DNA of 64,000 nucleotides from contig JBARRO010000139.1 in assembly GCA_049644265.1 (NCBI GenBank), forward strand, positions 5,462 through 69,461, in the 5' to 3' direction. The notes under the pieces were generated by a model that worked only from the letters and a program-made list of their open reading frames with translations, had not been told where the DNA came from and ran no database searches. This document shows positions 1-64,000 of the stretch, piece after piece. This DNA is from Bacteroidota bacterium. GTDB lineage: Bacteria > Bacteroidota > Ignavibacteria > UBA10030. Position numbers and translations under genes: made by a program. The first letter of the stretch is position 1. The number at the start of each line of letters is the position of its first letter.

Positions 1-1599
1 GACTTCTGACGGCTTGGTGTTCACCTTTCCAACGAGAACCTGGCCAGTCGTTCCATCGATCGAGATCCAGTCCCCTTCCTTTACCATCTTTCCGTTGGCT
101 CCCATGGTTCTCTTGGTGTAATCAATCTCGAGCTCGCCACATCCTGCCACGCAAACTTTTCCCATCTGGCGCGCAACGAGAGCCGCGTGGGAGGTCATGC
201 CGCCGCGGGCGGTAAGAATTCCTTCAGCTGCATCCATCCCTTTGATGTCCTCCGGAGAAGTCTCGATGCGGGTCAGGATGACCTTTTCTCCGCGCTTCGC
301 CCATTCCTCGGCGTCATGCGCGTTGAACACAACCCTGCCTGTTGCAGCGCCGGGGCCTGCATTGAGCCCCTTTGCCAGGAGTCGCCCTCCCTTGATCGCC
401 GACTCTTTTTCCTTGAGGTCGAAGATCGGCCGCAGCAGCTGGTTGAGTTGATCAGGCTCGATACGGAGAAGAGCCTCGCGGTCCGAGATGAGCTTTTCCT
501 CAACCATATCGACGGCAATCTTGATCGCGGCGAAGGCTGTCCGCTTTCCCGCGCGACATTGAAGCATGAACAGCTTCCCTTGCTGGATCGTGAACTCGAT
601 ATCCATCATGTCGCGGTAGTGCTTTTCCAGGGTCTGGCGGTTCTTCTCGAGTTGTTTGTAGATGGGGGGATTGTCCTTCGCCAATCTCGACATGGGAAGC
701 GGAGTACGAATCCCGGCCACGACGTCTTCACCCTGGGCATTCATGAGGTATTCACCGTAGAACACGTTCTCGCCGGTGGCGGCATCGCGCGTAAAGGCGA
801 CTCCGGTTCCGGAATCTTCTCCCATATTGCCAAACACCATTGTCTGGACGTTCACTGCCGTTCCCCACGACTCGGGGATGTCATAGAGTTTCCGATAGGC
901 AATTGCCCGGTCGTTCATCCATGAACCAAACACGGCTCCGATTGCTCCCCAGAGCTGGTCGTACGAATTTTCCGGGAAATCGCTCCCCGCTTTCTCCTTG
1001 ATGGCTTTTTTAAAGAGAACAACCAGGTTCTTCAGGTCTGCCGCCGTGAGATCGGTGTCGAGCTTCACGCCGCGCTCTTTTTTCATATGCTCGATAATCT
1101 CTTCGAACGGATCGATCGCATCTTTTCCGACGGGCTTGAGGCCGAGGACGACGTCCCCATACATTTGAACGAACCGTCGGTAGGAGTCGTATGCAAAGCG
1201 CTCATTTTTCGTCTTTGCGATGATCCCGGCGACCGTCTTGTCGTTCAAGCCCAGGTTGAGAATCGTATCCATCATCCCCGGCATTGAGGCGCGTGCACCG
1301 GACCGAACAGAAACGAGCAACGGGTTGGCGGGATCGCCGAATTTCATCCCCATCGCCTTTTCAACTTTCACGAGTGCAGCCGCGACTTCTTTTTCCAGGG
1401 ACTTCGGGTATTTCTGCTTGTTCGCATAGTACGCGGTGCACACTTCGGTGGTAATGGTAAATCCCGGAGGGACCGGCAAGCCGATGTTGGTCATCTCGGC
1501 GAGGTTTGCACCTTTTCCGCCGAGGAGGTTCTTCATTTCTGCTTTCCCTTCGGCCTTGCCGCTGCCGAAGAAGTAGACATATTTCGCTGATTTCGCCAT
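1..1599 (-). CDS. ppdK: Pyruvate, phosphate dikinase, N-terminal about 530 codons (gene continues past window start)
   Basis: Minus-strand frame open to the window edge. Reverse complement of 1501-1599 translates [33 protein letters not shown], the canonical PPDK N-terminus. ATG at 1599. Absent from the ORF track because the stop lies outside the window. The plus-strand ORFs at 187-924 and 197-451 are shadows of this gene. Confidence 0.9.
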
Positions 1600-1622
1600 G
1601 GTACACTGCTTCCTTTCCGAGT

Positions 1623-2324
1623 TCAGGTTACTTTGCTTTTGACCGATTGATGAACTTCCCGCAAGAACATCGTTGCGAGGTTTGTTGAAACACTCTCTTT
1701 CGGCGCCCGTTCGGGGTGCCACTGGACGAGCATAAGGAACGGCATCCCTTCTTTTATCGCCCACTCCGCTGCCTCAATCACACCGTCCCCTGATTGAGCA
1801 GACGGAACCAGGCCCCTTCCGAGCTTCTCCACCGCCTGGTGATGGTAGGAATTCACTTGTTCGACAATTCCCGTTGTCATGATGCGAAGCAATGAATGGG
1901 GAGCAACGGTGACAGCGTGACGCGTTTCGTTTCCCTTTGGGCTTGAATGATTCTCGAAACCTTCCGACGCCAGATCGACGTGGAGGGTGCCGCCCAGATA
2001 CACGTTCATGACCTGCATCCCGCGGCAGATTCCCAGGATTGGCAGGTCTGCGTTCAAAGCTTTCTCGATGAGAGCAAATTCAAATTCATCGCGCCGCTCA
2101 TCCACCCCTTGAGTCTTCGGCAGCAATTCCTGTCTGCCATAGTTCACGGGGTGCACGTCTCCGCCTCCTGTCAGGACAAGTCCGTCAAGAGCAGAAACGG
2201 ATTCAGCGGATGGGGCATCCTGGGACAACTTGTCGATCTTGATCCCAGGATCCACAGAGTGGATCCACTCGACATATTGCCGGAATTTGTCTTCGTTACG
2301 CGTATCGGTGATCCCAATCTTCAT
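1623..2324 (-). CDS. Class-I glutamine amidotransferase-like protein, peptidase C26 / gamma-glutamyl hydrolase family
   Basis: ORF 1623-2333; ATG giving MKIGITDT at 2324. Motifs GICRGMQ (catalytic Cys) and HPE near the C-terminus are typical of the C26 family. Directly downstream of lpxK. Confidence 0.75.
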
Positions 2325-2333
2325 AGAATGCAA

Positions 2334-3377
2334 CTACCTCTTGTTCAAAACCCTTGATAACGCACTCGTCAGAACTTCATCGCCTGCAATGAATGCTTGT
2401 TGTATCTCCACATAGAAAATCGGAAATTTCTCGAGAAACGATTCCCCCGAACTTCCGCGCAACCGGCTCACATCTTTTTCCGTTGTCACGAACGCCTTCG
2501 TGTCCGCTCGTCCTGTCAGCTCTGCAATATCGTCCTTCGAATACCAATGATGGTCCGGATACGTATAGTGCCTCACGACATCCAGGCCCATCTCTTTGAG
2601 TATCGTATCGAAGGATTGCGGCCGCCCAATCCCGGAAAAGGCGACGACGCGTTGTCCCTTAAGCTTCTCCAATTGCCAAACTTCATTCGAGGATGCCCTT
2701 CGAACGGCCTTGAATCTCGTTTGGACACCAACCATTCGACTGCCGGCCTGGGATGCGAGTTTGGCACTGGCCTTCTCAAAATGGCTCTTGTCGTTGCATT
2801 GTGAAAGAACGACGATGTCTGCTCTCCTTAATGACGAGGGCGGCTCACGTCGGTTCCCTGCCGGCAAGAGAAAATCACCTGCAAGAGCATCGTCCGCGGT
2901 CACGAGGACAATATCGAGATCCCTTCGAAGATACCGATGCTGAAATCCGTCATCGAGGACAATGAGCGAAACCCCGAAATCTGCGACAACATTCCGCGCA
3001 GCGCGCACTCTGTCCTCGTCGACCGCGACCACAACGCCCTGAAGTTTTTCCGCCAACTGAGCCGGTTCATCCCCCGCCGTCCACGCTTCGGCGCAACGCT
3101 GAGCACCATTGCTGACAACCACATACCCTCTGGTTCTTCGCCCGTATCCCCTGCTCAGCACAGCAATTTTTTGTTTTGACGACGCGAGCCTGGACACGAT
3201 CAGCTCCACGAATGGTGTCTTTCCGGTGCCGCCCACGGAGAGGTTACCCACTGAAACGACGGGAACGCCTGCATCGGCAACCCGGAATATCCCGATTTCA
3301 AAGAACCAGTTGCGAAGTGCGACTCCCACTCCGTACAGGAGCGACAGCGGAACGAGAAGAATGCGGAGTCGATTCAC
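2334..3377 (-). CDS. lpxK: Tetraacyldisaccharide 4'-kinase
   Basis: 347 aa. P-loop VGNLSVGGTGKTP and overall LpxK-like sequence. GTG start. Its stop abuts the GATase start. Confidence 0.85.
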   Translation of the reverse strand: MNRLRILLVPLSLLYGVGVALRNWFFEIGIFRVADAGVPVVSVGNLSVGGTGKTPFVELIVSRLASSKQKIAVLSRGYGRRTRGYVVVSNGAQRCAEAWTAGDEPAQLAEKLQGVVVAVDEDRVRAARNVVADFGVSLIVLDDGFQHRYLRRDLDIVLVTADDALAGDFLLPAGNRREPPSSLRRADIVVLSQCNDKSHFEKASAKLASQAGSRMVGVQTRFKAVRRASSNEVWQLEKLKGQRVVAFSGIGRPQSFDTILKEMGLDVVRHYTYPDHHWYSKDDIAELTGRADTKAFVTTEKDVSRLRGSSGESFLEKFPIFYVEIQQAFIAGDEVLTSALSRVLNKR

Positions 3378-3380
3378 TTG

Positions 3381-4502
3381 TCAGGCCAGCTGAACAATCC
3401 GTTCCGCCACGCGCCTTGACGCTCCCACCGTGCCGAGCATTCCTTTCACTTTCGACAACTCTGCTTTCATTTCACTCAACCGCGCTTCATCGGCAAGCAG
3501 CCGGAGCGCTCCGCGAACCAGGGTCCGCGGGGATGCCCGGTGCTGGATGAATTCGGGCACAATGCGTTTGCCGGCAACAATGTTCACGAGGCCGATATTC
3601 TTGATGCTGACGAGCACTCTGCCGATCAGGTACGTCAGCCACGAAGTCTTGTACAAGACGAACATCGGCGTTCCAAAGCACGCCGTTTCCAGCGTCGCGG
3701 TGCCCGACGTAACAAGCGCAAAATCGGCGTTGGCCATGAGCTCGTAGGTCGCCCCTTTGACAAGCCGGATTCCGTCGAGGTTGAAAAGGGTTTTGAAATA
3801 TTGTTCCTCGAGGGTTGGCGCCACTCCGACCGCGACCTCCATATTCCGTCGGATTGCGATGGCCTTCGCTGCGGAAAGCATAGCCGGAAAGATCGTTTCG
3901 ATTTCCTGACGCCTGCTTCCGGGCAAGAGCCCGATGAGTTTCTTTTTCTCGTCGAGGTCGTACCGTTTGAAAAAATTCTTCCGGTCAAGCTGAGACTGAA
4001 GGACTTCCAGAAGCGGATGGCCGACGAATTCGACGTCGATTCCCTCCTTACGATACAGGTCCACCTCAAACGGAAAAATGACGAGCATCTTATCCACCAG
4101 TCCCTTCATCTTTTTGATCCTCGACTTGTGCCACGCCCACACCTGGGGGCTGATGTAGTACACCACGGGCACTCCGTATTTCTTGGCGACAGCCGCAAAC
4201 CTCAGATTGAACCCCGGATAGTCTATCAGAAGAATGACGTCGGGCTTTTTGAACCTGACGATCTGGCCGAGCGTATGTTCCATCGCTTTGATGAACGGCA
4301 AATGCTTGAGCACCTCGACGAACCCCATGAATCCCAGTTCCTTGATGTGATAGATGAGGTCCATTCCTTCGCGCTTCATCTTGTCTCCCCCCACACCGTA
4401 GACGTCGATTTCGGGGGAGATACGTTTGAGCTCACGGACAACACCCGAGCCGTGCAGGTCACCGGACGCCTCGCCCGCGATGATCATGACTCTGCGGACC
4501 AC
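3381..4502 (-). CDS. lpxB: Lipid-A-disaccharide synthase
   Basis: 373 aa. N-terminal IIAGEASGDLHG and GT-B fold features of LpxB. 3-nt gap to lpxK. Confidence 0.9.
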   Translation of the reverse strand: MVRRVMIIAGEASGDLHGSGVVRELKRISPEIDVYGVGGDKMKREGMDLIYHIKELGFMGFVEVLKHLPFIKAMEHTLGQIVRFKKPDVILLIDYPGFNLRFAAVAKKYGVPVVYYISPQVWAWHKSRIKKMKGLVDKMLVIFPFEVDLYRKEGIDVEFVGHPLLEVLQSQLDRKNFFKRYDLDEKKKLIGLLPGSRRQEIETIFPAMLSAAKAIAIRRNMEVAVGVAPTLEEQYFKTLFNLDGIRLVKGATYELMANADFALVTSGTATLETACFGTPMFVLYKTSWLTYLIGRVLVSIKNIGLVNIVAGKRIVPEFIQHRASPRTLVRGALRLLADEARLSEMKAELSKVKGMLGTVGASRRVAERIVQLA

Positions 4503-4504
4503 GG

Positions 4505-5089
4505 TCAGCCCCTATACCAAAGAACGACAAGAATGAGCATCACGAGAAGAATCGCCTGAAGCGTTCTACGTTCGGATTGCCCCGCCTCAGCCCATTTTGG
4601 CGATTGCGAAGCTTGTGCAGGGTGTTCGTAGCGACTCCATCGTGGGAAAAACCTCGGCACATTTTTTTTGAATTCCCTATACGCCGCGCCAAATTCTTTT
4701 TCGAGAAATTCCTCCTCGAGCGAGACGATCATCCCATACTGAAACGAGAAATACACCAGTGCGAGAATTTGAAGCCATGGCACCAACGCGTTCGACATGA
4801 TGCCGATGCCGGTGTAGAGGAGGATATTCCCGATATACAGCGGGTTCCGAACGTACGCAAACGGACCGGCAAGGATCACTTCCGGCGCGCCGACACTTGC
4901 GACGCGGGTCAGGCTTCCTGCGTACGCGACCCCCCAGAATCTGAGAAATTCCCCGGTGACGACAACGGCAAAGCCCACGACCATCGTCAGGGCAGACGGT
5001 TGGGCGAACACCACCATGACCGCAAGGAACGGAATCGGAGTGTAGCTGCGATAGTGAAAAAGACTTTCACGGAATGACACGGGATTCAT
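4505..5089 (-). CDS. Membrane methyltransferase of the isoprenylcysteine carboxyl methyltransferase (ICMT)/PEMT family; candidate lipid-A phosphate methyltransferase (LmtA-like)
   Basis: 194 aa, 4-5 predicted TM helices, family signature GPFAYVRNPLYIGNILLYTG. ATG at 5089 overlaps the HAD gene stop and the gene ends 3 nt before lpxB, so it is operonic with the lipid-A genes. Confidence 0.7.
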   Translation of the reverse strand: MNPVSFRESLFHYRSYTPIPFLAVMVVFAQPSALTMVVGFAVVVTGEFLRFWGVAYAGSLTRVASVGAPEVILAGPFAYVRNPLYIGNILLYTGIGIMSNALVPWLQILALVYFSFQYGMIVSLEEEFLEKEFGAAYREFKKNVPRFFPRWSRYEHPAQASQSPKWAEAGQSERRTLQAILLVMLILVVLWYRG

Positions 5090-5799
5090 CCTTGCATGAA
5101 GACTTCACGCCGCGCCATGACCGCCTCGCGTCGCCGCTTGGGCTTGTGCTGAAGAATTTCGGCTAGTCGTGCGTGGACTTCCCTGAAGTCGTCGAAGGCG
5201 TGATAACTGATGTTTTGTTCCTGGCAGTACTTGATCAGGCTTCTTTTTGCAAACACAATATCGGCAAACCGCACCGGACACCGGTCCGATATCCCGTCAC
5301 CGACGTAGACAACCACATCTTCATCGGCGCTCTGCGTAAGCATGTGGTTTCGTTTGCAGTTGCCGCAATAATCGCATTCTGCATCGGCATACGGGAACGA
5401 AACCTCGAGGCTCGTTCCTCCGGCGGTCGTGACGAATTCCAGATGGTTGGCGTACCAGGGAAGGCGGCCGAGGCCGTGGCGTGCAAGAATTCTTCCAACA
5501 TAAAAATCCAATCCGTCGCTCAGAATGGCTAAGGGGATTTCCCTCTCGTTACAAAAATCTACAAATCCCTTGAAGTACGGATCAAGCGAAAACTGTTCCA
5601 GGAATGATTCAAACTCCGCGGCTGTTACATTCTTCACAGCAGCGCATTCTCGTGTGAGACACTCTCGTGCGGTGGCTGTGCCGTCGAGATACCCCTTCAC
5701 AATCTCGTTTGCCAGCTCCCCCACATACGTCCGGAAAAACCGATTACCGATATCGATCGGTGAGACTGTTCCGTCAAAGTCGCAGAATACCCGCACCAT
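5086..5799 (-). CDS. HAD-superfamily phosphatase (MtnX / HAD-IB-like)
   Basis: 237 aa. N-terminal DxDGT motif (VFCDFDGTVS) and distal GDGISD motif. Confidence 0.7.
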   Translation of the reverse strand: MVRVFCDFDGTVSPIDIGNRFFRTYVGELANEIVKGYLDGTATARECLTRECAAVKNVTAAEFESFLEQFSLDPYFKGFVDFCNEREIPLAILSDGLDFYVGRILARHGLGRLPWYANHLEFVTTAGGTSLEVSFPYADAECDYCGNCKRNHMLTQSADEDVVVYVGDGISDRCPVRFADIVFAKRSLIKYCQEQNISYHAFDDFREVHARLAEILQHKPKRRREAVMARREVFMQG

Positions 5800-5807
5800 G
5801 CAGCGCT

Positions 5808-8800
5808 CTACGTTTTCTCCACCTGCGTGTCGAATTTCACCGAGACAAGCTTTGAGATCCCCTCTTCTTCCATCGTCACACCGTAGAGGGCATTCGTCGC
5901 TTCCATCGTTCGCTTGTTGTGGGTTACGACGATGAACTGTGTGTTGTCCGAGAACTTGCGAAGAATCCGGGTAAACCGGTCGATGTTGGAATCGTCAAGC
6001 GGCGCATCGACCTCGTCCAGGATACAGAACGGGCTCGGTTTCACCAAATAGATTGCAAAGAGCAAAGCAATGGCGGTCAGGGTTTTCTCACCGCCTGACA
6101 GAAGATCGATCGACGTCGGACGCTTTCCCCGCGGCTTTGCGATGATTTCAATTCGTGCCTCAAGCGGATCGACTCCGTCCTCAAGACGAAGGTCGCATTC
6201 ATCACCCTCATCGAAGAGTCCTTTGAACGTCGCGATGAAATTGTCCCGAATCAGCTCAAACGTGGCGCTGAACTGTTTTTGCGCTGTCGTATTGATCTCG
6301 TCGATGGTTGCCACCAGAGTCTTCTCCGACTCCTGGAGGTCATCCCTCTGGGCCACGACGAAGTCGAGGCGTTCCTTTTCACTTTTGTACTCATCGAACG
6401 CCGCAAAGTTCACCGCGCCGAGGTTTCTGATTTTGTCCTTCAGCACCCGGACTTCCTCCCGAGCGGTATTGAAATCGTACTGATCACCGTCAGGGTATTC
6501 CTTCAGCTGGAGCTCAAGGTCGAGTTCATCTTTCGCCCTTGACTTCAGGTTCTCGGCCTTCATGGTCAATTCCTGGACTTTAATCTCCAGGTCGTGAGCC
6601 GCTTGCAGAGAGCCTTCCTGTTTCAGGCGCTCATCCTTGAGCTTCATCTCGATTTCATGCATCCGGCCACGCTTTGCACCGTAGTCCTTGTCGACTGATT
6701 TCTTGCGTTCCAGGAGCGATTCAAATTCCTGGCGCGAAAGGGACAGGTCCGTTTCCAGGTCACGCGCTTCAAACGCGATACGGTCGATTTCCTCGCGGGA
6801 GGCTGTGACTTCTGCGGACCGCTGGTCGAAGAGGGCCGCAACCGAGTCGAGGTTCGAGCTCGTGTAGTCGATCGACTGCTGGATGCGCTGTTCTTCTGAT
6901 TTCAAAGAGAGCACCCGGACATTCGCCTCATTCGTCACGCGCGCGTATTCATTCCCGAGCGCCTCCATCGTTTCAAGCTCGCTCGTTAACACGCCCACCT
7001 GGCGCTCCGACTCCGCCTTCGTGCGTTCGACCCGCTCAAGGGAAGGAATCAGCGTCCTGAGCTCTGCATTCAGCGTTTCAATCTCGCTGTTCAGCTTGTT
7101 CGTTTCGGTCCGATTGCGGTCGATGTTCTCCAGAGCCCGCTTCTTTTCAAACTCCAGTTGGGCGATGCGGACCTCCACGGAAGTCTTCTGCTGTTCGAGA
7201 GCGCGGGCGTCGTCCGTCAACTTCCTCAGGTTTACGCCTTCGAGCTCTTCAGCCTTCTTCTCCATTTCCTCTTTGAGCTTTTCGTGGCGTTCCTTCAGCC
7301 GGCGGAGTTCTTCCGTGAGCTCCTCGAGCTGGGATTTCTTGCTGATGTGGCCGCCCTCATCCTGGCGAAGGCTACCCCCGCGCACGACACCTTTTCCGGT
7401 GATTACTTCACCTTCGAGGGTCACGCAACGCATGTTCGGGTATACCGCGACCAGCCGGTTTGCTGCAGCGACATCGTTGACAAGCAGCGTCTCATCGAAC
7501 AGGAAATTGAAGAGCGCCTCGTACCGGCCGTCAAATTCGATGAGGCTGCTCATCCATCCCACCACCCCTTCGTCCTGAAGAGCGATCCGGTGGTTCGAAA
7601 TGTGAGGCAGGCGATTCAGGCAGATGAATGTTGCTTTCCCCTTCTGGTTCCGCTTGAGGAAGTCCATCGCCGCATAGGCCCGCTCGACGTTATCGACAAC
7701 CACGTACCCTGCAGCCTCGCCAAGCGCAGTCTCCACGGCAATCCGATAGCGGGGGTCGGTGGTCAGCGCTTCGCCAACGGTTGTCTGAATGTCGGAGTTC
7801 CACTCGTTGCTTGTAATCAGATACCGGGCACCCTCAGAATAGCCGTCAAAGCTTTCGACAAGACCTTTGAGAAAGTCGATGCGCGCTTCCTTGCGCTCGA
7901 TTTCCCCGCGCACTTCCAGCTCCCGGTGATGCAGGGCTTCAACCTCATCCTGAAGCTTGCGCTTGTAGTCTTCCATCTGATGCGTTCGGACTTCGGCTTC
8001 GGCAAACGCGCGCCGGAGTTCCTTGTTCTCGGCCGTGAGCTTTCCAATCAGCTCACTGTTGTTATCGATATCCTGTCCGTAGATCCCATTCTCCTCGGTC
8101 GTGTACCCAATGCGGCCGCGGATATTCTCGATGCGAGCTTTCGACTGGCCTTCCGTGTTCCGAAGCTCCGACATCTGATGCAGCAGAGCAAGCACCTGGT
8201 CCTGGCCCGACTTCAACTCTGTCTTTTTCGCGTTCAGCTGAATTTCGAATTCATCGAGCTCCCGTTTCTTCTTCTTATGATCTTCCTCTGCGGCTCCCAC
8301 CTTCTCCCGAACAGCCTCCAGGCCGCGGAACAGCTCTGTCTGCTTATTTTTCAGTTCCTGCCGCTGTTTCTGGAAATCGATTTTTTCCCGTTCGAAGCGC
8401 TCGATGTTTGCGACAAGCGAACGACGTCGTTCGGCTGTCGTGGCCTGCTTTTGTTCAAACTGATGGATCCTGGATTGATGCTCGGAAAGGTCATTCTGTG
8501 CAGCGGTGAGCTGATCCTCCAGCTCCTGCAATTCCGTCCGAAGGACATCCAGGAGAGCTTCCTCCTGCCGCACTTCCACGTCGATTCTGTTCTTCTCCGT
8601 GACGGCAATGGAAAGCTGTTCGCGCAGGGGGGCGATTTTAGAGACCACGCTCGAGTACTCCCGTTCCATCAGGTCTGTCTCCAGGCCCTGCAGCTGCTTC
8701 ACAAGTTCGTTGTAGCGTTCAGCCCGCTGAGCTTGGCGCTCGAGCGATTTGACGGCTTTTTCCACTTCCCGGACGATGTCATTGACCCTCGTCAGGTCGA

Positions 8801-9356
8801 GGCGAACGCTCTCAAGCCTCCGGTAAGCCTCTTTTCTTCTGTGTTTGTACTTCGTCACACCAGCGGACTCTTCGAATAGACGTCGCCGCTCGTCCGAGCT
8901 GTCGCTCAGAATGCTTTCGACCATCTTCAGCTCGATGACCGAGTATGCATCCGAGCCCATGCCGGTATCCATGAAGAGGTCCCGGATATCCTTGAGCCGG
9001 CAGAGCGTCTTGTTGATGTAGTACTCGCTCTCTCCGGACCGAAACACCCGCCGCGTGATTGTCACTTCCGAATACTCGGTCGGGAGAATTCCCTTTGTGT
9101 TTTCGATCGTGATGGAGACTTCGGCGACATTCAGAGGCTTTCGGGATTTCGTCCCGTTGAAAATGACGTCCTCCATCTTGTCGCTTCTGAGGGTCGTAGG
9201 CCGCTGCTCTCCGAGCGCCCAGCGAAGAGCGTCGACAACATTGGTTTTGCCGCAGCCGTTCGGGCCGACAATGCCCGTCAGACCGCTGTCGAAGTCGAGA
9301 TTAACCTTCTGCGCAAATGACTTGAAGCCAAAGATTTCCAGCTTCGATAGATACAT
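5808..9356 (-). CDS. smc: Chromosome segregation protein SMC
   Basis: 1182 aa. Walker A GPNGCGKTN at the N-terminus, long coiled-coil middle, hinge, and C-terminal LSGGEKTLTAIALLFAI signature plus Walker B ILDEVDAPLD. Confidence 0.95.
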   Translation of the reverse strand: MYLSKLEIFGFKSFAQKVNLDFDSGLTGIVGPNGCGKTNVVDALRWALGEQRPTTLRSDKMEDVIFNGTKSRKPLNVAEVSITIENTKGILPTEYSEVTITRRVFRSGESEYYINKTLCRLKDIRDLFMDTGMGSDAYSVIELKMVESILSDSSDERRRLFEESAGVTKYKHRRKEAYRRLESVRLDLTRVNDIVREVEKAVKSLERQAQRAERYNELVKQLQGLETDLMEREYSSVVSKIAPLREQLSIAVTEKNRIDVEVRQEEALLDVLRTELQELEDQLTAAQNDLSEHQSRIHQFEQKQATTAERRRSLVANIERFEREKIDFQKQRQELKNKQTELFRGLEAVREKVGAAEEDHKKKKRELDEFEIQLNAKKTELKSGQDQVLALLHQMSELRNTEGQSKARIENIRGRIGYTTEENGIYGQDIDNNSELIGKLTAENKELRRAFAEAEVRTHQMEDYKRKLQDEVEALHHRELEVRGEIERKEARIDFLKGLVESFDGYSEGARYLITSNEWNSDIQTTVGEALTTDPRYRIAVETALGEAAGYVVVDNVERAYAAMDFLKRNQKGKATFICLNRLPHISNHRIALQDEGVVGWMSSLIEFDGRYEALFNFLFDETLLVNDVAAANRLVAVYPNMRCVTLEGEVITGKGVVRGGSLRQDEGGHISKKSQLEELTEELRRLKERHEKLKEEMEKKAEELEGVNLRKLTDDARALEQQKTSVEVRIAQLEFEKKRALENIDRNRTETNKLNSEIETLNAELRTLIPSLERVERTKAESERQVGVLTSELETMEALGNEYARVTNEANVRVLSLKSEEQRIQQSIDYTSSNLDSVAALFDQRSAEVTASREEIDRIAFEARDLETDLSLSRQEFESLLERKKSVDKDYGAKRGRMHEIEMKLKDERLKQEGSLQAAHDLEIKVQELTMKAENLKSRAKDELDLELQLKEYPDGDQYDFNTAREEVRVLKDKIRNLGAVNFAAFDEYKSEKERLDFVVAQRDDLQESEKTLVATIDEINTTAQKQFSATFELIRDNFIATFKGLFDEGDECDLRLEDGVDPLEARIEIIAKPRGKRPTSIDLLSGGEKTLTAIALLFAIYLVKPSPFCILDEVDAPLDDSNIDRFTRILRKFSDNTQFIVVTHNKRTMEATNALYGVTMEEEGISKLVSVKFDTQVEKT

Positions 9357-11992
9357 TAGCCAAGGCTCCGTGCGACGTTCACGACCAGTGAAAAATACGA
9401 CCCTAACGCGTATGTCGAATCATAGTAGAAGAACAGGGCACCCAGCAGCACGGCGCTTACAAGGACACCCCCCACATACACCTTTGCCGAGCTTAAGTCG
9501 TAGATAACGGAGACACCTTTGAGAATCCTGGAGAACGCCCAGAGCAAAAACACGAAGATCAGGACAAGAGAGGGAATGATGTAGAGTGGATTCTCCATGA
9601 CCTTGAACAGACTCATCGCCACGGGGCTGAGGAATATCAGCGGCATTGCACCCCAGACCGAGACGGTATAGGAATGATACCAGGAGATTTTTTTTCGAAT
9701 GAATACGGAACAAACCTTCACCAGCATTGCCAGAAGGCCAAACCCCACGAAGAAACACCCGGTAAAGGCCATAATTCCCGCCAGCGGATGCCAGGTTGCC
9801 CTGATAAACTGCTCCTTGAGCGAATCCCAAACGATGAAGTAGGTGAGCACATAGTCCGCAAACCTGTCCGCACGGTAATGATAGAGGATGCTCGACAGTA
9901 CGACCGCAAGCGTAATGGAAATTGAAAGAGCAAGCAGGAGTGTTTGAAACATCGACACGGAGTGATGGTCGCGAAGGTCGGCGAAGAAATTGTATGAACG
10001 CAGAAACGCACGCTTGATCGCCTCACCGAACCGGCGGTTGTAGGTGTACTGATACCCGACCAGAATGATCACAAACAGACCCGAGAGCACATGCGCGACG
10101 GGAAAGCTCGACCGATACGTGCCGATGGGAATGGCGTTGATTTTTTCTTCCGAGTAGAGCGCCCTGACCATTTCATACGATAACCTCTTTGCACGGTCAT
10201 AGCTCATCAGACCGACCGGGTGAACGTAGTGGTCTTCGATATTCACGTTCATGATCGGCCGGTCGCCTCGCCAGTCCGCGAACGACGATACAAAGCTGCC
10301 GGCGATCTTCAAATCCCTGATCGCGCCGTATTGCTGAAAGAAAAATCGTGCCTGAGCTTCCTGTGAGAGCGGGTCGCTGTATCCATTCCGGTTATTCTGG
10401 TCGACTTCCTTTCCATAGCTGAGCACAATCACCGGCTGGTTCGCGTGATCTTTTTTCCATTCGGACAAGAGCCGGCGAAAATTCTTCAGGTCGGCGGAAG
10501 GAAGGTTGATCGCAGCAAAGTCGACTTCCTTGGCGCACACATCGTTATAGACCATCCGTGAACCAAAATAGACGGGGCGTGCGTCGAGAGACCGCGCCAC
10601 GGCTGCAGCCTGCCGTACAAACGCGGCCGCGCGTTCATCCGCGGAGTCGAACTGGTCCCCGATTCCCCAGGCGAGCACAGCGGGGTTTTCCAGGTCGCGT
10701 TCAATCATTTCGCGTAGATAGGTGTCGGTGAGACTCTGGAAGGATTCGTCGGAGAGGATGTCGACCGGAGCGTTCCAGACGGGAACCTCTTCGAGTGCAA
10801 ACAATCCGTAGCGGGCGCAAAGGTCAATCATGTACGGATGCGGGGGATGGAACGCAAACCGCACTGCGTTGGCGCCGAGCGACTTCATCAGCACCACGTC
10901 TTTATCCATCTGTTCGTAGGTCAGGGAAGCTCCGACGCCCGGGTGGTCTTCGTGCCAGACAATGCCTTTCAGGGTCGCGGCAACACCGTTGACCTCGAAG
11001 GATTTGGCCCCGACGACCACATGGGAGAATCCGATGAGCCGGTCCATTTCATCGATGGCCAACTTTTGTTTACCCTCAACAGAGAAGATCGTCGCCCGGA
11101 GGAAATAGAGCTCGGGAGTTTCGGGACTCCACAGTCTCGGCTCGTTCATTGTCAACGAAGTCTCAACGTTGTGCTCCTTGTTCCGTTCGAGCGAGAGAGC
11201 GACCGGAAGCGATTGGGCAACGACGGCCTGCGACATCTTGTCTACCAATTCCAGACCCACCATATAGCTGACGTTCACAGGGCGGTTGTCCGAAGAGTCT
11301 TTCTTGAGTCCCTGGAACCCTCTGTTACTGATAACAGCGGATACGCGGATCGTGCCTACCTTCAGGTCCGTACTGACGGTGGGGAGTGCATGGAGCTCCG
11401 AGATCCATAATCGCGGCGTCACAAGAATGTACACATCGCGCAGAATCCCGCCGTAGTTTCTCCAACCCCAGACTTGTTTCCGCAACGGCAGCGTTGATCG
11501 TCCGTTGAGTCGATTGTCGACGACGATCTGAATGGAATTCTCCGGTCCAAGCTGCAACGCTTCGTCCGGGATATCGAACTCCGTTGTCGTGTATCCCCCG
11601 ACATGCTTCCCGATGAAGACATCGTTGACAAAAACTTCGCACTCATAGTTGATTCCGAACGCAACCAGACGAAACACGTGCGACTGAAGGAGCGATTCGT
11701 CCATCGTGAACTTCCGACGGAAGGTTACTTTTCCTTCAAAGTCGAGCGAGCTCGGGACCTTGAGTTCGCTCCATGTCTCTTTGTCCGTTGAGAATGTCCA
11801 GGTTCCGGCGAGGTCGATTTTCTCTCGCAGCGGTGTGTCGGGATAGATGCCGGCGTCCTGGCCCCTGAGCGTCGGCTGGCCATTTTCCAGAATCCGTTGT
11901 TGTGCAAAAACCGGGGTAATTAGAAATAATGCGGAGACAAGTGGAAGAAAAAGGCTGAAAATACGGGGGAAAATGTGAGGTTTTCTTGTCAA
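9356..11992 (-). CDS. Glycoside hydrolase family 2-like periplasmic domain fused to a C-terminal polytopic (about 8 TM) membrane domain
   Basis: 904-aa ORF. Probable TTG start at 11992 gives a signal peptide MTRKPHIFPRIFSLFLPLVSALFLITPVFA-QQ. GH2 sugar-binding and TIM-barrel regions are recognisable, followed by eight hydrophobic helices. Stop overlaps the smc start. Confidence 0.65.
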   Translation of the reverse strand: MTRKPHIFPRIFSLFLPLVSALFLITPVFAQQRILENGQPTLRGQDAGIYPDTPLREKIDLAGTWTFSTDKETWSELKVPSSLDFEGKVTFRRKFTMDESLLQSHVFRLVAFGINYECEVFVNDVFIGKHVGGYTTTEFDIPDEALQLGPENSIQIVVDNRLNGRSTLPLRKQVWGWRNYGGILRDVYILVTPRLWISELHALPTVSTDLKVGTIRVSAVISNRGFQGLKKDSSDNRPVNVSYMVGLELVDKMSQAVVAQSLPVALSLERNKEHNVETSLTMNEPRLWSPETPELYFLRATIFSVEGKQKLAIDEMDRLIGFSHVVVGAKSFEVNGVAATLKGIVWHEDHPGVGASLTYEQMDKDVVLMKSLGANAVRFAFHPPHPYMIDLCARYGLFALEEVPVWNAPVDILSDESFQSLTDTYLREMIERDLENPAVLAWGIGDQFDSADERAAAFVRQAAAVARSLDARPVYFGSRMVYNDVCAKEVDFAAINLPSADLKNFRRLLSEWKKDHANQPVIVLSYGKEVDQNNRNGYSDPLSQEAQARFFFQQYGAIRDLKIAGSFVSSFADWRGDRPIMNVNIEDHYVHPVGLMSYDRAKRLSYEMVRALYSEEKINAIPIGTYRSSFPVAHVLSGLFVIILVGYQYTYNRRFGEAIKRAFLRSYNFFADLRDHHSVSMFQTLLLALSISITLAVVLSSILYHYRADRFADYVLTYFIVWDSLKEQFIRATWHPLAGIMAFTGCFFVGFGLLAMLVKVCSVFIRKKISWYHSYTVSVWGAMPLIFLSPVAMSLFKVMENPLYIIPSLVLIFVFLLWAFSRILKGVSVIYDLSSAKVYVGGVLVSAVLLGALFFYYDSTYALGSYFSLVVNVARSLG

Positions 11993-12078
11993 TTCAGTTG
12001 AAGCAGGATGTGCGCCAAGAAGCTGTCGGAAAACCCGACAATACGCAGAATGACTCTGAATATAATACAAAAAGGAGG

Positions 12079-12107
12079 GGAAAGCAACGGAAAAGGGCGG
12101 TCTGACG
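12079..12107 (-). terminator. Putative rho-independent terminator downstream of tpiA
   Basis: Imperfect GC-rich stem (aagggcggtc / gaccgcccctt) followed on the minus strand by TTTTCC. Confidence 0.4.
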
Positions 12108-12204
12108 ACCGCCCCTTGAATTTAGGAAGCTGTAAAATGAAGAGATTAATGGAACTTGTGGATGCTCGATGTAATCCCGGGCGAGTTTTCTTCAAGCGCT
12201 GCAG

Positions 12205-12969
12205 CTACTCACCTGCTGCCGCCTTAATGATCGAGGCAAATGAGTCGGCCTTAAGGCAAGCGCCGCCTACGAGTGCGCCGTCGATGTCCGGCTGCTTCAT
12301 AAGGTCTGCGGCATTTTCCGGCTTGACGCTCCCGCCATACTGCAGGACGACTTTCTCTGCAACAATCCAGCCATACACCTGACCCACCTGCTTCCGGATG
12401 AATTGATGAACATCCTGTGCCTGCTGCGGCGTCGCGACTTTTCCGGTACCGATTGCCCAGACCGGCTCGTACGCGACGATCAGCCGTTCGACTTCCGGGG
12501 AAGCGAGCTCTTTCAGACACCCTCTCACCTGAACAGACACAACTTGTTCCGTGATGTTCCTTTCCCGCTCCTGAAGCGTCTCGCCAACACACACGATGGG
12601 GATCAAACCAGCAGCAATCGCCTTCTTCGCCTTCTTGTTGATGAGGTCGTTCGTCTCGCCAAAATACTGACGCCGCTCGGAGTGGCCAAGTATGACGTAG
12701 GCGCAGCCGGCTGACTTCAACATCTTTGAAGAAATTTCTCCAGTGAACGCGCCATCGTCTTCAACGTGCATGTTCTGCGCGCCGAGGGCGATCGGACTTC
12801 CCTCCAGAACCTTGTGGGCGAGGGAGAGAGACGTAAATGGCGGGCAGACGATCACCCGGGTTCCTTTGAGTGGGAAATTAAGCTTGGTTTTGAGATCATT
12901 CAAGAGTGCGGAGGATTCGCCAAGATCCTTGTACATTTTCCAGTTGCCGGCGATGATTTTGGGTCTCAT
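12205..12969 (-). CDS. tpiA: Triosephosphate isomerase
   Basis: 254 aa. Motifs IIAGNWKM, GHSERR, AYEPVWAIGTG. Confidence 0.95.
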   Translation of the reverse strand: MRPKIIAGNWKMYKDLGESSALLNDLKTKLNFPLKGTRVIVCPPFTSLSLAHKVLEGSPIALGAQNMHVEDDGAFTGEISSKMLKSAGCAYVILGHSERRQYFGETNDLINKKAKKAIAAGLIPIVCVGETLQERERNITEQVVSVQVRGCLKELASPEVERLIVAYEPVWAIGTGKVATPQQAQDVHQFIRKQVGQVYGWIVAEKVVLQYGGSVKPENAADLMKQPDIDGALVGGACLKADSFASIIKAAAGE

Positions 12970-12984
12970 GATGTCTTTGAGAGT

Positions 12985-13030
12985 CTATGAGTGGATGAGT
13001 AGATGAGTAGTGGAGTAGTGAAGAAAGAGA
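12985..13030. repeat. GAGTAGATGAG-type word repeat, left flank of the four-helix-bundle gene
   Basis: Sequence gagtggatgagtagatgagtagtggagtagtgaag. The same words occur reverse-complemented at 13395-13445. Confidence 0.6.
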
Positions 13031-13032
13031 TG

Positions 13033-13386
13033 CTATCTTAGCAACGATTTTTGTAGACCGTACAGCATCGCAATGATCTCATTGAACTGCTTGAGAATAT
13101 CTTGATAGGTTGCCTCCTGCATGAAATCATTTTCCAGAGCAATATCGAGGCAACCTACGCACTCGAAAGCGGAACGAATTGAGTAATCAAGAAAACGCGC
13201 GAATTCTTTTTTTGTCGTGTTTCCCGCACCTTCAGCAATATTCAGAACAATCGAATCCGTAGCCCTTTTGAATTGCGAGGTTAATACGAATAGTTCGTCT
13301 TTCGGGAATCTTCTTACTGTCTGCCTTACAACCTTTGTCATCGAAAGCGCTTTTCGATAGACATTTAGATCCTTGAATTTGTTCAT
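13033..13386 (-). CDS. Four-helix-bundle protein (23S rRNA intervening-sequence protein family, TIGR02436-like)
   Basis: 117 aa. Similar to the small Bacteroidetes/Leptospira four-helix-bundle proteins. Flanked by inverted word repeats. Confidence 0.7.
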   Translation of the reverse strand: MNKFKDLNVYRKALSMTKVVRQTVRRFPKDELFVLTSQFKRATDSIVLNIAEGAGNTTKKEFARFLDYSIRSAFECVGCLDIALENDFMQEATYQDILKQFNEIIAMLYGLQKSLLR

Positions 13387-13394
13387 GGAATCCC

Positions 13395-13445
13395 CCTTTT
13401 TTGGTTGATTTTACTCAACTACTCCATTACTTCACTACTTCTTCT
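13395..13445. repeat. Reverse-complement copy of the GAGTAGTGAAG word repeat, right flank of the four-helix-bundle gene
   Basis: Sequence ctcaactactccattacttcactacttcttctcc is the reverse complement of the words at 12985-13030. Confidence 0.6.
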
Positions 13446-14898
13446 CCCCCAACTTCCTCCTCAACACCTCATTCACCACCTTGGGATTAGCCTTCCCCTT
13501 CATCATCTTCATCGTCTCTCCCACGAAAAAGCCGAACAGATTCATCTTCCCTTCGTTGAATTTCTTCACCTGCTCCTGATTCCTGGAGAGGATTTCATCC
13601 ACGACTTTTTCGATTGCCGCCGTGTCGCTGACTTGCACAAGGCCAAGCTTCTGCACAATTGCTTTGGGGGATTCGGCCGTGTTGAGCATTTCCTCGAAGA
13701 CTTCTTTTGCAATCTTGCTGCTAATCGTCCCATCGACGAGGAGGTCGATCATTTCGGAGAGATACTTCGATGCAACCGGGAATTCTACAACTGCAACGCG
13801 GCGCTCTTTGACAACTCTCAGCACATCGCCCATCGTCCAGTTGCTGGCCAGCTTGAATGTTTCATCATTTTTCCTGCCCAAATGTTTCACCACACTCTCG
13901 AAGTAATCCGCCAGGTCTTTCTCCGCGGTCAAGATATCGGCGTCATACTTCGGAAGCTTGTATTCGCCGACATATCGATCCCTGCGGGCGGAGGGCAGTT
14001 CCGGCAGAGTTTTGCCTATTTCTTCTATCCATTCCCGTTCGACCAGGACGGGAACAAGGTCCGGCTCCGGGAAGTACCGGTAGTCGTGCGCCTCTTCTTT
14101 GGAACGCATGGAGACAGCAATTCCCTGACCCGCATCCCACAGCAGCGTCTCCTGCTCGATCGTTCCCCCACTCTCGAGCAGATCAATCTGGCGATTGATT
14201 TCGAACTCGAGCGCCCGCTCCACAAACCGGAATGAATTCATATTCTTGACTTCTGTCTTCACACCAAAGGTCGTCACTCCCTTCCTTCGGACCGAAACGT
14301 TCGCGTCACAGCGGAGACTTCCCTCCTCCATATTGCCATCGCAAATGCCGAGGTACGTCACCATCTGTCTGATTTTCGAAAGCGCATGTGCCGCCTCATG
14401 CGGCGACCGTATGTCCGGCTCGGTAACGATTTCGATGAGTGGAACACCGCAGCGATTCAAGTCAACGAGCGTGTCGACGTCAAGGTCGTGAATGGATTTG
14501 CCGGCATCTTCCTCCATATGAATGCGCGTGATGCCGATTGTCTTCTTCCTTCCATCCTCCGACTCAATCTCCAAAGAACCGTTGGAGCAAATCGGTTCTT
14601 CATACTGGGAGATCTGATAGCCCTTCGGCAGGTCAGGATAGAAGTAATTCTTTCGCGCGAAAATTGATTTGGGCGCTATCGTGCATCCCATGGAGAGTCC
14701 CAGCTTGATTGCAAACTCGACAACATTCTTATTGAGGACCGGCAGAACGCCCGGCATGCCGAGGCAAACGGGGCATACGTTGGAGTTCGGGTCGTTGCCA
14801 AATTTCGTCGAGCAGCTGCAGAATGCCTTGGAGGCCGTCAGGAGTTGGGCGTGAACTTCGAGGCCGATGACGGGTTCGTATGCGTCGTTCCAGGGCAT
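13435..14898 (-). CDS. gatB: Asp-tRNA(Asn)/Glu-tRNA(Gln) amidotransferase subunit B
   Basis: 487 aa. N-terminus [11 protein letters not shown], CxxC region and overall GatB-like sequence. Confidence 0.95.
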
Positions 14899-14948
14899 GA
14901 GGAAGTTGTTTGAATTGTTGGATGGTTGGTATCTTGAGAACGTCGGCT

Positions 14949-15518
14949 CTAGTGTCGGATGAGGTACCGTGCCCTTCCCTCCCGGACACGGAACCCGATT
15001 TGCCTGTCCACTTTCGGAGGGGAGCTCATAAGCTGACGAATGGCTTCCACGATAGCGATAATGTCATCATCGTGTCTCTTCACGTGCGATTCAAGAAGCC
15101 TCAGTTTGTCAGCAAGCTTTCGGTGCGTGGAAAGAAGCTCTCTCAGTTTCACAAAGGCACGCACGACGTACAGACTCGCTTCGATGGCTCTTCCTGAATT
15201 GAGGACGCTCGCGAGCATGATCGCCCCGTGCTCCGTGAAGGCATACGGAGGATATCGTCGCCCGCCACGACCCGTTTTTGAGGTTTCAAATTGAAACCTC
15301 AAAGCGGTACGGACAGCAGAGAACTCTCGTGGCGTAAGCCGAAACACCATGTCCGGAGGAAAACGGAGAGGGTTGCGCTTCACAGCGAGATTCAGAGACT
15401 TCGTGGGGACACCATACAGCTCAGCCAGATCGCGATCCAGCATGACTTTCTTTCCCCGAAGAACGAGAATTGCTTTCTGAATCCGCTCAACCGGGATGAG
15501 CACACGACGAACATTCAT
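14949..15518 (-). CDS. ORF6N (KilA-N-like) domain protein
   Basis: 189 aa. N-terminal ORF6N/KilA-N DNA-binding region and the C-terminal helical region typical of Bacteroidetes ORF6N paralogues. Sits alone between gatB and sucC with 50-bp and 22-bp gaps. Confidence 0.7.
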
Positions 15519-15540
15519 TGTTCCCCCCTCTCAACGATTT

Positions 15541-16704
15541 CTACGCGGCGATTGCCCTCGTAACTTTCTCTGCTGCTTCTTTGAGACTTCCCGCAACATC
15601 AAAGCTCAGGCCGGAGTTTTTCAGAATCTCCGCGGCGAGTTCGGCGTTCGTGCCAGCCAGCCTGATGACGATCGGAACGTGGACGTCAACCTTCTTTGCT
15701 GCTTCGACAACGCCCGTGGCAACACGGTCGCAGCGGACGATGCCGCCGAAAATGTTAATAAGAATCGCTTTCACGTGCGGATCTTTGAGAATGATCTTGA
15801 ATCCCGCTTCGACTGTCTGTGCACTCGCGCCTCCACCGACATCGAGAAAATTCGCCGGCATCCCTCCGGCAAGCTTGATGATGTCCATCGTCCCCATCGC
15901 CAGACCAGCCCCGTTGACCATGCAGCCGACATTTCCGTCGAGCTTGATGTAGTTCAGATTCGACGCGGACGCCTCGACCTCAAGCGGGTCCTCCTCATCG
16001 AGGTCCCGCAGCGACGCATAATCGGGATGACGGTAGAGCGCATTGTCGTCAAAGTTGATTTTGGCATCCAGGGCGATCACATTACCCTCCTTGGTAATGA
16101 CCAGCGGATTGATTTCCGCCAACGATGCATCCGTTGCTTCGTACGCTTTGTAGAGCGCCAGGAGGAATTTCACGCCGTTCTTGAAGGCATCCCCCGTCAA
16201 TCCAAGGCCAAAGCAGAGCGACCGCGCCTGGAATTGCTGCATGCCGACTCCCGGTTGCACGTATTCTTTGAGGATCTTTTCCGGAGTCTCAGCTGCCACT
16301 TTCTCTATCTCAACGCCACCCTCGGTAGAAGCCATGACCACGTTTTGCGAGCGAGCACGGTCAAGCGTCACGCCGACGTACAGCTCCCTGGCAATGTTCA
16401 TTCCCTGTTCGATGAGCAGACGCTTGACGATCCTGCCTTCAGGGCCTGTTTGATGCGTCACGAGCCGCATTCCCAAAATTTCCGTCGCGCGCGACCGGAC
16501 TTCGTCGAGACTGCGCGCCAGTTTCACGCCGCCGCCTTTTCCGCGACCCCCCGCGTGGATCTGGGCTTTCACAACCCAGACTTGTCCTCCGACTTTTTCA
16601 GCCGCCTTGACCGCTTCATCGACGGTGAACGCGACTTCACCTTTAGGCACGGGGACGTTGTATTTTTTGAGGATTTCTTTGCCCTGGTATTCGTGGATTT
16701 TCAT
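15541..16704 (-). CDS. sucC: Succinate--CoA ligase (ADP-forming) beta subunit
   Basis: 387 aa. [13 protein letters not shown]-terminus, ATP-grasp domain and CoA-ligase domain. Confidence 0.95.
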
Positions 16705-16705
16705 G

Positions 16706-16800
16706 GAGATTTAAGAGTTTAAAGTTTCTAGTTTAAAGTTTAGGGTTTGAGAGCTGAGGGCTGAGGTTTGGCGAGCACTACTTTAGTTTTGAGTTTGCAG
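16706..16800. repeat. GAGTTTA-period word array
   Basis: Sequence gagatttaagagtttaaagtttctagtttaaagtttagggtttgagagctgagggctgaggtttgg with a 7-nt period. Confidence 0.6.
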
Positions 16801-16837
16801 AAAAATTCCAGCGTGCAGGCAGTAGAGAAACCATTAC

Positions 16838-16925
16838 CCATTACTTATTGCTCATAGCTTATTCTCCGTTCTTCATTGTTCATTGCTCATTGTTCATTGC
16901 ATCATTGTCCATCGCATCGTTGTCC
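16838..16925. repeat. CATTGYYCATTG word array overlapping the 3' end of a CDS
   Basis: Sequence cattgttcattgctcattgttcattgcatcattgtccatcgcatcgttgtccattgcc. The part inside the gene encodes the DNDAMDNDAMNNEQ tail. Confidence 0.6.
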
Positions 16926-17403
16926 ATTGCCTTCTCCCACTCTTCAAACTCTTTCCTGGCAGCGACGTATTCGGGGATCGGAACAAACACCTTGGCCGGT
17001 TTGCTCAGGTTGCTGCGGGACTGAGGGGAGTCTCCGCCTCCGTCCCAGACAAATCCGATTGAATTGAAATTCTGCGGCAACACCGTGAATCCCTGCGATC
17101 CGAGGAATGAGCGGACGAGTTCTGCATCGTTGATTTCCGTCGATTGGAAGAGCTTTGCCCAATCCTGTTGGACCTCGACTTTGCAATGGCTCAGACAAAA
17201 CTGACGGCCGCGAACAACCTTCGCACATTCCTTGCAGACAACCTTCCGGCAGATAATGCAAACCCCTGACGAAATATTCTCCGGATGGGTCTCACAGAAG
17301 ACATCCGTTCCGCCCTCAAAGAGTATTCCGCAGTGGGGACAGAAATCGGAGTCTGCGGTGACTTCTTCAGAGCAGTTGGGACATGCGGTCAGTTGAGACA
17401 TAT
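16880..17403 (-). CDS. Zinc-ribbon / B-box-like plus DUF2007-like protein
   Basis: ATG at 17403 gives MSQLTACPNCSEEV. There are two Cys clusters (CPNC...CPHC and a B-box-like CETH...C..C..C...H..C). The C-terminus is a repeat-encoded low-complexity tail. The annotated 193-aa ORF has a further upstream in-frame extension that I discount. Confidence 0.55.
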
Positions 17404-17482
17404 AATAGACTCTTGGAGAAGGTGGTAGGTGTGAGGTGGTAGGAAGATATTCCCCTTCCACCTACGACCTATCACCTTCTTC

Positions 17483-19039
17483 CTATTTTATCTTCTCAGC
17501 AATGGACTTCGCTTGAAGGAAGAGCAACAGGTAGTCATGTCCGCCGGCTTTCGAATCCGTTCCCGACATATTGAATCCGCCGAACGGATGAACTCCTACA
17601 AGAGCTCCGGTAATTTTGCGATTCACATAAAAATTCCCCACATGAAAGGACTTCTTCGCCTTCTCGATCTTCTTTCGATTCCTTGTCCAAACACCGCCCG
17701 TGAGACCGAATTCCGTGTTGTTCGCTATCTCCAACGCCTGGTCGAAGTTCTTCGCTTTGATGACGGCCAGGACTGGTCCGAAAATTTCCTCCTGGGAAAT
17801 TGTCGCTTTCGCATCAACGTCAGCAATGACGGTCGGCTTGATGAAGTACCCGTCTTCGTTCAGACTCATTCCGCCGGCGATCAGGCGGCCGCCTTCCTGC
17901 TGCCCCTTTTCGATATACTGGAGGATTTTCTCCTGGGCGCCTTTGTTGATCACCGGACCGATGTAGTTCGACTGCTTTTCAGAATTTCCGACCACAAGTT
18001 TGCTGGTTTTCTCTTTCAGGAGGTCGACGAATTTGTCGTACACCTTTTCGACAACAATCGCCCGTGATGCAGCGGAACACTTTTGACCCTGGAAACCGAA
18101 AGCCGACACAACCGTCGCCTGAGCGGCGGCTTCAAGGTCGGTGTCATCGTCGACGACGATGGAGTCCTTTCCTCCCATCTCCACAACGACCCGCTTGAGC
18201 CATTTTTGTCCGGGCTGGACCTTTGCTGCAAGCTCGTTGATATGAATTCCAACTTCCTTGGATCCCGTGAATGAAATGAACCGGGTCAGTGGATGGGCGA
18301 CCATCGTGTCACCGACGGACCCGCCGGGTCCCGTGATAAAATTAATCACTCCTGCGGGCAATCCCACTTCGCGCATCAGGTTGAAGTAGTACCACCCTGT
18401 CAGGGGCGAATCGCTGGAGGGCTTGAGAGCAACGGTATTTCCCGTGACAACGGCGGCTGAGGCCATCCCCGTGAGGATGGCGAGTGCGAAGTTCCAGGGA
18501 GGAACCACAACACCGGCGCCAAGGGGGATGTACACCAGCTCGTTCTTTTCCTGCGGGTGCTTGACCACGGGCTGGGGTCCGGCAAACCGGAGCATCTCGC
18601 GAGCGTAGAACTCCATGAAATCGATCGCCTCAGCGGTATCGGCATCGGCTTCGGGCCACGTTTTGCCGACTTCGTAGACCATGACGGCGCTGAACTCGTG
18701 CTTTCTTTTACGCATCAACTTCGCGGCTTTGACGAGATATTCGACCCGCTTTTTCGGGTCGACCAGCTTCCATTGTTCGAATTTCGCCGCAGTAGTTTCC
18801 ACGGCTCTTTTTGCCAGTGCCTCATCGGCTTTCTGAAACACGCCGACCACTTGTGAGGGTTTGGAAGGATTATAGGAATAGAGCTTATTCTCAGTGCGGA
18901 TTTCTTCGCCGCCGATAACGATGGGGTATTCTTTACCGAAGTTCGCCTTCACTTTGGCCAGCGCCTTTTCCATTGCACTCCGGTTTGCCGGCTTTGTGAA
19001 ATCGGTCAACGGTTCATTCTTGAATTTCGGGAGAGCCAT
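17483..19039 (-). CDS. pruA: Aldehyde dehydrogenase, L-glutamate gamma-semialdehyde (1-pyrroline-5-carboxylate) dehydrogenase family
   Basis: 518 aa. ALDH fold with catalytic Cys (QGQKCSAASR) and conserved Glu (VVEMGGKD). N-terminal region resembles RocA/PruA. Confidence 0.8.
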   Translation of the reverse strand: MALPKFKNEPLTDFTKPANRSAMEKALAKVKANFGKEYPIVIGGEEIRTENKLYSYNPSKPSQVVGVFQKADEALAKRAVETTAAKFEQWKLVDPKKRVEYLVKAAKLMRKRKHEFSAVMVYEVGKTWPEADADTAEAIDFMEFYAREMLRFAGPQPVVKHPQEKNELVYIPLGAGVVVPPWNFALAILTGMASAAVVTGNTVALKPSSDSPLTGWYYFNLMREVGLPAGVINFITGPGGSVGDTMVAHPLTRFISFTGSKEVGIHINELAAKVQPGQKWLKRVVVEMGGKDSIVVDDDTDLEAAAQATVVSAFGFQGQKCSAASRAIVVEKVYDKFVDLLKEKTSKLVVGNSEKQSNYIGPVINKGAQEKILQYIEKGQQEGGRLIAGGMSLNEDGYFIKPTVIADVDAKATISQEEIFGPVLAVIKAKNFDQALEIANNTEFGLTGGVWTRNRKKIEKAKKSFHVGNFYVNRKITGALVGVHPFGGFNMSGTDSKAGGHDYLLLFLQAKSIAEKIK

Positions 19040-19144
19040 TACTTCAGTTCCTTTCTAAAGATTCTCTGATGCTGACGTACTGTTTAATGTAAGAAAATAT
19101 TCGAAGAGAGAGAAGGGACTCATCCCCCTTCTGATATCTCCCCC

Positions 19145-19168
19145 TTCTCTAACTCGAGTTAGAGAAGC
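19145..19168. promoter_or_regulatory. Perfect 24-bp palindrome (12-bp arms, no spacer)
   Basis: Sequence cttctctaactcgagttagagaag is exactly self-complementary. It lies about 110 bp upstream of pruA and just downstream of the nagZ fusion stop. It could be an operator or a hairpin. Confidence 0.3.
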
Positions 19169-19189
19169 GGGAATAGAGTCGTTTCCGCG

Positions 19190-22069
19190 TTAGGGTGTTG
19201 AGTCCCGACCCTTATCGCTGACGTTCCCTTCATCTTTCAATGCATGTAGAATCGCATCGTGAATTCTGGGGCGAGCGCGTGCTATTCTGCCGAAGTTGCG
19301 ACTCGGATAAACACGATTCGTGAGGAGGACAATAATCACGTTCTTTTCCGGGTCCGCGACGACAGAAGTTCCTGTGAATCCCGTATGAAGAAACGTCTTC
19401 ATCGACGTGAGCGTTCCGGAGAACGATCGCCCGGAAGTCTTCGTATCCCATCCAATTGCCCTGCTGTCCTTTTCCGACTGACGCTCGATGAACCTGGAAA
19501 TAGTCTCTTTGCTGATGTAGCGCTTTCCTCCGTAGGTGCCGCCGTTGAGAAGCATTTGCATGAAGATCGCAAGGTCCGAGGTTGTCGAAAACAGACCCGC
19601 ATGGCCCGACACTCCTCCGAGCGTCGCCGCATTCTCGTCATGCACGCGGCCACGCACAGCCACTCCCGTGTGGCGCCAATACGTATCAACCTCCGTCGGG
19701 GCGATTCGGTCGATGAGGCGCTGCGGAGGATTGTACGTCGTGCTCCTCATCCCGAGCGGCTTGAAGAACAAAGAGTCCACGTACTTGTCCAGTCCGACGC
19801 CGGTGATTCTTTCTATCACCTTTCCTGTCGTAATTAATCCGAGGTCACTATACAAGGTCGAATCACCTGTTTTGTAGATCAGTCCTGTGGCAAAGACCGA
19901 GTCGACAACGCACTGGGAATCCTGACAGAAATCGTAGAATCGCCTCCATGCCGGCAGTCCGCTGTTGTGAACCATCAGGTTGTAGAGCGTGATGTTCTCT
20001 TTTCCGTTTTGTCCAAACCGCGGGAGATACTGCACAACCCGGTCTTCCAGTCTCAACTTCCCTTCGTCTACAAGCCTCATTACTGCGCTTGTTGTTGCGA
20101 TGACTTTTGTGACTGACGCGAGGTCGTAGATGGTGTTGACGTCAACACGCTTTGAATAGAGCCCGTACTCGTAGCCGCCGAATGCTTTGTTGTAGACTAT
20201 GACCCCATTCCTCGCGGCGAGGAGGACACCGCCCGGGAAGGCCGAATCTTGTATCGATGATTCTACGACATCGTCAACCTTTTGAAGTTCGGCTCTGTCG
20301 AATCCAACTTCCTCCGGCGCTCCAGTTCTCATCGTTGTTTTTGGATACTCAATGCCGTCGCCGAAATTGTAGACTCCCGGTACGGTGATCGGCAGTTTCC
20401 CCACCGCAGGAGATTCTGCAAACAGCACTTCCGCGGCGGCCTGCTCCATGACGTCCGCATCGGAGTACGTGCACACATACGCGTCGACCTGCGGAAACTC
20501 CATGACTACGTATGGATTTCCGAACGAGACAGCAACGACAGGTTTTTTCAAAGCGAGGAGATTCTGCATCAACGCCGCCAGCTTGGGATCGACGAACCCG
20601 GTCATTTCACCGGAGCGGGTGTAGAGATGAAGCTGACAAAGCAGGATATCGGCGGTCTTTGCTTTCACGAGGAGCGAATCGTACTCCATCCGGTTGCTTC
20701 GGGGATCAATCGTCGCACGGCCAACCCTCCCACGCCGGGCCTGAAGAAGCCGATGGAACCCGTCGCCGGCAGAGGGATCCTCCGTGTCGGAAATAATGAC
20801 GTCGAGGATTTTCGTCGTGTCCGTCTTCGGAAGAGGCAGAATGCCGCTCTTGTTTCCCAGGACCGTCACCGCTTTGCGCGCGATTTCCGTCGCGAGCAAC
20901 TGATGCGGCCGCGTGCCAACCTGCTCGTAGATTTTGGCAACATCAACGTATCGATTAGCATCCAAACCCATTCGCTGTTTGATCTTCAGCAGTTTCCGGA
21001 CCGAACCGTTGATCCGCTCTTCAGTTATTTCTCCGTTCTTCACTGCAGCGACGATGGCATCGACGGCGAGGTCGGGGTCTACAGGCATGAGAACCAGGTC
21101 GACTCCGGCCTTGATAGCGAGGACCGCCGCCTCGCCCGGCGCATATTTTTTCGCCACACCGGCCATTTGCATGGCATCAGTGACCACAAGTCCGTCGAAC
21201 TTCAATTCGTCTTTGAGGAGCTTCGTCGTGATGTTCGGCGAGACCGTTGCTGGAACGCCTGGAACTGAATCGTAGACGGGAACTGCGAGATGACCGATCA
21301 TCACGGAGAGAGCTCCCGCGTTGAATGACTGGACGTATGGGGGAAGGTCACGTTTCTCCAACACGTCTTTGCCAAAGTTCAGAATGGAAAGACCAAGATG
21401 AGTGTCAACGTCCGTGTCCCCGTGTCCGGGGAAATGCTTCACGGTGGCGATCATGCCGCCGTCCTGGGTCCCTTTCACGAATGCGGCTCCCATTTCGGAA
21501 ACCAGTTTCACCTCATCGCCAAACGCCCGAGTGTTGATGACGGGATTCTTCGGGTTGACGTTCACGTCGATATCGGGTGCGTAGTTCTGATGAACTCCGA
21601 GCGCTCGTCCCTCGATTGCCGTGACCTTGCCGACTTCGTAGGCATAGCCAGGATTTCTCGTCGCTCCGATCGCCATCGCCCGCGGAAACGTCGTCGAGCC
21701 ATGGACGCGCATCCCGACACCGTATTCAAAATCTCCTGCAATGAGCAGCGGAACATCGGCGTGTTCCTGGAGCTTGTTGATTTGCACGGCGTATTCGTAC
21801 ACATCTCCGATAGAGAAGATGAATCCTCCGAGTTTCCTCTCCTGAGTGAGGCGTTCAAGCTCTTGCCACCGGTCCGAGTCCTTCGGATAGTATTTCCCGA
21901 GCGTCCAGACAAAAACCAGCTGGGAGACTTTTTGTTCAAGCGGAAGACGCTGAAGGGTTGATTCAACCCAGTCGGGACCCACTGAGACGGTGGTTTGTGG
22001 GGGTATGGATGTGGAACAGCCGAGTCCAAGGAGGATAACGAAAACGAAAATTGTGAGTGATTTGGTCAT
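19190..22069 (-). CDS. nagZ: Bifunctional beta-N-acetylhexosaminidase (GH3, NagZ-like) fused to a beta-lactamase-fold serine hydrolase; lipoprotein
   Basis: 959 aa. Lipoprotein signal with LGC lipobox. N-terminal GH3 motifs KHFPGHG and Asp nucleophile region GLVVTDAMQMAGV. C-terminal domain carries an SxxK motif (SVTK) and beta-lactamase-fold features. Confidence 0.85.
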   Translation of the reverse strand: MTKSLTIFVFVILLGLGCSTSIPPQTTVSVGPDWVESTLQRLPLEQKVSQLVFVWTLGKYYPKDSDRWQELERLTQERKLGGFIFSIGDVYEYAVQINKLQEHADVPLLIAGDFEYGVGMRVHGSTTFPRAMAIGATRNPGYAYEVGKVTAIEGRALGVHQNYAPDIDVNVNPKNPVINTRAFGDEVKLVSEMGAAFVKGTQDGGMIATVKHFPGHGDTDVDTHLGLSILNFGKDVLEKRDLPPYVQSFNAGALSVMIGHLAVPVYDSVPGVPATVSPNITTKLLKDELKFDGLVVTDAMQMAGVAKKYAPGEAAVLAIKAGVDLVLMPVDPDLAVDAIVAAVKNGEITEERINGSVRKLLKIKQRMGLDANRYVDVAKIYEQVGTRPHQLLATEIARKAVTVLGNKSGILPLPKTDTTKILDVIISDTEDPSAGDGFHRLLQARRGRVGRATIDPRSNRMEYDSLLVKAKTADILLCQLHLYTRSGEMTGFVDPKLAALMQNLLALKKPVVAVSFGNPYVVMEFPQVDAYVCTYSDADVMEQAAAEVLFAESPAVGKLPITVPGVYNFGDGIEYPKTTMRTGAPEEVGFDRAELQKVDDVVESSIQDSAFPGGVLLAARNGVIVYNKAFGGYEYGLYSKRVDVNTIYDLASVTKVIATTSAVMRLVDEGKLRLEDRVVQYLPRFGQNGKENITLYNLMVHNSGLPAWRRFYDFCQDSQCVVDSVFATGLIYKTGDSTLYSDLGLITTGKVIERITGVGLDKYVDSLFFKPLGMRSTTYNPPQRLIDRIAPTEVDTYWRHTGVAVRGRVHDENAATLGGVSGHAGLFSTTSDLAIFMQMLLNGGTYGGKRYISKETISRFIERQSEKDSRAIGWDTKTSGRSFSGTLTSMKTFLHTGFTGTSVVADPEKNVIIVLLTNRVYPSRNFGRIARARPRIHDAILHALKDEGNVSDKGRDSTP

Positions 22070-22177
22070 GAGATGTGGAGGGCGATAAGTTGAGAGATCA
22101 GTGTTCAGTTTACCCGCCGGGTGACTTATCTGGAATTTCTGTCGTCTGCAATCTGTAATCTGTCGTCTGCACTCTGT

Positions 22178-23458
22178 TCACGCTTTCTTTTTTCCGAATT
22201 CCGGGTCGATTTTCACGAGCGCTGCCACGAGGAAGCCGGGGATCGTGGAAGCCATGACCCAGAGGAAGAAATTCTTGTAGCCGATGGCATCCTGGATTGC
22301 TCCGCTGAACATTCCGGGGAGCATCATCCCGAGGGCCATGAATCCCGTGCAGATGGCATAGTGCGCGGTTTTATAGCGCCCTTCGGAAACCAGGATCATG
22401 AACATCATGTATGCAGTAAATCCGAATCCGTATCCGAATTGCTCCACGGCTACGGCCGCGTTAATAAACAACAGGTTCGTCGGCTGCACATGAGAAAGGT
22501 AGACGAACATTGCATCGGGAAGATGTATGGACAGGACCATGATCCAGAGCCAGAACTTGAGCCCCTTCTTCGCGATCACAAAGCCGCCGAGCAATCCGCC
22601 GAGCGTCAGAGCAATGATGCCGACCGTGCCGTAGACAATTCCGACTTCGCTTGTGGTGAGGCCGAGCCCGCCTTTGTCCCGTGCGTCGAGGAGAAACGGC
22701 GATACGAGTTTGACCAGCTGAGCTTCGGCAAACCGATACAGGAGAAGAAAGGCAAGAATAGTAATGATCTCCTTGCGCTTGAAGAACACAACGAACACTT
22801 CGAGGAATTTTGTGACAACTCCTGAGGATCCTTCACCAGGGTTTGAAACGTCGGATACGGGATACGGGAGGAGGAATTTGTGATAGATGAAGAACAGCAG
22901 GAAGAGGCCGGCGAGCAATCCGAAGGCAATCGACCAGGCAACCGTAATGCTTCCGCTGGTCGTTTCGATCGATCCCGCGAGAACCACGAGGGCGCCCTGA
23001 GCCGTGATCATCGCTATTCGATAGAAAGTGCTGCGTACTCCGACGAACGCCGCCTGCTGATGCTCCGGAAGAGCAAGCATGTAGAAGCCATCTGCAGCGA
23101 TATCGTGCGTCGCAGAGCTGAACGCCATGAGCCAGAATACCGCAAGCGTGTATTGGAAGAACGACGGCAGTGGAATCGTCAGCGCGACCCCAGCGAGTCC
23201 TGCTCCGATGAGTAGCTGCATCGTAATGATCCAGAATCGCTTGGTCTTGAGAATGTCGACCACAGGGCTCCACAGCGGCTTGATGACCCACGGGAGGTAG
23301 AGCCAGCTTGTATACAGGGCGATGTCGGTGTTCGAGATCCCCATACGTTTGTACATGATGACGGAAACCGTCATCACAACGACGTACGGAAGGCCCTCGG
23401 CAAAGTAAAGAGTCGGGACCCAAGCCCAGGGATTGCGGGATGCGGGAGTAGAGGCCAT
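22178..23458 (-). CDS. ampG: Muropeptide MFS transporter AmpG family
   Basis: 426 aa, 12 TM. N-terminus WVPTLYFAEGLPYVVV and overall AmpG-like sequence. Confidence 0.85.
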   Translation of the reverse strand: MASTPASRNPWAWVPTLYFAEGLPYVVVMTVSVIMYKRMGISNTDIALYTSWLYLPWVIKPLWSPVVDILKTKRFWIITMQLLIGAGLAGVALTIPLPSFFQYTLAVFWLMAFSSATHDIAADGFYMLALPEHQQAAFVGVRSTFYRIAMITAQGALVVLAGSIETTSGSITVAWSIAFGLLAGLFLLFFIYHKFLLPYPVSDVSNPGEGSSGVVTKFLEVFVVFFKRKEIITILAFLLLYRFAEAQLVKLVSPFLLDARDKGGLGLTTSEVGIVYGTVGIIALTLGGLLGGFVIAKKGLKFWLWIMVLSIHLPDAMFVYLSHVQPTNLLFINAAVAVEQFGYGFGFTAYMMFMILVSEGRYKTAHYAICTGFMALGMMLPGMFSGAIQDAIGYKNFFLWVMASTIPGFLVAALVKIDPEFGKKKA

Positions 23459-23773
23459 GAGAGTGATAAGGTTTAATAAGGAGTATTCAGTTCGTTGGAT
23501 ATTGGGTGTTGGTTATTGAGTGTTGGACATTGAAAAAGATTCAATTTCCAATAACGAATGTTTGGGAGTTGGGCATTGAAAAAAGACTCAACATCCAATA
23601 GCATCGTCCGATGTCCAATTACCAAGGAGTAAGACCTTGAGAGTTGATCATTGGGAGTTGGAAATTGAAAGCTGAAAGATTCAAATTCCAATACCCAACA
23701 ATCAACATCCAACGTTCAAGGGAACACACCTTGGACATTGGAAATTGGCTATTGGAGATTGGACATTGAATCT
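23459..23773. repeat. Cluster of TTGGA(C/A)ATTGA...TCAAT(G/T)TCCAA hairpin repeats
   Basis: At least five imperfect inverted-repeat units (for example ttggaaattgaa-agctgaaaga-ttcaaattccaa) fill the whole 315-bp gap between ampG and the spoIID-like gene. Confidence 0.7.
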
Positions 23774-25102
23774 TCAATACAGTTTCTGAAGTTCCGCCCC
23801 ACGAAAATAGTGTTTCACAATTTCTTCCGCGCCGAATCCTTTGGCAGCCATCACGGCAGCGCCGATCTGGCAAAGTCCGACTCCGTGTCCCCAACCACCG
23901 CCGCGGAGCGTGAATTGTGTTGGAGTTCCCTGCGAGTCCTTTTCCGTCTCCACAATGAACGCGGAGCTGTACAGATGACTCTTCGAAAGCCACCGACGGA
24001 TTTCCAGTTCTTTTCCTACAACAATCGTCTTTTTGGTCCCCTCAATCCTGAGCCGGAAGATTCTGCCCGACGGACCACGCTGCAACGGGACCAGGTTCAG
24101 GATGGTTCCAAAGTCAATGCCCGACTTCGACTTGATAAGTTCTTCGAGCGCTTCGCGATTGTAGACCACCGTCCAACGGAAGAAATCCGTGGTTTCCTGG
24201 TCAAACGACGGCAGGACCTGTTTCAGAATCTTTCCGTCCGCGGTGTTGCAATACGCGTCGGGGGAAGAATGAAGCCACTCAGCTGCGCGGGATTCAGTGA
24301 CAACGGGAGCGTAGTGATTTGCTGAATCGGAAACGGAGCTGAGATACGGGATGGACAACTCTTCCCAACAGCTTTCAAACAGCTCCGACAGCCCTCCGCA
24401 AGACTTGGAGAATCGCGCATCGCAAACCTGATTATCGTGAATCAGAAACGTGCCCCGGGTTGCTTCCACGGCCTCGGCGGCGGCCTTCGAAATGATTTTC
24501 GTGAGGCCTTGGTAGCGCTGGCAATGGTCGTCCGCACAAACGTCGAACAGGGCATGATCCTCGCGGTCATACCAGCGAACAATTTCCTCTGCAGTCTGGC
24601 GCGATCTCTGCGAAGGGACGCCGACGTTCTTCTTTTCCCGTTCAAGCATCGCGACGAGCCAGCTTCGGGAGGTGATCGCGTGGGCCTTGAGCAAGTCAAT
24701 CGGAGCTTCCGCGCTCATTTCCGATGAGATGACACTCTTGAGGTATTCTTCAACACCGACCTCGTTGATGGCTGTAATGGTGCCATCCTCCCTGGCGAGC
24801 AGGCGAAGACTGCCGGGAAATGTCTGCGTCTCCCTCCGCTCCCAGTGAAATCCGACTCCAATCGTCACGTTCGCAAGCTTGAACGGCAGACCCTCGAGCG
24901 GTTTGCAGAGGAATTCCTTCTGCCGGATAATTTCTTTCCCGGTTTTGTTCTTAAGAACCACTGCACCATGTTCGACGCTCGCGGTAAATTCCCCCTGGAC
25001 TCCAAACACATTCCCTACAACAAATTTCCCGTCAAACGACCCTTCGACGCGAGGCTCGTGCTCGAACATTCCGACGGTGATAAGGGGCTCTTTGGAAACC
25101 AT
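23774..25102 (-). CDS. SpoIID/LytB domain protein
   Basis: 442 aa. C-terminal SpoIID signature GGGWGHGVGLCQIGA. Confidence 0.8.
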   Translation of the reverse strand: MVSKEPLITVGMFEHEPRVEGSFDGKFVVGNVFGVQGEFTASVEHGAVVLKNKTGKEIIRQKEFLCKPLEGLPFKLANVTIGVGFHWERRETQTFPGSLRLLAREDGTITAINEVGVEEYLKSVISSEMSAEAPIDLLKAHAITSRSWLVAMLEREKKNVGVPSQRSRQTAEEIVRWYDREDHALFDVCADDHCQRYQGLTKIISKAAAEAVEATRGTFLIHDNQVCDARFSKSCGGLSELFESCWEELSIPYLSSVSDSANHYAPVVTESRAAEWLHSSPDAYCNTADGKILKQVLPSFDQETTDFFRWTVVYNREALEELIKSKSGIDFGTILNLVPLQRGPSGRIFRLRIEGTKKTIVVGKELEIRRWLSKSHLYSSAFIVETEKDSQGTPTQFTLRGGGWGHGVGLCQIGAAVMAAKGFGAEEIVKHYFRGAELQKLY

Positions 25103-25103
25103 T

Positions 25104-25172
25104 GGGAGTTTCTAGTTTCTAGTTTCTGGTTTCTGGTTTAGAGTTTAGAGTTTAGAGTTTCTAGTTTCTGCG
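25104..25172. repeat. GAGTTTC/TAGTTTC heptamer array
   Basis: Sequence gagtttctagtttctagtttctggtttctggtttagagtttagagtttagagtttctagtttctg. Confidence 0.7.
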
Positions 25173-25203
25173 CCGAGCCGAGGATCGCAGAGTTGCTGAA
25201 TGC

Positions 25204-26175
25204 TCATTCAGCCCTTGCGATCTTCTGCATATCGTCGTCCTCGATGGTTACCTCACGAAAGATCGCTTCGACCATCTTTGCGTCCAGACTTCGAAAATCC
25301 TTTTCGCGGGGAGTGACGATGAGTCCGCCGATGTCGACAGCAGCCGGACTGATCAGGACCTGCTTATCACCCTTCTTGAAGTACACTTCGGGTCGGTGTT
25401 TTCGACGCGGGAATACAATGAGCCGCCACAAACGGCCGGTGCAGGAACAAAGGACATTCATCATTGGCTCTTCAACCGTTCCAAAAGCGTGTTTCCACAC
25501 CTTCAGAAGATTCAAGAACGAGTTTTCGAGTTCGGATTGGTCCTTCGACTCCAGCACAACGACTTGTCGGCCATAGTTTTGGAGCAAGAACTTCGAAACA
25601 GATCCCTTGTTTTTCAACAGAACCCGTCGCTTCGGATCCAGCGCTTCTTTTTCCACCGGTATTGCTCCGGAAGGACTCGCCTGAAAATGCATATGGTCTG
25701 GGGCGGAGGCCCCACATCGAGGCCCGTTGTAGAAAACTGTGAAGCCCGGACTCAGGTCTTTCGCCAGGTTCAAAAACGTGTGAACGAACGGCTCGAGCGA
25801 CTGCGGTATATGCGCGAGATTGGAAATCGTATAGTGTTGCCTGAAGATTGGAGCCGGATTGCAGAGGACGAGAAAATCCTCCCCGTACAATATCCCCTGC
25901 TGCTCTTTGGGCAGGTTTTCGACACACAGAAAGCAGGGCCGCGCTTCGATCGACTTCGCATCTACCTTTGCGCCGGTGCTGACAATCCTGCCAGGATTCC
26001 ATTGGAGCCACGCCGAGAATCCCGTGCACTGAATTTCACGGATCTGGATCTTTTCCAAGGAAGCGTAGCCCGCGGCGAGCGTTTTCCACGATCGCTTCTG
26101 TTGCTCGAGCAACTGGAGCGATAGCGAACTCAGACTCGCACCACCACGACGAAATGTTTTGAAGAGCTTATCCAC
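25204..26175 (-). CDS. HIT-superfamily GalT-like protein (HxHxQ motif), DUF4922-like
   Basis: 323 aa, GTG start. Contains HMHFQ (GalT/Ap4A-phosphorylase-branch HIT motif) and a CFLC pair. Family assignment is from memory. Confidence 0.5.
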   Translation of the reverse strand: MDKLFKTFRRGGASLSSLSLQLLEQQKRSWKTLAAGYASLEKIQIREIQCTGFSAWLQWNPGRIVSTGAKVDAKSIEARPCFLCVENLPKEQQGILYGEDFLVLCNPAPIFRQHYTISNLAHIPQSLEPFVHTFLNLAKDLSPGFTVFYNGPRCGASAPDHMHFQASPSGAIPVEKEALDPKRRVLLKNKGSVSKFLLQNYGRQVVVLESKDQSELENSFLNLLKVWKHAFGTVEEPMMNVLCSCTGRLWRLIVFPRRKHRPEVYFKKGDKQVLISPAAVDIGGLIVTPREKDFRSLDAKMVEAIFREVTIEDDDMQKIARAE

Positions 26176-26291
26176 GAAGAAATACCACGAAGGTCACTAA
26201 GGACACAAAGGAAAGAAATAATATTGAGAGAGAATCGTTGGACCGATTTCGAATAAAACCCTTAGTGTTCTTCGTGTCCTTCGTGGTTCAC
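26172..26291. repeat. CACGAAGG / CCTTCGTG word repeats arranged as an inverted pair
   Basis: ccacgaaggtcactaaggacacaaagg...aatattgag at the left, and cccttagtgttcttcgtgtccttcgtgg at the right. Confidence 0.65.
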
Positions 26292-26803
26292 TTTCCTTTC
26301 TTGACAGACTGAACCGGAACATACCCAATATAGTGGTTGACCTTCGTGGAGCCCATGGTGAAGGGCTCTTCTTCTGCGACCTGGAATCCCATACCCTTAT
26401 ACCAATCCACCGCCGAGCGGTTTTCCACCATCACTCCCAGCCAGATTCTATCCAACCCATGTGAGACAGCTTCGTCGGCAGCCATCACCATGAGTGTTCG
26501 CCCGATGCCCTTGCTTTGAAACTCCGGAAGTATATAAAGGGAGGAAACATAATGCCGTTCTTCTTCTTTGTTGAACTTTGTACGTACAAATCCGGCAACG
26601 GTGCCTTCGGCTTCTGCCACAAATCCGTTCACCGTCGGGTCCGCGAAGAGTTTCTTCATCGACGCTTCGTCGTAGGTTTTTTCGAGATAAGATGTGAGGT
26701 CGGATTCCGGAATGAACGAATACGCATCGAGCCATGTCTTCCGGAGAATTTCGCGGATGGGGGACAGGTCTCGTTCCTGCCATCGGCGGTACGTGATGGT
26801 CAT
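26288..26803 (-). CDS. GNAT family N-acetyltransferase
   Basis: 171 aa. Acetyl-CoA-binding motif QSKGIGRTLM and a GNAT fold. Confidence 0.8.
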   Translation of the reverse strand: MTITYRRWQERDLSPIREILRKTWLDAYSFIPESDLTSYLEKTYDEASMKKLFADPTVNGFVAEAEGTVAGFVRTKFNKEEERHYVSSLYILPEFQSKGIGRTLMVMAADEAVSHGLDRIWLGVMVENRSAVDWYKGMGFQVAEEEPFTMGSTKVNHYIGYVPVQSVKKGK

Positions 26804-28278
26804 CCCTTCTTCCCCGACCGGTTCATCTGCTGGCGGGCAAGCATCTCAATCGTGCGGATCCTGTCCTTGTAGGAATCGTTGCGGTTGGCTTTTTCCACGG
26901 AGAGCGCGGCGTCGGTGTTACCCTCCCAGCGCCTGCAAAGATAGATGGGCTCGAAAATTCTGCCGATCTGATATTCGCGTGACAGCCGGAGAGCAACTGC
27001 ATAATCTTCGCCGTAGCTGACGTTGGGAAGTTTCACTTCTCTCAGCAATGCAGTGTTAAAGGCCCGCGGGGCGCCAAGGCCATTGATCCGAAGCGCATTG
27101 TTGCGGCCGTTACCGGGAGTCCATTCTTTGTGGTCGATCAGTCCGGGAGGTATCTCTTCAAGCTTCATGTTCACAAGTTTGTACGAACCAATGACCATGG
27201 CGTAGTGACCACCGCGGAAGAGATCGACAACTTTTTGGAGCGTGGTGTCTCCGCTGTAGATATCGTCTGAATCAAGCTGGACTGCATAGCGTCCACAGTA
27301 TTCCGACTGAACGGCTTCATTCCAGCACCCTCCGATGCCGAGGTCCTGGCGGGAGGGGATAAGATGTTTCACCAACCGGTTTTGACCGGACAGGTCTGAT
27401 AGTATCCGCGTTGTTCCGTCCGTCGAATGGTTGTCGACCACGATAATGTTGAAAGGAAAATCTGTCTTCTGCTTCATCACGCTGTTCACCGCATCGCCGA
27501 TGGTCAGCTCCCGGTTGCGAACCGGAATGATCACACTCGCTTCAGTCACGAACGCCGCTGTAGACTTCGGGACTTTCTTGAATTTTGGCTTCAGATACAC
27601 TTCAACGTTCTTCAGGTGCCGGGTGGCGACATCCTCCAATTCTATCTGCACCTGCCGGTTCTTCGGGTCGACGTAATCGAAGAGTTTCTCTCCAGTCTTC
27701 CGGAGATCCGACTCAACAGCCGTGCAGAGATATTCCTGGATGTGAAAGAGGGAATGGTCGATCGAAACTTTCAATCGCAAATCGTAGAGCCCGGCCCGTT
27801 CAACGATGCTGATTGCTCCGTAGCGCTTCAGGGCTTTTCTGATCGCTGCCGTTCCAAAGAGCATCAAGGGGCCAAAATCGAAGCCATCGCGGATGCTGCC
27901 GAACTGATAGTCATTTACGGGATGCTCCGACCGAATACCGTTCTTCACGTCAAAATAATCCGCATAGACCATTCCCACACCCGGAAGCTCTGCCAAGGCG
28001 ACCAATCGCTCAAGTGCGGACTGACCCAGCTGAATTTCCTGTGAACGAGTCGCAAAGAGAACGAAGTCAGTCTTTATTTTTGCGATCAGTTCATTGACCG
28101 TCTTTCCCGAGGTGAACGCGTCCGAGCGGACTCCTTCGCAGTTTGGGTAGGAGCCGGCAAAATCCCCGCCATGCACGACGAAGATCTTCTGGACGAGAGA
28201 CGAAGTGAAAAATTGTTTGAGGGTATTCTGAAAATCCAGATTGGGATTGTAAGGCAGAACAACAGAGATCGAACTCAT
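26800..28278 (-). CDS. Family-2 glycosyltransferase (two GT2-like modules)
   Basis: ORF 26800-28299. Probable ATG at 28278 (MSSISVVLPYNPN). A second GT2 core is SVIIPVRNRE...VVDNHSTDGT. Confidence 0.75.
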   Translation of the reverse strand: MSSISVVLPYNPNLDFQNTLKQFFTSSLVQKIFVVHGGDFAGSYPNCEGVRSDAFTSGKTVNELIAKIKTDFVLFATRSQEIQLGQSALERLVALAELPGVGMVYADYFDVKNGIRSEHPVNDYQFGSIRDGFDFGPLMLFGTAAIRKALKRYGAISIVERAGLYDLRLKVSIDHSLFHIQEYLCTAVESDLRKTGEKLFDYVDPKNRQVQIELEDVATRHLKNVEVYLKPKFKKVPKSTAAFVTEASVIIPVRNRELTIGDAVNSVMKQKTDFPFNIIVVDNHSTDGTTRILSDLSGQNRLVKHLIPSRQDLGIGGCWNEAVQSEYCGRYAVQLDSDDIYSGDTTLQKVVDLFRGGHYAMVIGSYKLVNMKLEEIPPGLIDHKEWTPGNGRNNALRINGLGAPRAFNTALLREVKLPNVSYGEDYAVALRLSREYQIGRIFEPIYLCRRWEGNTDAALSVEKANRNDSYKDRIRTIEMLARQQMNRSGKKG

Positions 28279-28329
28279 GCGATTGAGGCTTTCATTCAAC
28301 AGTTGGATAAAACTACGAGACGGCGAATG

Positions 28330-29292
28330 CTATTCTTTGGAGTGCTTTTGTGAGACAGCCAGAGCTATCAAGGCTGCTCCGTGAACCGGATTTGCCTCAG
28401 GTTGCCTGAGAAGAACGCGGGGAAGACGTTTCCTGATCAGGCCTTTGACTTTCCTGGAATACAGATTCTCCCGGGTGATCAGGCTGCCGGCAAAGGAAAC
28501 TGCGGTCTTTCCACTCTGCCTTCCAGTCGCGTGCAAGCGAATGAGGGCAATCTGGATGACATCTACAAGGTCTTCTGCCGCTTTGGTCAAAATGCCGCCT
28601 GCAATCCTATCCCCTTTTTCCGCCGCTTCGACCACCCCCGGAACGACGGACGCAATATCAAATCCCTCTTTATACAGAGCGGTGATAATCGATTCCTGCG
28701 TGCCGAATCCTAATCGTTGAGTGAAGATTCTGGCGAGCGTCGTCTTCTTGATGCGCCCATCCAGCATTCTGGCTACTGCCCGAAACGCCTCCGTTCCAAT
28801 CCAGTAACCGCTCCCTTCATCCCCGATTAATCTCCCCCACCCCCCTGCCCTGTGAATCCTTCCCTTCTCATCCTTACCGAATACGATCGACCCTGTTCCC
28901 GCAATGACGATCACACCGGGTGCACCGGAAAACGCACCTTCAAGGGCTATGCGCGCGTCGCTTTCAACGGCGAATCGAGGGATTCCCATGCGTTTCGCAG
29001 TCGCCATGCGTTTGAGAGCCACAGCCATCCGTTGTTGGTCGACGGGACGACCAGCGCCCGTCAATCCGGCCACCACCGCCGCAACCGCAGAGGTCCCGCA
29101 TCCGGCAGTGTCGCAGCATGTCTCAACAAGGTCGAGAATTGTTTTCGCCGCCTGCTCAACACCGATGACCTGAAAGTTCGACGGACCACCCTGTGCTTTT
29201 GCGCGAACGGTTCCCTCGAGACTGCACAACTCCGCCGCAGTCTTCGTCCCCCCACCATCGAGACCGATAACAAACGATTTTTTTTCGTTCAT
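28330..29292 (-). CDS. BadF/BadG/BcrA/BcrD-type sugar kinase (GlcNAc/MurNAc kinase-like)
   Basis: 320 aa. N-terminal IGLDGGGTKT, DEGSGYWIG and an ASKHA fold. Confidence 0.75.
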   Translation of the reverse strand: MNEKKSFVIGLDGGGTKTAAELCSLEGTVRAKAQGGPSNFQVIGVEQAAKTILDLVETCCDTAGCGTSAVAAVVAGLTGAGRPVDQQRMAVALKRMATAKRMGIPRFAVESDARIALEGAFSGAPGVIVIAGTGSIVFGKDEKGRIHRAGGWGRLIGDEGSGYWIGTEAFRAVARMLDGRIKKTTLARIFTQRLGFGTQESIITALYKEGFDIASVVPGVVEAAEKGDRIAGGILTKAAEDLVDVIQIALIRLHATGRQSGKTAVSFAGSLITRENLYSRKVKGLIRKRLPRVLLRQPEANPVHGAALIALAVSQKHSKE

Positions 29293-29334
29293 ACTGTCGA
29301 AAGATTATAGCAGGAATTGGGAGGAAAAGCAACG

Positions 29335-29430
29335 AAAGGGGGCAGGGTAGGTTAGTTGGTTGACTGGTTAATTGGTTATTGGTTGATTGATGGGTTTTTT
29401 GCTGGCTACTCACCAACTAACTCCTCACCA
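29335..29430. repeat. GGTTAATTGG word array that is self-complementary
   Basis: ggttagttggttgactggttaattggttattggttgattg is followed by ctcaccaactaactcctcaccacttacc, its imperfect reverse complement. Lies in the divergent 270-bp gap between the kinase gene and tlpA. Confidence 0.65.
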
Positions 29431-29561
29431 CTTACCATACCCGTGGTATCTCTTTTCATTTTTTCCTATTATCGAATTGCTTCCAGAATCGGGAAACCTT
29501 CAGTCCGTTTTGTTGTTGTACACCCTGAATTCTCTTGTTGAACCTCTTTGAGGAATTGTTG

Positions 29562-30041
29562 ATGAAAAAGGCGTGTGCTGTTTTCATAGGTGCCCTGCTT
29601 CTCATGGGAAGTACAGAAGCGTTTCAGGCGAAGAAGAAAGCGCCATCATTCTCCTTGAAGACGTCACAAGGAACGACAGTCGATTTGAAGAAGCTGAAGG
29701 GAAAACTCGTTCTCGTAAATTTCTGGGCGACGTGGTGCGGCCCTTGCCGGGCCGAGATTCCGGCCTTTGTCGATCTCTACGAACAATACAAGGATAAAGG
29801 TCTGGAGATTGTGGGGATTTCGGTTGACGATAACGGCTGGTCGGAGGTTAAACCGTTTGTCGAAAAGTACAAAATCAATTACCCGGTTGTGATCGATAAC
29901 GGATCGGCCGTGCGCGCGTACGGTAACTTCAGCGCCATTCCAGTGACCTTCGTCATCGACAAAGAAGGTAATCTCGTCGACCGTCACATCGGCCTCATGA
30001 AAAGAGAAATGCTGGAGAGTCTCATAAAATCCAATTTGTGA
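29562..30041 (+). CDS. tlpA: TlpA/ResA-like periplasmic thiol-disulfide oxidoreductase
   Basis: RBS gagga upstream. Signal peptide MKKACAVFIGALLLMGSTEA and WCGPC thioredoxin motif. Confidence 0.85.
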   Translation: MKKACAVFIGALLLMGSTEAFQAKKKAPSFSLKTSQGTTVDLKKLKGKLVLVNFWATWCGPCRAEIPAFVDLYEQYKDKGLEIVGISVDDNGWSEVKPFVEKYKINYPVVIDNGSAVRAYGNFSAIPVTFVIDKEGNLVDRHIGLMKREMLESLIKSNL

Positions 30042-30097
30042 GACTCACCCCAAAAACGCCCACGCATAGTTGTCTCTCCTCTTGACTGACCCACACT

Positions 30098-31879
30098 ATG
30101 TCTAGACTTCTCGCAACCTGTCTGGCCTTCGCACTCGTCCTGCCGGCCCGCGTGTGCTATGCACAGAGCTTAGCCAGTGCGAAACAATTGGGCGTTGTCA
30201 CCTTCCTTTCCACCGACAAGATCCGGGCGGGAGAAACAACGCGGATCGCCGTTCAGCTGACGATCAACGAAGGCTGGCACGTCAACTCGCATCGTCCCAC
30301 ATTCGATTACCTGATCCGGACCGACCTGACTTTTAATCAGAACGCAGGGTATCTTGTCGCAGATATCCAGTATCCAGCGGGAAAGACCGAGAAGCTCGCG
30401 TTTGCTGACGAACCTCTCGATGTCTACCAGGGAACTGTCACCGTTGTCGCATCACTCCGGTTTTCCGACCTGATCGCTGTTGGCCCCGACACCATCCGGG
30501 GAGCCGTCCAGGTCCAGGCCTGCAACGACCAGGTGTGCCTCGCACCGTCCGCAATCCCGATTGTAATCCCCGTTGAAGTTGTTTCCGCCAGCGAATCCGT
30601 CCATGCGAACCATCCCGAGATTTTCAGTGCTGCCGGAACTGGTGAAGCGAAGCAATCATCCGGCGGGGGGAATGAACTCGCGGCCATGTTTGAAGAGCGG
30701 GGATCGTTCGTAACGTTTCTTGCAATTTTCCTGATCGGACTCGCCCTCAACCTCACGCCGTGCGTGTATCCCATGCTGTCTGTGACCGTTTCCCTGTTCG
30801 GTACACAAACGGAAGCGCGCATGCTGCGCGTGTTTCTCAAAGCGGTCGTCTACGTGCTCGGCATTGCAACGATGTACAGCGTGCTCGGAGTAACAGCAGC
30901 ACTTGGCGGTGGACTATTCGGCAGCTGGCTTCAGAGTCCATGGGTGCTCGGCGGAATCGCCGTTCTGCTTTTTGGCCTTGCTCTCAGCTCCTTCGGTCTC
31001 TATCAGATTCAGATGCCTTATTGGCTCACGAGCCGCCTCGGCGGAACGACAGGGACCGGGGTTATCGGTTTGTATCTCTCGGGACTCGTCGTCGGCGTCT
31101 TTGCAGCTCCGTGTGTCGGTCCGCCCGTCATTGCCCTGCTCACGCTTGTCGGCACAAAGGGAGATCCGTTCTTCGGCTTCTGGTCGTTCTTTACCCTCTC
31201 CCTCGGGCTCGGCTTTCCCTATCTGATCCTCGGGACATTTTCGGGGCTTCTCAAGAAAATTCCCCGTTCGGGCGCATGGCTTGTGTGGGTTGAGAGGATC
31301 TTTGGCGTTATTCTTACGGGAGCCGCGTTATTCTATCTCGCTCTCGCTGTTGCACCTTCGTACGCATCGTATGTCATTCCGCTCATCCTTATTGTCGGCG
31401 GCATCTATCTTGGATTCGTTGACCGGTCCGGCAAGGACAAGAAAGTGCTTCAGCGTATCCAGTGGCTCTTCGGCGTTGCCTGCGTGGTCGTCGGAGTTAT
31501 TTTTGCAAACGGACTCCGCAAACCGGGAATATCCTGGGAGTCATACTCCGATGAAAAACTTATGGCCGCGAAGGCACAGCAAACGCCGGTGGTGATGGAT
31601 TTCTATGCCGACTGGTGCATTCCTTGTCTGGAGCTTGACCGGAGCACGTTCACGGATCCTTCCGTCGTCAGTGCCACGAAGAATTTTCGCCGGCTCAAGG
31701 TCGACCTGACCCACTTTGATTCTGCGGACGCCGAGGCATTGCGAAAGAAGTTCGGTATTTCCGGAGTCCCGACGGTGATATTTCTGAATGTCGGCGGCGA
31801 GGAAGTGACCTCATCGCGCATCATTGGATACGTTACTCCGGAGGTGTTTGTGGAGAAGGTGGGGGGAGCAGGTAAGTAG
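30098..31879 (+). CDS. dsbD: Thiol:disulfide interchange protein DsbD
   Basis: 593 aa. N-terminal periplasmic domain, central TM domain with CVYPML, and C-terminal thioredoxin WCIPC. Confidence 0.85.
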   Translation: MSRLLATCLAFALVLPARVCYAQSLASAKQLGVVTFLSTDKIRAGETTRIAVQLTINEGWHVNSHRPTFDYLIRTDLTFNQNAGYLVADIQYPAGKTEKLAFADEPLDVYQGTVTVVASLRFSDLIAVGPDTIRGAVQVQACNDQVCLAPSAIPIVIPVEVVSASESVHANHPEIFSAAGTGEAKQSSGGGNELAAMFEERGSFVTFLAIFLIGLALNLTPCVYPMLSVTVSLFGTQTEARMLRVFLKAVVYVLGIATMYSVLGVTAALGGGLFGSWLQSPWVLGGIAVLLFGLALSSFGLYQIQMPYWLTSRLGGTTGTGVIGLYLSGLVVGVFAAPCVGPPVIALLTLVGTKGDPFFGFWSFFTLSLGLGFPYLILGTFSGLLKKIPRSGAWLVWVERIFGVILTGAALFYLALAVAPSYASYVIPLILIVGGIYLGFVDRSGKDKKVLQRIQWLFGVACVVVGVIFANGLRKPGISWESYSDEKLMAAKAQQTPVVMDFYADWCIPCLELDRSTFTDPSVVSATKNFRRLKVDLTHFDSADAEALRKKFGISGVPTVIFLNVGGEEVTSSRIIGYVTPEVFVEKVGGAGK

Positions 31880-31965
31880 CGGGGTGGGAGAGTCTGTGAG
31901 TCTATGAGTAGATGAGAAGAAGTGGTTTCTGGTTTGAGGTTTCTTGTTTCAGATTGCCGACTTTG
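31880..31965. repeat. GAGTCTATGAGTAGATGAG word array followed by a GGTTTCT array
   Basis: gggtgggagagtctgtgagtctatgagtagatgagaagaagtggtttctggtttgaggtttcttgtttcag. Confidence 0.6.
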
Positions 31966-32035
31966 GTCTCTTCAATTCTCCTCAATCGCCAGGTGCTCGC
32001 AGAAAACTGACCACTGATAGCTGACAGCTCAATCC

Positions 32036-33616
32036 ATGTTTAAGAATCTGAAACTCTCCACAAGAGTCTTTCTCATCCTGACACCATTTCTCATCGTGGC
32101 GTTTGGTTCTTCGGTGTATGTGAATTATCGTTTCCAGGAGCAGCAGACGCTGGAGCAGGCAGGGAACGCCGCCAATGCCGAAGCGGTCATCATCAAGCGT
32201 TCGCTCGTTCACATGATGGTGAAGAACCTGATCGTCGACGACAAGTATCTCGCCCAGATCAACGAACCGGGCGGAGATATCGAAAACCTTCAGGTTCTGT
32301 TTCATGCGGACAGTCTGCATCTGTTGGAGGATTACGCCACCCCGCAACGCATGGCCCGGCTCCGCGAGCGACAGGCATCGCTCTTCAACTTGCGCCCGGC
32401 TCAGTATGAGCAGGCATTTTCAACGGGGCGGCCGGTCTGGATCATGGCGTGCGACATCACGAAGCATCCCATCGAACTCCCCAAGCACGACGACTATCCC
32501 ATTGAATCGTTCTCGTCGGGAATTCCGCTGAAGTTCTGGACATGCGGGAAGCTGAAGGTCATCCTCCCGTTCCGTGCGGAGGGACGATGCCAGACCTGCC
32601 ACGATGTTCCGGAGGGATACGTCCTGGGCGCAGCATCGATGGACGTCCCCTTTGTCTCAACGTTCAGTGCCATCCGCGCCAACGCTGTACGGTCAGCAGG
32701 AATTTTTCTGGTCGTCACCCTGGTGACCATCGGAGTGGGTGCGTTCTTCTTCAGGAGGCTGGTGGGAAAGCCGATTGGACGTCTGGTCAAAGCGACCGAG
32801 ATGATCGGCGGCGGCGACCTGAACGTCCGGGTCAGCGAAGGGTTTGACAATGACGAACTCGGAAAGCTCGCCGTGTCGTTCCAGCATATGCAGGAGCGGT
32901 TACGTCAGGCCCAGGCGGAGCTCGTCAAGAAAGAGCGCCTGTCCACCCTCGGCCAGATGGCAAGCGGCATCATCCACGATTTTCGCAACCCGATTTCCAG
33001 CGCCCTCGCTGCCATCCAGTTCCTCGAACGCCACAAGGATGTGAGCGACGATCGCCGGCATGAAATGCTCGAGCTCGTCCGCAGCTCCGTCGATCGCATG
33101 CTCCGGATGACGCAGGAACTTCTCGACTTTTCGCGGGGGGAAGTGCGGCTCGAGCTTCGTGAGGAACTCGTCGGGGACCTTCTCGCCGAAATCACAAAAG
33201 ACGTGAAGTCGAATCTTGAGAAACGGGGTATTACTTTTGCGGTCCGGCAGGAGTTTGAAGGAAAGATGTTCTTTGACAGGGATCGCCTGCTCAGGGCGCT
33301 TATTAATATCATCAATAACGCGGAAGACGCCATGCCGAAAGGGGGCTCGATTGACCTGGAGGTCGTTTCCGAAAATGGGACGCTCGTGTTCAGGATTCGA
33401 GACACAGCGGGAGGAATCCCCGAGAGAATCCGCGACAAGGTGTTTGAGCCGTTCTTTACCTCCGGAAAGGCGAAAGGTACGGGATTGGGGTTGGCAATTA
33501 CGAAAAGGATTGTTGAACAACACGGCGGCACGATCCACTTCGAGTGTGAGGACGGCAAAGGGACCACATTCTTTATTAAGATCCCGATTCGGCAGGAGCT
33601 TGCAAAAACGGCATAA
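32036..33616 (+). CDS. Sensor histidine kinase with a periplasmic domain carrying a c-type haem motif (CxxCH), HAMP, HisKA and HATPase_c
   Basis: 526 aa. TM1, then an approximately 190-aa periplasmic domain containing CQTCH at nt 32587-32604, TM2, HAMP, H-box GIIHDFRNP, and the G1/G2 boxes. No response regulator gene in the window. Confidence 0.8.
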   Translation: MFKNLKLSTRVFLILTPFLIVAFGSSVYVNYRFQEQQTLEQAGNAANAEAVIIKRSLVHMMVKNLIVDDKYLAQINEPGGDIENLQVLFHADSLHLLEDYATPQRMARLRERQASLFNLRPAQYEQAFSTGRPVWIMACDITKHPIELPKHDDYPIESFSSGIPLKFWTCGKLKVILPFRAEGRCQTCHDVPEGYVLGAASMDVPFVSTFSAIRANAVRSAGIFLVVTLVTIGVGAFFFRRLVGKPIGRLVKATEMIGGGDLNVRVSEGFDNDELGKLAVSFQHMQERLRQAQAELVKKERLSTLGQMASGIIHDFRNPISSALAAIQFLERHKDVSDDRRHEMLELVRSSVDRMLRMTQELLDFSRGEVRLELREELVGDLLAEITKDVKSNLEKRGITFAVRQEFEGKMFFDRDRLLRALINIINNAEDAMPKGGSIDLEVVSENGTLVFRIRDTAGGIPERIRDKVFEPFFTSGKAKGTGLGLAITKRIVEQHGGTIHFECEDGKGTTFFIKIPIRQELAKTA

Positions 33617-33639
33617 GATCGGACTGACCACGAAGTTCA

Positions 33640-33712
33640 CAAAGGGCACGAAGGGGAATACGTCATAATCCCTTGGAAATTGGATGTTCGACATTGATTA
33701 TTGAGTGTTGAT
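33640..33712. repeat. One CACGAAG word element plus one TTGGAAATTGGA...GACATTGA element
   Basis: ccacgaagttcacaaagggcacgaaggggaatac and cttggaaattggatgttcgacattgattattgagtgttg. These are members of the families seen at 26172 and 23459. Confidence 0.5.
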
Positions 33713-33857
33713 CTCTTTAACGGAGAAAAGGGAACGGAACCATGTAGGAACGATGGAACGAGAAACGGCGTGTAGGGGTTTAATGATGATGTCCAACAAA
33801 AGAAATTACTTGTGGCAATTCACTAATCACAATATCTATACATCAGGAGGATACCGT

Positions 33858-34322
33858 ATGAAGAAACTCATTCTTGTGTTTCTCGCGTGCGTCGTGGCAT
33901 CGTCGATGCTCTTCGCACAAGAGAAAATGGAGAAGAAAGAGATGAAGAAGGAAATGTCCGGTTCGCATGTCATGACCGGATGGCTCGTCGACCAGATGTG
34001 CGGAAAGAAAATGGGGAACGGCGACGCCGAGAAATCCAATGCCAAAGCAGCAAAACACACCAAGGATTGTGCAGTGGAAGAATCCTGTGCGGAATCCGGC
34101 TATGGCCTGGTCAACAACGGCAAGTGGTTTAAGTTCGATGAGAAGGGCGACAAATTGGCCGCCGAGTGGCTGAGCAAGACCGACCTGAAGAAGAACCTGA
34201 TGGTGAACGTGAAGGGAGCGATGGACGGAGACAATATCAAGGTTGAATCCATCACCACCGCGAGCGAAAAGAAAATGGATATGAAGGACGGAAAGATGAT
34301 GGAGAAGAAGGCGAAGAGCTGA
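33858..34322 (+). CDS. Small secreted Lys/Met-rich protein with four Cys
   Basis: RBS aggagga. Signal peptide MKKLILVFLACVVASSMLFA. No family recognised. Confidence 0.6.
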   Translation: MKKLILVFLACVVASSMLFAQEKMEKKEMKKEMSGSHVMTGWLVDQMCGKKMGNGDAEKSNAKAAKHTKDCAVEESCAESGYGLVNNGKWFKFDEKGDKLAAEWLSKTDLKKNLMVNVKGAMDGDNIKVESITTASEKKMDMKDGKMMEKKAKS

Positions 34323-34361
34323 AGGGAGTTATCAGCAGTCAGCGTTCAGTTGTCAGGAGAG

Positions 34362-34396
34362 CCGCCGGTGTGAGAACATCGGCGGCTTTCTTTTTC
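34362..34396 (+). terminator. Rho-independent terminator
   Basis: Stem gccgccggtg-tgagaaca-tcggcggc followed by TTTCTTTTT. Confidence 0.75.
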
Positions 34397-34549
34397 CACG
34401 AAGTACTATGAGCTACCACGAAGGACACTAAGAACACGAAGAGAATATTGAGTATGAATCATGAATCCCGGCGGCTTTCTTTTTCCACGAAGCACTATGA
34501 ACTACCGCGAAGGACACGAAGAGAATATTGAGTGTGTGCCTTGAATCCC
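34381..34549. repeat. Approximately 85-bp tandem direct duplication
   Basis: Copy 1 is 34381-34468 and copy 2 is 34470-34549. They share cggcggctttctttttccacgaag.actatga.ctacc.cgaaggacac...gaagagaatattgagt and include the 3' arm of the terminator and CACGAAGG words. Confidence 0.8.
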
Positions 34550-34620
34550 TGAAATCACTCAACGACTCACGGACTCATAGACTGTAGACTCATCTACTCC
34601 ACTACTCACTTCGTTCCCGC
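34540..34620. repeat. CTCATCTACTC-type word array (reverse orientation of the GAGTAGATGAG family)
   Basis: cactcaacgactcacggactcatagactgtagactcatctactccactactcacttc. Confidence 0.6.
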
Positions 34621-34646
34621 CTCAATTATTCATATATTAGTCCACC

Positions 34647-34868
34647 ATGTCAGACAAGATACTCCTCATTGCATTTGGAACACTGTCCACGATCGGGCTG
34701 ATCATTGGGGCGTTGGGCATCTACTTCGCTATGAAGAGCGCCAAGAAAAAGGACGGCGAAATCAGCATGGCGCTCTGGTCGATGGCAGCCCTCGCAGGAT
34801 TCACCGTCGCAGGCATGTGCTGGGCGTACTTTCTTATTCCCATCCTTATGAACCACCTCTTCAACTGA
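34647..34868 (+). CDS. Small two-TM membrane protein
   Basis: 73 aa with two hydrophobic helices. Hypothetical. Confidence 0.5.
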   Translation: MSDKILLIAFGTLSTIGLIIGALGIYFAMKSAKKKDGEISMALWSMAALAGFTVAGMCWAYFLIPILMNHLFN

Positions 34869-34877
34869 GTATCCGCT

Positions 34878-35507
34878 GTGGCACCGAAACTCTGCCCCAA
34901 GATCATCCTCGAAGGCACTCGACTCACGCTGAAAACGGAAATTGCTTTTGCCATGAACGAGCACCCGCGGATTGTCGGACCGAAAAAGTATCGTTACCAC
35001 TCCCCTCTCATCTCAGCGGAATGGTGCGCGTTCACGAATTTCCCCTGGGGACGCGGACTCATCAATTTTGCGCCCGAGGAAGAAGCGCTTGCCCTTGAAA
35101 CCTATGGAACGTGGGTGCGCCTCTTTGAACTCCAACGATTCTATTCGTGGATTATCGATCGCTTTCACATTTCCACGCAGGCGTACCAGCTTCAAAGCCG
35201 CGGGAAACACTATGACTTCCGGTGGCTGGAAGACCGGATGCTTCCCCTTGGTTTTCGGCTTGTGTTCTGTACGCGGAGTCCCGAGTCGTTCGAGGCCGCC
35301 CGGGCGGAGCGATTGAAAGTCTCCGGAAATCCCTCTCAGTACGACGATTTGAACGTGTTCAAATATGAACAAGAGCTGATGAGAAGGCTCGTCGCCGAAT
35401 CGAAGCTGCCAACGATGGGGCTCGATATCTCCGACGGAAACATCGCCGAGGCAACGCGCAAAATCGCTGATTGGCTCGAAGAGACCGGCGGGCTCTATGC
35501 CGGATAA
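34878..35507 (+). CDS. Hypothetical protein (possible P-loop-less nucleoside/nucleotide-kinase-like fold)
   Basis: 209 aa. Start codon uncertain (GTG at 34878 or ATG about 66 nt downstream). No confident family. Confidence 0.45.
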   Translation: MAPKLCPKIILEGTRLTLKTEIAFAMNEHPRIVGPKKYRYHSPLISAEWCAFTNFPWGRGLINFAPEEEALALETYGTWVRLFELQRFYSWIIDRFHISTQAYQLQSRGKHYDFRWLEDRMLPLGFRLVFCTRSPESFEAARAERLKVSGNPSQYDDLNVFKYEQELMRRLVAESKLPTMGLDISDGNIAEATRKIADWLEETGGLYAG

Positions 35508-36747
35508 GCCCATCGCGGGTCGGGACCCGTACCAATCCCTCCGCTACCCTGAATTCCGCAATTACCTGCTCGCTTCCTTCCTCCTGACCGTCGCACTTCT
35601 AGTTCAGGAAGTGATCATCGGGTATGAGTTGTACAAAGTCACGCATGATCCCCTCGCGCTCGGACTGACGGGACTCGCGGAAGCTCTGCCATTCATCGGA
35701 CTTTCGCTTTTTGGCGGACACATCGCAGACCGGGTAAGCAAGCGAAAGATTATTCTCTGGAGTGTCGCCAGCGTGTTTGTGTGCTCAGTGATGCTGCATT
35801 TGTTTGCCAGAAATGCGCAACGTGTTTCTCCAACGGCTCTCGTGGCAGTCATGTATGCGGTCATCGCCTTCATCGGAGTCTGCCGTGCATTTCAATCCCC
35901 TGCCTCGGCCTCTCTCAGGGCATTCCTGACTCCGATTGCGGCCTACGAAAACGCGTCCACCTGGAACAGTTCCTCCTGGCAGGTCGGCTCCATCGTGGGG
36001 CCTGCCATTTCAGGATTCGTTTATGCACTGCTGGGATTCTCCAACACGCTCCTTCTTGTGGTCATCCTCGTCGCCGGATCGTTTCTTCTCTACTCCAGAA
36101 TCGAAGATAAACCGGTGCCCGTACCCAACAAGACGGACAATCTCATGGCGAGTCTCCGGGAGGGAATCGCATTTGTATTCCGGACGAAAATCATTTTCTA
36201 TGCAATCTCGCTGGACTTGTTTTCCGTTCTGTTTGGCGGAGTTGTCGCAATTCTTCCGATCTTTGCGGAGGATATTCTGCGTGTCGGCCCCGAGGGACTC
36301 GGTATCCTCCGCTCCGCCCCGTCGGTCGGTGCCGTGCTGACGCTCGTGATCGTCTCGCGCATATCAGTCATGGAACGTGCCTGGCAGAATCTCCTCATCG
36401 CGGTGACGGGATTTGGCATTTCGATTCTGATCTTTGCCCTGTCACCGTGGATGTGGTTATCGACGGCGGCTCTCTTTTTCAGCGGCGCATTTGACAGCGT
36501 CAGCGTTGTCATTCGGGGGACGCTGCTTCAGCTGCTCACACCCGATGAAATGCGGGGCCGGGTGATGGGCGTGAACGGAATGTTTGTCAGCTCGTCCAAT
36601 GAGATCGGCGCATTTGAATCGGGCCTCGCCGCGCGGCTCCTTGGGACAATTCCCTCTGTGGTCTTCGGCGGCGCGATGACCCTCATGATTGTCGCATGGG
36701 TGTATGCGCGATCCAAGGAGCTGCTGAAGGGAAATTTGAGGGTGTAG
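35497..36747 (+). CDS. MFS transporter, MFS_3 (EntS-like) type
   Basis: 416 aa, 12 TM. Overlaps the upstream gene by 11 nt. Confidence 0.75.
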   Translation: MPDKPIAGRDPYQSLRYPEFRNYLLASFLLTVALLVQEVIIGYELYKVTHDPLALGLTGLAEALPFIGLSLFGGHIADRVSKRKIILWSVASVFVCSVMLHLFARNAQRVSPTALVAVMYAVIAFIGVCRAFQSPASASLRAFLTPIAAYENASTWNSSSWQVGSIVGPAISGFVYALLGFSNTLLLVVILVAGSFLLYSRIEDKPVPVPNKTDNLMASLREGIAFVFRTKIIFYAISLDLFSVLFGGVVAILPIFAEDILRVGPEGLGILRSAPSVGAVLTLVIVSRISVMERAWQNLLIAVTGFGISILIFALSPWMWLSTAALFFSGAFDSVSVVIRGTLLQLLTPDEMRGRVMGVNGMFVSSSNEIGAFESGLAARLLGTIPSVVFGGAMTLMIVAWVYARSKELLKGNLRV

Positions 36748-36751
36748 GGGG

Positions 36752-36900
36752 AGGAAGGTAGATGTGAGATGTGTGATTTGAGTTTCGAGTTTGAAGTTTG
36801 GAGTTTGAAGTTCAAGGTTTAAAGGTGTTGCCAGTTTACCAGTCTCCAGTAACCAGTTCACGGTTCACTATTCACGATTCACTATTCACCACTCATTGCT
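36752..36900. repeat. Composite intergenic element (GAGATGT)n-(GAGTTTN)n-AAGTTCAAGGTTTAAAGGTG-core-(TTCACTA)n
   Basis: Shares an approximately 60-nt core with 56241-56300, and shares architecture with 41312-41511 and inverted 49015-49140. Confidence 0.75.
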
Positions 36901-37011
36901 CTAACTGCTATCTTCAACCTCGAATCCGAAATCCTGCGTGAACACTCGAAACGGCAGGCGCTGAGAATTGCCGGCTGGATTGGTGCGGACAAAGGTCGTT
37001 TCCGAAAACTC

Positions 37012-37443
37012 ATGGGGCTTTTCCTCCGTGGCGACTACCGGGTAACTCAAAGGTCTGCATGGATCGTCAGCCACTGTGCGGACAGGCATCCTTTCCTGAT
37101 TGACGCATGGCTCAAACCCATGGTGAAGAGAATGCGCGAACCCGGCGTACACGACGCGGTCAGGCGGAACGGCATGCGGATTCTTCAGAACGTCGAGATC
37201 CCACGGCCGTTGATGGGGACAGTCGCTTCTCTTTGCTTTGAATACCTCTCTTCCGTCGATGCTCCTATTGCCGTGAAAGCAAACTCGATGACTGTCCTGG
37301 CCAACATTGCGCGGCGCGAGCCGGATCTCCGCCATGAGCTTGAGGCAATCGTACAGCAAATGATGCCCTACGTCGGTGCAGCACTTCGCTCAAGGGGCCG
37401 ACAAGTTCTGAAGGTTCTCGCCGCGGTGCAGCAAGCCCGATAG
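37012..37443 (+). CDS. Hypothetical alpha-helical (HEAT/ARM-like) protein
   Basis: 143 aa from the ATG. The frame is open upstream to about 36853, so a non-ATG start is possible. Confidence 0.45.
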   Translation: MGLFLRGDYRVTQRSAWIVSHCADRHPFLIDAWLKPMVKRMREPGVHDAVRRNGMRILQNVEIPRPLMGTVASLCFEYLSSVDAPIAVKANSMTVLANIARREPDLRHELEAIVQQMMPYVGAALRSRGRQVLKVLAAVQQAR

Positions 37444-37568
37444 AAAAACTTCCCCAATTATTTCTTCGCTCGTCTGTACGAATTCCCAATCCCGGTAGCA
37501 ACCTTTTTGTTCTTCCCCTCGTCTAATCTCTGTAACCCCCGAAACACTTTTCTCAGGTTTGATGTACG

Positions 37569-38786
37569 ATGGATTTTTCAGGGTTGGGCCGATCTGCTGG
37601 CCTTGTTCTCATTTGCTTCCTTCTGTCTCCATTGAGTCGTGCGAACTCAGCCGATGTATGGCGTTGGACCGGCGACAATACATTTGAACCCGGACCGGGT
37701 CCGTCCATGCGATTCGACGAAATCCTCGAACGCGCAGCGCTTCTTCCTCCCACCGAACGCCTTCACATGATCGACAGCATCCTGGCCACCCTGAACGGCT
37801 TCCCCTACATTGAATCGGACACGGTCGCTACGTTCATTTATCGCGGGGACGCGAAGGAAGTCACCGTTGCGTCGGATGCGAATGGCTGGGATGCGGGATC
37901 AGACTACATGATCAGAATTCCAGATACCGATGTCTGGTTCTTCCAGGATAACTTTGAACCGGATGCACGCATCGAGTACAACTTCATCGTGAACGGCAAG
38001 CACCCGGTGGTCGACCCAATGGCCTCGAATCAATTCGGTTCGGTCTCCGAGGTCCGCATGCCGAAGTATTCGGCACCCTGGGAAATCGAATACCTGACCG
38101 ACATTCCGCACGGAACGGTAAAGGATACGGCGATTTCAAGCGAGGTGTTGAAGGAAACACGCCAGGTGCGTGTCTATCTTCCTCCCAACTATTTTGACGC
38201 GCAATCCGACAGCTTCGGACTGGCCGTATTTCACGACGGATCAGAGTTTCTTTCCATTGGGCAGGCGAGAAATGTCCTTGATCGTCTGGCCTATGAGCGG
38301 ATGATGGAGCCGGTCATCGCGGTGTTCGTACCGCCGGAAAACCGCAGAGAAGAGTATATCGGCTCACAGACGGATGATTTCGCCCGATTCCTAGCGAACG
38401 AGCTTGTTCCCCAACTGAGCTCCAGATATAAAATAAAAGCCGCCCCAAAATTCCATGCCGTCTCTGGTTTTTCCAACGGCGGAAACTCTGCACTCTGGAC
38501 TGCACAACGGTTCCCGTCAGTCTATGGCAACGCGGCGTCGTTTTCCGGAAATCTCACAGCAGCAACCATGGACGCATACCGTGACAGTCTCGCTGTGCCA
38601 CTGCGGCTCTACGTTGAATCTGGAACCTATACAGATTTTCTCCAGGAGGCTCTTCAGTTCTCCTCCGTCGTCAGGACAAAAGGACATAGCCTGCGATTCG
38701 ACGTTGCCCACGAGGGGCACAGCTGGGCAAACGTGAGAGCCCATCTCCGCCGCGCCTTACAGTTCTTCTTTCCTCCGGGCAATTGA
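37569..38786 (+). CDS. Secreted esterase-family alpha/beta hydrolase (enterochelin-esterase-like)
   Basis: 405 aa. Signal peptide, GFSNGG nucleophile elbow (GxSxG), and an N-terminal Ig-like region. Confidence 0.7.
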   Translation: MDFSGLGRSAGLVLICFLLSPLSRANSADVWRWTGDNTFEPGPGPSMRFDEILERAALLPPTERLHMIDSILATLNGFPYIESDTVATFIYRGDAKEVTVASDANGWDAGSDYMIRIPDTDVWFFQDNFEPDARIEYNFIVNGKHPVVDPMASNQFGSVSEVRMPKYSAPWEIEYLTDIPHGTVKDTAISSEVLKETRQVRVYLPPNYFDAQSDSFGLAVFHDGSEFLSIGQARNVLDRLAYERMMEPVIAVFVPPENRREEYIGSQTDDFARFLANELVPQLSSRYKIKAAPKFHAVSGFSNGGNSALWTAQRFPSVYGNAASFSGNLTAATMDAYRDSLAVPLRLYVESGTYTDFLQEALQFSSVVRTKGHSLRFDVAHEGHSWANVRAHLRRALQFFFPPGN

Positions 38787-38856
38787 TTTTCACCCCCCGA
38801 GTCGCTACTTTCCATCCTCAAAGTTCAATCTCCTCCATCTTACCAAAGGAAGTTTC

Positions 38857-40551
38857 ATGAGATTTCTGCCCGCTCTTGTCCTGGTTTGTGTTGCCATCAT
38901 TTCATTCTCGGGTGCACGCCCGAAACCCTCAAAGTCCGGGGAGTGGGATTCATTCCTGAAGGACTTCATTGAACGCTATTTTGTCCTGCATCCTGACTTT
39001 GCAGTCTACTCGGGACGCCATGAGTTCGACGGCAGGTTCCCGGACTGGACTCCTGACGGATTGAAGGCGCAGGCCGCCTGGCTGCACGATCAACGGAAGA
39101 CGGCAATGTCATACGACGGAAGAGCTCTCGACGATCGGCAGCGATTTGAACGGGACTACCTTGCGGCAATCATCGACAAGGACCTGTTCTGGCTGGAGGA
39201 GGCCGAGGCTCCTTTCCGTAACCCGACGTTCTATTCCATCGACCCGAATGTCTATGTGGCAAGGCCCTACGCACCTCTGGAGACAAGAATGCGGGCGTAC
39301 ACCATGTATGCAAAGGGCATTCCTTCCGTGGCAACGCAGATCAGGAAGAATCTCCGTACGCCGCTCCCGCGGACGTTTGTCGATATCGGAAGGATTACGT
39401 TCGGCGGGCTGGCTTCATACTACGCGAACGATGTTCCCGCTGTCTTTGCAGGCGTAAAGGATCAAGCCCTCCAGTCGGAGTTTAAAGCGGCAAATGCAGA
39501 AGCCATCAAAGCGATGAAAGAGCTTGACGCATGGTTCGCAGGGCAAGCCCCCATGGCGACAAGCAACTTTGCACTCGGCACAAAGGTTTTTGCAGACATG
39601 CTGCGTGCGACGGAGCTTGTTGATACTCCGCTGGACGACCTCATGAACATTGGAAAGGCGGACCTCGAACGAAATCTCGTGGCGCTCCGCGATGCATGTG
39701 CCGCCTATGCGCCGGGCAAGACTGTGGCAGAGTGCATTCGAATGGTTCAGTCCAGAAAGCCAACAGGTGGTCCTATCGATGGGGCACGCAAACAACTCAG
39801 CGACCTCCGGAAGTACGTCGTAGAGAAGAATCTTGTGAGCGTTCCGGGAACAGAAGAAGCGCAGGTTCAAGAAGCTCCTCCTTACCAGCGCTGGAATTTC
39901 GCATACATCGATATCCCCGGGCCGTATGAAAAAGGGCTCCCCTCCGTCTATTATATCGCACCACCCGACACTTCGTGGACACCCAAGGAACGCGAAGAGT
40001 ATATCCCCGGCGAAGCGGACCTTCTTTTTACTTCGGTGCATGAAGTCTGGCCGGGGCATTTTCTTCAATTCCTGCATTCCAACCGATCGCCTTCGAAGTT
40101 CGGTCAGATTTTTGTCGGCTACGCGTTTGCCGAGGGCTGGGCACACTACGCAGAGGAGATGATGTGGGAGGCGGGTCTTGGCAGCGGAGATCAGGAGACC
40201 CACATCGGCCAGCTGTTGAATGCCCTCCTTCGGAACGTTCGGTTCATCTCTGCGATCGGTTTACACACGGGAACGATGACAGTGGAGGATTCGGAAAAGA
40301 TGTTCCGGGAGAAAGCGTATCAGGATGCGGGAACGGCGAAGCAACAGGCCGCACGCGGTACCTTCGATCCGGCGTATCTGAATTACACCATGGGCAAACT
40401 GATGATCCGGAAGCTGCGGGACGACTGGACTGCATTGCGCGGGGGTCGAACTGCATGGAAGGAATTCCATGACAAGCTTCTCTCCTTCGGCGGCCCTCCG
40501 ATTCCCCTTGTGCGAAGAGCGTTGATGGGGAAGCCGGGACCATTGTTCTAG
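38857..40551 (+). CDS. DUF885 family lipoprotein/peptidase-like protein
   Basis: 564 aa. Signal peptide. Motif HEVWPGHF typical of DUF885. Confidence 0.65.
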   Translation: MRFLPALVLVCVAIISFSGARPKPSKSGEWDSFLKDFIERYFVLHPDFAVYSGRHEFDGRFPDWTPDGLKAQAAWLHDQRKTAMSYDGRALDDRQRFERDYLAAIIDKDLFWLEEAEAPFRNPTFYSIDPNVYVARPYAPLETRMRAYTMYAKGIPSVATQIRKNLRTPLPRTFVDIGRITFGGLASYYANDVPAVFAGVKDQALQSEFKAANAEAIKAMKELDAWFAGQAPMATSNFALGTKVFADMLRATELVDTPLDDLMNIGKADLERNLVALRDACAAYAPGKTVAECIRMVQSRKPTGGPIDGARKQLSDLRKYVVEKNLVSVPGTEEAQVQEAPPYQRWNFAYIDIPGPYEKGLPSVYYIAPPDTSWTPKEREEYIPGEADLLFTSVHEVWPGHFLQFLHSNRSPSKFGQIFVGYAFAEGWAHYAEEMMWEAGLGSGDQETHIGQLLNALLRNVRFISAIGLHTGTMTVEDSEKMFREKAYQDAGTAKQQAARGTFDPAYLNYTMGKLMIRKLRDDWTALRGGRTAWKEFHDKLLSFGGPPIPLVRRALMGKPGPLF

Positions 40552-40726
40552 CTCCGGTGTTTGAAAAGCAAACCGCAAAGAACCGCAAAGCTCGCCGCCA
40601 GTTTTTTGGCGAGGGGGCGCAAAGATCACGTATCATTTTCCTTTGCGCCTTCTCGGCGCTCTTTGAGGTTCAATGTTAGAGGAGTCTCTCGGAATCGCCT
40701 TCCAACCATCCGTCTGATCAACGACT

Positions 40727-41308
40727 GTGGAAATCGGAACCACTCTGTATGTCACAACGCGACGCCAGTGGCGCGCATGGTTACGGGCCAATTGCGCGCG
40801 CAAGAAGGAAATCTGGCTGATTTATTACAAGAAGAATTCCGGAAAGCCGAGGATTCCGTATAACGACTCGGTCGAAGAGGCGCTCTGCTACGGTTGGATC
40901 GACAGCATTCTCAAACCCATCGACAGCGAAAAATACGCTCAGCGGTTTTCTCCACGCCGAAAGGACAGCAAATTCTTGTCCGAGATGAATCGCGAGCGTG
41001 TCAGAAGGTTGATGAAGGAAGGGAAGATGACGTCAGCAGGTCTCACAGCTATCAGGCATCTTCTCGACGGCAAGGGCAGGGATCCGGCGATCCACGACAA
41101 TCAGCTTGTTCTTCCTGCTGGCTTGAAACGGGCGCTCAAAAAGGATCCTCAGACCTGGAAGAATTTTTCCAAATTCCCCGAATCTTACAAGAAAATACGC
41201 ATCGGCTGGATCGTGGCAGCGAGACACAGACGGGAGATTTACCGGCAGCGGCTGCGGTACTTCCTGAGAATGACTGCACAGAATAAGAAGTTTGGGATGG
41301 TGAAGTAG
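40727..41308 (+). CDS. YdeI/OmpD-associated family protein
   Basis: 193 aa, GTG start. Family-like pattern YVTTRRQWRAWL...EALCYGWIDS. Confidence 0.6.
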   Translation: MEIGTTLYVTTRRQWRAWLRANCARKKEIWLIYYKKNSGKPRIPYNDSVEEALCYGWIDSILKPIDSEKYAQRFSPRRKDSKFLSEMNRERVRRLMKEGKMTSAGLTAIRHLLDGKGRDPAIHDNQLVLPAGLKRALKKDPQTWKNFSKFPESYKKIRIGWIVAARHRREIYRQRLRYFLRMTAQNKKFGMVK

Positions 41309-41311
41309 GGG

Positions 41312-41511
41312 GATGGGAGAGGTGAGATGTAAGATGTGGGATGTAAGAAGTGAGATGTGAGTTTCGAGTTTTCGGTTCTGAGTTTAGAGTTCAAAGTTCA
41401 GGTTACACTCTACCTATCACTTTTCGCTTTTCATTTTTCACTGTTCACTGTTTGCTTTTCACCTTTCACTTTTCGCTTTTCACTGTTTACAGTTCACCAT
41501 CCGCGAGCATC
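41312..41511. repeat. Composite intergenic element (GAGATGT)n-(GAGTTT)n-AGTTCAAAGTTCAGGTT-(TTTTCAC)n
   Basis: Same architecture as 36752-36900. Occupies the spurious 5' extension of ORF 41357-42127. Confidence 0.75.
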
Positions 41512-42127
41512 CGTGAGTAGCCGCTTCCGACATATCGCTCTCCTTCTCAGCTTCCTCGCAATTTTCATCTGGTCCGTGATCTATCCCAAGGATCTTTTCA
41601 CCTGGTTTCTCGAAGTTTTCCCGGCAATCATCGGACTCTGGGTCCTTCTTGCCACGTATAAACGATTCCCGTTGTCGGATCTGGTGTACGGATTAATCTG
41701 GATTCACGCAATCATTCTTGTTATCGGCGGACACTACACGTATGCCGAGATGCCGTTGTTCAGCTGGATCAGAGACACGTTTCATCAGTCGCGAAATTAC
41801 TATGACAGAGTGGGGCACTTCGCGCAGGGGTTTATCCCGGCGATGATTGCGCGCGAGGTGCTCTTACGAACAACCTCTCTGAAACGCAGCAAAATGCTGA
41901 CGTTCATTATTGTCTCAATTTGTCTCGCAATCAGCGCCGTTTATGAACTGATCGAATGGGGAGTTGCGGAGGCGACCGGTTCAGCTGCCGACGCTTTTTT
42001 GGGAAGTCAGGGAGATGTGTGGGACACGCAGTGGGATATGTTTACGGCGTTGTGTGGGGCGATGATTTCCGTTGGGACACTCTCCCGGGCGCATGATCGC
42101 TCGATGTCGAGGTTGCCTTCCGAATGA
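41512..42127 (+). CDS. DUF2238 family inner-membrane protein
   Basis: Likely GTG start at 41512. Four to five TM helices. The upstream ORF extension reads as repeat-encoded nonsense. Confidence 0.6.
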
Positions 42128-42250
42128 TCCTGCTTCATATTTCTTTATCAGATCCTTCCTTGAATTGCCGTCCTCTTCTGTCGGCCTAAAAGGCCGACCT
42201 ACCGGGGATGGAAATGATCCTATTCGTGTTCTTCGTGTCCTTCGTGGTAC

Positions 42251-42286
42251 AAAAAAAAGCGTGGGAAGAAAAATCTCTTCCCACGC
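42251..42286 (-). terminator. Rho-independent terminator of the multihaem cytochrome gene
   Basis: On the minus strand: gcgtgggaagagatttttcttcccacgc followed by TTTTTTTT. Confidence 0.8.
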
Positions 42287-42315
42287 CCGGAGGATACAAG
42301 AAGACAGCCTGGCGG

Positions 42316-45249
42316 CTATTTAATCAGGACCATCTTCCTGGTTGAAACGAAGTCACCTGCCTGCAAGCGGTAGACATACACGCCGCTGCTGACTGCCTGG
42401 CCCGCATTGTTCGTGCCATGCCAGGTCACTCCATGGTTGCCCGCGGACATCGTGGTATTCACGAGTGTCGTTACGAGTTCACCGGAGACGGAGTAAATCG
42501 AAAGCTTCACAAAGGATTCGGTCGGAAGAGCAAACCGGATCTGTGTGCTTGGGTTGAACGGGTTGGGATAATTCTGACCCAGCGCATACACGGTGGGAAT
42601 CCCGTTCTCATCTTCGACGTTGGTCGTCTTGAGACCGACTTCGATCGAGAAAGCACCCATGTTGCCGGCGTTGTCCATGCCCACAACCTTGTAGTAGTAC
42701 ATCGTTCCCGGCAGCACGTTGACATCGCGACCCTGAACGGCCTTGTCAACCGTCAACACAGGCGTCAAGCCGGTCGGGTCAAAGTTCTGGCTGGTGCTGC
42801 GATACACGAGATACTGCACGACGTCGTTGTCGCGAGTCGTCGGAGCGTCCCACTTCAGGTCGACGCCCTGCGGGGTTGCATTCACCGTCACGCCCGTCGG
42901 GGCAAGCGGCGTGAGGTTATTCAACGAGTAACCGCTGTCAATCGGAGAGCTGTAAACCACAGTTGGGTCGTCCGTGTACCCGCAAACGAAGAAGGCCGTG
43001 TACTTCATGCCTGCTACTTTTGTGGAATCAAAGATTGTCGGTGCGACGGTGGAGTACTGGGTGAAGTTCATCGGATAGACATCCCCGACAAACGTCCACA
43101 CAGATCCGCCCAGCGCATACTGACTGCCGACCACGGAAGACTTCAGCATTTCCGTAAACGAACCCGCCTTCTTGTACGCAATGCCTGCTGACGGGAGAAT
43201 CGGATCCTGTCTCCAGATCCCGTATGCTGTCAACCGGTTCACGCTGTAGGACTCCGCGGGGAACTTGTTCCATACAATCTGAACAGTCTTCCCGTTGTCG
43301 CCCGGGACATCCTTGATCTGGACAATGCTTGCCGCAGCCGCACCGAGCTGAAGCTGCTCGATGGAGGACGTCAGAAGACCCTTGGCATACAGATAATTGT
43401 GCACGCCAAAGCTTCCGTCGTTGTTCACGAACTGATAGTTGTACGCCGCAGCCTTTTCCGGAACCGTGAGCTTGCGCTTGCTTCCGGCGGGTGCATTCTT
43501 CCAGTTTTGATACACGATCGTGTCGCTTGGCAGAATTACTGCGCCGACTGAATCGCGTTTGGGGAGGGCGTTGAGCAGTGTGGCAAGGAGCGCCTTTGTC
43601 TTGGCTTGCGTAAAGTCGACAAATTCAATGCTCGTTCCTTCGCCATGGCATTCGGCACATCCCGTCGGATTGAGAACCGGGACGGAGTCGCCGGGTGCAG
43701 TGTAGGCAACCCGGAAGGTGTGACCACCAAGCTTATTCAACATCGTGTCTGGCTTGCTGAAGTTCGCAGCTTGGGAAGCCAGGAACGACGGCGAGTCGGC
43801 CATATGGCACGTCACGCATTTCTCGGCAATGTCGCTGTGCGAGGAATTCTCATACTTGTAGCCCGGCAACTCCCAGCCGCTCCATTTTCCAAGCGCTGCG
43901 GTAATCAGGTTGGGGTTCGCCATGTAGTTCTTCAACACATCGAGCGAGAACGCCGGAGCTTTTGTTCCATCGAGCATCGGACCCTGATGGGCCGCATGCA
44001 ATCCACGGCTGCTGATGCGCGTCTCGTGGCAACCGACACAGACTTCTGCAATCGAGGCTGCACGGAGCTGGGCGGCATTCTTGTTGCTGTGCGGATCGTG
44101 GCACGTCGTGCAACCGACGGGCTCGGGATCCGGATAAACTTTGTTTCCACTCGCGACGACCGGCTCGGGTTCGCCGTTGATCGTCTGTCCGATGTATCCT
44201 TGTGCCGTATGACACTTGGCGCAAATTGGACGGTCGGTGTATTCCACCTGTGCGCCTTCCGCCATAGAAACGGCGTGCAAGGAGCCTGACCAGGCGTAGC
44301 CTTTGCCATGACGGTCACTGGAGAAGTGACATGGTGCGCAAACGTCGGAAGACAGAGAGCGATCCAACTTCGTGTTGTCGGGAGTCGGGAAACCTGAAGA
44401 CGTGTGCTGCGATGCAGGACCGTGGCAGTTTTCGCACTGAATGCTCGTGAGTCCCATCATGGTCCTCAACCCAATATTTGAACCTGCTGCCGTCACCAAT
44501 GAATCAAAGACCCCGGGGTGCTGGGGAGTAACGACTTTGAAACTCAACGACGTTGCATATTCGGTGTAGCCATCGTTGGGCGCTCCGGTGACTGTGGATT
44601 TATATGCACCAGCGGAGTGACAGGACATGCAGTTGTTCGAGAAATGTCCGCCGGCCGGTTCGGGCTGGTCAAGGTCGGTCAGTGCATCGAACCGTCGCTT
44701 GACGGCCTTTGCGTGCTTCGTCTTCTGCCAGTCGGTGAACTTGCCCGGACTCGTGAAGTGACATGCGCACCCGGAGGGCACAGTGTTGGCAGCCAGACTG
44801 ATGCCGGCGCCGACAAACTTTGAAGCAATAACTTTGATGGAAACGGAAGGCGTCGTTCCTGACGCAGTCGTCGCCGTCATGCCGACGGTGTACTCACCGG
44901 CAACATCCGGAATAAAATATACGATGGTTCCGTTGAGACCCGTCGCGGTGTCCTGGATCGTTGCAGTGGTTCCACCAGGCCCGGTCAGCGTCCATGCTGC
45001 GCTGGTAACCGACAGGAGTGTTTCGTTATATTTTGTGGCGGTACCAGAATACACCTTTGGTGCCAGCACAACGCGGTTGCCAATGCCCACAGTTTTGAGA
45101 CCGTAGGTTGATTCGTTCTTGTTGGCCGCTTTGAACCGGTCGGGAACGCCCACAACCATGATCTTGCCTGTTTGGGCGAACGCTCCGACTGGGAGCGCTA
45201 TGGAAAGCGCAAGGACAACAATGGAACAGATGAGTAAGAATCTCCTCAT
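42316..45249 (-). CDS. Secreted multihaem c-type cytochrome (at least 8 CxxCH) with FN3 domain and T9SS C-terminal sorting domain
   Basis: Start ATG at 45249 with RBS aaggagga and signal peptide MRRFLLICSIVVLALSIALPVGAFAQ. The ORF track extends 53 codons further upstream. CxxCH motifs: CMSCH, CENCH, CAPCH, CAKCH, CTTCH, CVGCH, CVTCH, CAECH. C-terminus YPNPFNPSTQIRF...VYVYRLQAGDFVSTRKMVLIK matches a Por/T9SS CTD. Confidence 0.85.
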   Translation of the reverse strand: MRRFLLICSIVVLALSIALPVGAFAQTGKIMVVGVPDRFKAANKNESTYGLKTVGIGNRVVLAPKVYSGTATKYNETLLSVTSAAWTLTGPGGTTATIQDTATGLNGTIVYFIPDVAGEYTVGMTATTASGTTPSVSIKVIASKFVGAGISLAANTVPSGCACHFTSPGKFTDWQKTKHAKAVKRRFDALTDLDQPEPAGGHFSNNCMSCHSAGAYKSTVTGAPNDGYTEYATSLSFKVVTPQHPGVFDSLVTAAGSNIGLRTMMGLTSIQCENCHGPASQHTSSGFPTPDNTKLDRSLSSDVCAPCHFSSDRHGKGYAWSGSLHAVSMAEGAQVEYTDRPICAKCHTAQGYIGQTINGEPEPVVASGNKVYPDPEPVGCTTCHDPHSNKNAAQLRAASIAEVCVGCHETRISSRGLHAAHQGPMLDGTKAPAFSLDVLKNYMANPNLITAALGKWSGWELPGYKYENSSHSDIAEKCVTCHMADSPSFLASQAANFSKPDTMLNKLGGHTFRVAYTAPGDSVPVLNPTGCAECHGEGTSIEFVDFTQAKTKALLATLLNALPKRDSVGAVILPSDTIVYQNWKNAPAGSKRKLTVPEKAAAYNYQFVNNDGSFGVHNYLYAKGLLTSSIEQLQLGAAAASIVQIKDVPGDNGKTVQIVWNKFPAESYSVNRLTAYGIWRQDPILPSAGIAYKKAGSFTEMLKSSVVGSQYALGGSVWTFVGDVYPMNFTQYSTVAPTIFDSTKVAGMKYTAFFVCGYTDDPTVVYSSPIDSGYSLNNLTPLAPTGVTVNATPQGVDLKWDAPTTRDNDVVQYLVYRSTSQNFDPTGLTPVLTVDKAVQGRDVNVLPGTMYYYKVVGMDNAGNMGAFSIEVGLKTTNVEDENGIPTVYALGQNYPNPFNPSTQIRFALPTESFVKLSIYSVSGELVTTLVNTTMSAGNHGVTWHGTNNAGQAVSSGVYVYRLQAGDFVSTRKMVLIK

Positions 45250-45648
45250 AAATCCTCCTTCGCGGAATAATTTGAGAGATCGTTCAATGGAGTTTGGGGA
45301 CATGAAAGACGATTTGTTGGTAGGTTGGTGATCGATCCCCAGGATGTCTTCAACAGAAATTTTCGTTGCGTCTGTTACAATTCCCCGGGAATCACCACTA
45401 TCCGTCAACTTTTATACCACTGTTCTTTCAAAGTAAGAGGATGTAGAGCCCTCAAAAGCGGAACAAAATCGACGACCGTACAGGTGATCATCTTCTCAAT
45501 TATTAGAATTGCGGAAATCAACAAATCCAACTTCTCTATTCTCATAAACGAGTCTTAAGAATCGTTATTCCATTGTCGGCTGTCTGAATGAGGAGCGGAA
45601 CGTTGAAAGCAAGCAATGCGTTGTGGGAACCAACCAAAGGAACGTACG

Positions 45649-46077
45649 ATGCGGTTGTGGAGTCTCCATCCGTCCTATCTCGACGCCAAAGGCCTGGTCG
45701 CCGTCTGGCGTGAGGCGCTTCTTGCGAGAGCAGTGTTGCGCGGGGCGACGAAAGGGTACAAGCACCATGCACAACTCGAGCGGTTCAGGAAATGCCGACG
45801 ACCTCTTGCCGCAATCAACAGCTATCTTAGCGGAATTAATGACGAGGCACTTCGAAGAGGATACAAATTTGACAGCAGGAAGCTTGGACCCCCGTCACGA
45901 GGCCCAGTGCTTACGGTGACACGAGGACAGCTTCGGTATGAGCTGGAACATCTGAAGAAAAAACTTCGAACGAGAGACACGCAGCGGTACAACAAGTTGG
46001 CAACCCTGAAGAGAGTTCATCCACATCCCCTCTTTCGGGTCATTGCGGGAACAGTTGAATCCTGGGAAAGACTTTGA
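45649..46077 (+). CDS. Pyrimidine-dimer DNA glycosylase (T4 endonuclease V-like) family protein
   Basis: ATG at 45649. N-terminus MRLWSLHPSYLDAKGLVAVWREALLA resembles the Pyr_excise family N-terminus. Confidence 0.6.
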   Translation: MRLWSLHPSYLDAKGLVAVWREALLARAVLRGATKGYKHHAQLERFRKCRRPLAAINSYLSGINDEALRRGYKFDSRKLGPPSRGPVLTVTRGQLRYELEHLKKKLRTRDTQRYNKLATLKRVHPHPLFRVIAGTVESWERL

Positions 46078-46082
46078 CGGAA

Positions 46083-46964
46083 CTACGAGGCTGACGCTGA
46101 AGCGGCTTTGAGAGTATTCTTCATCAGGAGGGCGATGGTCATCGGACCAACCCCGCCGGGGACCGGGGTTATCGCCTTGGCAATTTTTTCCGCGGAAGCG
46201 AAATGAACATCTCCCACAATACGGTATCCGTTCTTTGCTGAGGCATCCTCAACGCGGTTGATTCCGACATCGATCACGACAACTCCTTCCTTCAACATCT
46301 CACCGCGTATAAACTCTGCTTTGCCGATGGCTGCGATAAGAATATCGGCCGCCTTCGTGTAGGGCGTCAAGTCCTTTGCCCCGGTGTGGGCAATAGTGAC
46401 AATCGCATTTGCCGCTGCTTGTTTCTGCATGAGCATATTCGCGACCGGCTTGCCGACAATATTGCTCCTTCCAACGACAACCACATGCTTCCCGGAAGGA
46501 TCGTTGCCGCTGCGAATCAGGAGCTCCTGAATCCCTGCGGGCGTGCAAGGCTTGAACGTCTCTTCGCCAAGCACAAGCTTGCCAATATTCTGCGGATGGA
46601 ATCCGTCAACATCCTTCGTGGGGCTGACGCTTTCAATGACCCGCTGTTCGCTGATGTGTTTCGGAAGGGGCAGCTGGACGAGAATTCCGTGAATTCTGGT
46701 GTCCACATTGAACTGGCGAATTTTTTCAAGAAGAATTTGCTCCGAAGTATCTGCCGACATCCGCTCCGTCACCGAGTAGAATCCCATTTCCTCGCATGCC
46801 TTCCCTTTCATCCGCACATAGATCTGGGATGAGGAATTCTCTCCCACCAGTATAAAGGCGAGGCCGGGGGTAATTCCTTTCGCGTTCTTCAGGCGAAGGG
46901 TTTCGCCTTTGACCTCCTGCCGGATGTCTTCGGAGATCTTTTTGCCGTCGATGATTTGGGCCAA
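46083..46964 (-). CDS. folD: Bifunctional methylenetetrahydrofolate dehydrogenase / methenyltetrahydrofolate cyclohydrolase
   Basis: 293 aa, TTG start. IIDGKKISEDI N-terminus, Rossmann GRSNIVGKP, and PGGVGPMT motif. Confidence 0.9.
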   Translation of the reverse strand: MAQIIDGKKISEDIRQEVKGETLRLKNAKGITPGLAFILVGENSSSQIYVRMKGKACEEMGFYSVTERMSADTSEQILLEKIRQFNVDTRIHGILVQLPLPKHISEQRVIESVSPTKDVDGFHPQNIGKLVLGEETFKPCTPAGIQELLIRSGNDPSGKHVVVVGRSNIVGKPVANMLMQKQAAANAIVTIAHTGAKDLTPYTKAADILIAAIGKAEFIRGEMLKEGVVVIDVGINRVEDASAKNGYRIVGDVHFASAEKIAKAITPVPGGVGPMTIALLMKNTLKAASASAS

Positions 46965-47050
46965 GGGAGTTGAGGAGTAGTGAGTAGACGAGTGGAGGAG
47001 TCTATGAGTCGATGAGTCTATGAGTCGATGAGTAGATGAGCCTCTAAGTA
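46965..47050. repeat. GAGTAGATGAGTC octamer array
   Basis: gaggagtagtgagtagacgagtggaggagtctatgagtcgatgagtctatgagtcgatgagtagatgag. Confidence 0.7.
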
Positions 47051-47054
47051 GGAA

Positions 47055-47858
47055 TCAAGAGCTGCCGAATGCGGGGAAGATCAGCTGTTCGATCTTGGTC
47101 GCCTTTCCGGTCTCGGTATCAACCTGGATATACACCGCACACATACGGACGTCGTGTTCGGCCATTTCGAACTTGTAGGGAGTCTGGTGCTGAAAGCGCT
47201 TGATCGCTATCTCTTTTTTCATGCCGATGACAGAATCGTAGGGGCCTGTCATGCCGACGTCGGTAATGTACGCAGTGCCGTTGGGAAGAATCCTTGCGTC
47301 TGCGGTCGGAATGTGGGTGTGTGTGCCCACGACAGCGCTGACGCGTCCGTCAAGATGCCATGCGAGCGCCATTTTTTCCGCCGTGGCCTCCGCGTGCATG
47401 TCTATAAAGATAACCTTCGTATCGTTGGCGATCTTGCTGACAGCCCAATCTGCGGAACGGAACGGGTCGTCAATCGTCTGCATGTAGGTTCGTCCCTGCA
47501 GATTGATGACGCCCACTCTGCCCTTCTCTTTCAGGTCGTAGACGATGAATCCAAAGCCCGGATTTTCTTTCGGATAGTTGAGCGGCCGGAGAAGGTTTCG
47601 CTCTTTTGCAAGAAGTGGCTTAATCTGCCAACGGTCCCAAATGTGGTTTCCAGACGTGATGACATGAACGCCGAGACCAAACAGGACCTTCGTTTCCTCT
47701 TCGGAAATGCTTTTCCCCTCATTGACGTTCTCGCCGTTCGCGATGCAGAAGTCGATTTCGTACTTCTGGAGGTATTGCTTGAGCATCATCGAAACGAGAT
47801 TCATCCCGGGTTTCCCGTTGATGTCGCCAACAAACAGAATATTGAGGAGTTTGGACAA
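47055..47858 (-). CDS. YmdB-like metallophosphoesterase (TIGR00282 family)
   Basis: 267 aa. Motifs FVGDINGKPG, GNHIWD, GTHTHIPTAD. Confidence 0.8.
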   Translation of the reverse strand: MSKLLNILFVGDINGKPGMNLVSMMLKQYLQKYEIDFCIANGENVNEGKSISEEETKVLFGLGVHVITSGNHIWDRWQIKPLLAKERNLLRPLNYPKENPGFGFIVYDLKEKGRVGVINLQGRTYMQTIDDPFRSADWAVSKIANDTKVIFIDMHAEATAEKMALAWHLDGRVSAVVGTHTHIPTADARILPNGTAYITDVGMTGPYDSVIGMKKEIAIKRFQHQTPYKFEMAEHDVRMCAVYIQVDTETGKATKIEQLIFPAFGSS

Positions 47859-47956
47859 TTGTTCTCCGATTTGAAAGGATTTTCGGCAGTTAACGATGAA
47901 CAGCTGGCGCCGTTCAATATAGAGGAAAAAGGAGTGAAAGAAAAGGAGATGCTACT

Positions 47957-48985
47957 CTACTGCGATTCCAACGCCTTCCGGTAAGCGTCTCTGAGTTTTA
48001 TTGCGGCGTTCTTCCACGAAAACTCGTTCTTGAATTTCTCCCGGAGTCCGGTCCCTCGGTCTTTTTCCAGAGCCCGGACGATTCCGCCGCGAATGTCCTC
48101 GACGTAATTCGGATCCACGTATTCTGCATCTGAGCCAAAGTAATCCCGCGTTCCGCCGTTGGGCGTAATCACAATGTTGGCCCCGGCAAGTCCCGCCTCG
48201 AGTGCGGCGATACCGGGAGTTTCAAAGATGGAGGGAAGCGCAAACACTTTGGCCGCAGCGTATGCCGAAGCGAGAAGCGGTGAATCATGAGGAATGCTTT
48301 CGAGAACCGTCAGACGGGGATTTCGCTTTGCCTGTTCCATGCATGCACGGCCTGCCTCCGATTGCTCAATTCTGCCTATGATGACGGCGGGAATTTCTAC
48401 AGACTCCAGCGCTCGCAGGAGTCGGAAGACATTTTTGCGTGCAGGACCCACATGTCCGACATTCAGAACAAAATTCTCGGTCCCGTACTTCTTCTTAAAA
48501 AGACCGGGCTTTGCACTGTAGAATCTTTTCTCTATACCAACCGGCACAACGGTGAGGGATTCCTTTGAAACTCCGAAGCCGTTGGAAAACAGCGTCGCCT
48601 CTGCCTGCGTCGTGGGGAACACCGCCTTCGCCCATTGACATATCTCTGCCATGATGCCATAGTCGGTCCAGAAACCTGGAAGGAACTTTCTCAACGACCT
48701 GTCTCCCGCAATCGCCATCCGTACGAAAGCGCCCGAATGGCGCGTGTAGAAGATCGGGGTCACAACGGTGGGAACGCCGTTGAGCTTCAGCATGCGAGCC
48801 AGGTGGTATGTCCCGATGCCAGCACTAAAGATGTGCACAAGGTCAAATTCGCCCTTCTTAAATTCCTGCCAGGAATCAAACAAGGCGACCTTCACGCCGA
48901 GATTCTCCAGCTCCACTTTTGTCTGGAGGATCTGAGTGCGGGGGCCTCCCTTCAGCATCATGATAGATTGATAAGAGGCGAGGCA
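47957..48985 (-). CDS. Family-4 (GT-B) glycosyltransferase
   Basis: True ATG at 48985 (MNICLASYQ). The 151-codon upstream part of ORF 47957-49438 runs into repeat DNA. C-terminal motifs EGLP/ETPGIAALEA are absent in classic form, but the GT4 fold is recognisable. Confidence 0.7.
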   Translation of the reverse strand, partial: CLASYQSIMMLKGGPRTQILQTKVELENLGVKVALFDSWQEFKKGEFDLVHIFSAGIGTYHLARMLKLNGVPTVVTPIFYTRHSGAFVRMAIAGDRSLRKFLPGFWTDYGIMAEICQWAKAVFPTTQAEATLFSNGFGVSKESLTVVPVGIEKRFYSAKPGLFKKKYGTENFVLNVGHVGPARKNVFRLLRALESVEIPAVIIGRIEQSEAGRACMEQAKRNPRLTVLESIPHDSPLLASAYAAAKVFALPSIFETPGIAALEAGLAGANIVITPNGGTRDYFGSDAEYVDPNYVEDIRGGIVRALEKDRGTGLREKFKNEFSWKNAAIKLRDAYRKALESQ

Positions 48986-49014
48986 GATGTTCATGGGGAG
49001 GTAGCGGTTAGCAG

Positions 49015-49140
49015 GTGAATCATGAGTGAAAAGTGAAAGGTGAATAGTTAGAGCGTATATCGCACTTTGAACATTGAACTTTAAACTCGAAACTTCAAAC
49101 TCTAAACTCCAAACTATCTCCCACCTTACCCTCGCCCCAA
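49015..49140. repeat. Composite element in inverted orientation: (GTGAA)n...(AAACTC)n
   Basis: gtgaaaagtgaaaggtgaatag...gaactttaaactcgaaacttcaaactctaaactccaaact is the reverse complement of the 36752/56187 architecture. Confidence 0.7.
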
Positions 49141-50700
49141 CCGCCTCCTCCCCAATCTCATCATTCCCGAAACGGCATCCACCGTTTTCGTCAACGGTAT
49201 CCGGTAGTTGAACTTCCGGATTCGAGCGTAGTCGTCGGGGAACTGGACCGTCATCGGGTCTTTTTTCCAAAACAGTGAATCGAGGTGAATTTCCTTTCGC
49301 ATCGGCGAAAATGCTTCCGTACCGTCCGCTTTGGAGATGCGCAGCCAAACAGACTCCTTCGGCGGATCGCCTCCCGGAATGAGGATGGACCCTTTCAACG
49401 TCATTGTTGATCCGATGCTGCTCCGCTCCTTCCACCATGAAGCGTACGTGTGCATTGGGACAAGCGAAATACGCGCCTGTTTTATTGCGGCGAACAGATG
49501 TTCCAGAACTGCCGGATGTCCGTCTTTTGGATGATGATAGAAAATCATCGGGTCCCGCATGGCAAGCTTTTGCGCAACCACAAAGTCAAAATAGCTCTTC
49601 ATCTGTTCTTCAAAGTATCCCTGTCGCCGCAGGCTTCCGATGCAGATTGGGTGGACCGGAACCTGAAGGGACTTTGACCATTCACCGTGAAGAAGCGGGA
49701 AAGAAGGGAAATTGTCATGATCGTACGAGAACTCCGAAGAATACTCAAAGCCCGCCATGAGAATCGCCCTGCCGAGGTCGTTGTTCCAGACTCCGAGTGG
49801 CGCAGCAAATCCCTTCGCCGTCAACCCTTCGCGCTCAAATATCTTCATTGCCTGCCGGATGTTCTTCTCGTTCCCCCCGTAATCGTCAAACACCTTGTGC
49901 TCGAAGCAATGAATGCCGATTTCCTGCGACTCCATGCGCTTAAACATCGAAAGGAACAGCTGCTGACTCCCGACGTCGACAAACCAGGTGGCCGGAATGC
50001 CGTGCTTTGTGGTAAGCTGAAAGAGCTCATCGATTTCCGAGGGGCTCCCGTAATCGGTGTCGATGCGGAATGCGAACACCGACCGCGCTTCGCCCGGGAA
50101 ATACCAGCGGTGGGCATATGGCAATCCCCTCCGGTGATGAAGAACCTCCAGCGAACGCGAAACCAGCCTTCGCAGACTTCCTTTCGAGACATTCGAAACA
50201 CGTTCGAACGGCAGGCGGGGCTCAGGCGAGTAGAACGATTTCGTTGCAGCGGCGGTGTCCATCACCAGCCGGGCTGGGTCGAACGGCAGCGCCATGATGG
50301 TGCCGGGCTCGTGGGCGCCGATGTGACCCGAATAATCTCCGCTGTCGGTGCGAAGCTCGTTGGCGTTCCAGGCAAGCTGACACCGCTCACGAACATCGAT
50401 GAGTCCTATTCCTGAAAACAATGATTCACGGTCGGGTAGAATGTAATGAATGTATTCGCGTTCGTACGTCGATTGCCGGATTCGCGCGTACACTTTCGAT
50501 GAACACAAAACAGCGCCGCCGAGCGCCAGGAACTGGCGCAGCATTTCCGATTCCCGGTCGTCGACATCATCGCCCGCGACAAGAACGCTGTAGTTCTCCG
50601 CAGTCAGCGCCTCCTTGACGCGGTCGTACGGAACTCCCTCCTGTTGCAGCAGGAGTTCCCAGCCGCGGGGATCGCCGAGTATACCAACGCGAATATTCAT
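49126..50700 (-). CDS. Polysaccharide deacetylase (NodB-homology) family protein
   Basis: 524 aa. Central NodB-like region FRIDTDYG...HCFEH. Confidence 0.6.
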   Translation of the reverse strand: MNIRVGILGDPRGWELLLQQEGVPYDRVKEALTAENYSVLVAGDDVDDRESEMLRQFLALGGAVLCSSKVYARIRQSTYEREYIHYILPDRESLFSGIGLIDVRERCQLAWNANELRTDSGDYSGHIGAHEPGTIMALPFDPARLVMDTAAATKSFYSPEPRLPFERVSNVSKGSLRRLVSRSLEVLHHRRGLPYAHRWYFPGEARSVFAFRIDTDYGSPSEIDELFQLTTKHGIPATWFVDVGSQQLFLSMFKRMESQEIGIHCFEHKVFDDYGGNEKNIRQAMKIFEREGLTAKGFAAPLGVWNNDLGRAILMAGFEYSSEFSYDHDNFPSFPLLHGEWSKSLQVPVHPICIGSLRRQGYFEEQMKSYFDFVVAQKLAMRDPMIFYHHPKDGHPAVLEHLFAAIKQARISLVPMHTYASWWKERSSIGSTMTLKGSILIPGGDPPKESVWLRISKADGTEAFSPMRKEIHLDSLFWKKDPMTVQFPDDYARIRKFNYRIPLTKTVDAVSGMMRLGRRRLGRG

Positions 50701-52094
50701 GCCATCCGCCTTCCGAGTGCGAGGATTTCTTCCCTGGTTACCGCGCGGATCCCATAGACAGCTGCACCGTAGAACGCTGCCCCTCCCACCACCGCAATTG
50801 CAGCATGGAGGTTCGGAAATACGAGGAGAAGGGCCGCCATGGCTGCAGACGCGAACATGATCCGCACAACGGAATTTGGAGAAACAAGGGGCAGATAGTC
50901 AAGAAGTTTCTTTCTCATCAGCACGACTGTCACACCTTCCGAGAGAACAACCCCGAGTGCAGCGCCCGGAGCCCCGAACCAGCGAGTCAGGACAACGCAC
51001 AACACCGTATAGACCGCCGCGCTGACCGCCATGACTTTTCCGAACTCCTTTTCCTTGCGGAGCGCAAGCAATCCCGTCATATACACCGAATGCAGCATTG
51101 TCAGGAAGAAATACCAGACCATGACGCGAAAGACGAGAGCCGAGTCGGCGAACGCGCCTCCGAAGATGATCTCAAAGAGCTTCGACGCGAGCACCATGCC
51201 GCCGAGAGAGAGCGGAAGTCCCAGGAGTATGATCCACTTCATGGCCGTGGTCAGCGTCGATGAGAGCGCCTCCACGGATTCTGTGCGAAGTCTTACCGAC
51301 GCCGGGAGCAGCAGCGTCGCAACGATCCGGTCGATCATCAGAAGAAAGAAGACGAGCTTGCTTGCTGCGCTGAAGATGCCGACTTCAGATGCCGTAAAAA
51401 GAATTCCAAGAATGATGGGGGGAAGATTGATGCTGACGTGCGCAAGAACAAATCCGCTTCCCATCGGGAATGCCTGCTTCATCAGCGAGACCCATCGTGC
51501 AGGAGTCAACGATATCCGCAGCGGACCCTGCCGTCGTTCGTATGCCTTCCACATCAGAACCGCGGCAAGCATGTCGCCGACCGGTCCCGCAACCGCCGCC
51601 AGCATCAGATCGTTCACCGAACGGACAAATACGACCAGCACCAGGAGATAGAGGAGGGCCGAGGCGGTTCTCGCCCGTGAAAAAACAACCATTTCCTCCT
51701 TGCCTTGAAAATACCATTCCAGAAAGAGGGATTGAAAGAATGCAGCCGAACACGTAATAAGGATCAACCGTGCAACGACATCGTCCCGGAGAACAAAATA
51801 GCAGACCGCAAACAGAATTGCGAAGGCAGCCAGCGAATTGACGAGCCGAACGCCGAGGATTTCACCGACGAGAGTCGGGGAATCCATCCGGGCAATTTCG
51901 CGCGTTCCGAGGACGTGCAATCCCCCACTGCTCACCATGATGACATACGAAAGAACCGTCAACGCGAGACTGAGCGCTCCAAAACCGTACAACCCGATCG
52001 TGCGGGCCAGATACGCCACCGCGAGGAACCCCAGTAAGCGGCGGGCAACGTCGCTCAACAACAGCGACAGAAAATTCTTGGAGAGTCGCTTCAT
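50697..52094 (-). CDS. Wzx-type oligosaccharide flippase (MOP superfamily polysaccharide biosynthesis protein)
   Basis: 465 aa, about 12-14 TM. Overlaps both neighbours by 4 nt. Confidence 0.75.
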   Translation of the reverse strand: MKRLSKNFLSLLLSDVARRLLGFLAVAYLARTIGLYGFGALSLALTVLSYVIMVSSGGLHVLGTREIARMDSPTLVGEILGVRLVNSLAAFAILFAVCYFVLRDDVVARLILITCSAAFFQSLFLEWYFQGKEEMVVFSRARTASALLYLLVLVVFVRSVNDLMLAAVAGPVGDMLAAVLMWKAYERRQGPLRISLTPARWVSLMKQAFPMGSGFVLAHVSINLPPIILGILFTASEVGIFSAASKLVFFLLMIDRIVATLLLPASVRLRTESVEALSSTLTTAMKWIILLGLPLSLGGMVLASKLFEIIFGGAFADSALVFRVMVWYFFLTMLHSVYMTGLLALRKEKEFGKVMAVSAAVYTVLCVVLTRWFGAPGAALGVVLSEGVTVVLMRKKLLDYLPLVSPNSVVRIMFASAAMAALLLVFPNLHAAIAVVGGAAFYGAAVYGIRAVTREEILALGRRMA

Positions 52095-53095
52095 GCGGAG
52101 AGCTCGGTGATCAGTCGATGCAATCCTGATTCACGCAGCTTCTTTGCAAAGAGCTTCGCGGCCCGCGCACGAGCTCTGGAGCCGCGGGTTTTTGGCATCC
52201 GCAATGCCTTCTGGATTGCGGCTGCGAGCGAGGATGCGTCAGTCGAAGTGAGAATGCCGGTGTTTCCCACGGCATGGGAATTCCCTCCGACATCTGTCGC
52301 CACGGGGATGCACCCGCACAGCATCGCTTCACAGAGCGTGTTTGGCAACCCTTCACGACGGGACGGCTGGCAATAGACCTTTGCCCGCCGATACAAAGGG
52401 AGAAGATATGACCTGCGCAGTGGATCGAGGATGGTGACGTTGGGGGGAGCATCGAGATTCCGCGCAGCTTTCTTCCCCACGCCGACGACAAGAAACTGCG
52501 TTGAGCGGAGCTGACGGGCAGCCTGCATCAGGAGGTCGATTCCCTTCAGCCGCACACGCCGTTCGTCGTGCACGACCGCAACCGTCAGCACGAATGATTC
52601 CTTGCGGCCTTTCGGTTTCCAGAAGTCCGAGTCGTAGCCGGTCGGAAGAAAGCGGATATTGCGACCATCGTAGGCGGCAAGAGTTGTCGCGTCGTTGCGG
52701 AGGCTCTCATCGACCACGAGGACGCGATCGGCGTTCCGGAGAGCATAGCGAACGAGCGGAGCCTTCCACGGGCTGAGCCAGATTCCATAACCAAGTTCGG
52801 GCTCTTTTGCAACGTCCACGCCACCCACAACGATGACAGATTTCTTTCCGGAAATCCTGGCACACAGCACACCGACAAATGCATAGACAGACGCAAACCA
52901 GCAAAAGACGACATCGGATTGCGGGACACTCATCGCGATTCTGATGGCCTGAAGAATCCCATGACCGATGAGAGGTTTGACGGAATACCCGGCCGACAAT
53001 GTGTCGATATCGTCCTGGATGAACGGTGTGTGGAACGCTGAGAGAAAGAGAATGCGGGTGGAGGATTTCAGGCGTGTGCGGGAGTTTGGCGTCAA
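52091..53095 (-). CDS. Family-4 glycosyltransferase
   Basis: 334 aa. C-terminal PSRREGLPNTLCEAMLCGCIPVATDVGG is typical of GT4. Confidence 0.8.
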   Translation of the reverse strand: MTPNSRTRLKSSTRILFLSAFHTPFIQDDIDTLSAGYSVKPLIGHGILQAIRIAMSVPQSDVVFCWFASVYAFVGVLCARISGKKSVIVVGGVDVAKEPELGYGIWLSPWKAPLVRYALRNADRVLVVDESLRNDATTLAAYDGRNIRFLPTGYDSDFWKPKGRKESFVLTVAVVHDERRVRLKGIDLLMQAARQLRSTQFLVVGVGKKAARNLDAPPNVTILDPLRRSYLLPLYRRAKVYCQPSRREGLPNTLCEAMLCGCIPVATDVGGNSHAVGNTGILTSTDASSLAAAIQKALRMPKTRGSRARARAAKLFAKKLRESGLHRLITELSA

Positions 53096-53119
53096 GGGCG
53101 GTTCTGGTCCTGATCGGGA

Positions 53120-53611
53120 TTATTCATCGACATTGACTTCAAACCTGACAACTTCAAACCCCTTGAGTGTATCGAGCACGCCAAAGACGACGCCGAAAAA
53201 CATCGTCACCATGCCTGTCAGGAACGAAGCGATGATGAAGTACCGGATGGGGAGCACGTTCACAAAGAAGTCGAGGCCGATTAACAACGAAGTGACTACA
53301 AAGAGACCGACGGCAAGAAAATAGCAGAACAAGGAGTTCCGCACAAGCCGTGCCCGGGAGAGGAGGCGTCCGATCTGCTTCGTGATACTTTCCAAACGCT
53401 GATTGTCGGCCGTTTGCAGCTCCTGTTTTCCGGCCTGATGGAGCAGCTTTCGTTTCTCTTCGTTGAGGATCCGAATCCGGTTGAGGATGGTGGAAAACTT
53501 GCTGCTGATGCCGAGGAGGAGAAGTCCGCACGCGCTGATCATGACTGCAGGAGCCAGAATCAGCTGGATAACCTGAATGACGGTGATATGATCGCTCAGT
53601 GATTGATTCAC
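53120..53611 (-). CDS. DUF2721 family membrane protein
   Basis: 163 aa, GTG start, three to four TM helices and a central amphipathic helix, as in DUF2721. Confidence 0.6.
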   Translation of the reverse strand: MNQSLSDHITVIQVIQLILAPAVMISACGLLLLGISSKFSTILNRIRILNEEKRKLLHQAGKQELQTADNQRLESITKQIGRLLSRARLVRNSLFCYFLAVGLFVVTSLLIGLDFFVNVLPIRYFIIASFLTGMVTMFFGVVFGVLDTLKGFEVVRFEVNVDE

Positions 53612-53614
53612 GAA

Positions 53615-53800
53615 TGTGTCAAATTAGGGAACACGAATGAACCGAATGCAACGAATCACACGAACGAGATATTAGTTTGTGAGTTTGTATGATTCGTGTC
53701 ATTCGCACGATTCGTGCAATTCGTGTTCCACGTATGGAACGAATGCCACAAATTAGACGAATAAGAAATTGGTTTGTGAGATTCGTGTTTCATCCTTCAA
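53615..53800. repeat. ACGAAT / ATTCGT word repeats forming a long imperfect hairpin
   Basis: Left arm ggaacacgaatgaaccgaatgcaacgaatcacacgaacg. Right arm gattcgtgtcattcgcacgattcgtgcaattcgtgttcc. Also tttgtgagtttgtatgattcgtg and ttggtttgtgagattcgtg. Confidence 0.7.
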
Positions 53801-53824
53801 TCCCTCTAATCCAACCAATCCTGG

Positions 53825-54826
53825 TTATGCTTTTTTCACCCTCCCCATCACAACCGGATTCTCTTTTTTCTTCTTCTTCAGCGCTGCGACGATCCGATCG
53901 ACATCACCGGGAGCAACGATGAGGATCAAACCGATACCAAGATTCAGTGTTCGTCTGAGGTCATCTTCAGGCACGCTGCCGGCGTGTTGAATGAACTTGA
54001 AGATTGCGGGGCGCTCCCAGGCATCCCAATCTATATCAAGTGCATATCCCTTGGGGACAACCCGCATGGTGTTTCCTTCAATTCCCCCGCCCGTAATATG
54101 GGACATGGCCTTAATCTTAAACTTCGAGAGGAGCGGATACACCATAGGGAAGTACGATCGGTGGATGGCGAGCAGAGCTTCGCCGAGTGTCATGCCCAGC
54201 TCTTTGACGCGATAGTCGAGGGGATACTTTTCAACCAGGACATGCCGTGCGAGGGAATAGCCGTTGGTATGCAGCCCGGAGGACGGCAACCCGATGAGCA
54301 CATCCCCTTCTTTTACGTTCTTACCGTTGATGATCTTTCTTTCGTCCACAACACCAACGATCGTTCCTGCGAGATCGTACTCCTCTCCCGAATACATCCC
54401 AGGCATTTCCGCGGTTTCACCGCCGACGAGAGCGCACCCGTTTTCCCTGCAGGCTTTGACAAAGCCCTTGACAACCTGTTCGGCAACATCGGGCGAGAGC
54501 TTTCCGGTGGCAAAATAATCCATGAAGTAGAGCGGCCTCGCGCCGCACACGAGGATGTCGTTCACGCAATGGTTCACAAGGTCCTGTCCCACCGTGTCGT
54601 GGCGGTTCAACGAGAAGGCGACTTTGAGCTTCGTACCCACGCCATCAACACTGCTAACGAGCACCGGCTTCCGGATTCCGTCGAACTGTGCCCGATAGAA
54701 AGAACCAAAAAGTCCTATATCGGAAAGAACGTTTTTGTTGAACGTCGAACGGATTGGTTTCTTGATGCGCCGCACAAGCTCCTCGCCTGCATCGATATCA
54801 ACGCCGGAGGATTTGTAGGTGGTCAT
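53825..54826 (-). CDS. purM: Phosphoribosylformylglycinamidine cyclo-ligase (AIR synthase)
   Basis: 333 aa. [17 protein letters not shown]-terminus and PurM N-terminal and C-terminal domains. Confidence 0.95.
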
Positions 54827-54834
54827 GGGAGGCT

Positions 54835-54925
54835 AAGTAGGTCGAGGTTGGTAAAGAGTAAAGTGTGAAGAGTAAAGAGTAAATGGTGAATAGTAAACAG
54901 GAAACCGTGAAGAGCGAACAGTAAC
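54835..54925. repeat. AGTAAAG / GTGAA word array
   Basis: ggtaaagagtaaagtgtgaagagtaaagagtaaatggtgaatagtaaacaggaaaccgtgaagagcgaacagtaactcgtgaac. Confidence 0.65.
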
Positions 54926-55128
54926 TCGTGAACTGACCGCTGAAGGCTGATCATGACCGCTAAAGTACTTTTTTTTCACTCGTTGAACAAGGGGAATAAC
55001 AATCAATTCACTCTCCTTTCCCCAATGATTCTTTCTCTCGCAATGAATGTTGTTCCAACGCAAGGACTTGTCTTGCCATTCTTGCCCTCCTTCTCTATAT
55101 TGATAGACCACATTTTTTCGAATTCCTC

Positions 55129-55794
55129 ATGCCCACTGTCAAACTCCAAAATTCACAGGAACAGATTCCCGTCGGCAAAATCCTTTGCATTGGACAGAAC
55201 TATGCGCAGCATGCGAAGGAAATGAAATCCGACGTCCCAACCTCACCCATATTCTTTCTTAAGCCACCGACGGCGATTGTTCGCAACGGGGGAACCGTTG
55301 TCCTTCCCTCCATTTCCAACGACGTTCACCACGAAGTCGAGTTGACGGTGCTGATCGGTGAAGGAGGAAAGGATATTCCGAAGGAATCCGCTCTGCGTCA
55401 CGTCGCGGGATATGGCGTCGGACTCGACATGACCATGCGGGACATCCAGGATCAGGCAAAGAAAAAAGGAATGCCTTGGACGCTTGCCAAGGGCTTCGAT
55501 ACTTCGGCGCCCCTATCGGAGTTCGCTCCCGCCTCGTCAATCAGAAACCCCAACGCTCTTGATATCCAACTCACCGTGAACGGAACAGTCCGGCAATCCT
55601 CCAATACAACGAACCTCATTTTCTCCGTCGAGACGCTTATTGCCTACATTTCCCGCTTCTTTACTCTAGAGCGGGGAGACGTCATTTTTACCGGGACCCC
55701 TGAAGGGGTTTCGCGTGTAAGCAAAGGGGATTTGCTCGAGGCCGTGCTGAAGGATGGCCGCGTTCTGGCTTCACTCTCCGTTAAGGTCGAATGA
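55129..55794 (+). CDS. Fumarylacetoacetate hydrolase (FAH) family protein
   Basis: 221 aa. KILCIGQNYAQHAKE and HHEVEL metal-binding region. Confidence 0.8.
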   Translation: MPTVKLQNSQEQIPVGKILCIGQNYAQHAKEMKSDVPTSPIFFLKPPTAIVRNGGTVVLPSISNDVHHEVELTVLIGEGGKDIPKESALRHVAGYGVGLDMTMRDIQDQAKKKGMPWTLAKGFDTSAPLSEFAPASSIRNPNALDIQLTVNGTVRQSSNTTNLIFSVETLIAYISRFFTLERGDVIFTGTPEGVSRVSKGDLLEAVLKDGRVLASLSVKVE

Positions 55795-56186
55795 ACTTTT
55801 CCAGTATTCTGCAGAAAATTCGGCAGTTTTTTTTCAACTACGAATATGCCCTTGTTGCCTGGCTTATCATCGGTCTCCTAGTTGCCGTTGGCATTTATTT
55901 GGGCATAGACAAGCATATTATCGGTGCCGTTGTCGTTCTCGTAGGGGTTCTCGGACAGGCGTTTGCCGCGCTGGTCGCCTGGATCGGTTTTGTGCCCTTT
56001 GTGGGTCCGATCATTGCAAAAGTCCTCTCTCTTCCGTTTATTTGGTTGTTGAATGGCATCGGTTACCTCGCCTCTCTCATCGCCATCAAACGCGGTTATT
56101 CCAAGGATGTTGTCAACTATAGAGTCATCACAGTGACTTTACTGGTGGGAATAACTATCGGCTATGTGGTTGGGAAGGTGATTTAG
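55791..56186 (+). CDS. Hypothetical 4-TM membrane protein
   Basis: 131 aa. ATGA overlap with the FAH gene. Confidence 0.5.
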   Translation: MNFSSILQKIRQFFFNYEYALVAWLIIGLLVAVGIYLGIDKHIIGAVVVLVGVLGQAFAALVAWIGFVPFVGPIIAKVLSLPFIWLLNGIGYLASLIAIKRGYSKDVVNYRVITVTLLVGITIGYVVGKVI

Positions 56187-56345
56187 GAAGAAGAGGTTTC
56201 GAGTTTGGAGTTTAAAGTTTCAAGTTCAAGGTTCAAAGATCAAGGTTTAAGGTGGTTCCCAGTTGCCAGATAACCGTTCACTGTTCACTTATCGCTTTTC
56301 ACTTTTCGCTTCTCACTATTCACTCTTCACTATTTACTTCTTCCT
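56187..56345. repeat. Composite element (GAGTTT)n-AAGTTCAAGGTTCAAAG-core-(TTCACT)n
   Basis: Core ggtttaaggtggttcccagttgccagataaccgttcactgttcac is nearly identical to 36826-36880. Confidence 0.75.
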
Positions 56346-56356
56346 TATAGCTCTCC

Positions 56357-57163
56357 ATGGGAAAGATCATCACCATAGCAATTCCTAAAGGCGGCGTCGG
56401 AAAAACGACGACGGCGGTAAACCTTGCCGCGAGCCTCGCCGTGTACGAGAAGCGGACGCTTCTCATCGATGCCGACCCCTTCGGCGCCTGCAGCATGTCG
56501 CTCGGCTTCACGCCAGAGAAGACGACCGCCGGACTCTTTGAGGTCTTCAACTTCATCCATTCAATGAGTCAGGTCATCCACCGCACCGAGCTCGCCTTCA
56601 TGGATTTTGTTCCTGCGAATGTGCGCTCGACACAGGCCGAAGAGCGGTTGATGCGGCTTGCCGAGAACCGGACGATGTTGAGGAACGTACTGCGCGCGGT
56701 GATTCCCCATTACGATTACATCATTATCGACACTCCCCCGTTCCTTCGCGGTTTGACGACCAATGCACTCGCGTGCTCCGATTCAATCCTGATTCCCATG
56801 AAGTCGGGACATTTTTCGCTCGAAGGTCTCGATAAGCTTTTCAAGTACATCGAGTGGATCCGCGAGGCGGCAAACAAGGATCTGCAGATCGAGGGTATAC
56901 TGCAAACGATGTATGAACCACACCTGAAGGTCACAGAGATTACCGACCGGGAGCTGCAGGTCCGGTTCCGGAAATATCTCATGAAGACCACCATCCCCAA
57001 GAATACGCACCTGACGGAAGCGCTCTTCTACGGAAGACCCTCCATCCTCTTCAACGCCACGTCGAAAGGAACGCTTGCGTACATGGAGCTGGCCCGCGAA
57101 CTCGTCGCACGTGAAGCCGAAGTAGCTCCAGCTCCCGCTATTGCCCAGGAACAATCGGCATAG
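56357..57163 (+). CDS. ParA/MinD-superfamily ATPase
   Basis: 268 aa. Deviant Walker A IPKGGVGKTTTAVNLA and Walker B IIIDTPP. Confidence 0.8.
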   Translation: MGKIITIAIPKGGVGKTTTAVNLAASLAVYEKRTLLIDADPFGACSMSLGFTPEKTTAGLFEVFNFIHSMSQVIHRTELAFMDFVPANVRSTQAEERLMRLAENRTMLRNVLRAVIPHYDYIIIDTPPFLRGLTTNALACSDSILIPMKSGHFSLEGLDKLFKYIEWIREAANKDLQIEGILQTMYEPHLKVTEITDRELQVRFRKYLMKTTIPKNTHLTEALFYGRPSILFNATSKGTLAYMELARELVAREAEVAPAPAIAQEQSA

Positions 57164-57169
57164 CCGGGA

Positions 57170-59443
57170 ATGGCCTACCGGATCTCACTGATTCTGATTG
57201 TTGCCTCCGGCTTCTTCGGGTTATCCTCGACCCCGTACCTCAAGCCTTCATCGAAGCCACATTCTTCGGAATCCACTGAGCAAATCTACGCACCCTTCGA
57301 TACGCTTCGCACGGACCTCCGGGACTACCACTGGCCAACCGTTCCATACCTTAGAATCACCTCGGCGTTTGCCGACGTCCGGTCATTCCATTTCCATGCA
57401 GGGATCGACATTTCGACAAACCGGAGGAAGGGTTACGAGGTTTTTGCTTCCCGGAGCGGCTACGTCTCCAGAATCTGGATTTCACCCTACGGCTACGGCA
57501 AGATCATCTTCATCCGTCACCCCGACGGATTCACCACGACCTATGCGCACCTGCAGCATTTCAAGAAGGAGATTGATGATTTTGTCCGACTGGAGCAATA
57601 CAAGAACGAAAAGTACTCACTCGATCTGACGTTGACGCCTGATCAATTTCCGGTTCAGCAGGGCGATGTCATCGCGTACACCGGCGACACGGGTGTTGGT
57701 TTGCCTCACCTGCATTTTGAGATCCGCGACGAATCGTTGAATCCCGTCGACCCGCTCCTGTTTCCCGGCATCGCATCGTATTGTCCTGACCGCATTGCTC
57801 CGGCGTTCAGGGAAATTTCCTTCTCTCCCCTGACTTCCAGCACTCTCATTCAAGGCGACACGCGTTCGTGGACTGCGGATATCCGGAAGATCAGCGGATC
57901 GGAATTCCAGCTTCCCGGCATTCTTCATCTTTCAGGAAATATCGGCATCAGCATCAAGGCCGTGGATTGGATCGGCACGTCGTACTATCCGAACCGCGCC
58001 AACCAGTACGAGGTGTACGTCGACGATTCGCTGCTGTTCAGCTCCAGCATCGTTCGGTTTCCCGCGCGCGATATGAAACAAATTGCCGTCCATTACGACT
58101 GGACATTGAACCGCGAGGGAAAGGGATATTTCCAGAAGCTCTTCGTGGAACCCGGAAATCACCTTCCGTTCTACGCCCGGCAACCCGAGGGCGCCGGAGT
58201 TCTTGAAACGGAACACTATGCGGAAGGATTCCATGCTCTCAAAATCGTCACGAAGGATGTATCCGGCAACAAGTCTCAGCTTCGGGCAACCCTCGCATTC
58301 AGCCATCCGCCTTCGATCGACGTCAGCATGACGGAAGGGAAGCTGCTTGTTTCGAGGCTGGATTCTGGAAACCTCCAGGTGCTTTCGGTCGGCAGCAGCC
58401 AGGGTTCGTCGAAAAGCATGCGCAGGGTCGACCCATCCCGTCTTGTTTCAAACGACGGGCGATACGAAATTCCCCACAAGTATCTCACCAGGAACATTGT
58501 CAAGGTCGTTGCAGAAAATCGATTTGGGACGCCCTCCCGGCCACACTTTGTGCTCCTTGATCCGCCCCGGAGCAGCAATACCTCTTTGAGGATCGACAAG
58601 GAATTCATGCGCGATTTCGTTTACATCACCGTGAAATCGCATCTCCCGTTTACCCTTCGTCCTTCCGTTTGGGTCTCTCTGGGGAACCGTCGTGAGCTCC
58701 TCGACATTTCGGCGCTCGAGGCGAACAAGTATGCGGGAACATTTCCCTTGCGACCGGAGGACTCCGGTCCACTCCGGATTCAGGCCACTGCAGACATCAA
58801 CGGGGCATCGCTTGTGGAGGCGTTCGATGAATCGGCCGTGTCCCCGATAACTCCCGAAGAGGGCGGAACAATTGAGTCGGGAGATTTTCGGATTACCTTC
58901 CCCGTCGACGGAGTTTTCCAGACTTTGTACTGCAGAGTTGAAAAATCCTCGGGCTGCTACGAAGTGTATCCATCCGATGTCGTGCTCAACGAGGGCGCGA
59001 TAGTTGAATGCAGGATTCCGCCGTTAGAAACCGGAACCAGAGTCGGACTGTTCCATGACAACGGCGAGGGATGGGAGCTCATTGACCGGACTGCGGTCGG
59101 ACAGAAGGAAGTTCTCTCGGGCCGCGTGGACAGGTTGCTCGGAGAATTTGCAGTGCTGGAGGATAACACTCCGCCAACGATTTCGGGAATTCGGATATCA
59201 CCAATGAGCAAGAAGCTACGGGTTACTTTCCGCCTTTGGGATAATCTGGCCGGCACCGCCCCGGACAGTATCCACATCCGCGTTGACGGTCAATTGCTCA
59301 TCGGAGAATACGACCCTTACAATCGTCTCGTGACATTCGATGATGTGCGTGAGCTTCCTCCCGGAAGTCACGAGCTGAGCATTGAAGCGCAGGACCGGCT
59401 TGGAAACAAATCCTTCGCGTTGCGGTCGTTTCATACCAAGTAA
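57170..59443 (+). CDS. Secreted M23 (LytM-type) metallopeptidase with a long C-terminal Ig-like extension
   Basis: 757 aa. Signal/anchor, HxxxD (FHAGIDIS) and HLHFE motifs. 6 nt downstream of the parA-like gene. Confidence 0.8.
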   Translation: MAYRISLILIVASGFFGLSSTPYLKPSSKPHSSESTEQIYAPFDTLRTDLRDYHWPTVPYLRITSAFADVRSFHFHAGIDISTNRRKGYEVFASRSGYVSRIWISPYGYGKIIFIRHPDGFTTTYAHLQHFKKEIDDFVRLEQYKNEKYSLDLTLTPDQFPVQQGDVIAYTGDTGVGLPHLHFEIRDESLNPVDPLLFPGIASYCPDRIAPAFREISFSPLTSSTLIQGDTRSWTADIRKISGSEFQLPGILHLSGNIGISIKAVDWIGTSYYPNRANQYEVYVDDSLLFSSSIVRFPARDMKQIAVHYDWTLNREGKGYFQKLFVEPGNHLPFYARQPEGAGVLETEHYAEGFHALKIVTKDVSGNKSQLRATLAFSHPPSIDVSMTEGKLLVSRLDSGNLQVLSVGSSQGSSKSMRRVDPSRLVSNDGRYEIPHKYLTRNIVKVVAENRFGTPSRPHFVLLDPPRSSNTSLRIDKEFMRDFVYITVKSHLPFTLRPSVWVSLGNRRELLDISALEANKYAGTFPLRPEDSGPLRIQATADINGASLVEAFDESAVSPITPEEGGTIESGDFRITFPVDGVFQTLYCRVEKSSGCYEVYPSDVVLNEGAIVECRIPPLETGTRVGLFHDNGEGWELIDRTAVGQKEVLSGRVDRLLGEFAVLEDNTPPTISGIRISPMSKKLRVTFRLWDNLAGTAPDSIHIRVDGQLLIGEYDPYNRLVTFDDVRELPPGSHELSIEAQDRLGNKSFALRSFHTK

Positions 59444-59482
59444 TCTTCGAGTTCTTCCCGACTCAACCCATTCTACTAAGCA

Positions 59483-59538
59483 AGACTCCCGGAATACTTC
59501 TCAGCGAGATTCCGGGAGTCTTTCTTGTCTCTTTTTCC
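59483..59538 (+). terminator. Rho-independent terminator; stem shared with the valS terminator
   Basis: agactcccggaat-13 nt-attccgggagtct followed by ttcttgtctctttttcc. Confidence 0.75.
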
Positions 59539-59545
59539 CGGTTAT

Positions 59546-59745
59546 ACTCTTCGTGCACTTCGTGTCCTTCGTGGTTTGATTACCTCCAAGATTTTTCGTT
59601 AATTATCCTCGTGGGACGGGTAGCTTTAGGGCTACCTTTTTAGTTTCAGTTGGGAGTTGGATATTGGGTGTTGGGCGTTGAAGAGAGATTCAATTTCCAA
59701 TGGTCAATTACCAATTTCCAATATCCAATGTTGAAGAAAAAGATC
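59546..59745. repeat. CACTTCGTGTCCTTCGTGG element plus TTGGATATTGG...TTCAATTTCCAA hairpin-repeat cluster
   Basis: cttcgtgcacttcgtgtccttcgtggtttg, then gggagttggatattgggtgttgggcgttgaagagagattcaatttccaatggtcaattaccaatttccaatatccaatg. Confidence 0.65.
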
Positions 59746-59772
59746 TCGTAGAATGAACTAACCACGAACTCG

Positions 59773-62496
59773 ATGCAGGAACTTTCAAAAACATACAACC
59801 CCAAAGAAGTCGAAGACCGGTGGTATCAGTACTGGGAGTCGAACCGGCTTTTCCATGCAACAGTGAATCCGGCGAAGAAACCGTACACCGTCGTCATTCC
59901 TCCTCCCAATGTTACCGGGATTCTCCATATCGGACACATCCTCAACAACACCATCCAGGACATCCTGGTGCGGTGGAAGCGGATGCAGGGATTTGAGGCG
60001 TGTTGGATTCCAGGGACCGACCACGCAGGCATCGCGACGCAGAATTCCGTCGAGAAAGCCCTTGCAAAGGAAGGGATCGACCGCCACAAGCTCGGACGCG
60101 AGAAGTTTGTCGAGCGGGTCTGGAAATGGAAGGAACAGTACGGCGGGACCATTATCCGGCAATTGCGGAAGATCGGGGCTTCCTGCGACTGGGAGCGCGA
60201 ACGCTTCACTCTGGATGAGGGCCTTTCAAAGGCCGTGAACGAAGTGTTTGTCCGGTTGTACGAAAAGGGATTGATTTATCGCGGCAAGTATATCGTCAAC
60301 TGGTGCCCATTCCACCAGACTGCGCTGAGCGACGATGAGGTAGAAAACAAACCGACGACCGGCAATCTCTATTTCATCAAATACGCAATCGAAGGATCAA
60401 CCGAGGTTGCGGTGGTTGCCACGACGAGGCCGGAGACGATTCTCGGAGACACGGCAGTATGCGTCAATCCGAAAGACGAGCGCTACAAACACCTCGTCGG
60501 GAAGACCGCTATCCTTCCCATCGTCGGCCGCAAACTCCCGATCATCGCCGACGATTACATCGATTCTTCGTTTGCGACCGGCATGATGAAGGTGACACCC
60601 GCCCATGACCCGAACGACTTTTTCCTCGGGCAGCGTCATAATCTTCCCCAGCTGAACATCTTCGATGAAACGGCGCACCTCAATGAATCAGTACCGAAGC
60701 AGTATGAAGGGATGGACAGGTTCAAGTGCCGGAAGCAGATTGTTCAAGACCTCGAAGCGTCCGGAAATATCGTGAAGATCGATCGTTACGACCACAACAT
60801 CGGGCACTGCTACCGGTGCGAGACGGTCATCGAACCGTACTTGTCCGACCAGTGGTTTGTGAAAATGAAACCGCTTGCCGGAGCTGCCTTGCGCGTGGTT
60901 CATGGCGGAAAGATCCGGTTTCATCCGAAGCGATGGGAAAAGGTGTATGAAAACTGGATGATGAACATCCGCGACTGGTGCATTTCGCGGCAGATTTGGT
61001 GGGGGCATCGAATTCCCGTTTGGTATTGTCTTGGCGAGGCTCGGAAGCCCGAGTGCACAAACCCGATCGTCGCGAGGGCGCTGCCGGATCGATGCCCGCA
61101 TTGCGGCTCCACGAAGCTGCGGCAGGATGAAGACGTGCTCGACACATGGTTCTCATCGTGGCTCTGGCCGTTCTCCACGCTCGGCTGGCCGGAGAACACA
61201 CCGGACCTCCGCTATTTCAACCCTACGGATACGCTGGTCACTGCACCGGAGATTATTTTCTTCTGGGTTGCGCGCATGGTCATGGCCAACATGGAATTCA
61301 TGAAAGGCCTCCCCGGCCGCGACGGGAAACCGCGGAAGAACGACGACGACCTCGTGCCGTTCACCGACGTGTATTTCACGAGCATCATCCGAGATCTCCA
61401 GGGGCGCAAGATGAGCAAGTCTTTGGGGAACTCACCCGATCCCCTGGATGTGATCGATGAGTACGGCGCCGACGCGCTTCGCTTCACGGTGGCTTACCTG
61501 GCTCCACTTGGCCAGGATGTTCTTTTCGCCACGGAGAAATGCGAAATCGGCAGGAACTTCGCCAATAAGATCTGGAATGCCGGCAGATTCCTTCTGATGA
61601 ACAAGGCCGAGATCTGCGGAGCGGGCGATGTGAATCTCGATTCATTGCCGACGGGGAATCTGGATCTCGCCGACAAGTGGATCCTTTCCCGACTGAACCA
61701 TGCGATCCGGGATTTCAATGAGTCGCTGACTGAATTCCGTATCAACGAGACCAGCAAAATTCTTTACGACTTCATCTGGCACGATTTCTGCGACTGGTAT
61801 ATAGAGCTTGCCAAAACCCGGTTTTATGGAGACGAATCTGCGGATATTAAGGAGGAAGTAATCACGCGTGCGCTTTGGATCTTCGACCAGGCTCTTCGGA
61901 TGCTGCATCCCGTGATGCCGTTTGTGACCGAGGAATTATGGCAACACCTAACCGGACGGAACGGCGCCAGCCTTGTGCGGGCCGCGTTTCCGACTCACCA
62001 GGATACGCTGATCGATGAGAAGACCGAACGGGAGATGAATTTTGTGCAGGCAGTCATTGACTCCATTCGGAACATCCGCGGAGAGAACAGTATCCCGCCT
62101 TCAAAGGGAATCAACCTGCAAATACGGCTCTCCGACGGTCAGAAATCGACCGTGTTTCAAACATACGAGAGTTATCTGAAAAAATTGGCACGGGTGGAAG
62201 CAATTCAGTTCCTCCAGGGAAGCGCAAAACCAAAGCTCGCTTCAAGCGCTGTTGTCGAAGGCGCCGAAATCTTTGTCCCGCTTGAAGGACTGATCGATAT
62301 CGAAGCTGAGCGCAAGCGACTGGAGAAGGAGATTGCACGGCTTCAGCAGTTGGTAGATGGAATTGAGAAGAAGCTTGCGAACGCTCAGTTTGTAGAGCGT
62401 GCGCCGAAAGAAGTGGTGGAAAAGGAGAGGGAGAAACAGCTCAATATGAAATCGAATATTGAGAAATTGAAGAAGAATCTGGAGCTTATTTCCTAA
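59773..62496 (+). CDS. valS: Valine--tRNA ligase
   Basis: 907 aa. HIGH (PPPNVTGILHIGH), KMSKS, and a C-terminal coiled coil. Confidence 0.97.
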   Translation: MQELSKTYNPKEVEDRWYQYWESNRLFHATVNPAKKPYTVVIPPPNVTGILHIGHILNNTIQDILVRWKRMQGFEACWIPGTDHAGIATQNSVEKALAKEGIDRHKLGREKFVERVWKWKEQYGGTIIRQLRKIGASCDWERERFTLDEGLSKAVNEVFVRLYEKGLIYRGKYIVNWCPFHQTALSDDEVENKPTTGNLYFIKYAIEGSTEVAVVATTRPETILGDTAVCVNPKDERYKHLVGKTAILPIVGRKLPIIADDYIDSSFATGMMKVTPAHDPNDFFLGQRHNLPQLNIFDETAHLNESVPKQYEGMDRFKCRKQIVQDLEASGNIVKIDRYDHNIGHCYRCETVIEPYLSDQWFVKMKPLAGAALRVVHGGKIRFHPKRWEKVYENWMMNIRDWCISRQIWWGHRIPVWYCLGEARKPECTNPIVARALPDRCPHCGSTKLRQDEDVLDTWFSSWLWPFSTLGWPENTPDLRYFNPTDTLVTAPEIIFFWVARMVMANMEFMKGLPGRDGKPRKNDDDLVPFTDVYFTSIIRDLQGRKMSKSLGNSPDPLDVIDEYGADALRFTVAYLAPLGQDVLFATEKCEIGRNFANKIWNAGRFLLMNKAEICGAGDVNLDSLPTGNLDLADKWILSRLNHAIRDFNESLTEFRINETSKILYDFIWHDFCDWYIELAKTRFYGDESADIKEEVITRALWIFDQALRMLHPVMPFVTEELWQHLTGRNGASLVRAAFPTHQDTLIDEKTEREMNFVQAVIDSIRNIRGENSIPPSKGINLQIRLSDGQKSTVFQTYESYLKKLARVEAIQFLQGSAKPKLASSAVVEGAEIFVPLEGLIDIEAERKRLEKEIARLQQLVDGIEKKLANAQFVERAPKEVVEKEREKQLNMKSNIEKLKKNLELIS

Positions 62497-62508
62497 GATT
62501 CCTTAGAG

Positions 62509-62583
62509 AGACTCCCGGAATCTCTCCCGGTCCAAACAAGGCAAGATTCCGGGAGTCTTTCCAGGATTTCCGGGAGTCTTTTG
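62509..62583 (+). terminator. Terminator hairpin using the same 13-bp stem as 59483-59521, followed by a partial third copy
   Basis: agactcccggaat-24 nt-attccgggagtct ttcc agg atttccgggagtcttttg. Confidence 0.65.
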
Positions 62584-62594
62584 CGGAGGCGAAC

Positions 62595-62990
62595 ATGAAA
62601 AAACTCGTCATCGTTCTTGCGCTCGCAGCCGGCATCTTTGCAGGCTACGTCGACCTGCATTCGGTCGAAGTGTATCTGCCGGTCATCCTTGTCCTTGGCT
62701 TCGCATTCATCTTCGCCTACCTCCTTCCTTCCATTGTGTGGAGAGTGGCCCTGCTCGTAGGTATCGGCATTCCCCTGATGGTTGTCGCCGCGTACTATCT
62801 CGGTTACGAGCCGGCGTGGGTCGAGGAAATGCGCAGCCAGATTCCGGATTTCGATTATGATATCTCCAACGCACTGCAGTCAGTACTCGCCTTCATCCCT
62901 TCGTTCATTGGAGCGTACGGTGGAGCGCTGGTGAGAAAGGTTATCACATCAATGCTGACGAAGAAGAGTCCAGGAGATTTAGGCGGTTGA
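62595..62990 (+). CDS. Hypothetical 4-TM membrane protein
   Basis: 131 aa, ATG with an upstream GA-rich region. Confidence 0.5.
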   Translation: MKKLVIVLALAAGIFAGYVDLHSVEVYLPVILVLGFAFIFAYLLPSIVWRVALLVGIGIPLMVVAAYYLGYEPAWVEEMRSQIPDFDYDISNALQSVLAFIPSFIGAYGGALVRKVITSMLTKKSPGDLGG

Positions 62991-63120
62991 CTGGTTACTT
63001 GGTTAATTGGTTGATTGGTAGCTCGTCAATTGGTGACTGGAAAATTGGTTAATTGATAGGTTTGTTAGTGACCACTTACCGATTAACAACTCACCTCTCA
63101 CCAATTAACCCCACCAAAAG
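62991..63120. repeat. GGTTAATTGG word array, self-complementary (long imperfect hairpin)
   Basis: ctggttacttggttaattggttgattgg...ccgattaacaactcacctctcaccaattaacc. Same family as 29335-29430. Confidence 0.7.
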
Positions 63121-63169
63121 TTGAAGCACGGCGCCTGCCTGCCGGTAGGCAGGGGCAAGCATTCAGGAT

Positions 63170-63250
63170 TTCCATCATTCATCTTCCCTCTCCATCACCT
63201 CATACACATTTCGCATTACTCATTGCACATTGCTCATTACTCATTGTCCA
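63170..63250. repeat. CATTGCTCATTACTCATTG word array
   Basis: cgcattactcattgcacattgctcattactcattgtccattgaatcc. Same family as 16838-16925. Confidence 0.6.
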
Positions 63251-63260
63251 TTGAATCCCC

Positions 63261-63671
63261 ATGGTCCCTCAATCCACACTCTACCTCGGCGAGCTCCGCT
63301 GCAAGGCCACACACGGGCCGAGCAAAGTTGAGCTCACTACTGACGCTCCCACGGACAATCACGGACGGGGGCAGAGTTTTTCCCCGACCGATCTGGTTGT
63401 AACCGCTCTTTCCACGTGCATGATCACGACTGCAGCAATCACGGCCCAGCGCGACGGCGTGAAGCTCGACGGAACAAAGATCTACGCCGAAAAGCACATG
63501 AGCACCGACGCGCCGAGACGCATCGCCAAGATTGTCACGCATTTGTACGTGGCTCCCGGCATTCCCGTCGACTACAGGCCAAAGTTCGAAACGCTTGTGC
63601 AGACGTGCCCGGTGGCGAAGAGCATCCATCCGGATATCGCCCTCGACCTGAAATTTACTTATCCTGATTAG
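63261..63671 (+). CDS. OsmC/Ohr family peroxiredoxin-like protein
   Basis: 136 aa. Two conserved Cys (LSTCM and VQTCPV) in an OsmC fold. Confidence 0.8.
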   Translation: MVPQSTLYLGELRCKATHGPSKVELTTDAPTDNHGRGQSFSPTDLVVTALSTCMITTAAITAQRDGVKLDGTKIYAEKHMSTDAPRRIAKIVTHLYVAPGIPVDYRPKFETLVQTCPVAKSIHPDIALDLKFTYPD

Positions 63672-63795
63672 AAGCAGTTCACAGAGGTCTCAGAGAAGAA
63701 CAAAGCACACAGAGGAAAGACTGGAGTGTGAAGCATCTTGTTTAGAAGCGTTCACAGAGGTCTCAGAGAAGAACAGAGCACACAAAGGAAGATTA
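63669..63795. repeat. Two approximately 52-bp direct repeats separated by 23 bp
   Basis: tagaagcagttcacagaggtctcagagaagaacaaagcacacagaggaaaga and tagaagcgttcacagaggtctcagagaagaacagagcacacaaaggaagatt. Confidence 0.8.
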
Positions 63796-63818
63796 GGAGA
63801 AGAAAGGATTGAGCCCAA

Positions 63819-64000
63819 TGGCGAGCTCAGATACCAATTCCCTGAGAATTGACGAAGCAACGGAGCGGGATATTCCCGTCATCCTGCAATTCATTAAAGG
63901 GTTGGCGGAATACGAACGCCTCGTTCATTCTGTAGTGGCGACAGAAGAAATCCTGCGCGAAACTCTCTTCGGAAAGCGCCGATATGCTGAGGTGCTCATT
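63819..64000 (+). CDS. GNAT family N-acetyltransferase, N-terminal fragment (continues past window end)
   Basis: ATG at 63819 with RBS aggaga. N-terminus IDEATERDIPVILQFIKGLAEYERL is typical of GNAT (spermidine/diamine acetyltransferase-like). Confidence 0.6.

Follow-up and report, generated by a model that had tools for sequence, protein, structure and literature searches.

Open reading frames and sequence identify a tightly packed series of genes on the minus strand, encoding an SMC protein, a HAD-IB phosphatase (HAD), a methyltransferase of the ICMT/PEMT fold (MT), LpxB, LpxK, and a C26 amidotransferase. The window, meaning the whole stretch of 64,000 nucleotides that was analyzed, belongs to an Ignavibacteria-class MAG. 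The layout agrees with the original prediction, which described HAD and MT as packed together with lpxB and lpxK.

The conserved block begins with a gene (positions 9356..12070, minus strand, as are all genes described here) for a GH2-like protein (Glyco_hydro_2_C, 85 bits) that has a weak, sub-threshold C-terminal match to a Yip1-like membrane domain (22 bits, compared with a cut-off of 28.6). The position of this gene is conserved among the loci of relatives. Next in the same block is the SMC chromosome-partition ATPase (5808..9356; SMC_N 244 bits, SMC_hinge 92 bits), which is located directly upstream of HAD (5086..5799) with a spacer of 8 nt. The MT gene (4505..5089 for the longest ORF, 194 aa) is separated by only 2 nt (CC) from lpxB (3381..4502), which starts with a GTG codon at 4502 and encodes lipid A disaccharide synthase (PF02684 328 bits; TIGR00215 289.5 bits, cut-off 190). 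A 3-nt spacer leads to lpxK (2334..3377), which encodes the tetraacyldisaccharide 4'-kinase (PF02606 307 bits; TIGR00682 213.9 bits, cut-off 92). The gene for the Peptidase C26/class-I glutamine amidotransferase (1623..2333; PF07722 170 bits) follows lpxK with no intervening nucleotide and within the same operon; most Ignavibacteria loci have this gene after lpxK as well.

A scan for promoters and terminators yielded nothing above chance, and the cluster contains no terminator-like sites beyond chance expectation. The seven genes, from that for the GH2-like protein to that for the C26 amidotransferase, are probably co-transcribed. The 64-kb window lacks lpxA, lpxC, lpxD, and gnnA, as well as LpxH-like genes and genes for LpxH, LpxI, LpxG, or KdsC, and an Rfam scan of the window returned no matches. 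An extra gene is present between lpxB and lpxK in some relatives; it was suspected of encoding LpxH or LpxI, and proved to be DUF374.

HAD and MT were also predicted originally to overlap by 4 nt. This ATGA overlap holds only for the longest MT ORF. The N termini of homologs, and the public annotation of a near-identical protein of 191 aa (P0001), begin at the position of a GTG codon at 5080, and this codon is preceded by an AAGGA motif at a distance of 8 nt. Judging from these features, the true MT start is probably GTG 5080, which would yield a protein of 191 aa and leave a gap of 5 nt in place of the overlap. HAD and MT are packed for co-transcription under either start.

Relationship of the methyltransferase to LmtA

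The MT protein exceeds the Pfam gathering scores of both PEMT (PF04191; 38 bits, cut-off 25) and ICMT (PF04140; 26.9 bits, cut-off 24), of which PEMT is the top match, and thus belongs to the superfamily of ICMT/PEMT-fold membrane methyltransferases. A profile search against LmtA and the ICMT family, as the original prediction had proposed, gave LmtA_Leptospira (TIGR04571) as the best NCBIfam match, with 58.8 bits. Scores on the other NCBIfam ICMT-fold models were 32.8 bits for protein-isoprenylcysteine methyltransferase and 21.1 bits for MddA; these models number only three, so that "closest to LmtA" means closest of three. Because 58.8 bits is far from the 325-bit cut-off of the LmtA model, MT is classified by its sequence as LmtA-like and not as an ortholog of LmtA. 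The analogy with LmtA drawn in the original prediction is therefore retained as a relationship, given the top NCBIfam match and a recurrent link between MT and lpxB, but it does not extend to orthology.

The relation to LmtA, which rests on HMM scores, is shared by the wider subfamily. Each of the 139 subfamily representatives that were sampled matches LmtA (best E-value 1.5e-32, still far below the cut-off). Five distant members score 51-72 bits on the LmtA model, and two of these matches run nearly end to end (positions 7-200 of 252).

The C-terminal cofactor motifs of MT, RNPLY..GN (RNPLYxGN) and EEEFLEKEFG..Y (EEEFLxxxFG), align to residues 114-192 of the archaeal ICMT 4a2n. In an alignment of 54 diverse sequences (A2; mean column identity 31%), R50, G75, R81, P83, and N88 are invariant, and all of these except R50 are still invariant across an alignment of 139 members (A6). 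The mean pairwise identity of full-length MT representatives is 34%. An AF2 model of MT is all helical (pLDDT 78). When this model was compared with the PDB by using Foldseek, ICMT 5v7p was matched with a probability of 1.00 but an E-value of 0.16, and the best E-value was 0.037 (8xku_G); these E-values are weak, and the matches bear on the fold only. Hydrophobic stretches are located at approximately residues 19-51, 94-113, and 172-194. MT is thus predicted to be a SAM-dependent integral membrane methyltransferase with the ICMT fold.

MT therefore resembles ICMT/Ste14 (4a2n, 5v7p) and Pfam PEMT in its fold, in its C-terminal SAM-binding motifs, and in its predicted location in the membrane. 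However, the genomic context of MT is that of lipid A and not of phospholipid head-group synthesis, and the invariant residues R50 and N82 (in RNPLY, compared with RHPMY in ICMT 4a2n) are specific to the subfamily. These residues suggest that the acceptor may differ from that of ICMT. In addition, bacteria are not known to contain CaaX-prenylated protein substrates.

LmtA and MT both appear to be ICMT/Ste14-like, multi-pass membrane proteins that use SAM, as predicted in the case of MT, and both are tied to lipid A, either genomically or functionally. They differ in that the LmtA model has 252 positions, compared with 191-194 aa for the window MT, and in that MT is found in different phyla (Ignavibacteria, Kryptonia, and Armatimonadota-type MAGs). 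In addition, the window MT resides inside an lpxB-lpxK operon, and its relatives in other phyla are fused to an LpxB paralog; the literature that we surveyed describes nothing comparable for LmtA.

Association of the methyltransferase with lpxB

The gene order HAD-MT-lpxB is present in all 80 related genome loci (Ignavibacteriota, Melioribacteraceae, and Kryptoniota), apart from those truncated by contig ends. MT is immediately upstream of lpxB in these loci, even though LpxB identity falls to 40%. A metagenome scan, for which the query was a six-sequence alignment led by a consensus, revealed a further 24 loci with the same order. Because the order recurs in 80 genome and 24 metagenome loci, the arrangement is not due to chance. 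However, SMC is upstream of HAD in all loci with enough flanking sequence, and the block conserved in Ignavibacteria includes both SMC and the GH2-like gene. Synteny in this lineage alone therefore cannot prove a shared function, and it is in part plain inheritance.

MT is linked to lpxB or to LpxB-like genes in other, independent contexts as well. Metagenome loci of group B carry the order GFO_IDH_MocA (GnnA-like)-MT-lpxB-DUF374-lpxK, with overlaps of 0-4 nt and no HAD gene. Locus L118 has a T9SS subtilase gene followed by MT, lpxB, one intervening gene, and lpxK, again with no HAD gene. Elsewhere, an LpxB-like GT19 domain is joined to MT in fusion proteins of 580-638 aa, which form more than 10 clusters at 90% identity. 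The fusions reside in clusters with the order BamA-Skp-lpxD-lpxC/fabZ-gnnA-lpxA-lpxB-[fusion]-metallophosphoesterase in Armatimonadota-type MAGs. In locus L084, lpxB, an LpxB-like gene, and MT are separate, overlapping genes. Genes resembling gnnA are present in MT groups B and C, as they are in Leptospira, whose lipid A contains diamino sugars.

In a neighbor-joining tree, both of the main branches include lpxB-linked MTs, whereas HAD-linked MTs form a single nested clade. Distant members of the profile-defined subfamily adjoin unrelated genes, namely those for LarC, a cation-efflux protein, a thiolase, and an AIR-synthase-like protein, and the link to lipid A is therefore not universal in the subfamily. 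Nonetheless, MT is connected to lipid A biosynthesis both by adjacency to lpxB (groups A and B and locus L118) and by fusion to, or abutment with, LpxB paralogs. We infer that MT is a member of a broad LmtA-like subfamily that has not been named before and that is tied functionally to lipid A assembly.

The HAD-IB phosphatase

HAD is a protein of 237 aa that scores above the cut-offs of the HAD subfamily IB models TIGR01488 (67.4 bits, cut-off 45) and PF12710 (47.8 bits, cut-off 27) and also matches PF06888 (37.3 bits). Its score on TIGR01489, the model of the MtnX-like HAD-IB subfamily, is 79.7 bits, just under the cut-off of 81.55. The closest solved structure is MtnX of B. subtilis (2fea, 82 bits), which is a 2-hydroxy-3-keto-5-methylthiopentenyl-1-phosphate phosphatase. 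The best solved and the best curated relatives of HAD are both of the MtnX type (82 bits to 2fea and 111 bits on NF007103). The alignment with MtnX spans residues 4-215, and both proteins have CGxCK around the motif III lysine. However, HAD falls far below the cut-offs of the MtnX equivalog models (NF007103, 111 bits, cut-off 292; TIGR03333, 101 bits, cut-off 303), and it carries an additional, conserved basic tail at its C terminus, with 8 K/R among the last 30 residues. No methionine-salvage genes are present among the annotated neighbors of HAD.

All four HAD-IB catalytic motifs (DxDGT, S/T, K, and GDxxxD) are present. Among 26 homologs, D7, D9, G10, T11, S94, K149, G167, G169, S171, and D172 are invariant, and D168 is nearly so. 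No transmembrane or hydrophobic segment was detected in HAD (maximum KD19 1.23). These features are those expected of a soluble, catalytically intact, MtnX-like HAD-IB enzyme, and we classify HAD as such from its sequence. A cysteine triad was considered as a metal site and was rejected, because the triad is not conserved in Melioribacteraceae-like orthologs.

The known lipid A 1- and 4'-phosphatases, LpxE and LpxF, belong to the PAP2 superfamily. These are membrane proteins that act at the periplasmic face, whereas HAD is Rossmannoid, uses an Asp nucleophile, and is expected to be soluble and cytoplasmic; what they would have in common is no more than the proposed function of taking a phosphate off lipid A. 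Pfam and NCBIfam searches found no PAP2 domain in HAD, in agreement with the original description of this protein as HAD-type rather than PAP2-type.

The genes for HAD and MT are neighbors in the Ignavibacteria/Kryptonia clade alone, and this clade is nested inside the larger set of lpxB-linked MTs; HAD is absent from the other lpxB-linked contexts (group B, L118, and Armatimonadota-type). Because the HAD-linked MTs are one nested clade, HAD was added after the association between MT and lpxB already existed. HAD is therefore a later, lineage-specific insertion and not an obligate partner of MT. The original suggestion that HAD trims a phosphate from lipid A or a precursor is disfavored by this history, as well as by the soluble, MtnX-like character of the protein, and a small phosphorylated metabolite is a more likely substrate than is membrane-embedded lipid A.

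Proposed methylation of a lipid A phosphate

LmtA of Leptospira is a membrane protein that uses SAM to methylate Kdo2-lipid A at its 1-phosphate (Boon Hinckley et al. 2005, as summarized in PMC4402001). According to the literature, Leptospira is the only organism in which a lipid A phosphate has been described as methylated (PMC10248169). The modification is believed to have a part in the atypical way in which innate immunity recognizes Leptospira lipid A.

The genomic associations of MT make it very likely that this enzyme tailors lipid A, with the acceptor assigned by analogy. Our preferred interpretation, to which we assign a probability of roughly 55%, is that MT in the lipid A operon works on the cytoplasmic side of the membrane, where it O-methylates a lipid A intermediate at a phosphate, and that HAD is a lineage-specific addition. 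The predicted topology would place the active site of MT toward the cytoplasm, where SAM is available. The substrate that MT draws from the inner leaflet may be the product of LpxB or LpxK or a Kdo-lipid A intermediate formed later, and MT would O-methylate one of its phosphates. By analogy with Leptospira LmtA, a phosphate is the most likely target, and the 1-phosphate would most likely be the one modified, with the loss of one negative charge. HAD, a presumptive soluble MtnX-like HAD-IB phosphomonoesterase inserted upstream of MT only in Ignavibacteria and Kryptonia, would be co-expressed with MT.

Enzymes with the ICMT fold also methylate carboxylates, amines, and thiols. MT might therefore act on lipid A or LPS at an acceptor other than phosphate, either by methyl-esterification of the carboxyl group of Kdo or a uronic acid, or by methylation of a hydroxyl or amine. 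Adjacency to lpxB and the fusions fit this possibility equally well, carboxyl methylation is the founding activity of the fold and shares its cofactor motifs, and the 51-72 bits obtained when members are scored individually against LmtA are low enough that specificity need not be conserved. However, LmtA is consistently the best-scoring characterized relative, and LpxB and LpxK make or use phosphorylated disaccharides to which neither Kdo nor uronic acids have yet been added (pathway knowledge; PMC4402001), so we regard a non-phosphate acceptor as unlikely. MT could also be unrelated to lipid A. A generic ICMT/PEMT enzyme, for example one that N-methylates phosphatidylethanolamine or that modifies a protein or a small molecule, could have retained its place beside lpxB as inherited gene order. 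The top Pfam match to PEMT, the unrelated neighbors of distant subfamily members, and conservation of the entire GH2-SMC-HAD-MT-lpxB-lpxK block, including the functionally unrelated SMC, would be expected in such a case. Nevertheless, MT is linked to lpxB in at least four arrangements with different flanking genes, and in a different phylum it is fused to an LpxB paralog within complete operons for lipid A. Inherited synteny therefore cannot explain the linkage, and a generic enzyme is the least probable of the explanations considered here.

The two remaining possibilities concern HAD. HAD and MT could be a functional pair that works on lipid A phosphates: one phosphate, such as that which LpxK attaches at the 4' position, would be cleaved off by HAD on the cytoplasmic side, and MT would methylate the remaining one, to produce a Leptospira-like lipid A with a single methylated phosphate. 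Indeed, Leptospira lipid A has one phosphate, which is methylated (PMC10248169). The two genes are adjacent or translationally coupled at every locus of the Ignavibacteria/Kryptonia clade, although HAD identity is as low as 32%; the catalytic residues of HAD are all conserved; and its conserved basic C-terminal tail, for which the aligned region of MtnX has no counterpart, could mediate binding to the membrane or a partner. These observations are outweighed by the persistence of lpxB-linked MTs in contexts that lack HAD and by the late arrival of HAD in a nested clade. Furthermore, SMC is equally conserved beside HAD, the closest relatives of this soluble protein are small-molecule phosphatases (MtnX, the PHOSPHO-type PF06888 family, and SerB), and the established lipid A phosphatases are PAP2 membrane enzymes of the periplasmic face. 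A functional pair thus seems quite unlikely. The same doubt applies to a more ambitious proposal, in which HAD is a new, non-PAP2 lipid A phosphatase recruited to the cytoplasmic face of the membrane by its tail, the pair gives Ignavibacteria and Kryptonia a lipid A with a single methylated phosphate as in Leptospira, and LmtA-like methyl-phosphate lipid A, including that made by fusions of LpxB paralogs to MT, is widespread in uncultured diderm phyla. Alternatively, HAD could supply or recycle a soluble LPS precursor as a non-orthologous substitute for KdsC (Kdo-8-P) or GmhB. Both are HAD-superfamily enzymes of LPS synthesis, and the HAD gene immediately precedes MT-lpxB in an operon for lipid A. 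Moreover, in Armatimonadota-type clusters the gene after the fusion encodes a metallophosphoesterase with an LpxH-type fold, and it lies on the opposite side of MT from the HAD of Ignavibacteria. However, HAD has no similarity to KdsC or GmhB models and matched only MtnX, HAD-IB, and SerB, and we consider such a function improbable. Much less likely is a substitute for LpxH, LpxI, or LpxG that makes lipid X for LpxB. HAD phosphotransferases take phosphomonoesters as substrates or pass on an unsubstituted phosphoryl group, so that cleavage of a UDP-sugar pyrophosphate would be chemically unusual. On these grounds a role as an LpxH/LpxI analog was rejected as the main explanation, despite the fact that the UDP-diacylglucosamine hydrolase step has been filled several times by unrelated enzymes (PMC3087551; PMC4807358).

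Methylation of a lipid A phosphate by MT, as in our preferred interpretation, would mean that this modification may not be unique to Leptospira. In Ignavibacteria, Kryptonia, a lineage that carries gnnA, and Armatimonadota-type genomes, members of the LmtA-like subfamily are part of lipid A operons, and some of them are joined to a second LpxB. Should such enzymes indeed methylate lipid A phosphates, the resulting reduction in charge would be an old and widespread means of tuning the outer membrane rather than a curiosity of Leptospira. Cultured relatives (Ignavibacterium album and Melioribacter roseus) are available, so that the prediction can be tested directly. The HAD gene is also a candidate for a phosphatase step that has no assigned enzyme, and the fusions of LpxB paralogs to MT provide a handle on the role of these paralogs.

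A conserved operon around lpxB

The ICMT/PEMT-fold methyltransferase gene (MT; 4505-5089, minus strand) lies directly upstream of lpxB in a tightly packed series of minus-strand ORFs. As the original prediction had it, the order is HAD (an MtnX-like HAD-IB phosphatase gene; 5086-5799, 237 aa), MT, lpxB (3381-4502) and lpxK (2334-3377). The spacers are 2 nt between MT and lpxB and 3 nt between lpxB and lpxK, and both lpx genes are canonical by family matches. On the same strand, an SMC gene (5808-9356) precedes HAD by 8 nt, and a C26/class-I amidotransferase gene (1623-2333) begins immediately past the lpxK stop codon, with no spacer. The predicted 4-nt overlap of HAD and MT holds, as ATGA, for the longest MT ORF (194 aa). 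However, a GTG start at 5080 is favored by homologue N-termini, by a public 191-aa version of the protein (P0001, 99% identical), and by an AAGGA motif 8 nt upstream, so the genes are instead separated by 5 nt if this start is used. A sequence scan found no terminator-like sites inside the cluster beyond chance expectation, and no Rfam family reached its gathering score across the whole 64-kb window.

The nearest database proteins belong to MAGs of the class Ignavibacteria, which carry the labels "Bacteroidota bacterium" or "Ignavibacteriales." A scan in which each species was represented by a single genome found close MT relatives in 446 species, and the best 80 of these loci all belong to Ignavibacteriota, Melioribacteraceae or Kryptoniota. 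The order GH2-like, SMC, HAD, MT, LpxB, LpxK, usually followed by C26, is retained in 80 of 80 as far as the contigs reach, with identities down to 40% (LpxB) and 38% (SMC). This shows that the cluster is an old, stable operon in its home lineage. Because the SMC and GH2-like genes are equally conserved, this synteny alone is no proof that HAD, MT and LpxB function jointly.

Several flanking genes deserve comment. The GH2-like gene (9356-12070, minus strand) encodes a 904-aa protein with GH2 domains and a multi-pass C-terminal region (weak Yip1 match). The end of this gene and the start of SMC share 1 nt, and the gene holds this position in every related locus; it is odd for a membrane-anchored GH2 to share an operon with smc. 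The C26 protein has weak NCBIfam matches (PuuD-like, 71 bits; gamma-glutamyl-CDP-amidate hydrolase, 55 bits). Its gene follows lpxK in most Ignavibacteria loci and, like HAD, is found beside MT-lpxB-lpxK in no other lineage. A DUF374 gene (212-228 aa), absent from the window, lies between lpxB and lpxK in Melioribacteraceae-like relatives and in a metagenome lineage termed group B (for example, L074:7711-8367, L077:7717-8379, L093:8748-9410 and L097:8732-9394).

An LmtA-like methyltransferase subfamily

MT exceeds both relevant Pfam thresholds, with 38 bits for PEMT and 26.9 bits for ICMT, and the cofactor-binding motifs of a solved archaeal ICMT (4a2n) align with its C-terminal half. AlphaFold predicts a membrane protein made up entirely of helices (pLDDT 78), for which the best look-alikes among solved structures (Foldseek) are ICMT-fold proteins, with weak E-values. 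By sequence, the top solved-structure match, ahead of archaeal ICMT, is to PDB 8xku chain G. This chain is AtTam46, which belongs to the Ycf2-FtsHi motor complex of Arabidopsis chloroplasts, and the match falls in its ICMT-like C-terminal domain.

The analogy originally drawn with LmtA, the Leptospira methyltransferase of lipid A 1-phosphate, agrees with profile searches. The LmtA_Leptospira model (TIGR04571) is the best NCBIfam match at 58.8 bits, versus 32.8 for protein-isoprenylcysteine methyltransferase and 21.1 for MddA, although the score is far below the cut-off of 325 and the library holds only three ICMT-fold models. By the best available reading, MT would function as LmtA does, but it scores below the threshold of that family.

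When 1.84 billion representatives were searched with a profile, the full-length members at E <= 1e-30 made up a subfamily of 160 representatives (mean pairwise identity among full-length members, 34%). G75, R81, P83 and N88 are invariant in both a 54-sequence alignment (A2) and a 139-member alignment (A6), and R50 is invariant in the former. LmtA is the NCBIfam model matched by each of 139 sampled members (best E-value 1.5e-32), none near the cut-off, and two of five distant members align with the model nearly end to end. Judging from these sequences, MT is probably best seen as the first described member of an lpxB-linked subfamily that resembles LmtA. More distant members have unrelated neighbors (LarC, cation efflux, thiolase and AIR-synthase-like). 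In several representatives (P0264, P0272, P0304, P0389, P0301 and P0388), two ICMT/PEMT domains are joined in tandem, giving MT-MT fusions of 410-604 aa.

Association with lpxB in other lineages

In two subfamily representatives, MT is fused to an LpxB-like GT19 domain. A follow-up search found such fusions, of 580-638 aa, in more than 10 clusters at 90% identity, some from Armatimonadota MAGs (P0427, P0433 and P0491; also P0373, P0426-P0434, P0492 and P0497). The fusion genes (L081:9001-10917, L082:9001-10830 and L083:9001-10764) lie directly after canonical lpxB inside complete lipid A operons of Armatimonadota-type MAGs, and the fused GT19 domain is a divergent LpxB-like domain, second to the operon's canonical LpxB. 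At L081 the order is BamA, Skp, LpxD, LpxC/FabZ, a GnnA-like oxidoreductase, LpxA, LpxB, the fusion and a metallophosphoesterase; L082 adds a DegT aminotransferase to this arrangement, and L083 carries LpxC, FabZ, GnnA-like, LpxA, LpxB and the fusion. At L084, LpxB, the LpxB-like protein and MT are encoded by three separate, overlapping genes.

A metagenome scan revealed two further arrangements. In group B, a GnnA-like GFO_IDH_MocA gene, MT, LpxB, DUF374 and LpxK follow one another with 0-4-nt overlaps (for example, L100:6009-10449, L112:5846-10378 and L125:6069-8655). Locus L118 carries a T9SS subtilase, MT, LpxB, an uncharacterised gene and LpxK. No HAD-IB homologue was found near MT in group B, L118 or the fusion loci, with contexts assigned by tblastn using a limited query set. 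In a rough neighbor-joining tree, the HAD-linked MTs form one nested clade, outside which group B, L118 and a further locus (L117) branch; the fusions fall on the second of the two main branches. The association of MT with lpxB therefore appears older and broader than that with HAD.

Because lpxB adjacency recurs with differing flanks, and because MT is joined to an LpxB paralogue in Rosetta-stone fusions within lipid A operons, there is strong comparative evidence that the subfamily acts on a lipid A intermediate. The proposed tie of MT to lipid A is supported on the same grounds. Most likely, MT would O-methylate a phosphate of lipid A on the cytoplasmic side of the inner membrane, following LpxB and perhaps LpxK. 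The similarity to LmtA is distant and was judged against only two other ICMT-fold models, and carboxylates, amines and thiols are further acceptors of enzymes with this fold; an acceptor other than phosphate is a less likely alternative. In Leptospira, a methylated phosphate and a diamino-sugar backbone occur together in lipid A (PMC10248169), and the gnnA-like genes beside MT in group B and at the Armatimonadota-type loci are a parallel. By this analogy, the gnnA link in group B hints at diamino-sugar lipid A; the 64-kb window contains no gnnA-like gene.

According to a 2023 survey, methylated lipid A phosphate is unknown elsewhere than in Leptospira (PMC10248169). Our literature search found no report of it outside that genus, nor of an ICMT-family gene linked to lpxB or lpxK. 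The interest of the present findings lies in the breadth of the MT-lpxB association and in the LpxB-like fusions, and the predicted methylation is open to testing in cultured Ignavibacteria.

The accompanying phosphatase

HAD is a HAD-IB enzyme (TIGR01488, 67.4 bits; cut-off 45) whose closest relatives are MtnX, which it matches at 111 bits (cut-off 292; 82 bits against the solved structure PDB 2fea), and the PHOSPHO-type PF06888 family. Across 26 homologues, its four catalytic motifs vary little or not at all, and the sequence suggests that it is probably an active phosphatase co-expressed with MT. The original prediction cast it as a candidate phosphatase of lipid A or a precursor, paired with MT. 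A role as a lipid A phosphatase or as MT's required partner is not supported: HAD is restricted to one clade, is soluble, with no hydrophobic segment, has nearest relatives that act on small phosphoesters, and is unrelated to the PAP2 lipid A phosphatases. In its favor, a conserved basic C-terminal tail (residues 208-237, with R223, A226 and R230), beyond the part aligned to Bacillus subtilis MtnX, might permit a peripheral-membrane role. It is also possible that HAD serves as a substitute sugar-phosphate phosphatase resembling KdsC or GmhB. UDP-diacylglucosamine hydrolysis was considered as well; on chemical grounds, a HAD enzyme is unlikely to perform it. Residues 142-152, which include the motif III lysine, follow the pattern C-x2-C-x2-CKRNH, and some orthologues lack the first two of these cysteines.

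Follow-up and report, generated by a model that had tools for sequence, protein, structure and literature searches.

To our knowledge, intervening sequences (IVSs) that bear a gene for an S23p protein have, since 1993, been described solely as curiosities of 23S rRNA, and we know of no role for the "four helix bundle protein" genes that are scattered in Bacteroidota, cyanobacteria and other groups. The IVS of Coxiella, 428-444 nt in length, consists of a 28-bp terminal stem and a loop with a sense S23p open reading frame (ORF), and is cut by RNase III (PMC4990558). Four helix bundle genes at CRISPR loci, in turn, have been taken for possible cas-associated functions, and the family is characterized by the motif RxxxSxxxNxxE, part of the longer GxxRxxxSxxxNxxE (PMC3936711). 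A separate body of work deals with intergenic arrays of tandem heptamers, which in Xanthomonas form convergent inverted pairs in 70-75 cases (PMC4692102); two papers on these arrays do not tie them to PF05635 genes (PMC4692102, PMC4679880). Among open-access papers, we found none linking the PF05635 family to flanking tandem arrays or to cassettes in operon spacers.

A PF05635 gene between paired word arrays

Within the window, that is, the whole 64-kb stretch of DNA that was analyzed, there is only one copy of a PF05635-type gene, a 117-aa four-helix-bundle ORF on the minus strand (13033-13386; S23p, 23S rRNA IVS protein, hereinafter IVP). It is located between gatB (13435-14898, minus strand; Pfam GatB_N and GatB_Yqey), the upstream host gene, and tpiA (12205-12969, minus strand; Pfam TIM, E = 1e-98), the downstream one, in the same orientation as both, within a conserved sucC-gatB-tpiA gene order. 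An Rfam scan of 11500-15500 yielded no rRNA match.

The products of tpiA, the IVP gene, gatB and a neighboring ORF6N gene were scanned against Pfam, and IVP belongs to the PF05635/TIGR02436 family, with scores above the curated cutoffs of both profiles (PF05635, E = 5e-30, 104.3 bits against a cutoff of 33.8; NCBIfam TIGR02436, 98 bits against a cutoff of 24), a match to PDB 2GSC (E = 1.6e-9) and a fold like those of the solved members. The AlphaFold model of the monomer consists of four helices (pLDDT 94.7) and superimposes on 2GSC (XCC0516) with a TM score of 0.94 and on 2RLD (BT_0352) with 0.81-0.83. The family motif is present as R41-ATD-S45-IVL-N49-IA-E52; among 35 homologues, S45, N49 and E52 are invariant and R41 is nearly so, and the leading G of the longer motif is Q38 in IVP. 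The dN/dS values of 0.05-0.11 between close relatives show that IVP is under strong purifying selection. We detected no known catalytic motif in IVP and no nuclease or recombinase fold; PADLOC has no model for it, and an exact-protein look-up yielded a single additional short contig with IVP and no further contig with tpiA. A HEPN-like RNase role was considered and dropped because the homologue alignment contains no invariant His.

On the coding strand, the cassette is organized, in this order, as a purine-rich array of 7-8-nt words, a Shine-Dalgarno sequence, the S23p/PF05635 ORF and a complementary pyrimidine-rich array, 465 nt in total. The 5' arm (13408-13450, minus strand; supported by TRF, the inverted pair and the RNA fold) is built of purine/G-rich tandem 8-nt words (GAGAAGAAGTAGTGAAGTAATGGAGTAGTTGAGTAAAA on the coding strand); TRF reports 3.5 copies of TACTCCAC with a period of 8 at 13412-13439, and the arm overlaps the last gatB codons and the gatB stop TAG (13435-13437). 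The leader that follows within the loop (13387-13407, minus strand), as read from the sequence, comprises an A-rich linker and a strong Shine-Dalgarno motif, GGGGGA, at 13391-13396, 4 nt ahead of the IVP ATG. GGAGG or GGGAGG precedes the ATG in related cassettes too; tpiA and gatB have no such motif. The 3' arm (12985-13032, minus strand; TRF, inverted pair and duplex) is a pyrimidine/C-rich array (CTTCACTACTCCACTACTCATCTACTCATCCACTCATAG on the coding strand) that is the reverse complement of the 5' words, contains four tandem 8-nt copies of ATGAGTAG at 12987-13018 (TRF) and reaches to about 15 nt from the tpiA start codon. The initial annotation had described a four-helix-bundle gene bracketed by inverted words between tpiA and gatB, and the profiles, the arrays and the inverted pair confirm this. 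Its flank distances need revision on one side: the left array indeed comes to within about 3-7 nt of the stop codon, but on the right, about 25 nt, rather than 9, separate the words from the ATG. Of the right flank that it placed at 13395-13445, the array part stands and runs into the end of gatB, but 13387-13410 is the linker with the Shine-Dalgarno motif.

The two arms are complementary. The best inverted pair joins 12998-13026 and 13411-13439 (29 nt, 76% complementary), and the predicted RNA duplex of 13450-13389 with 13032-12988 comprises 37 bp at -36.3 kcal/mol; the minimum free energy (MFE) and centroid structures both pair the flanks around the entire ORF (z = -2.8). When the two spacers were shuffled 2000 times by mononucleotides, only 2-3 shuffles reached the observed complementarity, and among genes with two spacers, the IVP gene has the best ungapped inverted score (11.5, with all others at or below 9). 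The same ungapped score, however, was reached by 3% of random spacer pairs in the window because most of its spacers carry word arrays. Arrays of the GAGTAG family also occupy three other spacers (31890-31916, 34564-34608 and 46967-47040), GAGTAGTGAAG with at most one mismatch occurs 5 times against 0.49 expected, and several spacers hold an array together with its own inverse. Given that the flanks are drawn from a general intergenic word pool and that 3% of random spacer pairs match equally well, the statistics of the window alone are too weak to be decisive; the window by itself gives moderate support for paired flanks, and the comparative data across loci decide the matter. A k-mer scan of the window for long-range inverted arrays was noisy, and the only two further clear pairs, 31896/34564 and 54865/56280, which enclose ordinary genes (a histidine kinase and an FAA hydrolase, respectively), are not cassettes.

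Conservation, exchange and distribution of the cassette

We compared the 100-nt flanks of the IVP gene at 73 non-redundant Ignavibacteriota loci, where they share 507 inverted 7-mers against 25 direct ones. At least three inverted 7-mers are shared by the flanks of 76% of the IVP genes and of 14% of other genes with two spacers. The word families vary from locus to locus, and the two arms of one locus match, with few exceptions. Duplex energies average -49.5 kcal/mol for cognate, -36.5 for non-cognate and -33.2 for shuffled arms. Pairing between non-cognate arms is still reasonably good because all families oppose a purine-rich to a pyrimidine-rich array. When complete cassettes are folded, the MFE structure contains 15 or more long-range base pairs in 83% of the 72 loci considered, with a mean of 29 bp, compared to 57% and a mean of 16 bp when the 3' flank is replaced with a foreign one; several Ignavibacteriota loci have no long-range stem in this fold.

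The cassettes are co-oriented between conserved operon genes: the IVP gene has the orientation of both neighbors in 48 of 70 loci, or 48 of the 58 where both could be called. Stop codons in all three frames were found in 64% of the upstream arrays compared to 35 +/- 5% of shuffles; the period of these arrays is no multiple of 3, and the words contain TAG, TGA or TAA. In 53 of the 73 loci, the predicted fold is more stable for the sense than for the antisense strand (p = 9e-4, the loci being phylogenetically related), a small advantage that was computed for flanks including non-array sequence. A count of mismatches in the arms served as a test of RNA-level against DNA-level pairing: the 69 G:U-compatible mismatches do not significantly outnumber the 55 A:C mismatches (p = 0.24). 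We discarded the idea that the upstream words generally mimic Shine-Dalgarno sequences or form G-quadruplexes because most word families lack GGAG or runs of G.

The ORF and its two arrays behave as one unit, whether inherited, duplicated, lost or exchanged. At the gatB|tpiA site, some relatives have the IVP gene, some have a degraded one and some have none, and presence and absence are scattered on the host tree. In many genomes (L003, L010, L013, L016, L019 and others), gatB and tpiA are adjacent, with a gap of 7-170 nt and no IVP gene; L039 retains a frameshifted pseudogene copy at this site, and in L009, a hairpin devoid of an ORF aligns colinearly with the window cassette from which the ORF has been removed (score 78.5 versus 30 +/- 6 for shuffles). 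Gene-free sister genomes mostly lack the arrays at the site as well (L010, L013, L014 and L022), although L003 retains the tpiA-proximal one alone. Host and IVP distances are uncorrelated (Spearman rho 0.08), and the word family of the arrays follows the IVP lineage with the host controlled for (partial Mantel p = 0.009). The clearest case of exchange comes from L097 and L138, which are 95% identical in gatB and tpiA and 62% identical in the IVP protein: sequence identity stops at the gatB stop codon and returns about 25 nt ahead of the tpiA ATG, that is, the break points coincide with the outer ends of the arrays. Further insertion sites include ftsA|ftsZ, secA|glnB (P-II), x|murC, x|sucC and sucC|tpiA. 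Paralogues within one genome share the array, the leader, the ORF and the second array, with the homology ending at the array ends (L039 with L119); the flanks of L093 and L157 are likewise homologous, and paralogues elsewhere have flanks of the same kind. Arrays are, however, common at window spacers without an IVP gene, so that some of the arm sequence may be host-derived.

The minimal insertion cassette with a selfish or mobile lifestyle that was suggested in the initial annotation is supported by presence and absence, swaps and paralogues. The opposite scenario, a locus conserved in all relatives with flanks that are simply members of the intergenic word pool without pairing, holds only in that the flanks do belong to the genome's pool; they pair, and relatives lacking the cassette are numerous. 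As the annotation stated, no mobilization mechanism is known: the only ORF in the cassette encodes the four-helix bundle, no recombinase was found, and no target-site duplication is visible in the comparisons of L002 and L103 with L003 or of L097 with L138, where the ends are repeats, so that short duplications could escape notice.

The array-ORF-array layout is not limited to Ignavibacteriota but extends to four phyla in all and to a genuine 23S rRNA IVS. It is found in cyanobacterial plasmids, in Mucilaginibacter and in two viral contigs, and the flanks of 15 plasmid-borne loci share 142 inverted 6-mers against 32 direct ones; no heptamer arrays of the 49.7-kb Geminocystis plasmid are stronger than the two flanking the IVP gene. 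An Azospirillum copy of the gene lies inside LSU rRNA (Rfam RF02541), and the stem arms of this IVS also consist of tandem 7-nt words. In Xanthomonas, XCC0516 (2GSC) directly follows a GGGAATC array that lies 6 nt past bccP (PMC4692102 supplement). The rule is broken by L162, with arrays in direct orientation, and by L163 and L165, without clear arrays.

A model of the cassette and its rivals

We consider it fairly probable that the locus is an IVS-type selfish gene cassette that resides in the spacer of a housekeeping operon, is transcribed along with that operon and forms, through its arms, a stem cut by RNase III. No sigma-70-like promoter or intrinsic terminator was found on the minus strand from sucC to tpiA, with a model that covers sigma-70 only and may not fit this phylum. 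The cassette would lack a promoter of its own and depend for its transcription on read-through of the sucC-gatB-tpiA unit. Within the resulting RNA, the two arrays would anneal to an imperfect stem (about 30-40 bp) around the ORF, a stem that RNase III probably cuts, as it does in rRNA IVSs. The cut would free a translatable IVP mRNA, with the Shine-Dalgarno motif exposed in the loop, and would part the gatB message from that of tpiA, so that insertion would do the host little harm. The upstream array, for its part, would stop ribosomes that come from the upstream gene, whatever their frame. Recombination through the arrays may account for spread and replacement, which is the least supported step of the model.

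Among the alternatives, a DNA-level element akin to REPIN/RAYT survives best, although we regard it as unlikely. Under this scenario, the arrays are the ends of the element and IVP, perhaps as a pentameric ring binding about five tandem words, recognizes, maintains or helps to mobilize them, with ORF-less genomic arrays and hairpins being non-autonomous derivatives or targets. The word family specific to each IVP lineage, the GAGTAG-type words at the three other window spacers, the ORF-less derivative in L009 and the Geminocystis plasmid all fit this scenario, as do the G:U test, which gave no strand-specific RNA signal, the pentameric state of the related Avd in an RNA-protein complex (PDB 8UBE), and the coincidence of heptamer-array taxa (Nostoc, Xanthomonas and some Bacteroidota; PMC4692102, PMC4679880) with those where we found PF05635. 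Array density outside the cassette is also higher in loci with the gene (11.1 versus 2.2 nt/kb in loci without it, p = 0.011), a correlation that takes no account of phylogeny. Against it, IVP has neither a catalytic motif nor a nuclease or recombinase fold that we could recognize, no target-site duplication was found in the pairs compared, and most word families of the window (GAGTTT, TTGGAC, CACGAAGG and others) have no cognate gene in the 64 kb; furthermore, such an element does not require co-orientation with host operons. A broader and equally tentative conjecture is that PF05635 genes and tandem 7-9-nt arrays make up one unrecognized cross-phylum system, in which the ring would read its cognate words, the cassettes would be the autonomous elements, and the abundant heptamer and octamer arrays and hairpins of intergenic regions (among them cyanobacterial STRR, Xanthomonas GGGAATC and the window pool) would be ORF-less derivatives or landing pads, with rRNA IVSs as a special case and Avd as a domesticated relative.

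It appears quite improbable that IVP is an autoregulated RNA-binding regulator that binds tandem words in 5' leaders genome-wide, its own flanks being feedback sites rather than ends. Such a regulator would parallel the factor proposed for TAACTGA repeats, and the strong conservation of IVP, the inclusion of the RNA-associated pentamer Avd in the family, and arrays that immediately precede many a start codon in the window and in Beggiatoaceae (PMC4679880) are compatible with it; nevertheless, it leaves cassette swapping, presence and absence, pseudogenes and residence in rRNA unexplained, and the word families are too diverse for one regulator with a single copy in 64 kb.

Least plausible, to the point of being hard to maintain, is that only host features are involved, namely, that the G-rich gatB trailer and the C-rich, G-poor tpiA leader normally form a spacer hairpin, with the IVP gene merely in its loop and without a specific tie to the repeats: the ubiquity of arrays in the window spacers, several with their own inverse, an excess of C over G in the last 40 nt ahead of the start codon (16 of 22 co-directional spacers), the array retained in L003 and the tpiA-proximal word ATAGACTTA, conserved whatever the cassette lineage, are in its favor, but it is largely refuted by the swap of arrays with the ORF between near-identical hosts (L097/L138), by both arrays being common to paralogues at different sites of one genome and by word families that track the IVP lineage rather than the host, as well as by the mostly array-free sites of gene-free sisters and the recurrence of the layout in rRNA IVS and in phyla and replicons otherwise poor in arrays.

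If a stem-plus-ORF module fills the spacers of essential operons (fts, sec, gatB-tpiA, acc, nrd, par and cas) in several phyla and moves as a unit, its genes are hitchhiking cassettes and not pathway members, and gene neighborhoods that include PF05635 genes need another interpretation. Under the IVS-type cassette model, operon transcripts of culturable organisms should be processed by RNase III at defined sites. The model also connects, in a concrete and testable way, to another long-standing question, namely, how intergenic heptamer arrays (STRR and similar) arose and what they do.

Comparison with known systems

The cassette resembles MITEs and small cargo transposons in its inverted ends, variable presence and ORF-less derivatives but has no transposase and no target-site duplication that we could find, and its ends are degenerate tandem arrays, in contrast to the defined terminal inverted repeats of MITEs. 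Avd of the diversity-generating retroelements (DGRs) has the same fold as IVP (TM 0.78 to 4DWL) and is its distant sequence kin (NF033474, E = 6e-6), with the 26.6 bits scored by IVP being far below the equivalog cutoff of 80; no reverse transcriptase was found among the four gene products scanned at the locus. The heptamer arrays of cyanobacteria (STRR), Xanthomonas (GGGAATC), Nostoc (GGGGAYT) and Beggiatoaceae (TAACTGA) are likewise made of tandem 7-nt words in spacers, often just before start codons; one Xanthomonas array abuts XCC0516, but most have no adjacent PF05635 gene.

With REPIN/RAYT, the cassette shares a single small gene between inverted copies of a short repeat, the dispersal of this repeat in other intergenic regions (here, the GAGTAG-family arrays) and the match between gene lineage and repeat family. 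The two differ as follows: RAYT is an HUH/Y1 transposase, whereas IVP is a four-helix bundle without a known catalytic site; the REPIN repeat is a 20-25-nt palindrome, whereas those of the cassette are tandem 7-9-nt words; and RAYTs are largely vertical in inheritance, whereas the cassettes are swapped between close relatives.

The S23p rRNA IVSs of Leptospira, Coxiella burnetii, Brucella and Azospirillum encode the same protein family. They sit in an rRNA helix, in contrast to the cassette, which lies between the protein genes of an operon; the Coxiella ORF is decaying and apparently untranslated, whereas that of the cassette has a strong Shine-Dalgarno motif and is under purifying selection; and excision by RNase III, seen for the Coxiella IVS, is proposed for the cassette by analogy. 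In other respects, the two are alike: they are similar in size (428-444 nt in Coxiella and 465 nt here), have complementary termini with a predicted stem of about 28-37 bp that encloses the element, carry in the loop an ORF that is sense to a highly expressed host transcript, and show a sporadic distribution with ORF-less variants (PMC4990558, PMC11270868).

The IVP gene and its arms in the window

The minus strand of the window carries, in this order, sucC (15541-16704), an ORF6N gene (14949-15518), gatB (13435-14898), a 117-aa ORF (13033-13386) and tpiA (12205-12969). The 117-aa ORF encodes an S23p-type four-helix-bundle protein (hereafter IVP), with a full-length match to PF05635 (E 5e-30) and a TIGR02436 score of 98 bits (cutoff 24). 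Its predicted model is a four-helix bundle (pLDDT 94.7) with TM values of 0.94 against 2GSC and 0.78 against Avd (4DWL); the crystal structures 2GSC and 2RLD are of related proteins. Identity with the Avd equivalog of DGRs was rejected, the score being far under the cutoff. The dN/dS of the ORF (0.05-0.11) indicates strong purifying selection, and the protein is therefore functional. The ORF6N/KilA-N-type gene (14949-15518, minus strand) has no word-array flanks and is hit by the PADLOC model for the candidate defence family PDC-S05 (E 2e-45); given that it is missing between sucC and gatB in most relatives, it is a second accessory insertion within the sucC-gatB-tpiA operon.

The array on the tpiA side (12987-13018) consists of four tandem 8-nt words of the ATGAGTAG type within a 63-nt spacer, and the array on the gatB side (13412-13439), within a 48-nt spacer, is the reverse complement of these words; the best arm pair spans 29 nt with 76% complementarity. 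The bracketing by inverted words reported in the initial annotation thus stands, but not the distance of 9 nt on the gatB side: these words begin about 25 nt from the IVP ATG, with an A-rich linker plus a Shine-Dalgarno sequence (GGGGGA) in between, and reach into the last gatB codons, so that the gatB stop codon sits within the array. In RNA folding, both flanks pair in the minimum-free-energy and centroid structures (z = -2.8), with a predicted duplex of 37 bp and -36.3 kcal/mol.

Shuffled window spacers reach the observed complementarity in 2-3 of 2000 cases, but 3% of random spacer pairs within the window equal the IVP-flank pair, because most window spacers carry word arrays. The caveat that the flanks might belong to a general intergenic word pool was well placed: degenerate tandem arrays with a period of 7-9 nt, in roughly eight word families, occur in nearly every intergenic spacer (for example, 16710-16766, 23494-23533, 25107-25169, 26172-26299, 29350-29420, 36760-36889, 41312-41498, 46967-47040, 49025-49115, 53609-53729, 56196-56339, 59648-59730 and 62992-63253), and several spacers contain an array followed by its own inverse, that is, a long imperfect hairpin. 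C exceeds G over the 40 nt preceding start codons in 16 of 22 co-directional spacers, and most word families have no cognate IVP gene inside the 64 kb. In the window alone, the pairing of the IVP flanks is therefore only moderately beyond chance, and the case needed comparison with other genomes. Two further repeats were observed: a ~95-nt direct duplication (CGGCGGCTTTCTTTTTCCACGAAG...GAATATTGAGT; 34323-34646) that precedes an array of the GAGTAG family and an ORF of 73 aa, and GACTCCCGGAAT-type palindromes (59482-59522 and 62496-62579) that flank a 907-aa gene (59773-62496) and form a non-tandem class distinct from the word arrays.

Inverted word arrays around IVP genes in other genomes

A metagenome scan with the IVP protein as the query yielded 79 further loci (L-numbers denote compared loci), of which about 45 are located at gatB|tpiA and the rest at FtsA|FtsZ, SecA|P-II, x|MurC, x|sucC or sucC|tpiA, or beside an ORF6N gene. 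Across 73 non-redundant loci, with 100 nt taken on each side, 507 inverted and 25 direct 7-mers are common to both flanks, so that the inverted bracketing first noticed in the window is a property of the IVP gene. The duplex energy is -49.5 kcal/mol for cognate flanks, compared to -36.5 for non-cognate and -33.2 for shuffled ones, and when the whole cassette is folded, 15 or more base pairs join the two flanks in the minimum-free-energy structure of 83% of the loci (mean, 29 bp). At least three inverted 7-mers are common to both spacers for 76% of the IVP genes vs 14% of other genes with spacers on both sides, several of these others being neighbours that border a cassette. The word families vary by locus (GAGTAGTG, GAGCCGAT, GAGATTAT, GAGTCTAT, CAGATTGCAGAC, CAGTAGTCAGTA, AAGTATTGAGTA and GAAGTCCG), the arms always match each other, and the purine/G-rich arm is upstream on the coding strand. 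The loci share ancestry, so p-values overstate their independence, and the weight of the argument is therefore carried by the number of distinct insertion sites (at least 15), word families (at least 8) and phyla (four). At the secA|IVP|glnB site of L123 (2990-3900) and L125, an IS3-type insertion (OrfA with HTH_Tnp_1) about 20 nt past the IVP stop splits the ORF from the 3' array; the cassette of the sister locus L126 is uninterrupted.

The same layout extends beyond the phylum. A plasmid tblastn search returned 25 records, mostly cyanobacterial; in 12 of the 15 loci examined, the gene follows a purine-rich heptamer array and precedes the complement of that array, as in (GGGAGTA)n/(TACTCCC)n, (TCAGGAG)n/CTCCTGA, GGAGATAA/TTATCTCC and GGGAAAA/TTTTCCC. 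These 15 loci contain 142 inverted vs 32 direct 6-mers, and cognate flank pairs share 9.5 6-mers on average vs 2.5 for non-cognate pairs. The exceptions are L163 and L165, which lack clear flanking arrays, and L162 (Pseudanabaena galeata plasmid, cas6|IVP|cas4), with (GCTAAAA)n and (GCCAAAA)n in direct orientation. The plasmid sites, too, lie within operons: cas6|cas4 (twice), cmr2|cmr3, parA|parB, nrdB/nrdA and an operon for conjugation, where the IVP gene occupies different spacers, with different words, in related plasmids; in Nostoc plasmids, L169/L171 and L172 share one conserved operon but differ in the spacer that holds the IVP gene and in the word family (TCAGGAG vs GGGAAAA). In a complete 49.7-kb Geminocystis plasmid, the two strongest heptamer arrays are those flanking the IVP gene. 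An Azospirillum match lies within LSU rRNA (Rfam) and is therefore a classical intervening sequence (IVS); its stem arms, of which the purine arm is the 5' one, likewise consist of tandem 7-nt words. In Mucilaginibacter, the IVP gene is located between genes for an N-carbamoylputrescine amidase-like protein and agmatine deiminase, preceded by (GTCCGAAA)n and followed by its complement; in L176, L179 and L180, the 3' array lies about 40-80 nt past the IVP stop within the annotated 5' end of agmatine deiminase, the start of which is probably annotated too far upstream. Two viral contigs also carry the layout, one of which (L182, IMGVR_UViG_3300014208_001117) has inverted ATAACTA/TAGTTAT arrays of reversed G/C polarity, with the G-poor arm upstream. 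In Xanthomonas campestris, a GGGAATC array located 6 nt past bccP abuts XCC0516, the protein crystallized as 2GSC (PMC4692102 supplement).

Gain, loss and exchange of the cassette

A TpiA scan with one genome per species returned 80 loci, the nearest from Ignavibacteriota MAGs (identity at most 77%), and the order sucC-gatB-tpiA-(904-aa protein) is kept in about 40 of them. The IVP gene separates gatB and tpiA in L002, L004, L005, L007, L008, L012 and L018 and is absent from this site, with a gap of 7-170 nt, in more than 20 loci; the adjacency without the gene that a putative insertion cassette called for is thus found, and the gene is not conserved in all relatives, while its flanks do pair. 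In the gatB+tpiA tree, the absences (L003, L010, L013 and L006) are nested among carriers. L003 lacks precisely the upstream array and the ORF, retaining the tpiA-proximal array. An ORF-less hairpin in L009 aligns colinearly with the window cassette minus the ORF, in the order array, leader fragment GGATTC, trailer ATCTCTT, array (score 78.5; shuffles 30 ± 6, maximum 50). In a sister clade (L015, L020, L026, L030, L037 and others), a tandem universal-stress-protein gene (about 306 aa) fills the spacer, beginning 1-3 nt past the gatB stop and lacking word arrays.

The IVP gene and its arms move together. The IVP and host trees are incongruent, and no correlation exists between the two sets of distances (Spearman rho 0.08); array similarity follows IVP distance with host controlled (partial Mantel p 0.009) and among close hosts (Spearman -0.55). 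In L097 and L138, gatB+tpiA are 95% identical, the IVP proteins are 62% identical and the words differ: the ~95% identity holds up to the gatB stop codon, collapses over array-ORF-array and returns about 25 nt ahead of the tpiA ATG. L002/L106 (host 91%, IVP 67%) and L092/L145 (92% and 62%) show the same pattern. Paralogues with the same flanks, a proposed check, also exist: the two copies of a single genome (L039 and L119) are homologous over array, leader, ORF and array, the homology ending with the arrays. In L039, the gatB|tpiA copy (4440-4860) is a remnant with frameshifts and a ~110-nt internal deletion but well-preserved arrays; the second, intact copy lies upstream of sucC on the same contig and has near-identical flanks, which are more conserved than the ORF. 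Filled/empty and swapped pairs showed no target-site duplication. Exchange probably proceeds through recombination inside the arrays, given that the tpiA-proximal word is conserved whatever the cassette lineage and that some arrays are mosaics of word families.

Probable mode of action and relation to known systems

By analogy, the cassette most likely works as an S23p-bearing 23S rRNA IVS placed in an mRNA operon. It would be transcribed by read-through from the host operon: the coding strand yielded neither a promoter of the sigma-70 type nor a terminator, and the IVP gene shares the orientation of both neighbours in 48 of 70 loci (48 of the 58 where both are callable). The arms would then pair within the transcript, and RNase III cleavage of the paired arms would free an IVP mRNA with the Shine-Dalgarno sequence in the loop and part the neighbouring messages. 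Complementarity of the arms may be maintained in RNA or in DNA: folding slightly favours the sense over the antisense strand (53 of 73 related loci, p 9e-4), but the excess of G:U-compatible over A:C arm mismatches (69 vs 55) is not significant. The upstream array also appears fit to end translation of the upstream gene: its period is not divisible by three, 64% of upstream arrays contain stops in all three frames vs 35 ± 5% of shuffles, with no downstream enrichment, and the array furnishes the gatB stop codon in the window, L097 and L138.

Less likely, the IVP family and the tandem word arrays constitute one element system analogous to RAYT/REPIN. The cassettes may be related to the gene-less arrays, which greatly outnumber them: array density outside the cassette is 11.1 nt/kb in IVP-carrying loci vs 2.2 nt/kb in others (p 0.011), and L009 has an ORF-less derivative, but most word families of the window lack a cognate IVP gene there. 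The IVP family is absent from papers devoted to heptamer arrays (PMC4692102, PMC4679880), flanking repeats go unmentioned in a study reporting 18 IVP-family genes from cas loci (PMC3936711), and work on rRNA insertions places the family solely inside rRNA (PMC11270868). The open-access literature searched yielded no earlier account of S23p cassettes that are bracketed by a stem and lie in operon spacers, and these cassettes appear to be of the IVS kind in a setting for which no prior description was found.

The nearest characterized system is the S23p-bearing IVS of 23S rRNA. The Coxiella IVS measures 428-444 nt; its terminal stem of 28 bp encloses a loop with a sense-strand ORF, RNase III excises the element, and it is considered selfish (PMC4990558). 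The window cassette, which occupies a gatB-to-tpiA span of 465 nt, resembles it in protein family, size, stem and ORF orientation but differs in its location within an mRNA operon.

Follow-up and report, generated by a model that had tools for sequence, protein, structure and literature searches.

What fills the 315 bp (23459-23773) between a spoIID-like and an ampG-like gene in this Bacteroidota metagenome-assembled genome (MAG), and how did it come to be there? We examined the spacer within a 64-kb window, the whole stretch of DNA analysed here. A first-pass annotation had described the gap as filled entirely with palindromic units and likened these to REP/BIME clusters. It placed the gap and its neighbours correctly, both genes lying on the - strand, and hairpins are indeed chained between these co-oriented genes. 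We found that the spacer is a chain of hairpin-forming inverted arrays with a degenerate 7-nt unit, TTGRNNN / NNNYCAA. It comprises a dispersed hairpin element in four head-to-tail copies, three complete and the last truncated (~3.5 copies), a figure taken from a metagenome-assembled contig that repeat mis-assembly could affect. The best explanation, which we consider reasonably probable, is a tandem heptamer-array hairpin element, expanded in this lineage and similar to the short tandemly repeated repetitive (STRR) sequences of cyanobacteria, with a putative role in mRNA processing or stability.

TTGG-type words and their complements make up ~90% of the gap (Table 1). The first 34 nt form an ordinary leader, G-poor on the sense strand, and the gap is to that extent not filled entirely. 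The proposed count of at least five palindromic units must also be revised, to four TTGG-type and three CCAA-type arms. The palindrome given as an example is exact, with TTGGAAATTGAA at 23658-23669, a 10-nt loop, and TTCAAATTCCAA at 23680-23691. The arms meet at a conserved tip, composed of TTGAA, a purine-rich loop of 5-10 nt and TTCAA; tips measure 12 + 5-10 + 12 nt, whole arms 19-42 nt, and every copy is intergenic. Because the loops AAAGA, AAAAGAC and AGCTGAAAGA all lie on one strand, the copies are arranged head-to-tail and do not alternate. Arm R2 is degenerate and carries a 15-nt non-unit insert. Pairing is not confined to neighbouring arms within an element: the distal part of F1 can also pair with R3 (inverted repeat I2, 85% complementary), and F4 pairs foot-to-foot with R3. 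There is no fourth R arm, because the tip of that element, ATTGAA-TC-TTCAAT, shares bases with the spoIID-like stop codon (23774-23776).

Table 1. Genes, parts of the chain, and related arrays in the window.
Feature	Coordinates	Strand	Description	Basis
AmpG-like (MFS) gene	22178-23458	-		ORF and domain call
Leader	23459-23492	-	Non-repetitive, 34 nt, directly upstream of ampG-like start codon (23458)	Sequence
Arm F1	23493-23534		Six units: TTGGATA TTGGGTG TTGGTTA TTGAGTG TTGGACA TTGAA	Register listing; TRF period 7/14
Loop 1 and arm R1	23535-23560		Loop AAAGA; R1 (TTCAATTTCCAATAACGAATG) at 23540-23560, short partner of F1	
Element 2	23562-23626		F2 (TTGGGAGTTGGGCATTGAA, 23562-23580), loop AAAAGAC, R2 (23588-23626)	
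Element 3	23637-23721		F3 (five units, 23637-23669), loop AGCTGAAAGA, R3 (six units, 23680-23721)	
Junction and arm F4	23722-23778		Junction GAACACA; F4 (six units) at 23729-23770	
SpoIID-domain gene	23774-25102	-		ORF and domain call
GGTTRRT / AYYAACC inverted arrays	29345-29447		Between divergent genes	TRF period 8/16
Histidine kinase gene	32036-33616			Gene call
One-armed TTGG-type array	33667-33704	+	About 5 units; adjoins ORF start	Fold
Dispersed homologous copy of element	59648-59737		Upstream of valS, downstream of canonical terminator	Fold and alignment
valS	59773-62496			Gene call
GGTTAAT sub-family, second copy	62991-63135		G-rich arm then G-poor arm	

The first-pass annotation had overlooked the organising principle of the hairpin arms, their 7-nt periodicity. 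In-gap match rates were 0.516, 0.455 and 0.367 for lags of 7, 14 and 21, compared with 0.19-0.34 for the remaining lags between 1 and 20. Listed in 7-nt steps, 47 units (some R arms being off by one) gave the consensus T-T-G-G/A-N-N-N, in which the first four positions are conserved, the last three are free, and only TTGR is fixed. TRF reported period-7/14 arrays whose matches were 65-84%; the array is therefore degenerate and lacks the near-identity of copies that marks a strict simple-sequence repeat.

Folding confirmed that the hairpins are real, with z about -8 on both strands. The whole gap folded at -99.4 kcal/mol on the sense (-) strand (z -7.95 vs shuffled sequence) and at -114.9 kcal/mol on the + strand (z -8.13). 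Only two hairpins are strong singly: element 3 (23637-23721; -32.1 kcal/mol, z -6.0, sense strand) and R3:F4 at 23679-23770, the strongest of all (-42.0 kcal/mol, z -9.1). The two are mutually exclusive because arm R3 is common to both. Element 1 is modest on the sense strand (-9.8 kcal/mol, z -2.8; -16.5 kcal/mol, z -2.5 on the + strand), and element 2 folds no better than chance there (z -0.3; z -3.0 on the + strand). Since the folding ensemble is highly degenerate, with a frequency of 0.001 for the MFE structure, no single structure is defined for the gap. G.U pairs numbered 14 on the + strand, antisense here, vs 6 on the sense strand. A sense-strand-specific enrichment, the test for RNA-level selection, was not found, since the + strand excess occurs irrespective of gene orientation; an excess on the strand that is antisense here gives no support to selection acting on the sense RNA.

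The words of the chain were said to recur upstream of valS and downstream of the sensor kinase; a motif search of the window agreed, and showed them to be far commoner than chance. TTGGNNATTGR gave 22 matches vs 1.13 expected, a number reached by 0/100 shuffles. Thirteen matches lie in the gap, five at 59657-59728 upstream of valS, one at 33673 downstream of the kinase gene and one at 29372; only 2 of the 22 fall in coding DNA. The two outlying loci assigned to the family differ in kind: 59648-59737 is a true hairpin copy (-34.2 kcal/mol, z -5.2), and 33667-33704 is one-armed and forms no hairpin (z -1.7). Aligned with element 1, the copy upstream of valS is identical in 45/52 columns across the tip. 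The alignment score of 67 compares with 26.7 +/- 5.8 (maximum 57) for a unit-shuffled null, in which 0/1000 shuffles reach 67, and similarity so far above the null supports dispersal of the element by copying. In all, the window holds four chained copies, one dispersed copy and three related arrays. The arrays at 29345-29447 and 62991-63135 share a sub-family (alignment score 54), and the former makes an imperfect hairpin that is not significant over the whole gap. When a metagenome was scanned with the hairpin-tip pattern, the 49 loci returned were mostly unrelated hairpins or coding DNA, and TTGGAGA/TCTCCAA-type heptamer hairpins were found among them only at L094, L102, L113 and L126. A scan of viral contigs with a 16-base array pattern yielded isolated, scattered matches of the kind that chance would produce.

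Extragenic, palindromic, clustered and dispersed units, with similarity between copies that extends beyond the unit word, are also what a true REP/BIME system would present. There, a RAYT (IS200/IS605-like Y1 transposase) elsewhere in the genome would recognise and spread the units; as in enterobacteria, these would stabilise mRNA and serve as binding sites for gyrase or IHF. The chain units are short (about 20-40 nt) imperfect extragenic palindromes lying within an operon, as do REPs of enterobacteria and pseudomonads, which can stabilise mRNA there. The analogy with extragenic palindromes that possibly shape mRNA stability is to that extent reasonable; membership of the REP/BIME class is not borne out. 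The unit sequence is, as had been noted, unrelated to known REP consensus sequences. GTAG/CTAC at the palindrome foot is the RAYT recognition site, and no such head occurs in or next to the arms on either strand of 23452-24015. A Pfam scan of about 50 window ORFs returned no RAYT (Y1 transposase, PF01797) or other transposase. The copies are chained directly and not in alternation as in BIMEs, and the arms, unlike REPs, vary in length and are internally periodic at 7 nt, a hallmark of heptanucleotide STRR/SSR arrays and not of REPs. Many other unit families in the same genome, mostly non-palindromic, behave alike. We consider a REP/BIME system highly unlikely.

Those other families place the chain in a wider population. 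Over all intergenic bases of the window the lag-7 match rate was 0.373, vs 0.25-0.29 at other non-multiple lags, and the signal was absent from the window's coding DNA (match rate 0.246); strict period-7 segments were intergenic in 19/19 cases. Significant arrays of period 7-9 occupy 22 of the 31 window gaps (period 7 in 15/31), and none of the 31 was significant at periods 5, 6, 10 or 11. The spacer is not a special locus: the arrays in these gaps comprise several unrelated unit families, and the window has at least six families with short periods (7, 8 or 9), TTGG among them. Most period 7-9 gap arrays form no hairpin (z >= 0). They have a polarity, the 50 nt before starts being G-poor (G 15% vs C 29%). 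The chain thus belongs to a genome-wide population of period 7, 8 and 9 arrays that occupies most intergenic spacers of the MAG, and is found in a subset of relatives. A CRISPR-like reading was rejected for want of constant repeats alternating with unique spacers.

The same diversity bears on the idea of a DNA-level array, in which a regulator or nucleoid protein would recognise TTGRNNN and control transcription of the ampG-like gene and valS, in the manner of heptad promoter repeats. Four fixed positions followed by three free ones are what is expected of a recognition word, and each of the two main loci precedes a gene start. However, a separate protein would be required for each of at least six unrelated unit families in other gaps, the neighbouring genes have no common function (peptidoglycan recycling and valS), and at this junction relatives carry different units or lack a spacer altogether. 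Promoter-like signals were also lacking: a sigma-70 scan of the gap showed no excess above shuffles, and the Bacteroidetes-type -7 motif TAnnTTTG had 18 matches vs 15.3 expected, none of them in the gap. On balance, we find protein recognition very unlikely.

The history of the chain can be approached through the same junction in related genomes, the nearest of which are labelled Ignavibacteriales or Bacteroidota. Synteny of spoIID and ampG is retained in about 47/81 related loci, and the strict four-unit TTGG pattern had no match in the 81. In one relative (L081), whose SpoIID-like protein is 86% identical, a single TTGG/CCAA hairpin (-38.8 kcal/mol, z -4.6) occupies the same position. It is best matched by element 3 (CCAACTCCCAATGATCAA vs CCAACTCCCAATAATCAA), and beyond its last arm L081 has a similar leader, about 36 nt long. 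The gap is 141 nt in L081 vs 315 nt here; no relative at strain level was found for this locus. The junction measures 0-46 nt in 13 relatives; others have unrelated heptamer arrays, 9-mer hairpins or a small ORF, and L046 has GTGAACN x4 and TAAACTT x4. Because so many relatives have a short junction, other repeat families or a small gene there, the chain is lineage-specific filler and not a conserved RNA.

On these comparisons, the ancestral spoIID-ampG junction would have been short, as in many relatives today. A TTGG-type hairpin would then have become resident in this lineage, as the one copy in L081 suggests, and local multiplication would have raised it to 3.5 copies in the window genome, with a copy or relative of it upstream of valS. 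Growth at the level of the unit probably involved slipped-strand or unequal duplication, to judge from the 7-nt register. Pure random slippage does not account for the presence of identical unit words at several loci and in relatives. At a different array locus, eight independent contigs encoding an identical PF05635 protein have identical flanking arrays, and so gave no sign of active slippage. At the 9-mer hairpin 26176-26287, L081 keeps arm-like sequence inside an annotated gene start, which makes an empty-site comparison ambiguous.

The chain resembles cyanobacterial STRR hairpins more than REP/BIME elements, and the closest known kind is the heptanucleotide STRR hairpin such as that between hupS and hupL. 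The 7-bp STRR repeats at that site form hairpins for which a role in transcript stability or in translational coupling has been put forward (PMC2670836). Like them, the chain has 7-nt units in tandem, is of a type restricted to intergenic DNA at many loci, and consists of arrays inverted into hairpins between same-strand genes with no terminator-like site between, the hupS-hupL arrangement, in which the genes would be co-transcribed. One classical STRR unit (Mazel et al. 1990) is reportedly TTGGTCA, which fits TTGGNNA. There are differences as well. STRR hosts are cyanobacteria, whereas the host here is a Bacteroidota MAG; STRR units are near-perfect, whereas those of the chain are fixed only at TTGR; the chain's hairpin elements are themselves tandemly duplicated and dispersed; and periods 7, 8 and 9 coexist here in several families.

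Heptamers are also the over-represented class of long SSRs in bacteria and occur in Bacteroidetes (PMC4679880; PMC4692102); PMC4679880 summarises the treatment of this class by Mrazek et al. 2007. TAACTGA repeats are found in Beggiatoaceae, cyanobacteria and Bacteroidetes, GGGAATC repeats and inverted pairs in Xanthomonas, and 'assemblages' of mixed heptamers in some Bacteroidetes (PMC4679880; PMC4692102). The arrays described here share the 7-nt over-representation in intergenic DNA and likewise abut start or stop codons. In those genomes, however, one dominant word occurs as direct repeats, whereas here many words coexist, the arrays have a compositional polarity, and one family is organised as chained hairpins.

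What might such stems do in a transcript? No terminator-like site was found in 23300-23950, and canonical hairpin-plus-T-run terminators are present elsewhere in the window. The stems are A/U-rich and 30-45 bp long; they were rejected as intrinsic terminators for want of a U-tail. Rfam gave 0 matches at gathering thresholds over the whole window, and an E-value scan of the gap returned only eukaryotic miRNA-precursor models at 19-30 bits, vs gathering scores of 90-100. No tRNA or tmRNA was found, and small ORFs in the gap are only repeat-generated frames, for example an unsupported 79-aa TTG ORF. Because both genes are on the - strand, with no terminator- or promoter-like site above chance between them, we propose that the chain would be transcribed within the spoIID-ampG message. 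Its arms would then give alternative imperfect duplexes of -32 to -42 kcal/mol, resembling substrates of RNase III-type (double-strand-specific) enzymes or barriers to 3' exonucleases. The likeliest effect would be segmental processing or stabilisation of the message, uncoupling spoIID-like and ampG-like expression. We infer that long double-stranded RNA stems affecting mRNA processing or stability are the likely consequence of the chain. Since many relatives have a short junction free of repeats, any such effect would be dispensable, and the element may be retained chiefly as DNA that is tolerated or selfish.

A more specific use of the same arms would be a cis-regulatory RNA, an attenuator or switch for the ampG-like gene in which a ribosome terminating at the spoIID-like stop sets R3:F4 against F3:R3 pairing. 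The two strong, exclusive hairpins share arm 23680-23721, and the first arm begins at the spoIID-like stop codon, as such a device would need. Yet neither hairpin is followed by a U-tract or terminator, the ampG leader (23459-23492) is unsequestered in the predicted folds, L081 has only one hairpin and most relatives none, and Rfam offers no match; we hold a switch to be extremely improbable.

RNase III also enters a reading that starts from PF05635 (S23p/Avd-like) genes. Inverted-array stems can enclose a small four-helix-bundle gene of this family, and the chain might be an empty or decayed form of such IVS-like elements, cut by RNase III as in the IVSs of 23S rRNA. Significant inverted short-period arrays flank each of the 10 PF05635 loci that we examined (window 13033-13386, L251-L256, a second copy in L254, L032 and L058), with 0-4 of 300-500 shuffles reaching the score; 29 control genes on the same loci gave z -0.7 to 3.0. 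The array units differ between species yet stay complementary. In the spoIID-ampG gap itself, L031/L032 has a PF05635-type gene flanked by AAATGGA/TCCATTT arrays, and L042 retains only the gene's 3' remnant and an array hairpin. In the IVS of Coxiella, terminal inverted repeats form a stem that RNase III cuts, the loop contains an S23p ORF, and there are tandem heptameric repeats of varying copy number (PMC4990558). Long terminal-inverted-repeat stems, heptameric repeats nearby, and ORF-containing and ORF-less forms are thus common to rRNA IVSs and the present arrays, and in this lineage the PF05635 genes, including the one at 13033-13386, sit inside inverted arrays. The chain differs in lying in an mRNA spacer and not an rRNA helix, in having loops of only 5-10 nt with no ORF or ORF remnant, and in that RNase III cleavage is predicted only. 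Its TTGG unit is unlike all arrays around PF05635 genes, the gatB-PF05635-tpiA arrangement is old, syntenic and not visibly mobile, and flank complementarity could simply reflect one array family on both sides. An origin of the chain as an ORF-less IVS-like element is, in our estimation, unlikely. A broader form of the idea, unlikely as well, is that modular polar arrays build the spacers, with a G-rich arm after the stop and a G-poor arm before the start; complementary arms would form stems that enclose a PF05635 gene or are empty, and the chain would be an ORF-less, multiplied, RNase III-processed 'mRNA intervening-sequence'.

We continue to favour the lineage-expanded, STRR-like hairpin element. 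Among long simple repeats in bacteria, heptanucleotide arrays are the most strongly over-represented, yet no function is known to have been established for them in any lineage. The window shows arrays of this type at unusual density outside cyanobacteria (22/31 spacers) and with clear polarity relative to start codons, one family taking the form of chained, dispersed hairpins inside a peptidoglycan-recycling operon. For metagenome assembly of this group, such arrays have the practical effect of breaking contigs. If the modular-array proposal were true, a single mechanism would connect STRR-type heptamers and IVS elements with the PF05635 family. Stems that are processed would provide a general way to uncouple cistrons where bacteria rely little on Shine-Dalgarno sequences; without processing, the chain would be a clear case of repeat DNA that is tolerated as it spreads into operon junctions.

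The first-pass annotation had placed a chain of hairpin words between the ampG-like and spoIID-like genes (23459-23773). The words were found where it had put them, and the two bordering genes are indeed co-oriented, both on the - strand. With the GH3/beta-lactamase gene, they make up a set that we read as a peptidoglycan-recycling cluster. The window contains 22 matches to TTGGNNATTGR where 1.13 are expected, and 0 of 100 shuffles produce as many. Twenty of them lie in intergenic DNA: the gap accounts for 13, the stretch 59657-59728 for 5, and 33673 and 29372 for one each. For the gap as a whole, the folding energy is -99.4 kcal/mol (z -7.95) on the sense strand and -114.9 kcal/mol (z -8.13) on the + strand.

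Genes, arms and repeat arrays in the window
Feature	Position	Strand	Remark
GH3 + beta-lactamase-domain gene	19190-22069	-	downstream of ampG-like gene, same strand
MFS/AmpG-like permease gene	22178-23458	-	start codon at 23458
SpoIID-domain protein gene	23774-25102	-	stop codon at 23774-23776
TTGG-type arms (n=4)	F1 23493-23534; F2 23562-23580; F3 23637-23669; F4 23729-23770
Complementary arms (n=3)	R1 23540-23560; R2 23588-23626; R3 23680-23721
GGTTAAT sub-family	29345-29447; 62991-63135		G-rich arm, then G-poor arm
Period ~9 family	26176-26287; 33625-33660; 34400-34530; 42220-42250; 53612-53824; 59549-59575
Example array gaps	16705-16940; 25103-25203; 36748-36900; 41309-41520; 46965-47054; 49019-49125; 54827-55128; 56187-56356; 63199-63253
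PF05635 '23S rRNA intervening-sequence protein' ORF, 117 aa	13033-13386	-	four-helix bundle, S23p/Avd-like
Inverted arrays flanking PF05635 ORF	12970-13032; 13387-13434

Every arm in the gap is a degenerate tandem array with a 7-nt unit, a feature that had escaped the first reading. The match rate is 0.516, 0.455 and 0.367 at lags 7, 14 and 21 and 0.19-0.34 at the remaining lags within 1-20, and TRF reports arrays of period 7/14. Read in 7-nt steps, the units (n=47) give the consensus T-T-G-(G/A)-N-N-N. Each TTGG-type (F) arm is joined to its CCAA-type (R) partner by a conserved tip, TTGAA + purine-rich loop + TTCAA, in which the loop is AAAGA, AAAAGAC or AGCTGAAAGA. All loops are on the + strand, and the element copies therefore lie head-to-tail. 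Element 4 is truncated, its tip (ATTGAA-TC-TTCAAT) overlapping the spoIID-like stop codon. Taken alone, element 3 folds strongly (-32.1 kcal/mol, z -6.0), element 1 modestly (z -2.8, sense strand) and element 2 at chance level on the sense strand (z -0.3). The best hairpin pairs R3 with F4 foot-to-foot (23679-23770, -42.0 kcal/mol, z -9.1), and it and the element 3 hairpin are mutually exclusive. The ensemble is very degenerate, since F and R arms are free to pair in every combination; the MFE structure of the gap has an ensemble frequency of 0.001. Repeat copy number may be mis-assembled, since the window is a metagenome-assembled contig. The TTGG element itself is real, as the independent assembly L081, from a relative with an 86% identical SpoIID-like protein, shows.

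Two further sites had been assigned to the same family. The one upstream of valS is a genuine copy (59648-59737), which folds at -34.2 kcal/mol (z -5.2). Aligned with element 1 over the tip, it is identical in 45 of 52 columns and scores 67, a value attained in 0 of 1000 shuffles of 7-nt blocks (26.7 +/- 5.8, maximum 57); the family has therefore spread by whole-element copying, not by slippage alone. At 33667 a TTGG-type array is present (33667-33704), but it constitutes one arm only and forms no hairpin (z -1.7). The last arm is the G-poor one in the chain, and likewise in the copy preceding valS.

The TTGG family belongs to a much larger population of short-period arrays. Pooled over the intergenic bases of the window, match rates at lags 7, 14 and 21 are 0.373, 0.343 and 0.329, with other lags at 0.25-0.29; the rate in coding DNA is 0.246, and the period-7 signal is absent there. 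None of the 19 strict period-7 segments lies outside intergenic DNA. Locally significant arrays of period 7, 8 or 9 occupy 22 of the 31 intergenic gaps (period 7 in 15), and periods 5, 6, 10 and 11 were significant in 0 of 31. Arrays often lie 0-10 nt from start or stop codons, and they represent several unrelated unit families; the units include GAGTTTN, TTCACTN, GATGAGT(AG), CATTGNT, TTGRNNN, AGAAACT, GATGAGTAG and the 9-mer CACGAAGGA. Most array gaps fold no better than shuffles, including 16705-16940 (z +1.9/+3.5), 36748-36900 (z ~+1) and 56187-56356; hairpins are thus peculiar to loci at which a family lies in both orientations side by side. A composite, [GAGTTTN]n-spacer-[TTCACTN]n, is found at 36748-36900, 41309-41520 and 56187-56356 and, reverse-complemented, at 49019-49125; its polarity (G-rich arm, then G-poor arm) survives reverse-complementing. 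The same words were seen in opposite orientation in L046 (4253-4381 and 7353-7401) and L001 (1534-1643), relatives with 67% SpoIID-like identity. Hairpins of the period ~9 family (ACCACGAAGGACACGAAG / CTTCGTGTCCTTCGTGGT, with CGCAAAG variants) are strong (z -4 to -6); the family also occurs in the spoIID-ampG gap of several relatives (L010, L047, L048 and L049), and its ~110-nt copy at window 26176-26287 appears to be absent from L081, which retains arm-like sequence within its annotated gene start.

The arrays show a polarity in composition: over the 50 nt upstream of start codons the sense strand is G-poor (G 15.1%, C 29.3%; C>G in 27 of 34) relative to the 50 nt past stop codons (G 24.7%, C 22.3%; Mann-Whitney p = 0.002). 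Leaders commonly end C-rich before ATG, as in gaatcccc-ATG, aactccca-ATG and tagctctcc-ATG, and not in a Shine-Dalgarno sequence; PF05635 genes, with GGGGGA/GGAGG-like sites, are the exception. Among other repeats, terminator-like hairpins at 59490-59540 and 62497-62594 have common arms (GACTCCCGGAAT ... GATTCCGGGAGTC) followed by T-runs, and seem to constitute a further small dispersed family. A ~95-nt tandem duplication (34360-34400/34455-34495), downstream of 33705-34322, combines a terminator-like hairpin (CGGCGGCTTTCTTTTTCCACGAAG...) with a 9-mer array, and past the OsmC-like gene (63678-63800) two ~45-nt direct copies (GTTCACAGAGGTCTCAGAGAAGAACA[A/G]AGCACACA[G/A]AGGAA) lie ~75 nt apart. 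By eye, window 1-1608 (-) looks like the N-terminal coding part of a pyruvate phosphate dikinase gene that continues beyond the window edge; if so, the listed ORF at 187-924 (+) is probably spurious.

The nearest species representatives of the SpoIID-like protein are only 56-69% identical and variously labelled, with Ignavibacteriales/Ignavibacteriae and Bacteroidota among the commonest. Synteny of spoIID and ampG is kept in ~47 relatives; the junction measures 0-46 nt in 13 of them, and 75-946 nt in syntenic relatives in which a small ORF, 9-mer hairpins or repeat arrays occupy it. Of 81 related loci, ~10 have a significant lag-7 excess in their intergenic DNA, the others being without it. 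The L081 gap (141 nt) holds one TTGG/CCAA hairpin (-38.8 kcal/mol, z -4.6), whose closest counterpart in the window is element 3, and that of L046 holds GTGAACN x4 and TAAACTT x4. Upstream of the spoIID-like gene, the window has AGAAACT x9, and the corresponding gap of L081 is very different. On this comparison the chain is a lineage-specific filler, not a conserved RNA element, and the operon junction which it fills was ancestrally short. Between relatives the element has expanded from 1 to 3.5 copies, and the spacer is dispensable.

Inverted arrays also enclose PF05635 genes. The order gatB-PF05635-tpiA is shared by six further genomes (L251-L256, gene near 4001-4369), and the flanks of these loci are significantly complementary in all, with a unit sequence that varies by genome; a second copy in L254 (1770-2126) and the related loci L058 (922-1290) and L032 (7448-7843) show this too. 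Inverted-array flanks were significant at 10 of 10 PF05635 loci examined, as compared with nonsignificant values (z -0.7 to 3.0) for control genes from the same loci (n=29). In L032 the gene, with AAATGGA/TCCATTT arrays on either side, sits within the spoIID-ampG gap itself, and the related locus L042 (3482-3634) has the ORF's 3' remnant and array hairpin only. This architecture is like that of the Coxiella 23S rRNA IVS, in which RNase III cuts a stem of terminal inverted repeats, the loop carries an S23p ORF, and heptamers repeated in tandem vary in number (PMC4990558). Our analysis supports, but does not establish, an IVS-like class to which the solo hairpins, TTGG chain included, would belong as members without an ORF. 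Many PF05635 homologues from a protein search (P0122-P0240) are known solely from contigs of ~0.5-3 kb, consistent with assembly breaks at the flanking arrays.

No Rfam family matches the gap, terminator-like and promoter-like signals there do not rise above chance, and an ORF search of it gave nothing credible. The chain had been likened to REP/BIME clusters; as an identity this is unsupported, given the absence of a GTAG head from the gap, direct rather than alternating chaining and periodic arms of variable length. No Y1 transposase was found among the ~50 ORFs of the 64-kb window. A REP-like working of the chain is possible. Heptanucleotides are over-represented among long bacterial SSRs, for which polymerase slippage has been proposed as the cause (Mrazek et al. 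2007, as cited in PMC4679880; PMC4692102). Mixed heptamer 'assemblages' are reported from some Bacteroidetes (PMC4679880), and inverted heptamer arrays from Xanthomonas (PMC4692102). The most direct likeness is to cyanobacterial STRR 7-bp repeats, which form hairpins between hupS and hupL and for which a role in transcript stability or translational coupling was suggested (PMC2670836). With these as the closest precedent, we file the TTGG chain under the STRR/heptamer-array kind, as new in both lineage and degenerate unit; our literature search found no tie of such repeats to Ignavibacteria-type genomes.

The 7-nt periodic arms, strong alternative stems and whole-element copying are shown by the sequence, as are the expansion in copy number between relatives and the dispensability of the spacer. 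The arrays would have grown by slipped-strand or unequal duplication, and the chain is probably co-transcribed with its flanking genes, so that its stems could act at the RNA level. The 30-45 bp stems were ruled out as terminators by the lack of a U-tail; they may be duplexes of the type cleaved by RNase III or blocking 3' exonucleases. In the predicted hairpins the + strand has many more G.U pairs (14 vs 6 at 23459-23773, 9 vs 1 at 29340-29460 and 8 vs 1 at 59630-59760), independent of flanking gene orientation, a hint of strand-biased mutation or of a DNA-level hairpin rather than mRNA selection. This excess, the degenerate ensemble and the absence of the element from most relatives make strong selection on the sense RNA less likely. 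Our best guess is that the operon transcript may undergo segmental processing or stabilisation via the stems.
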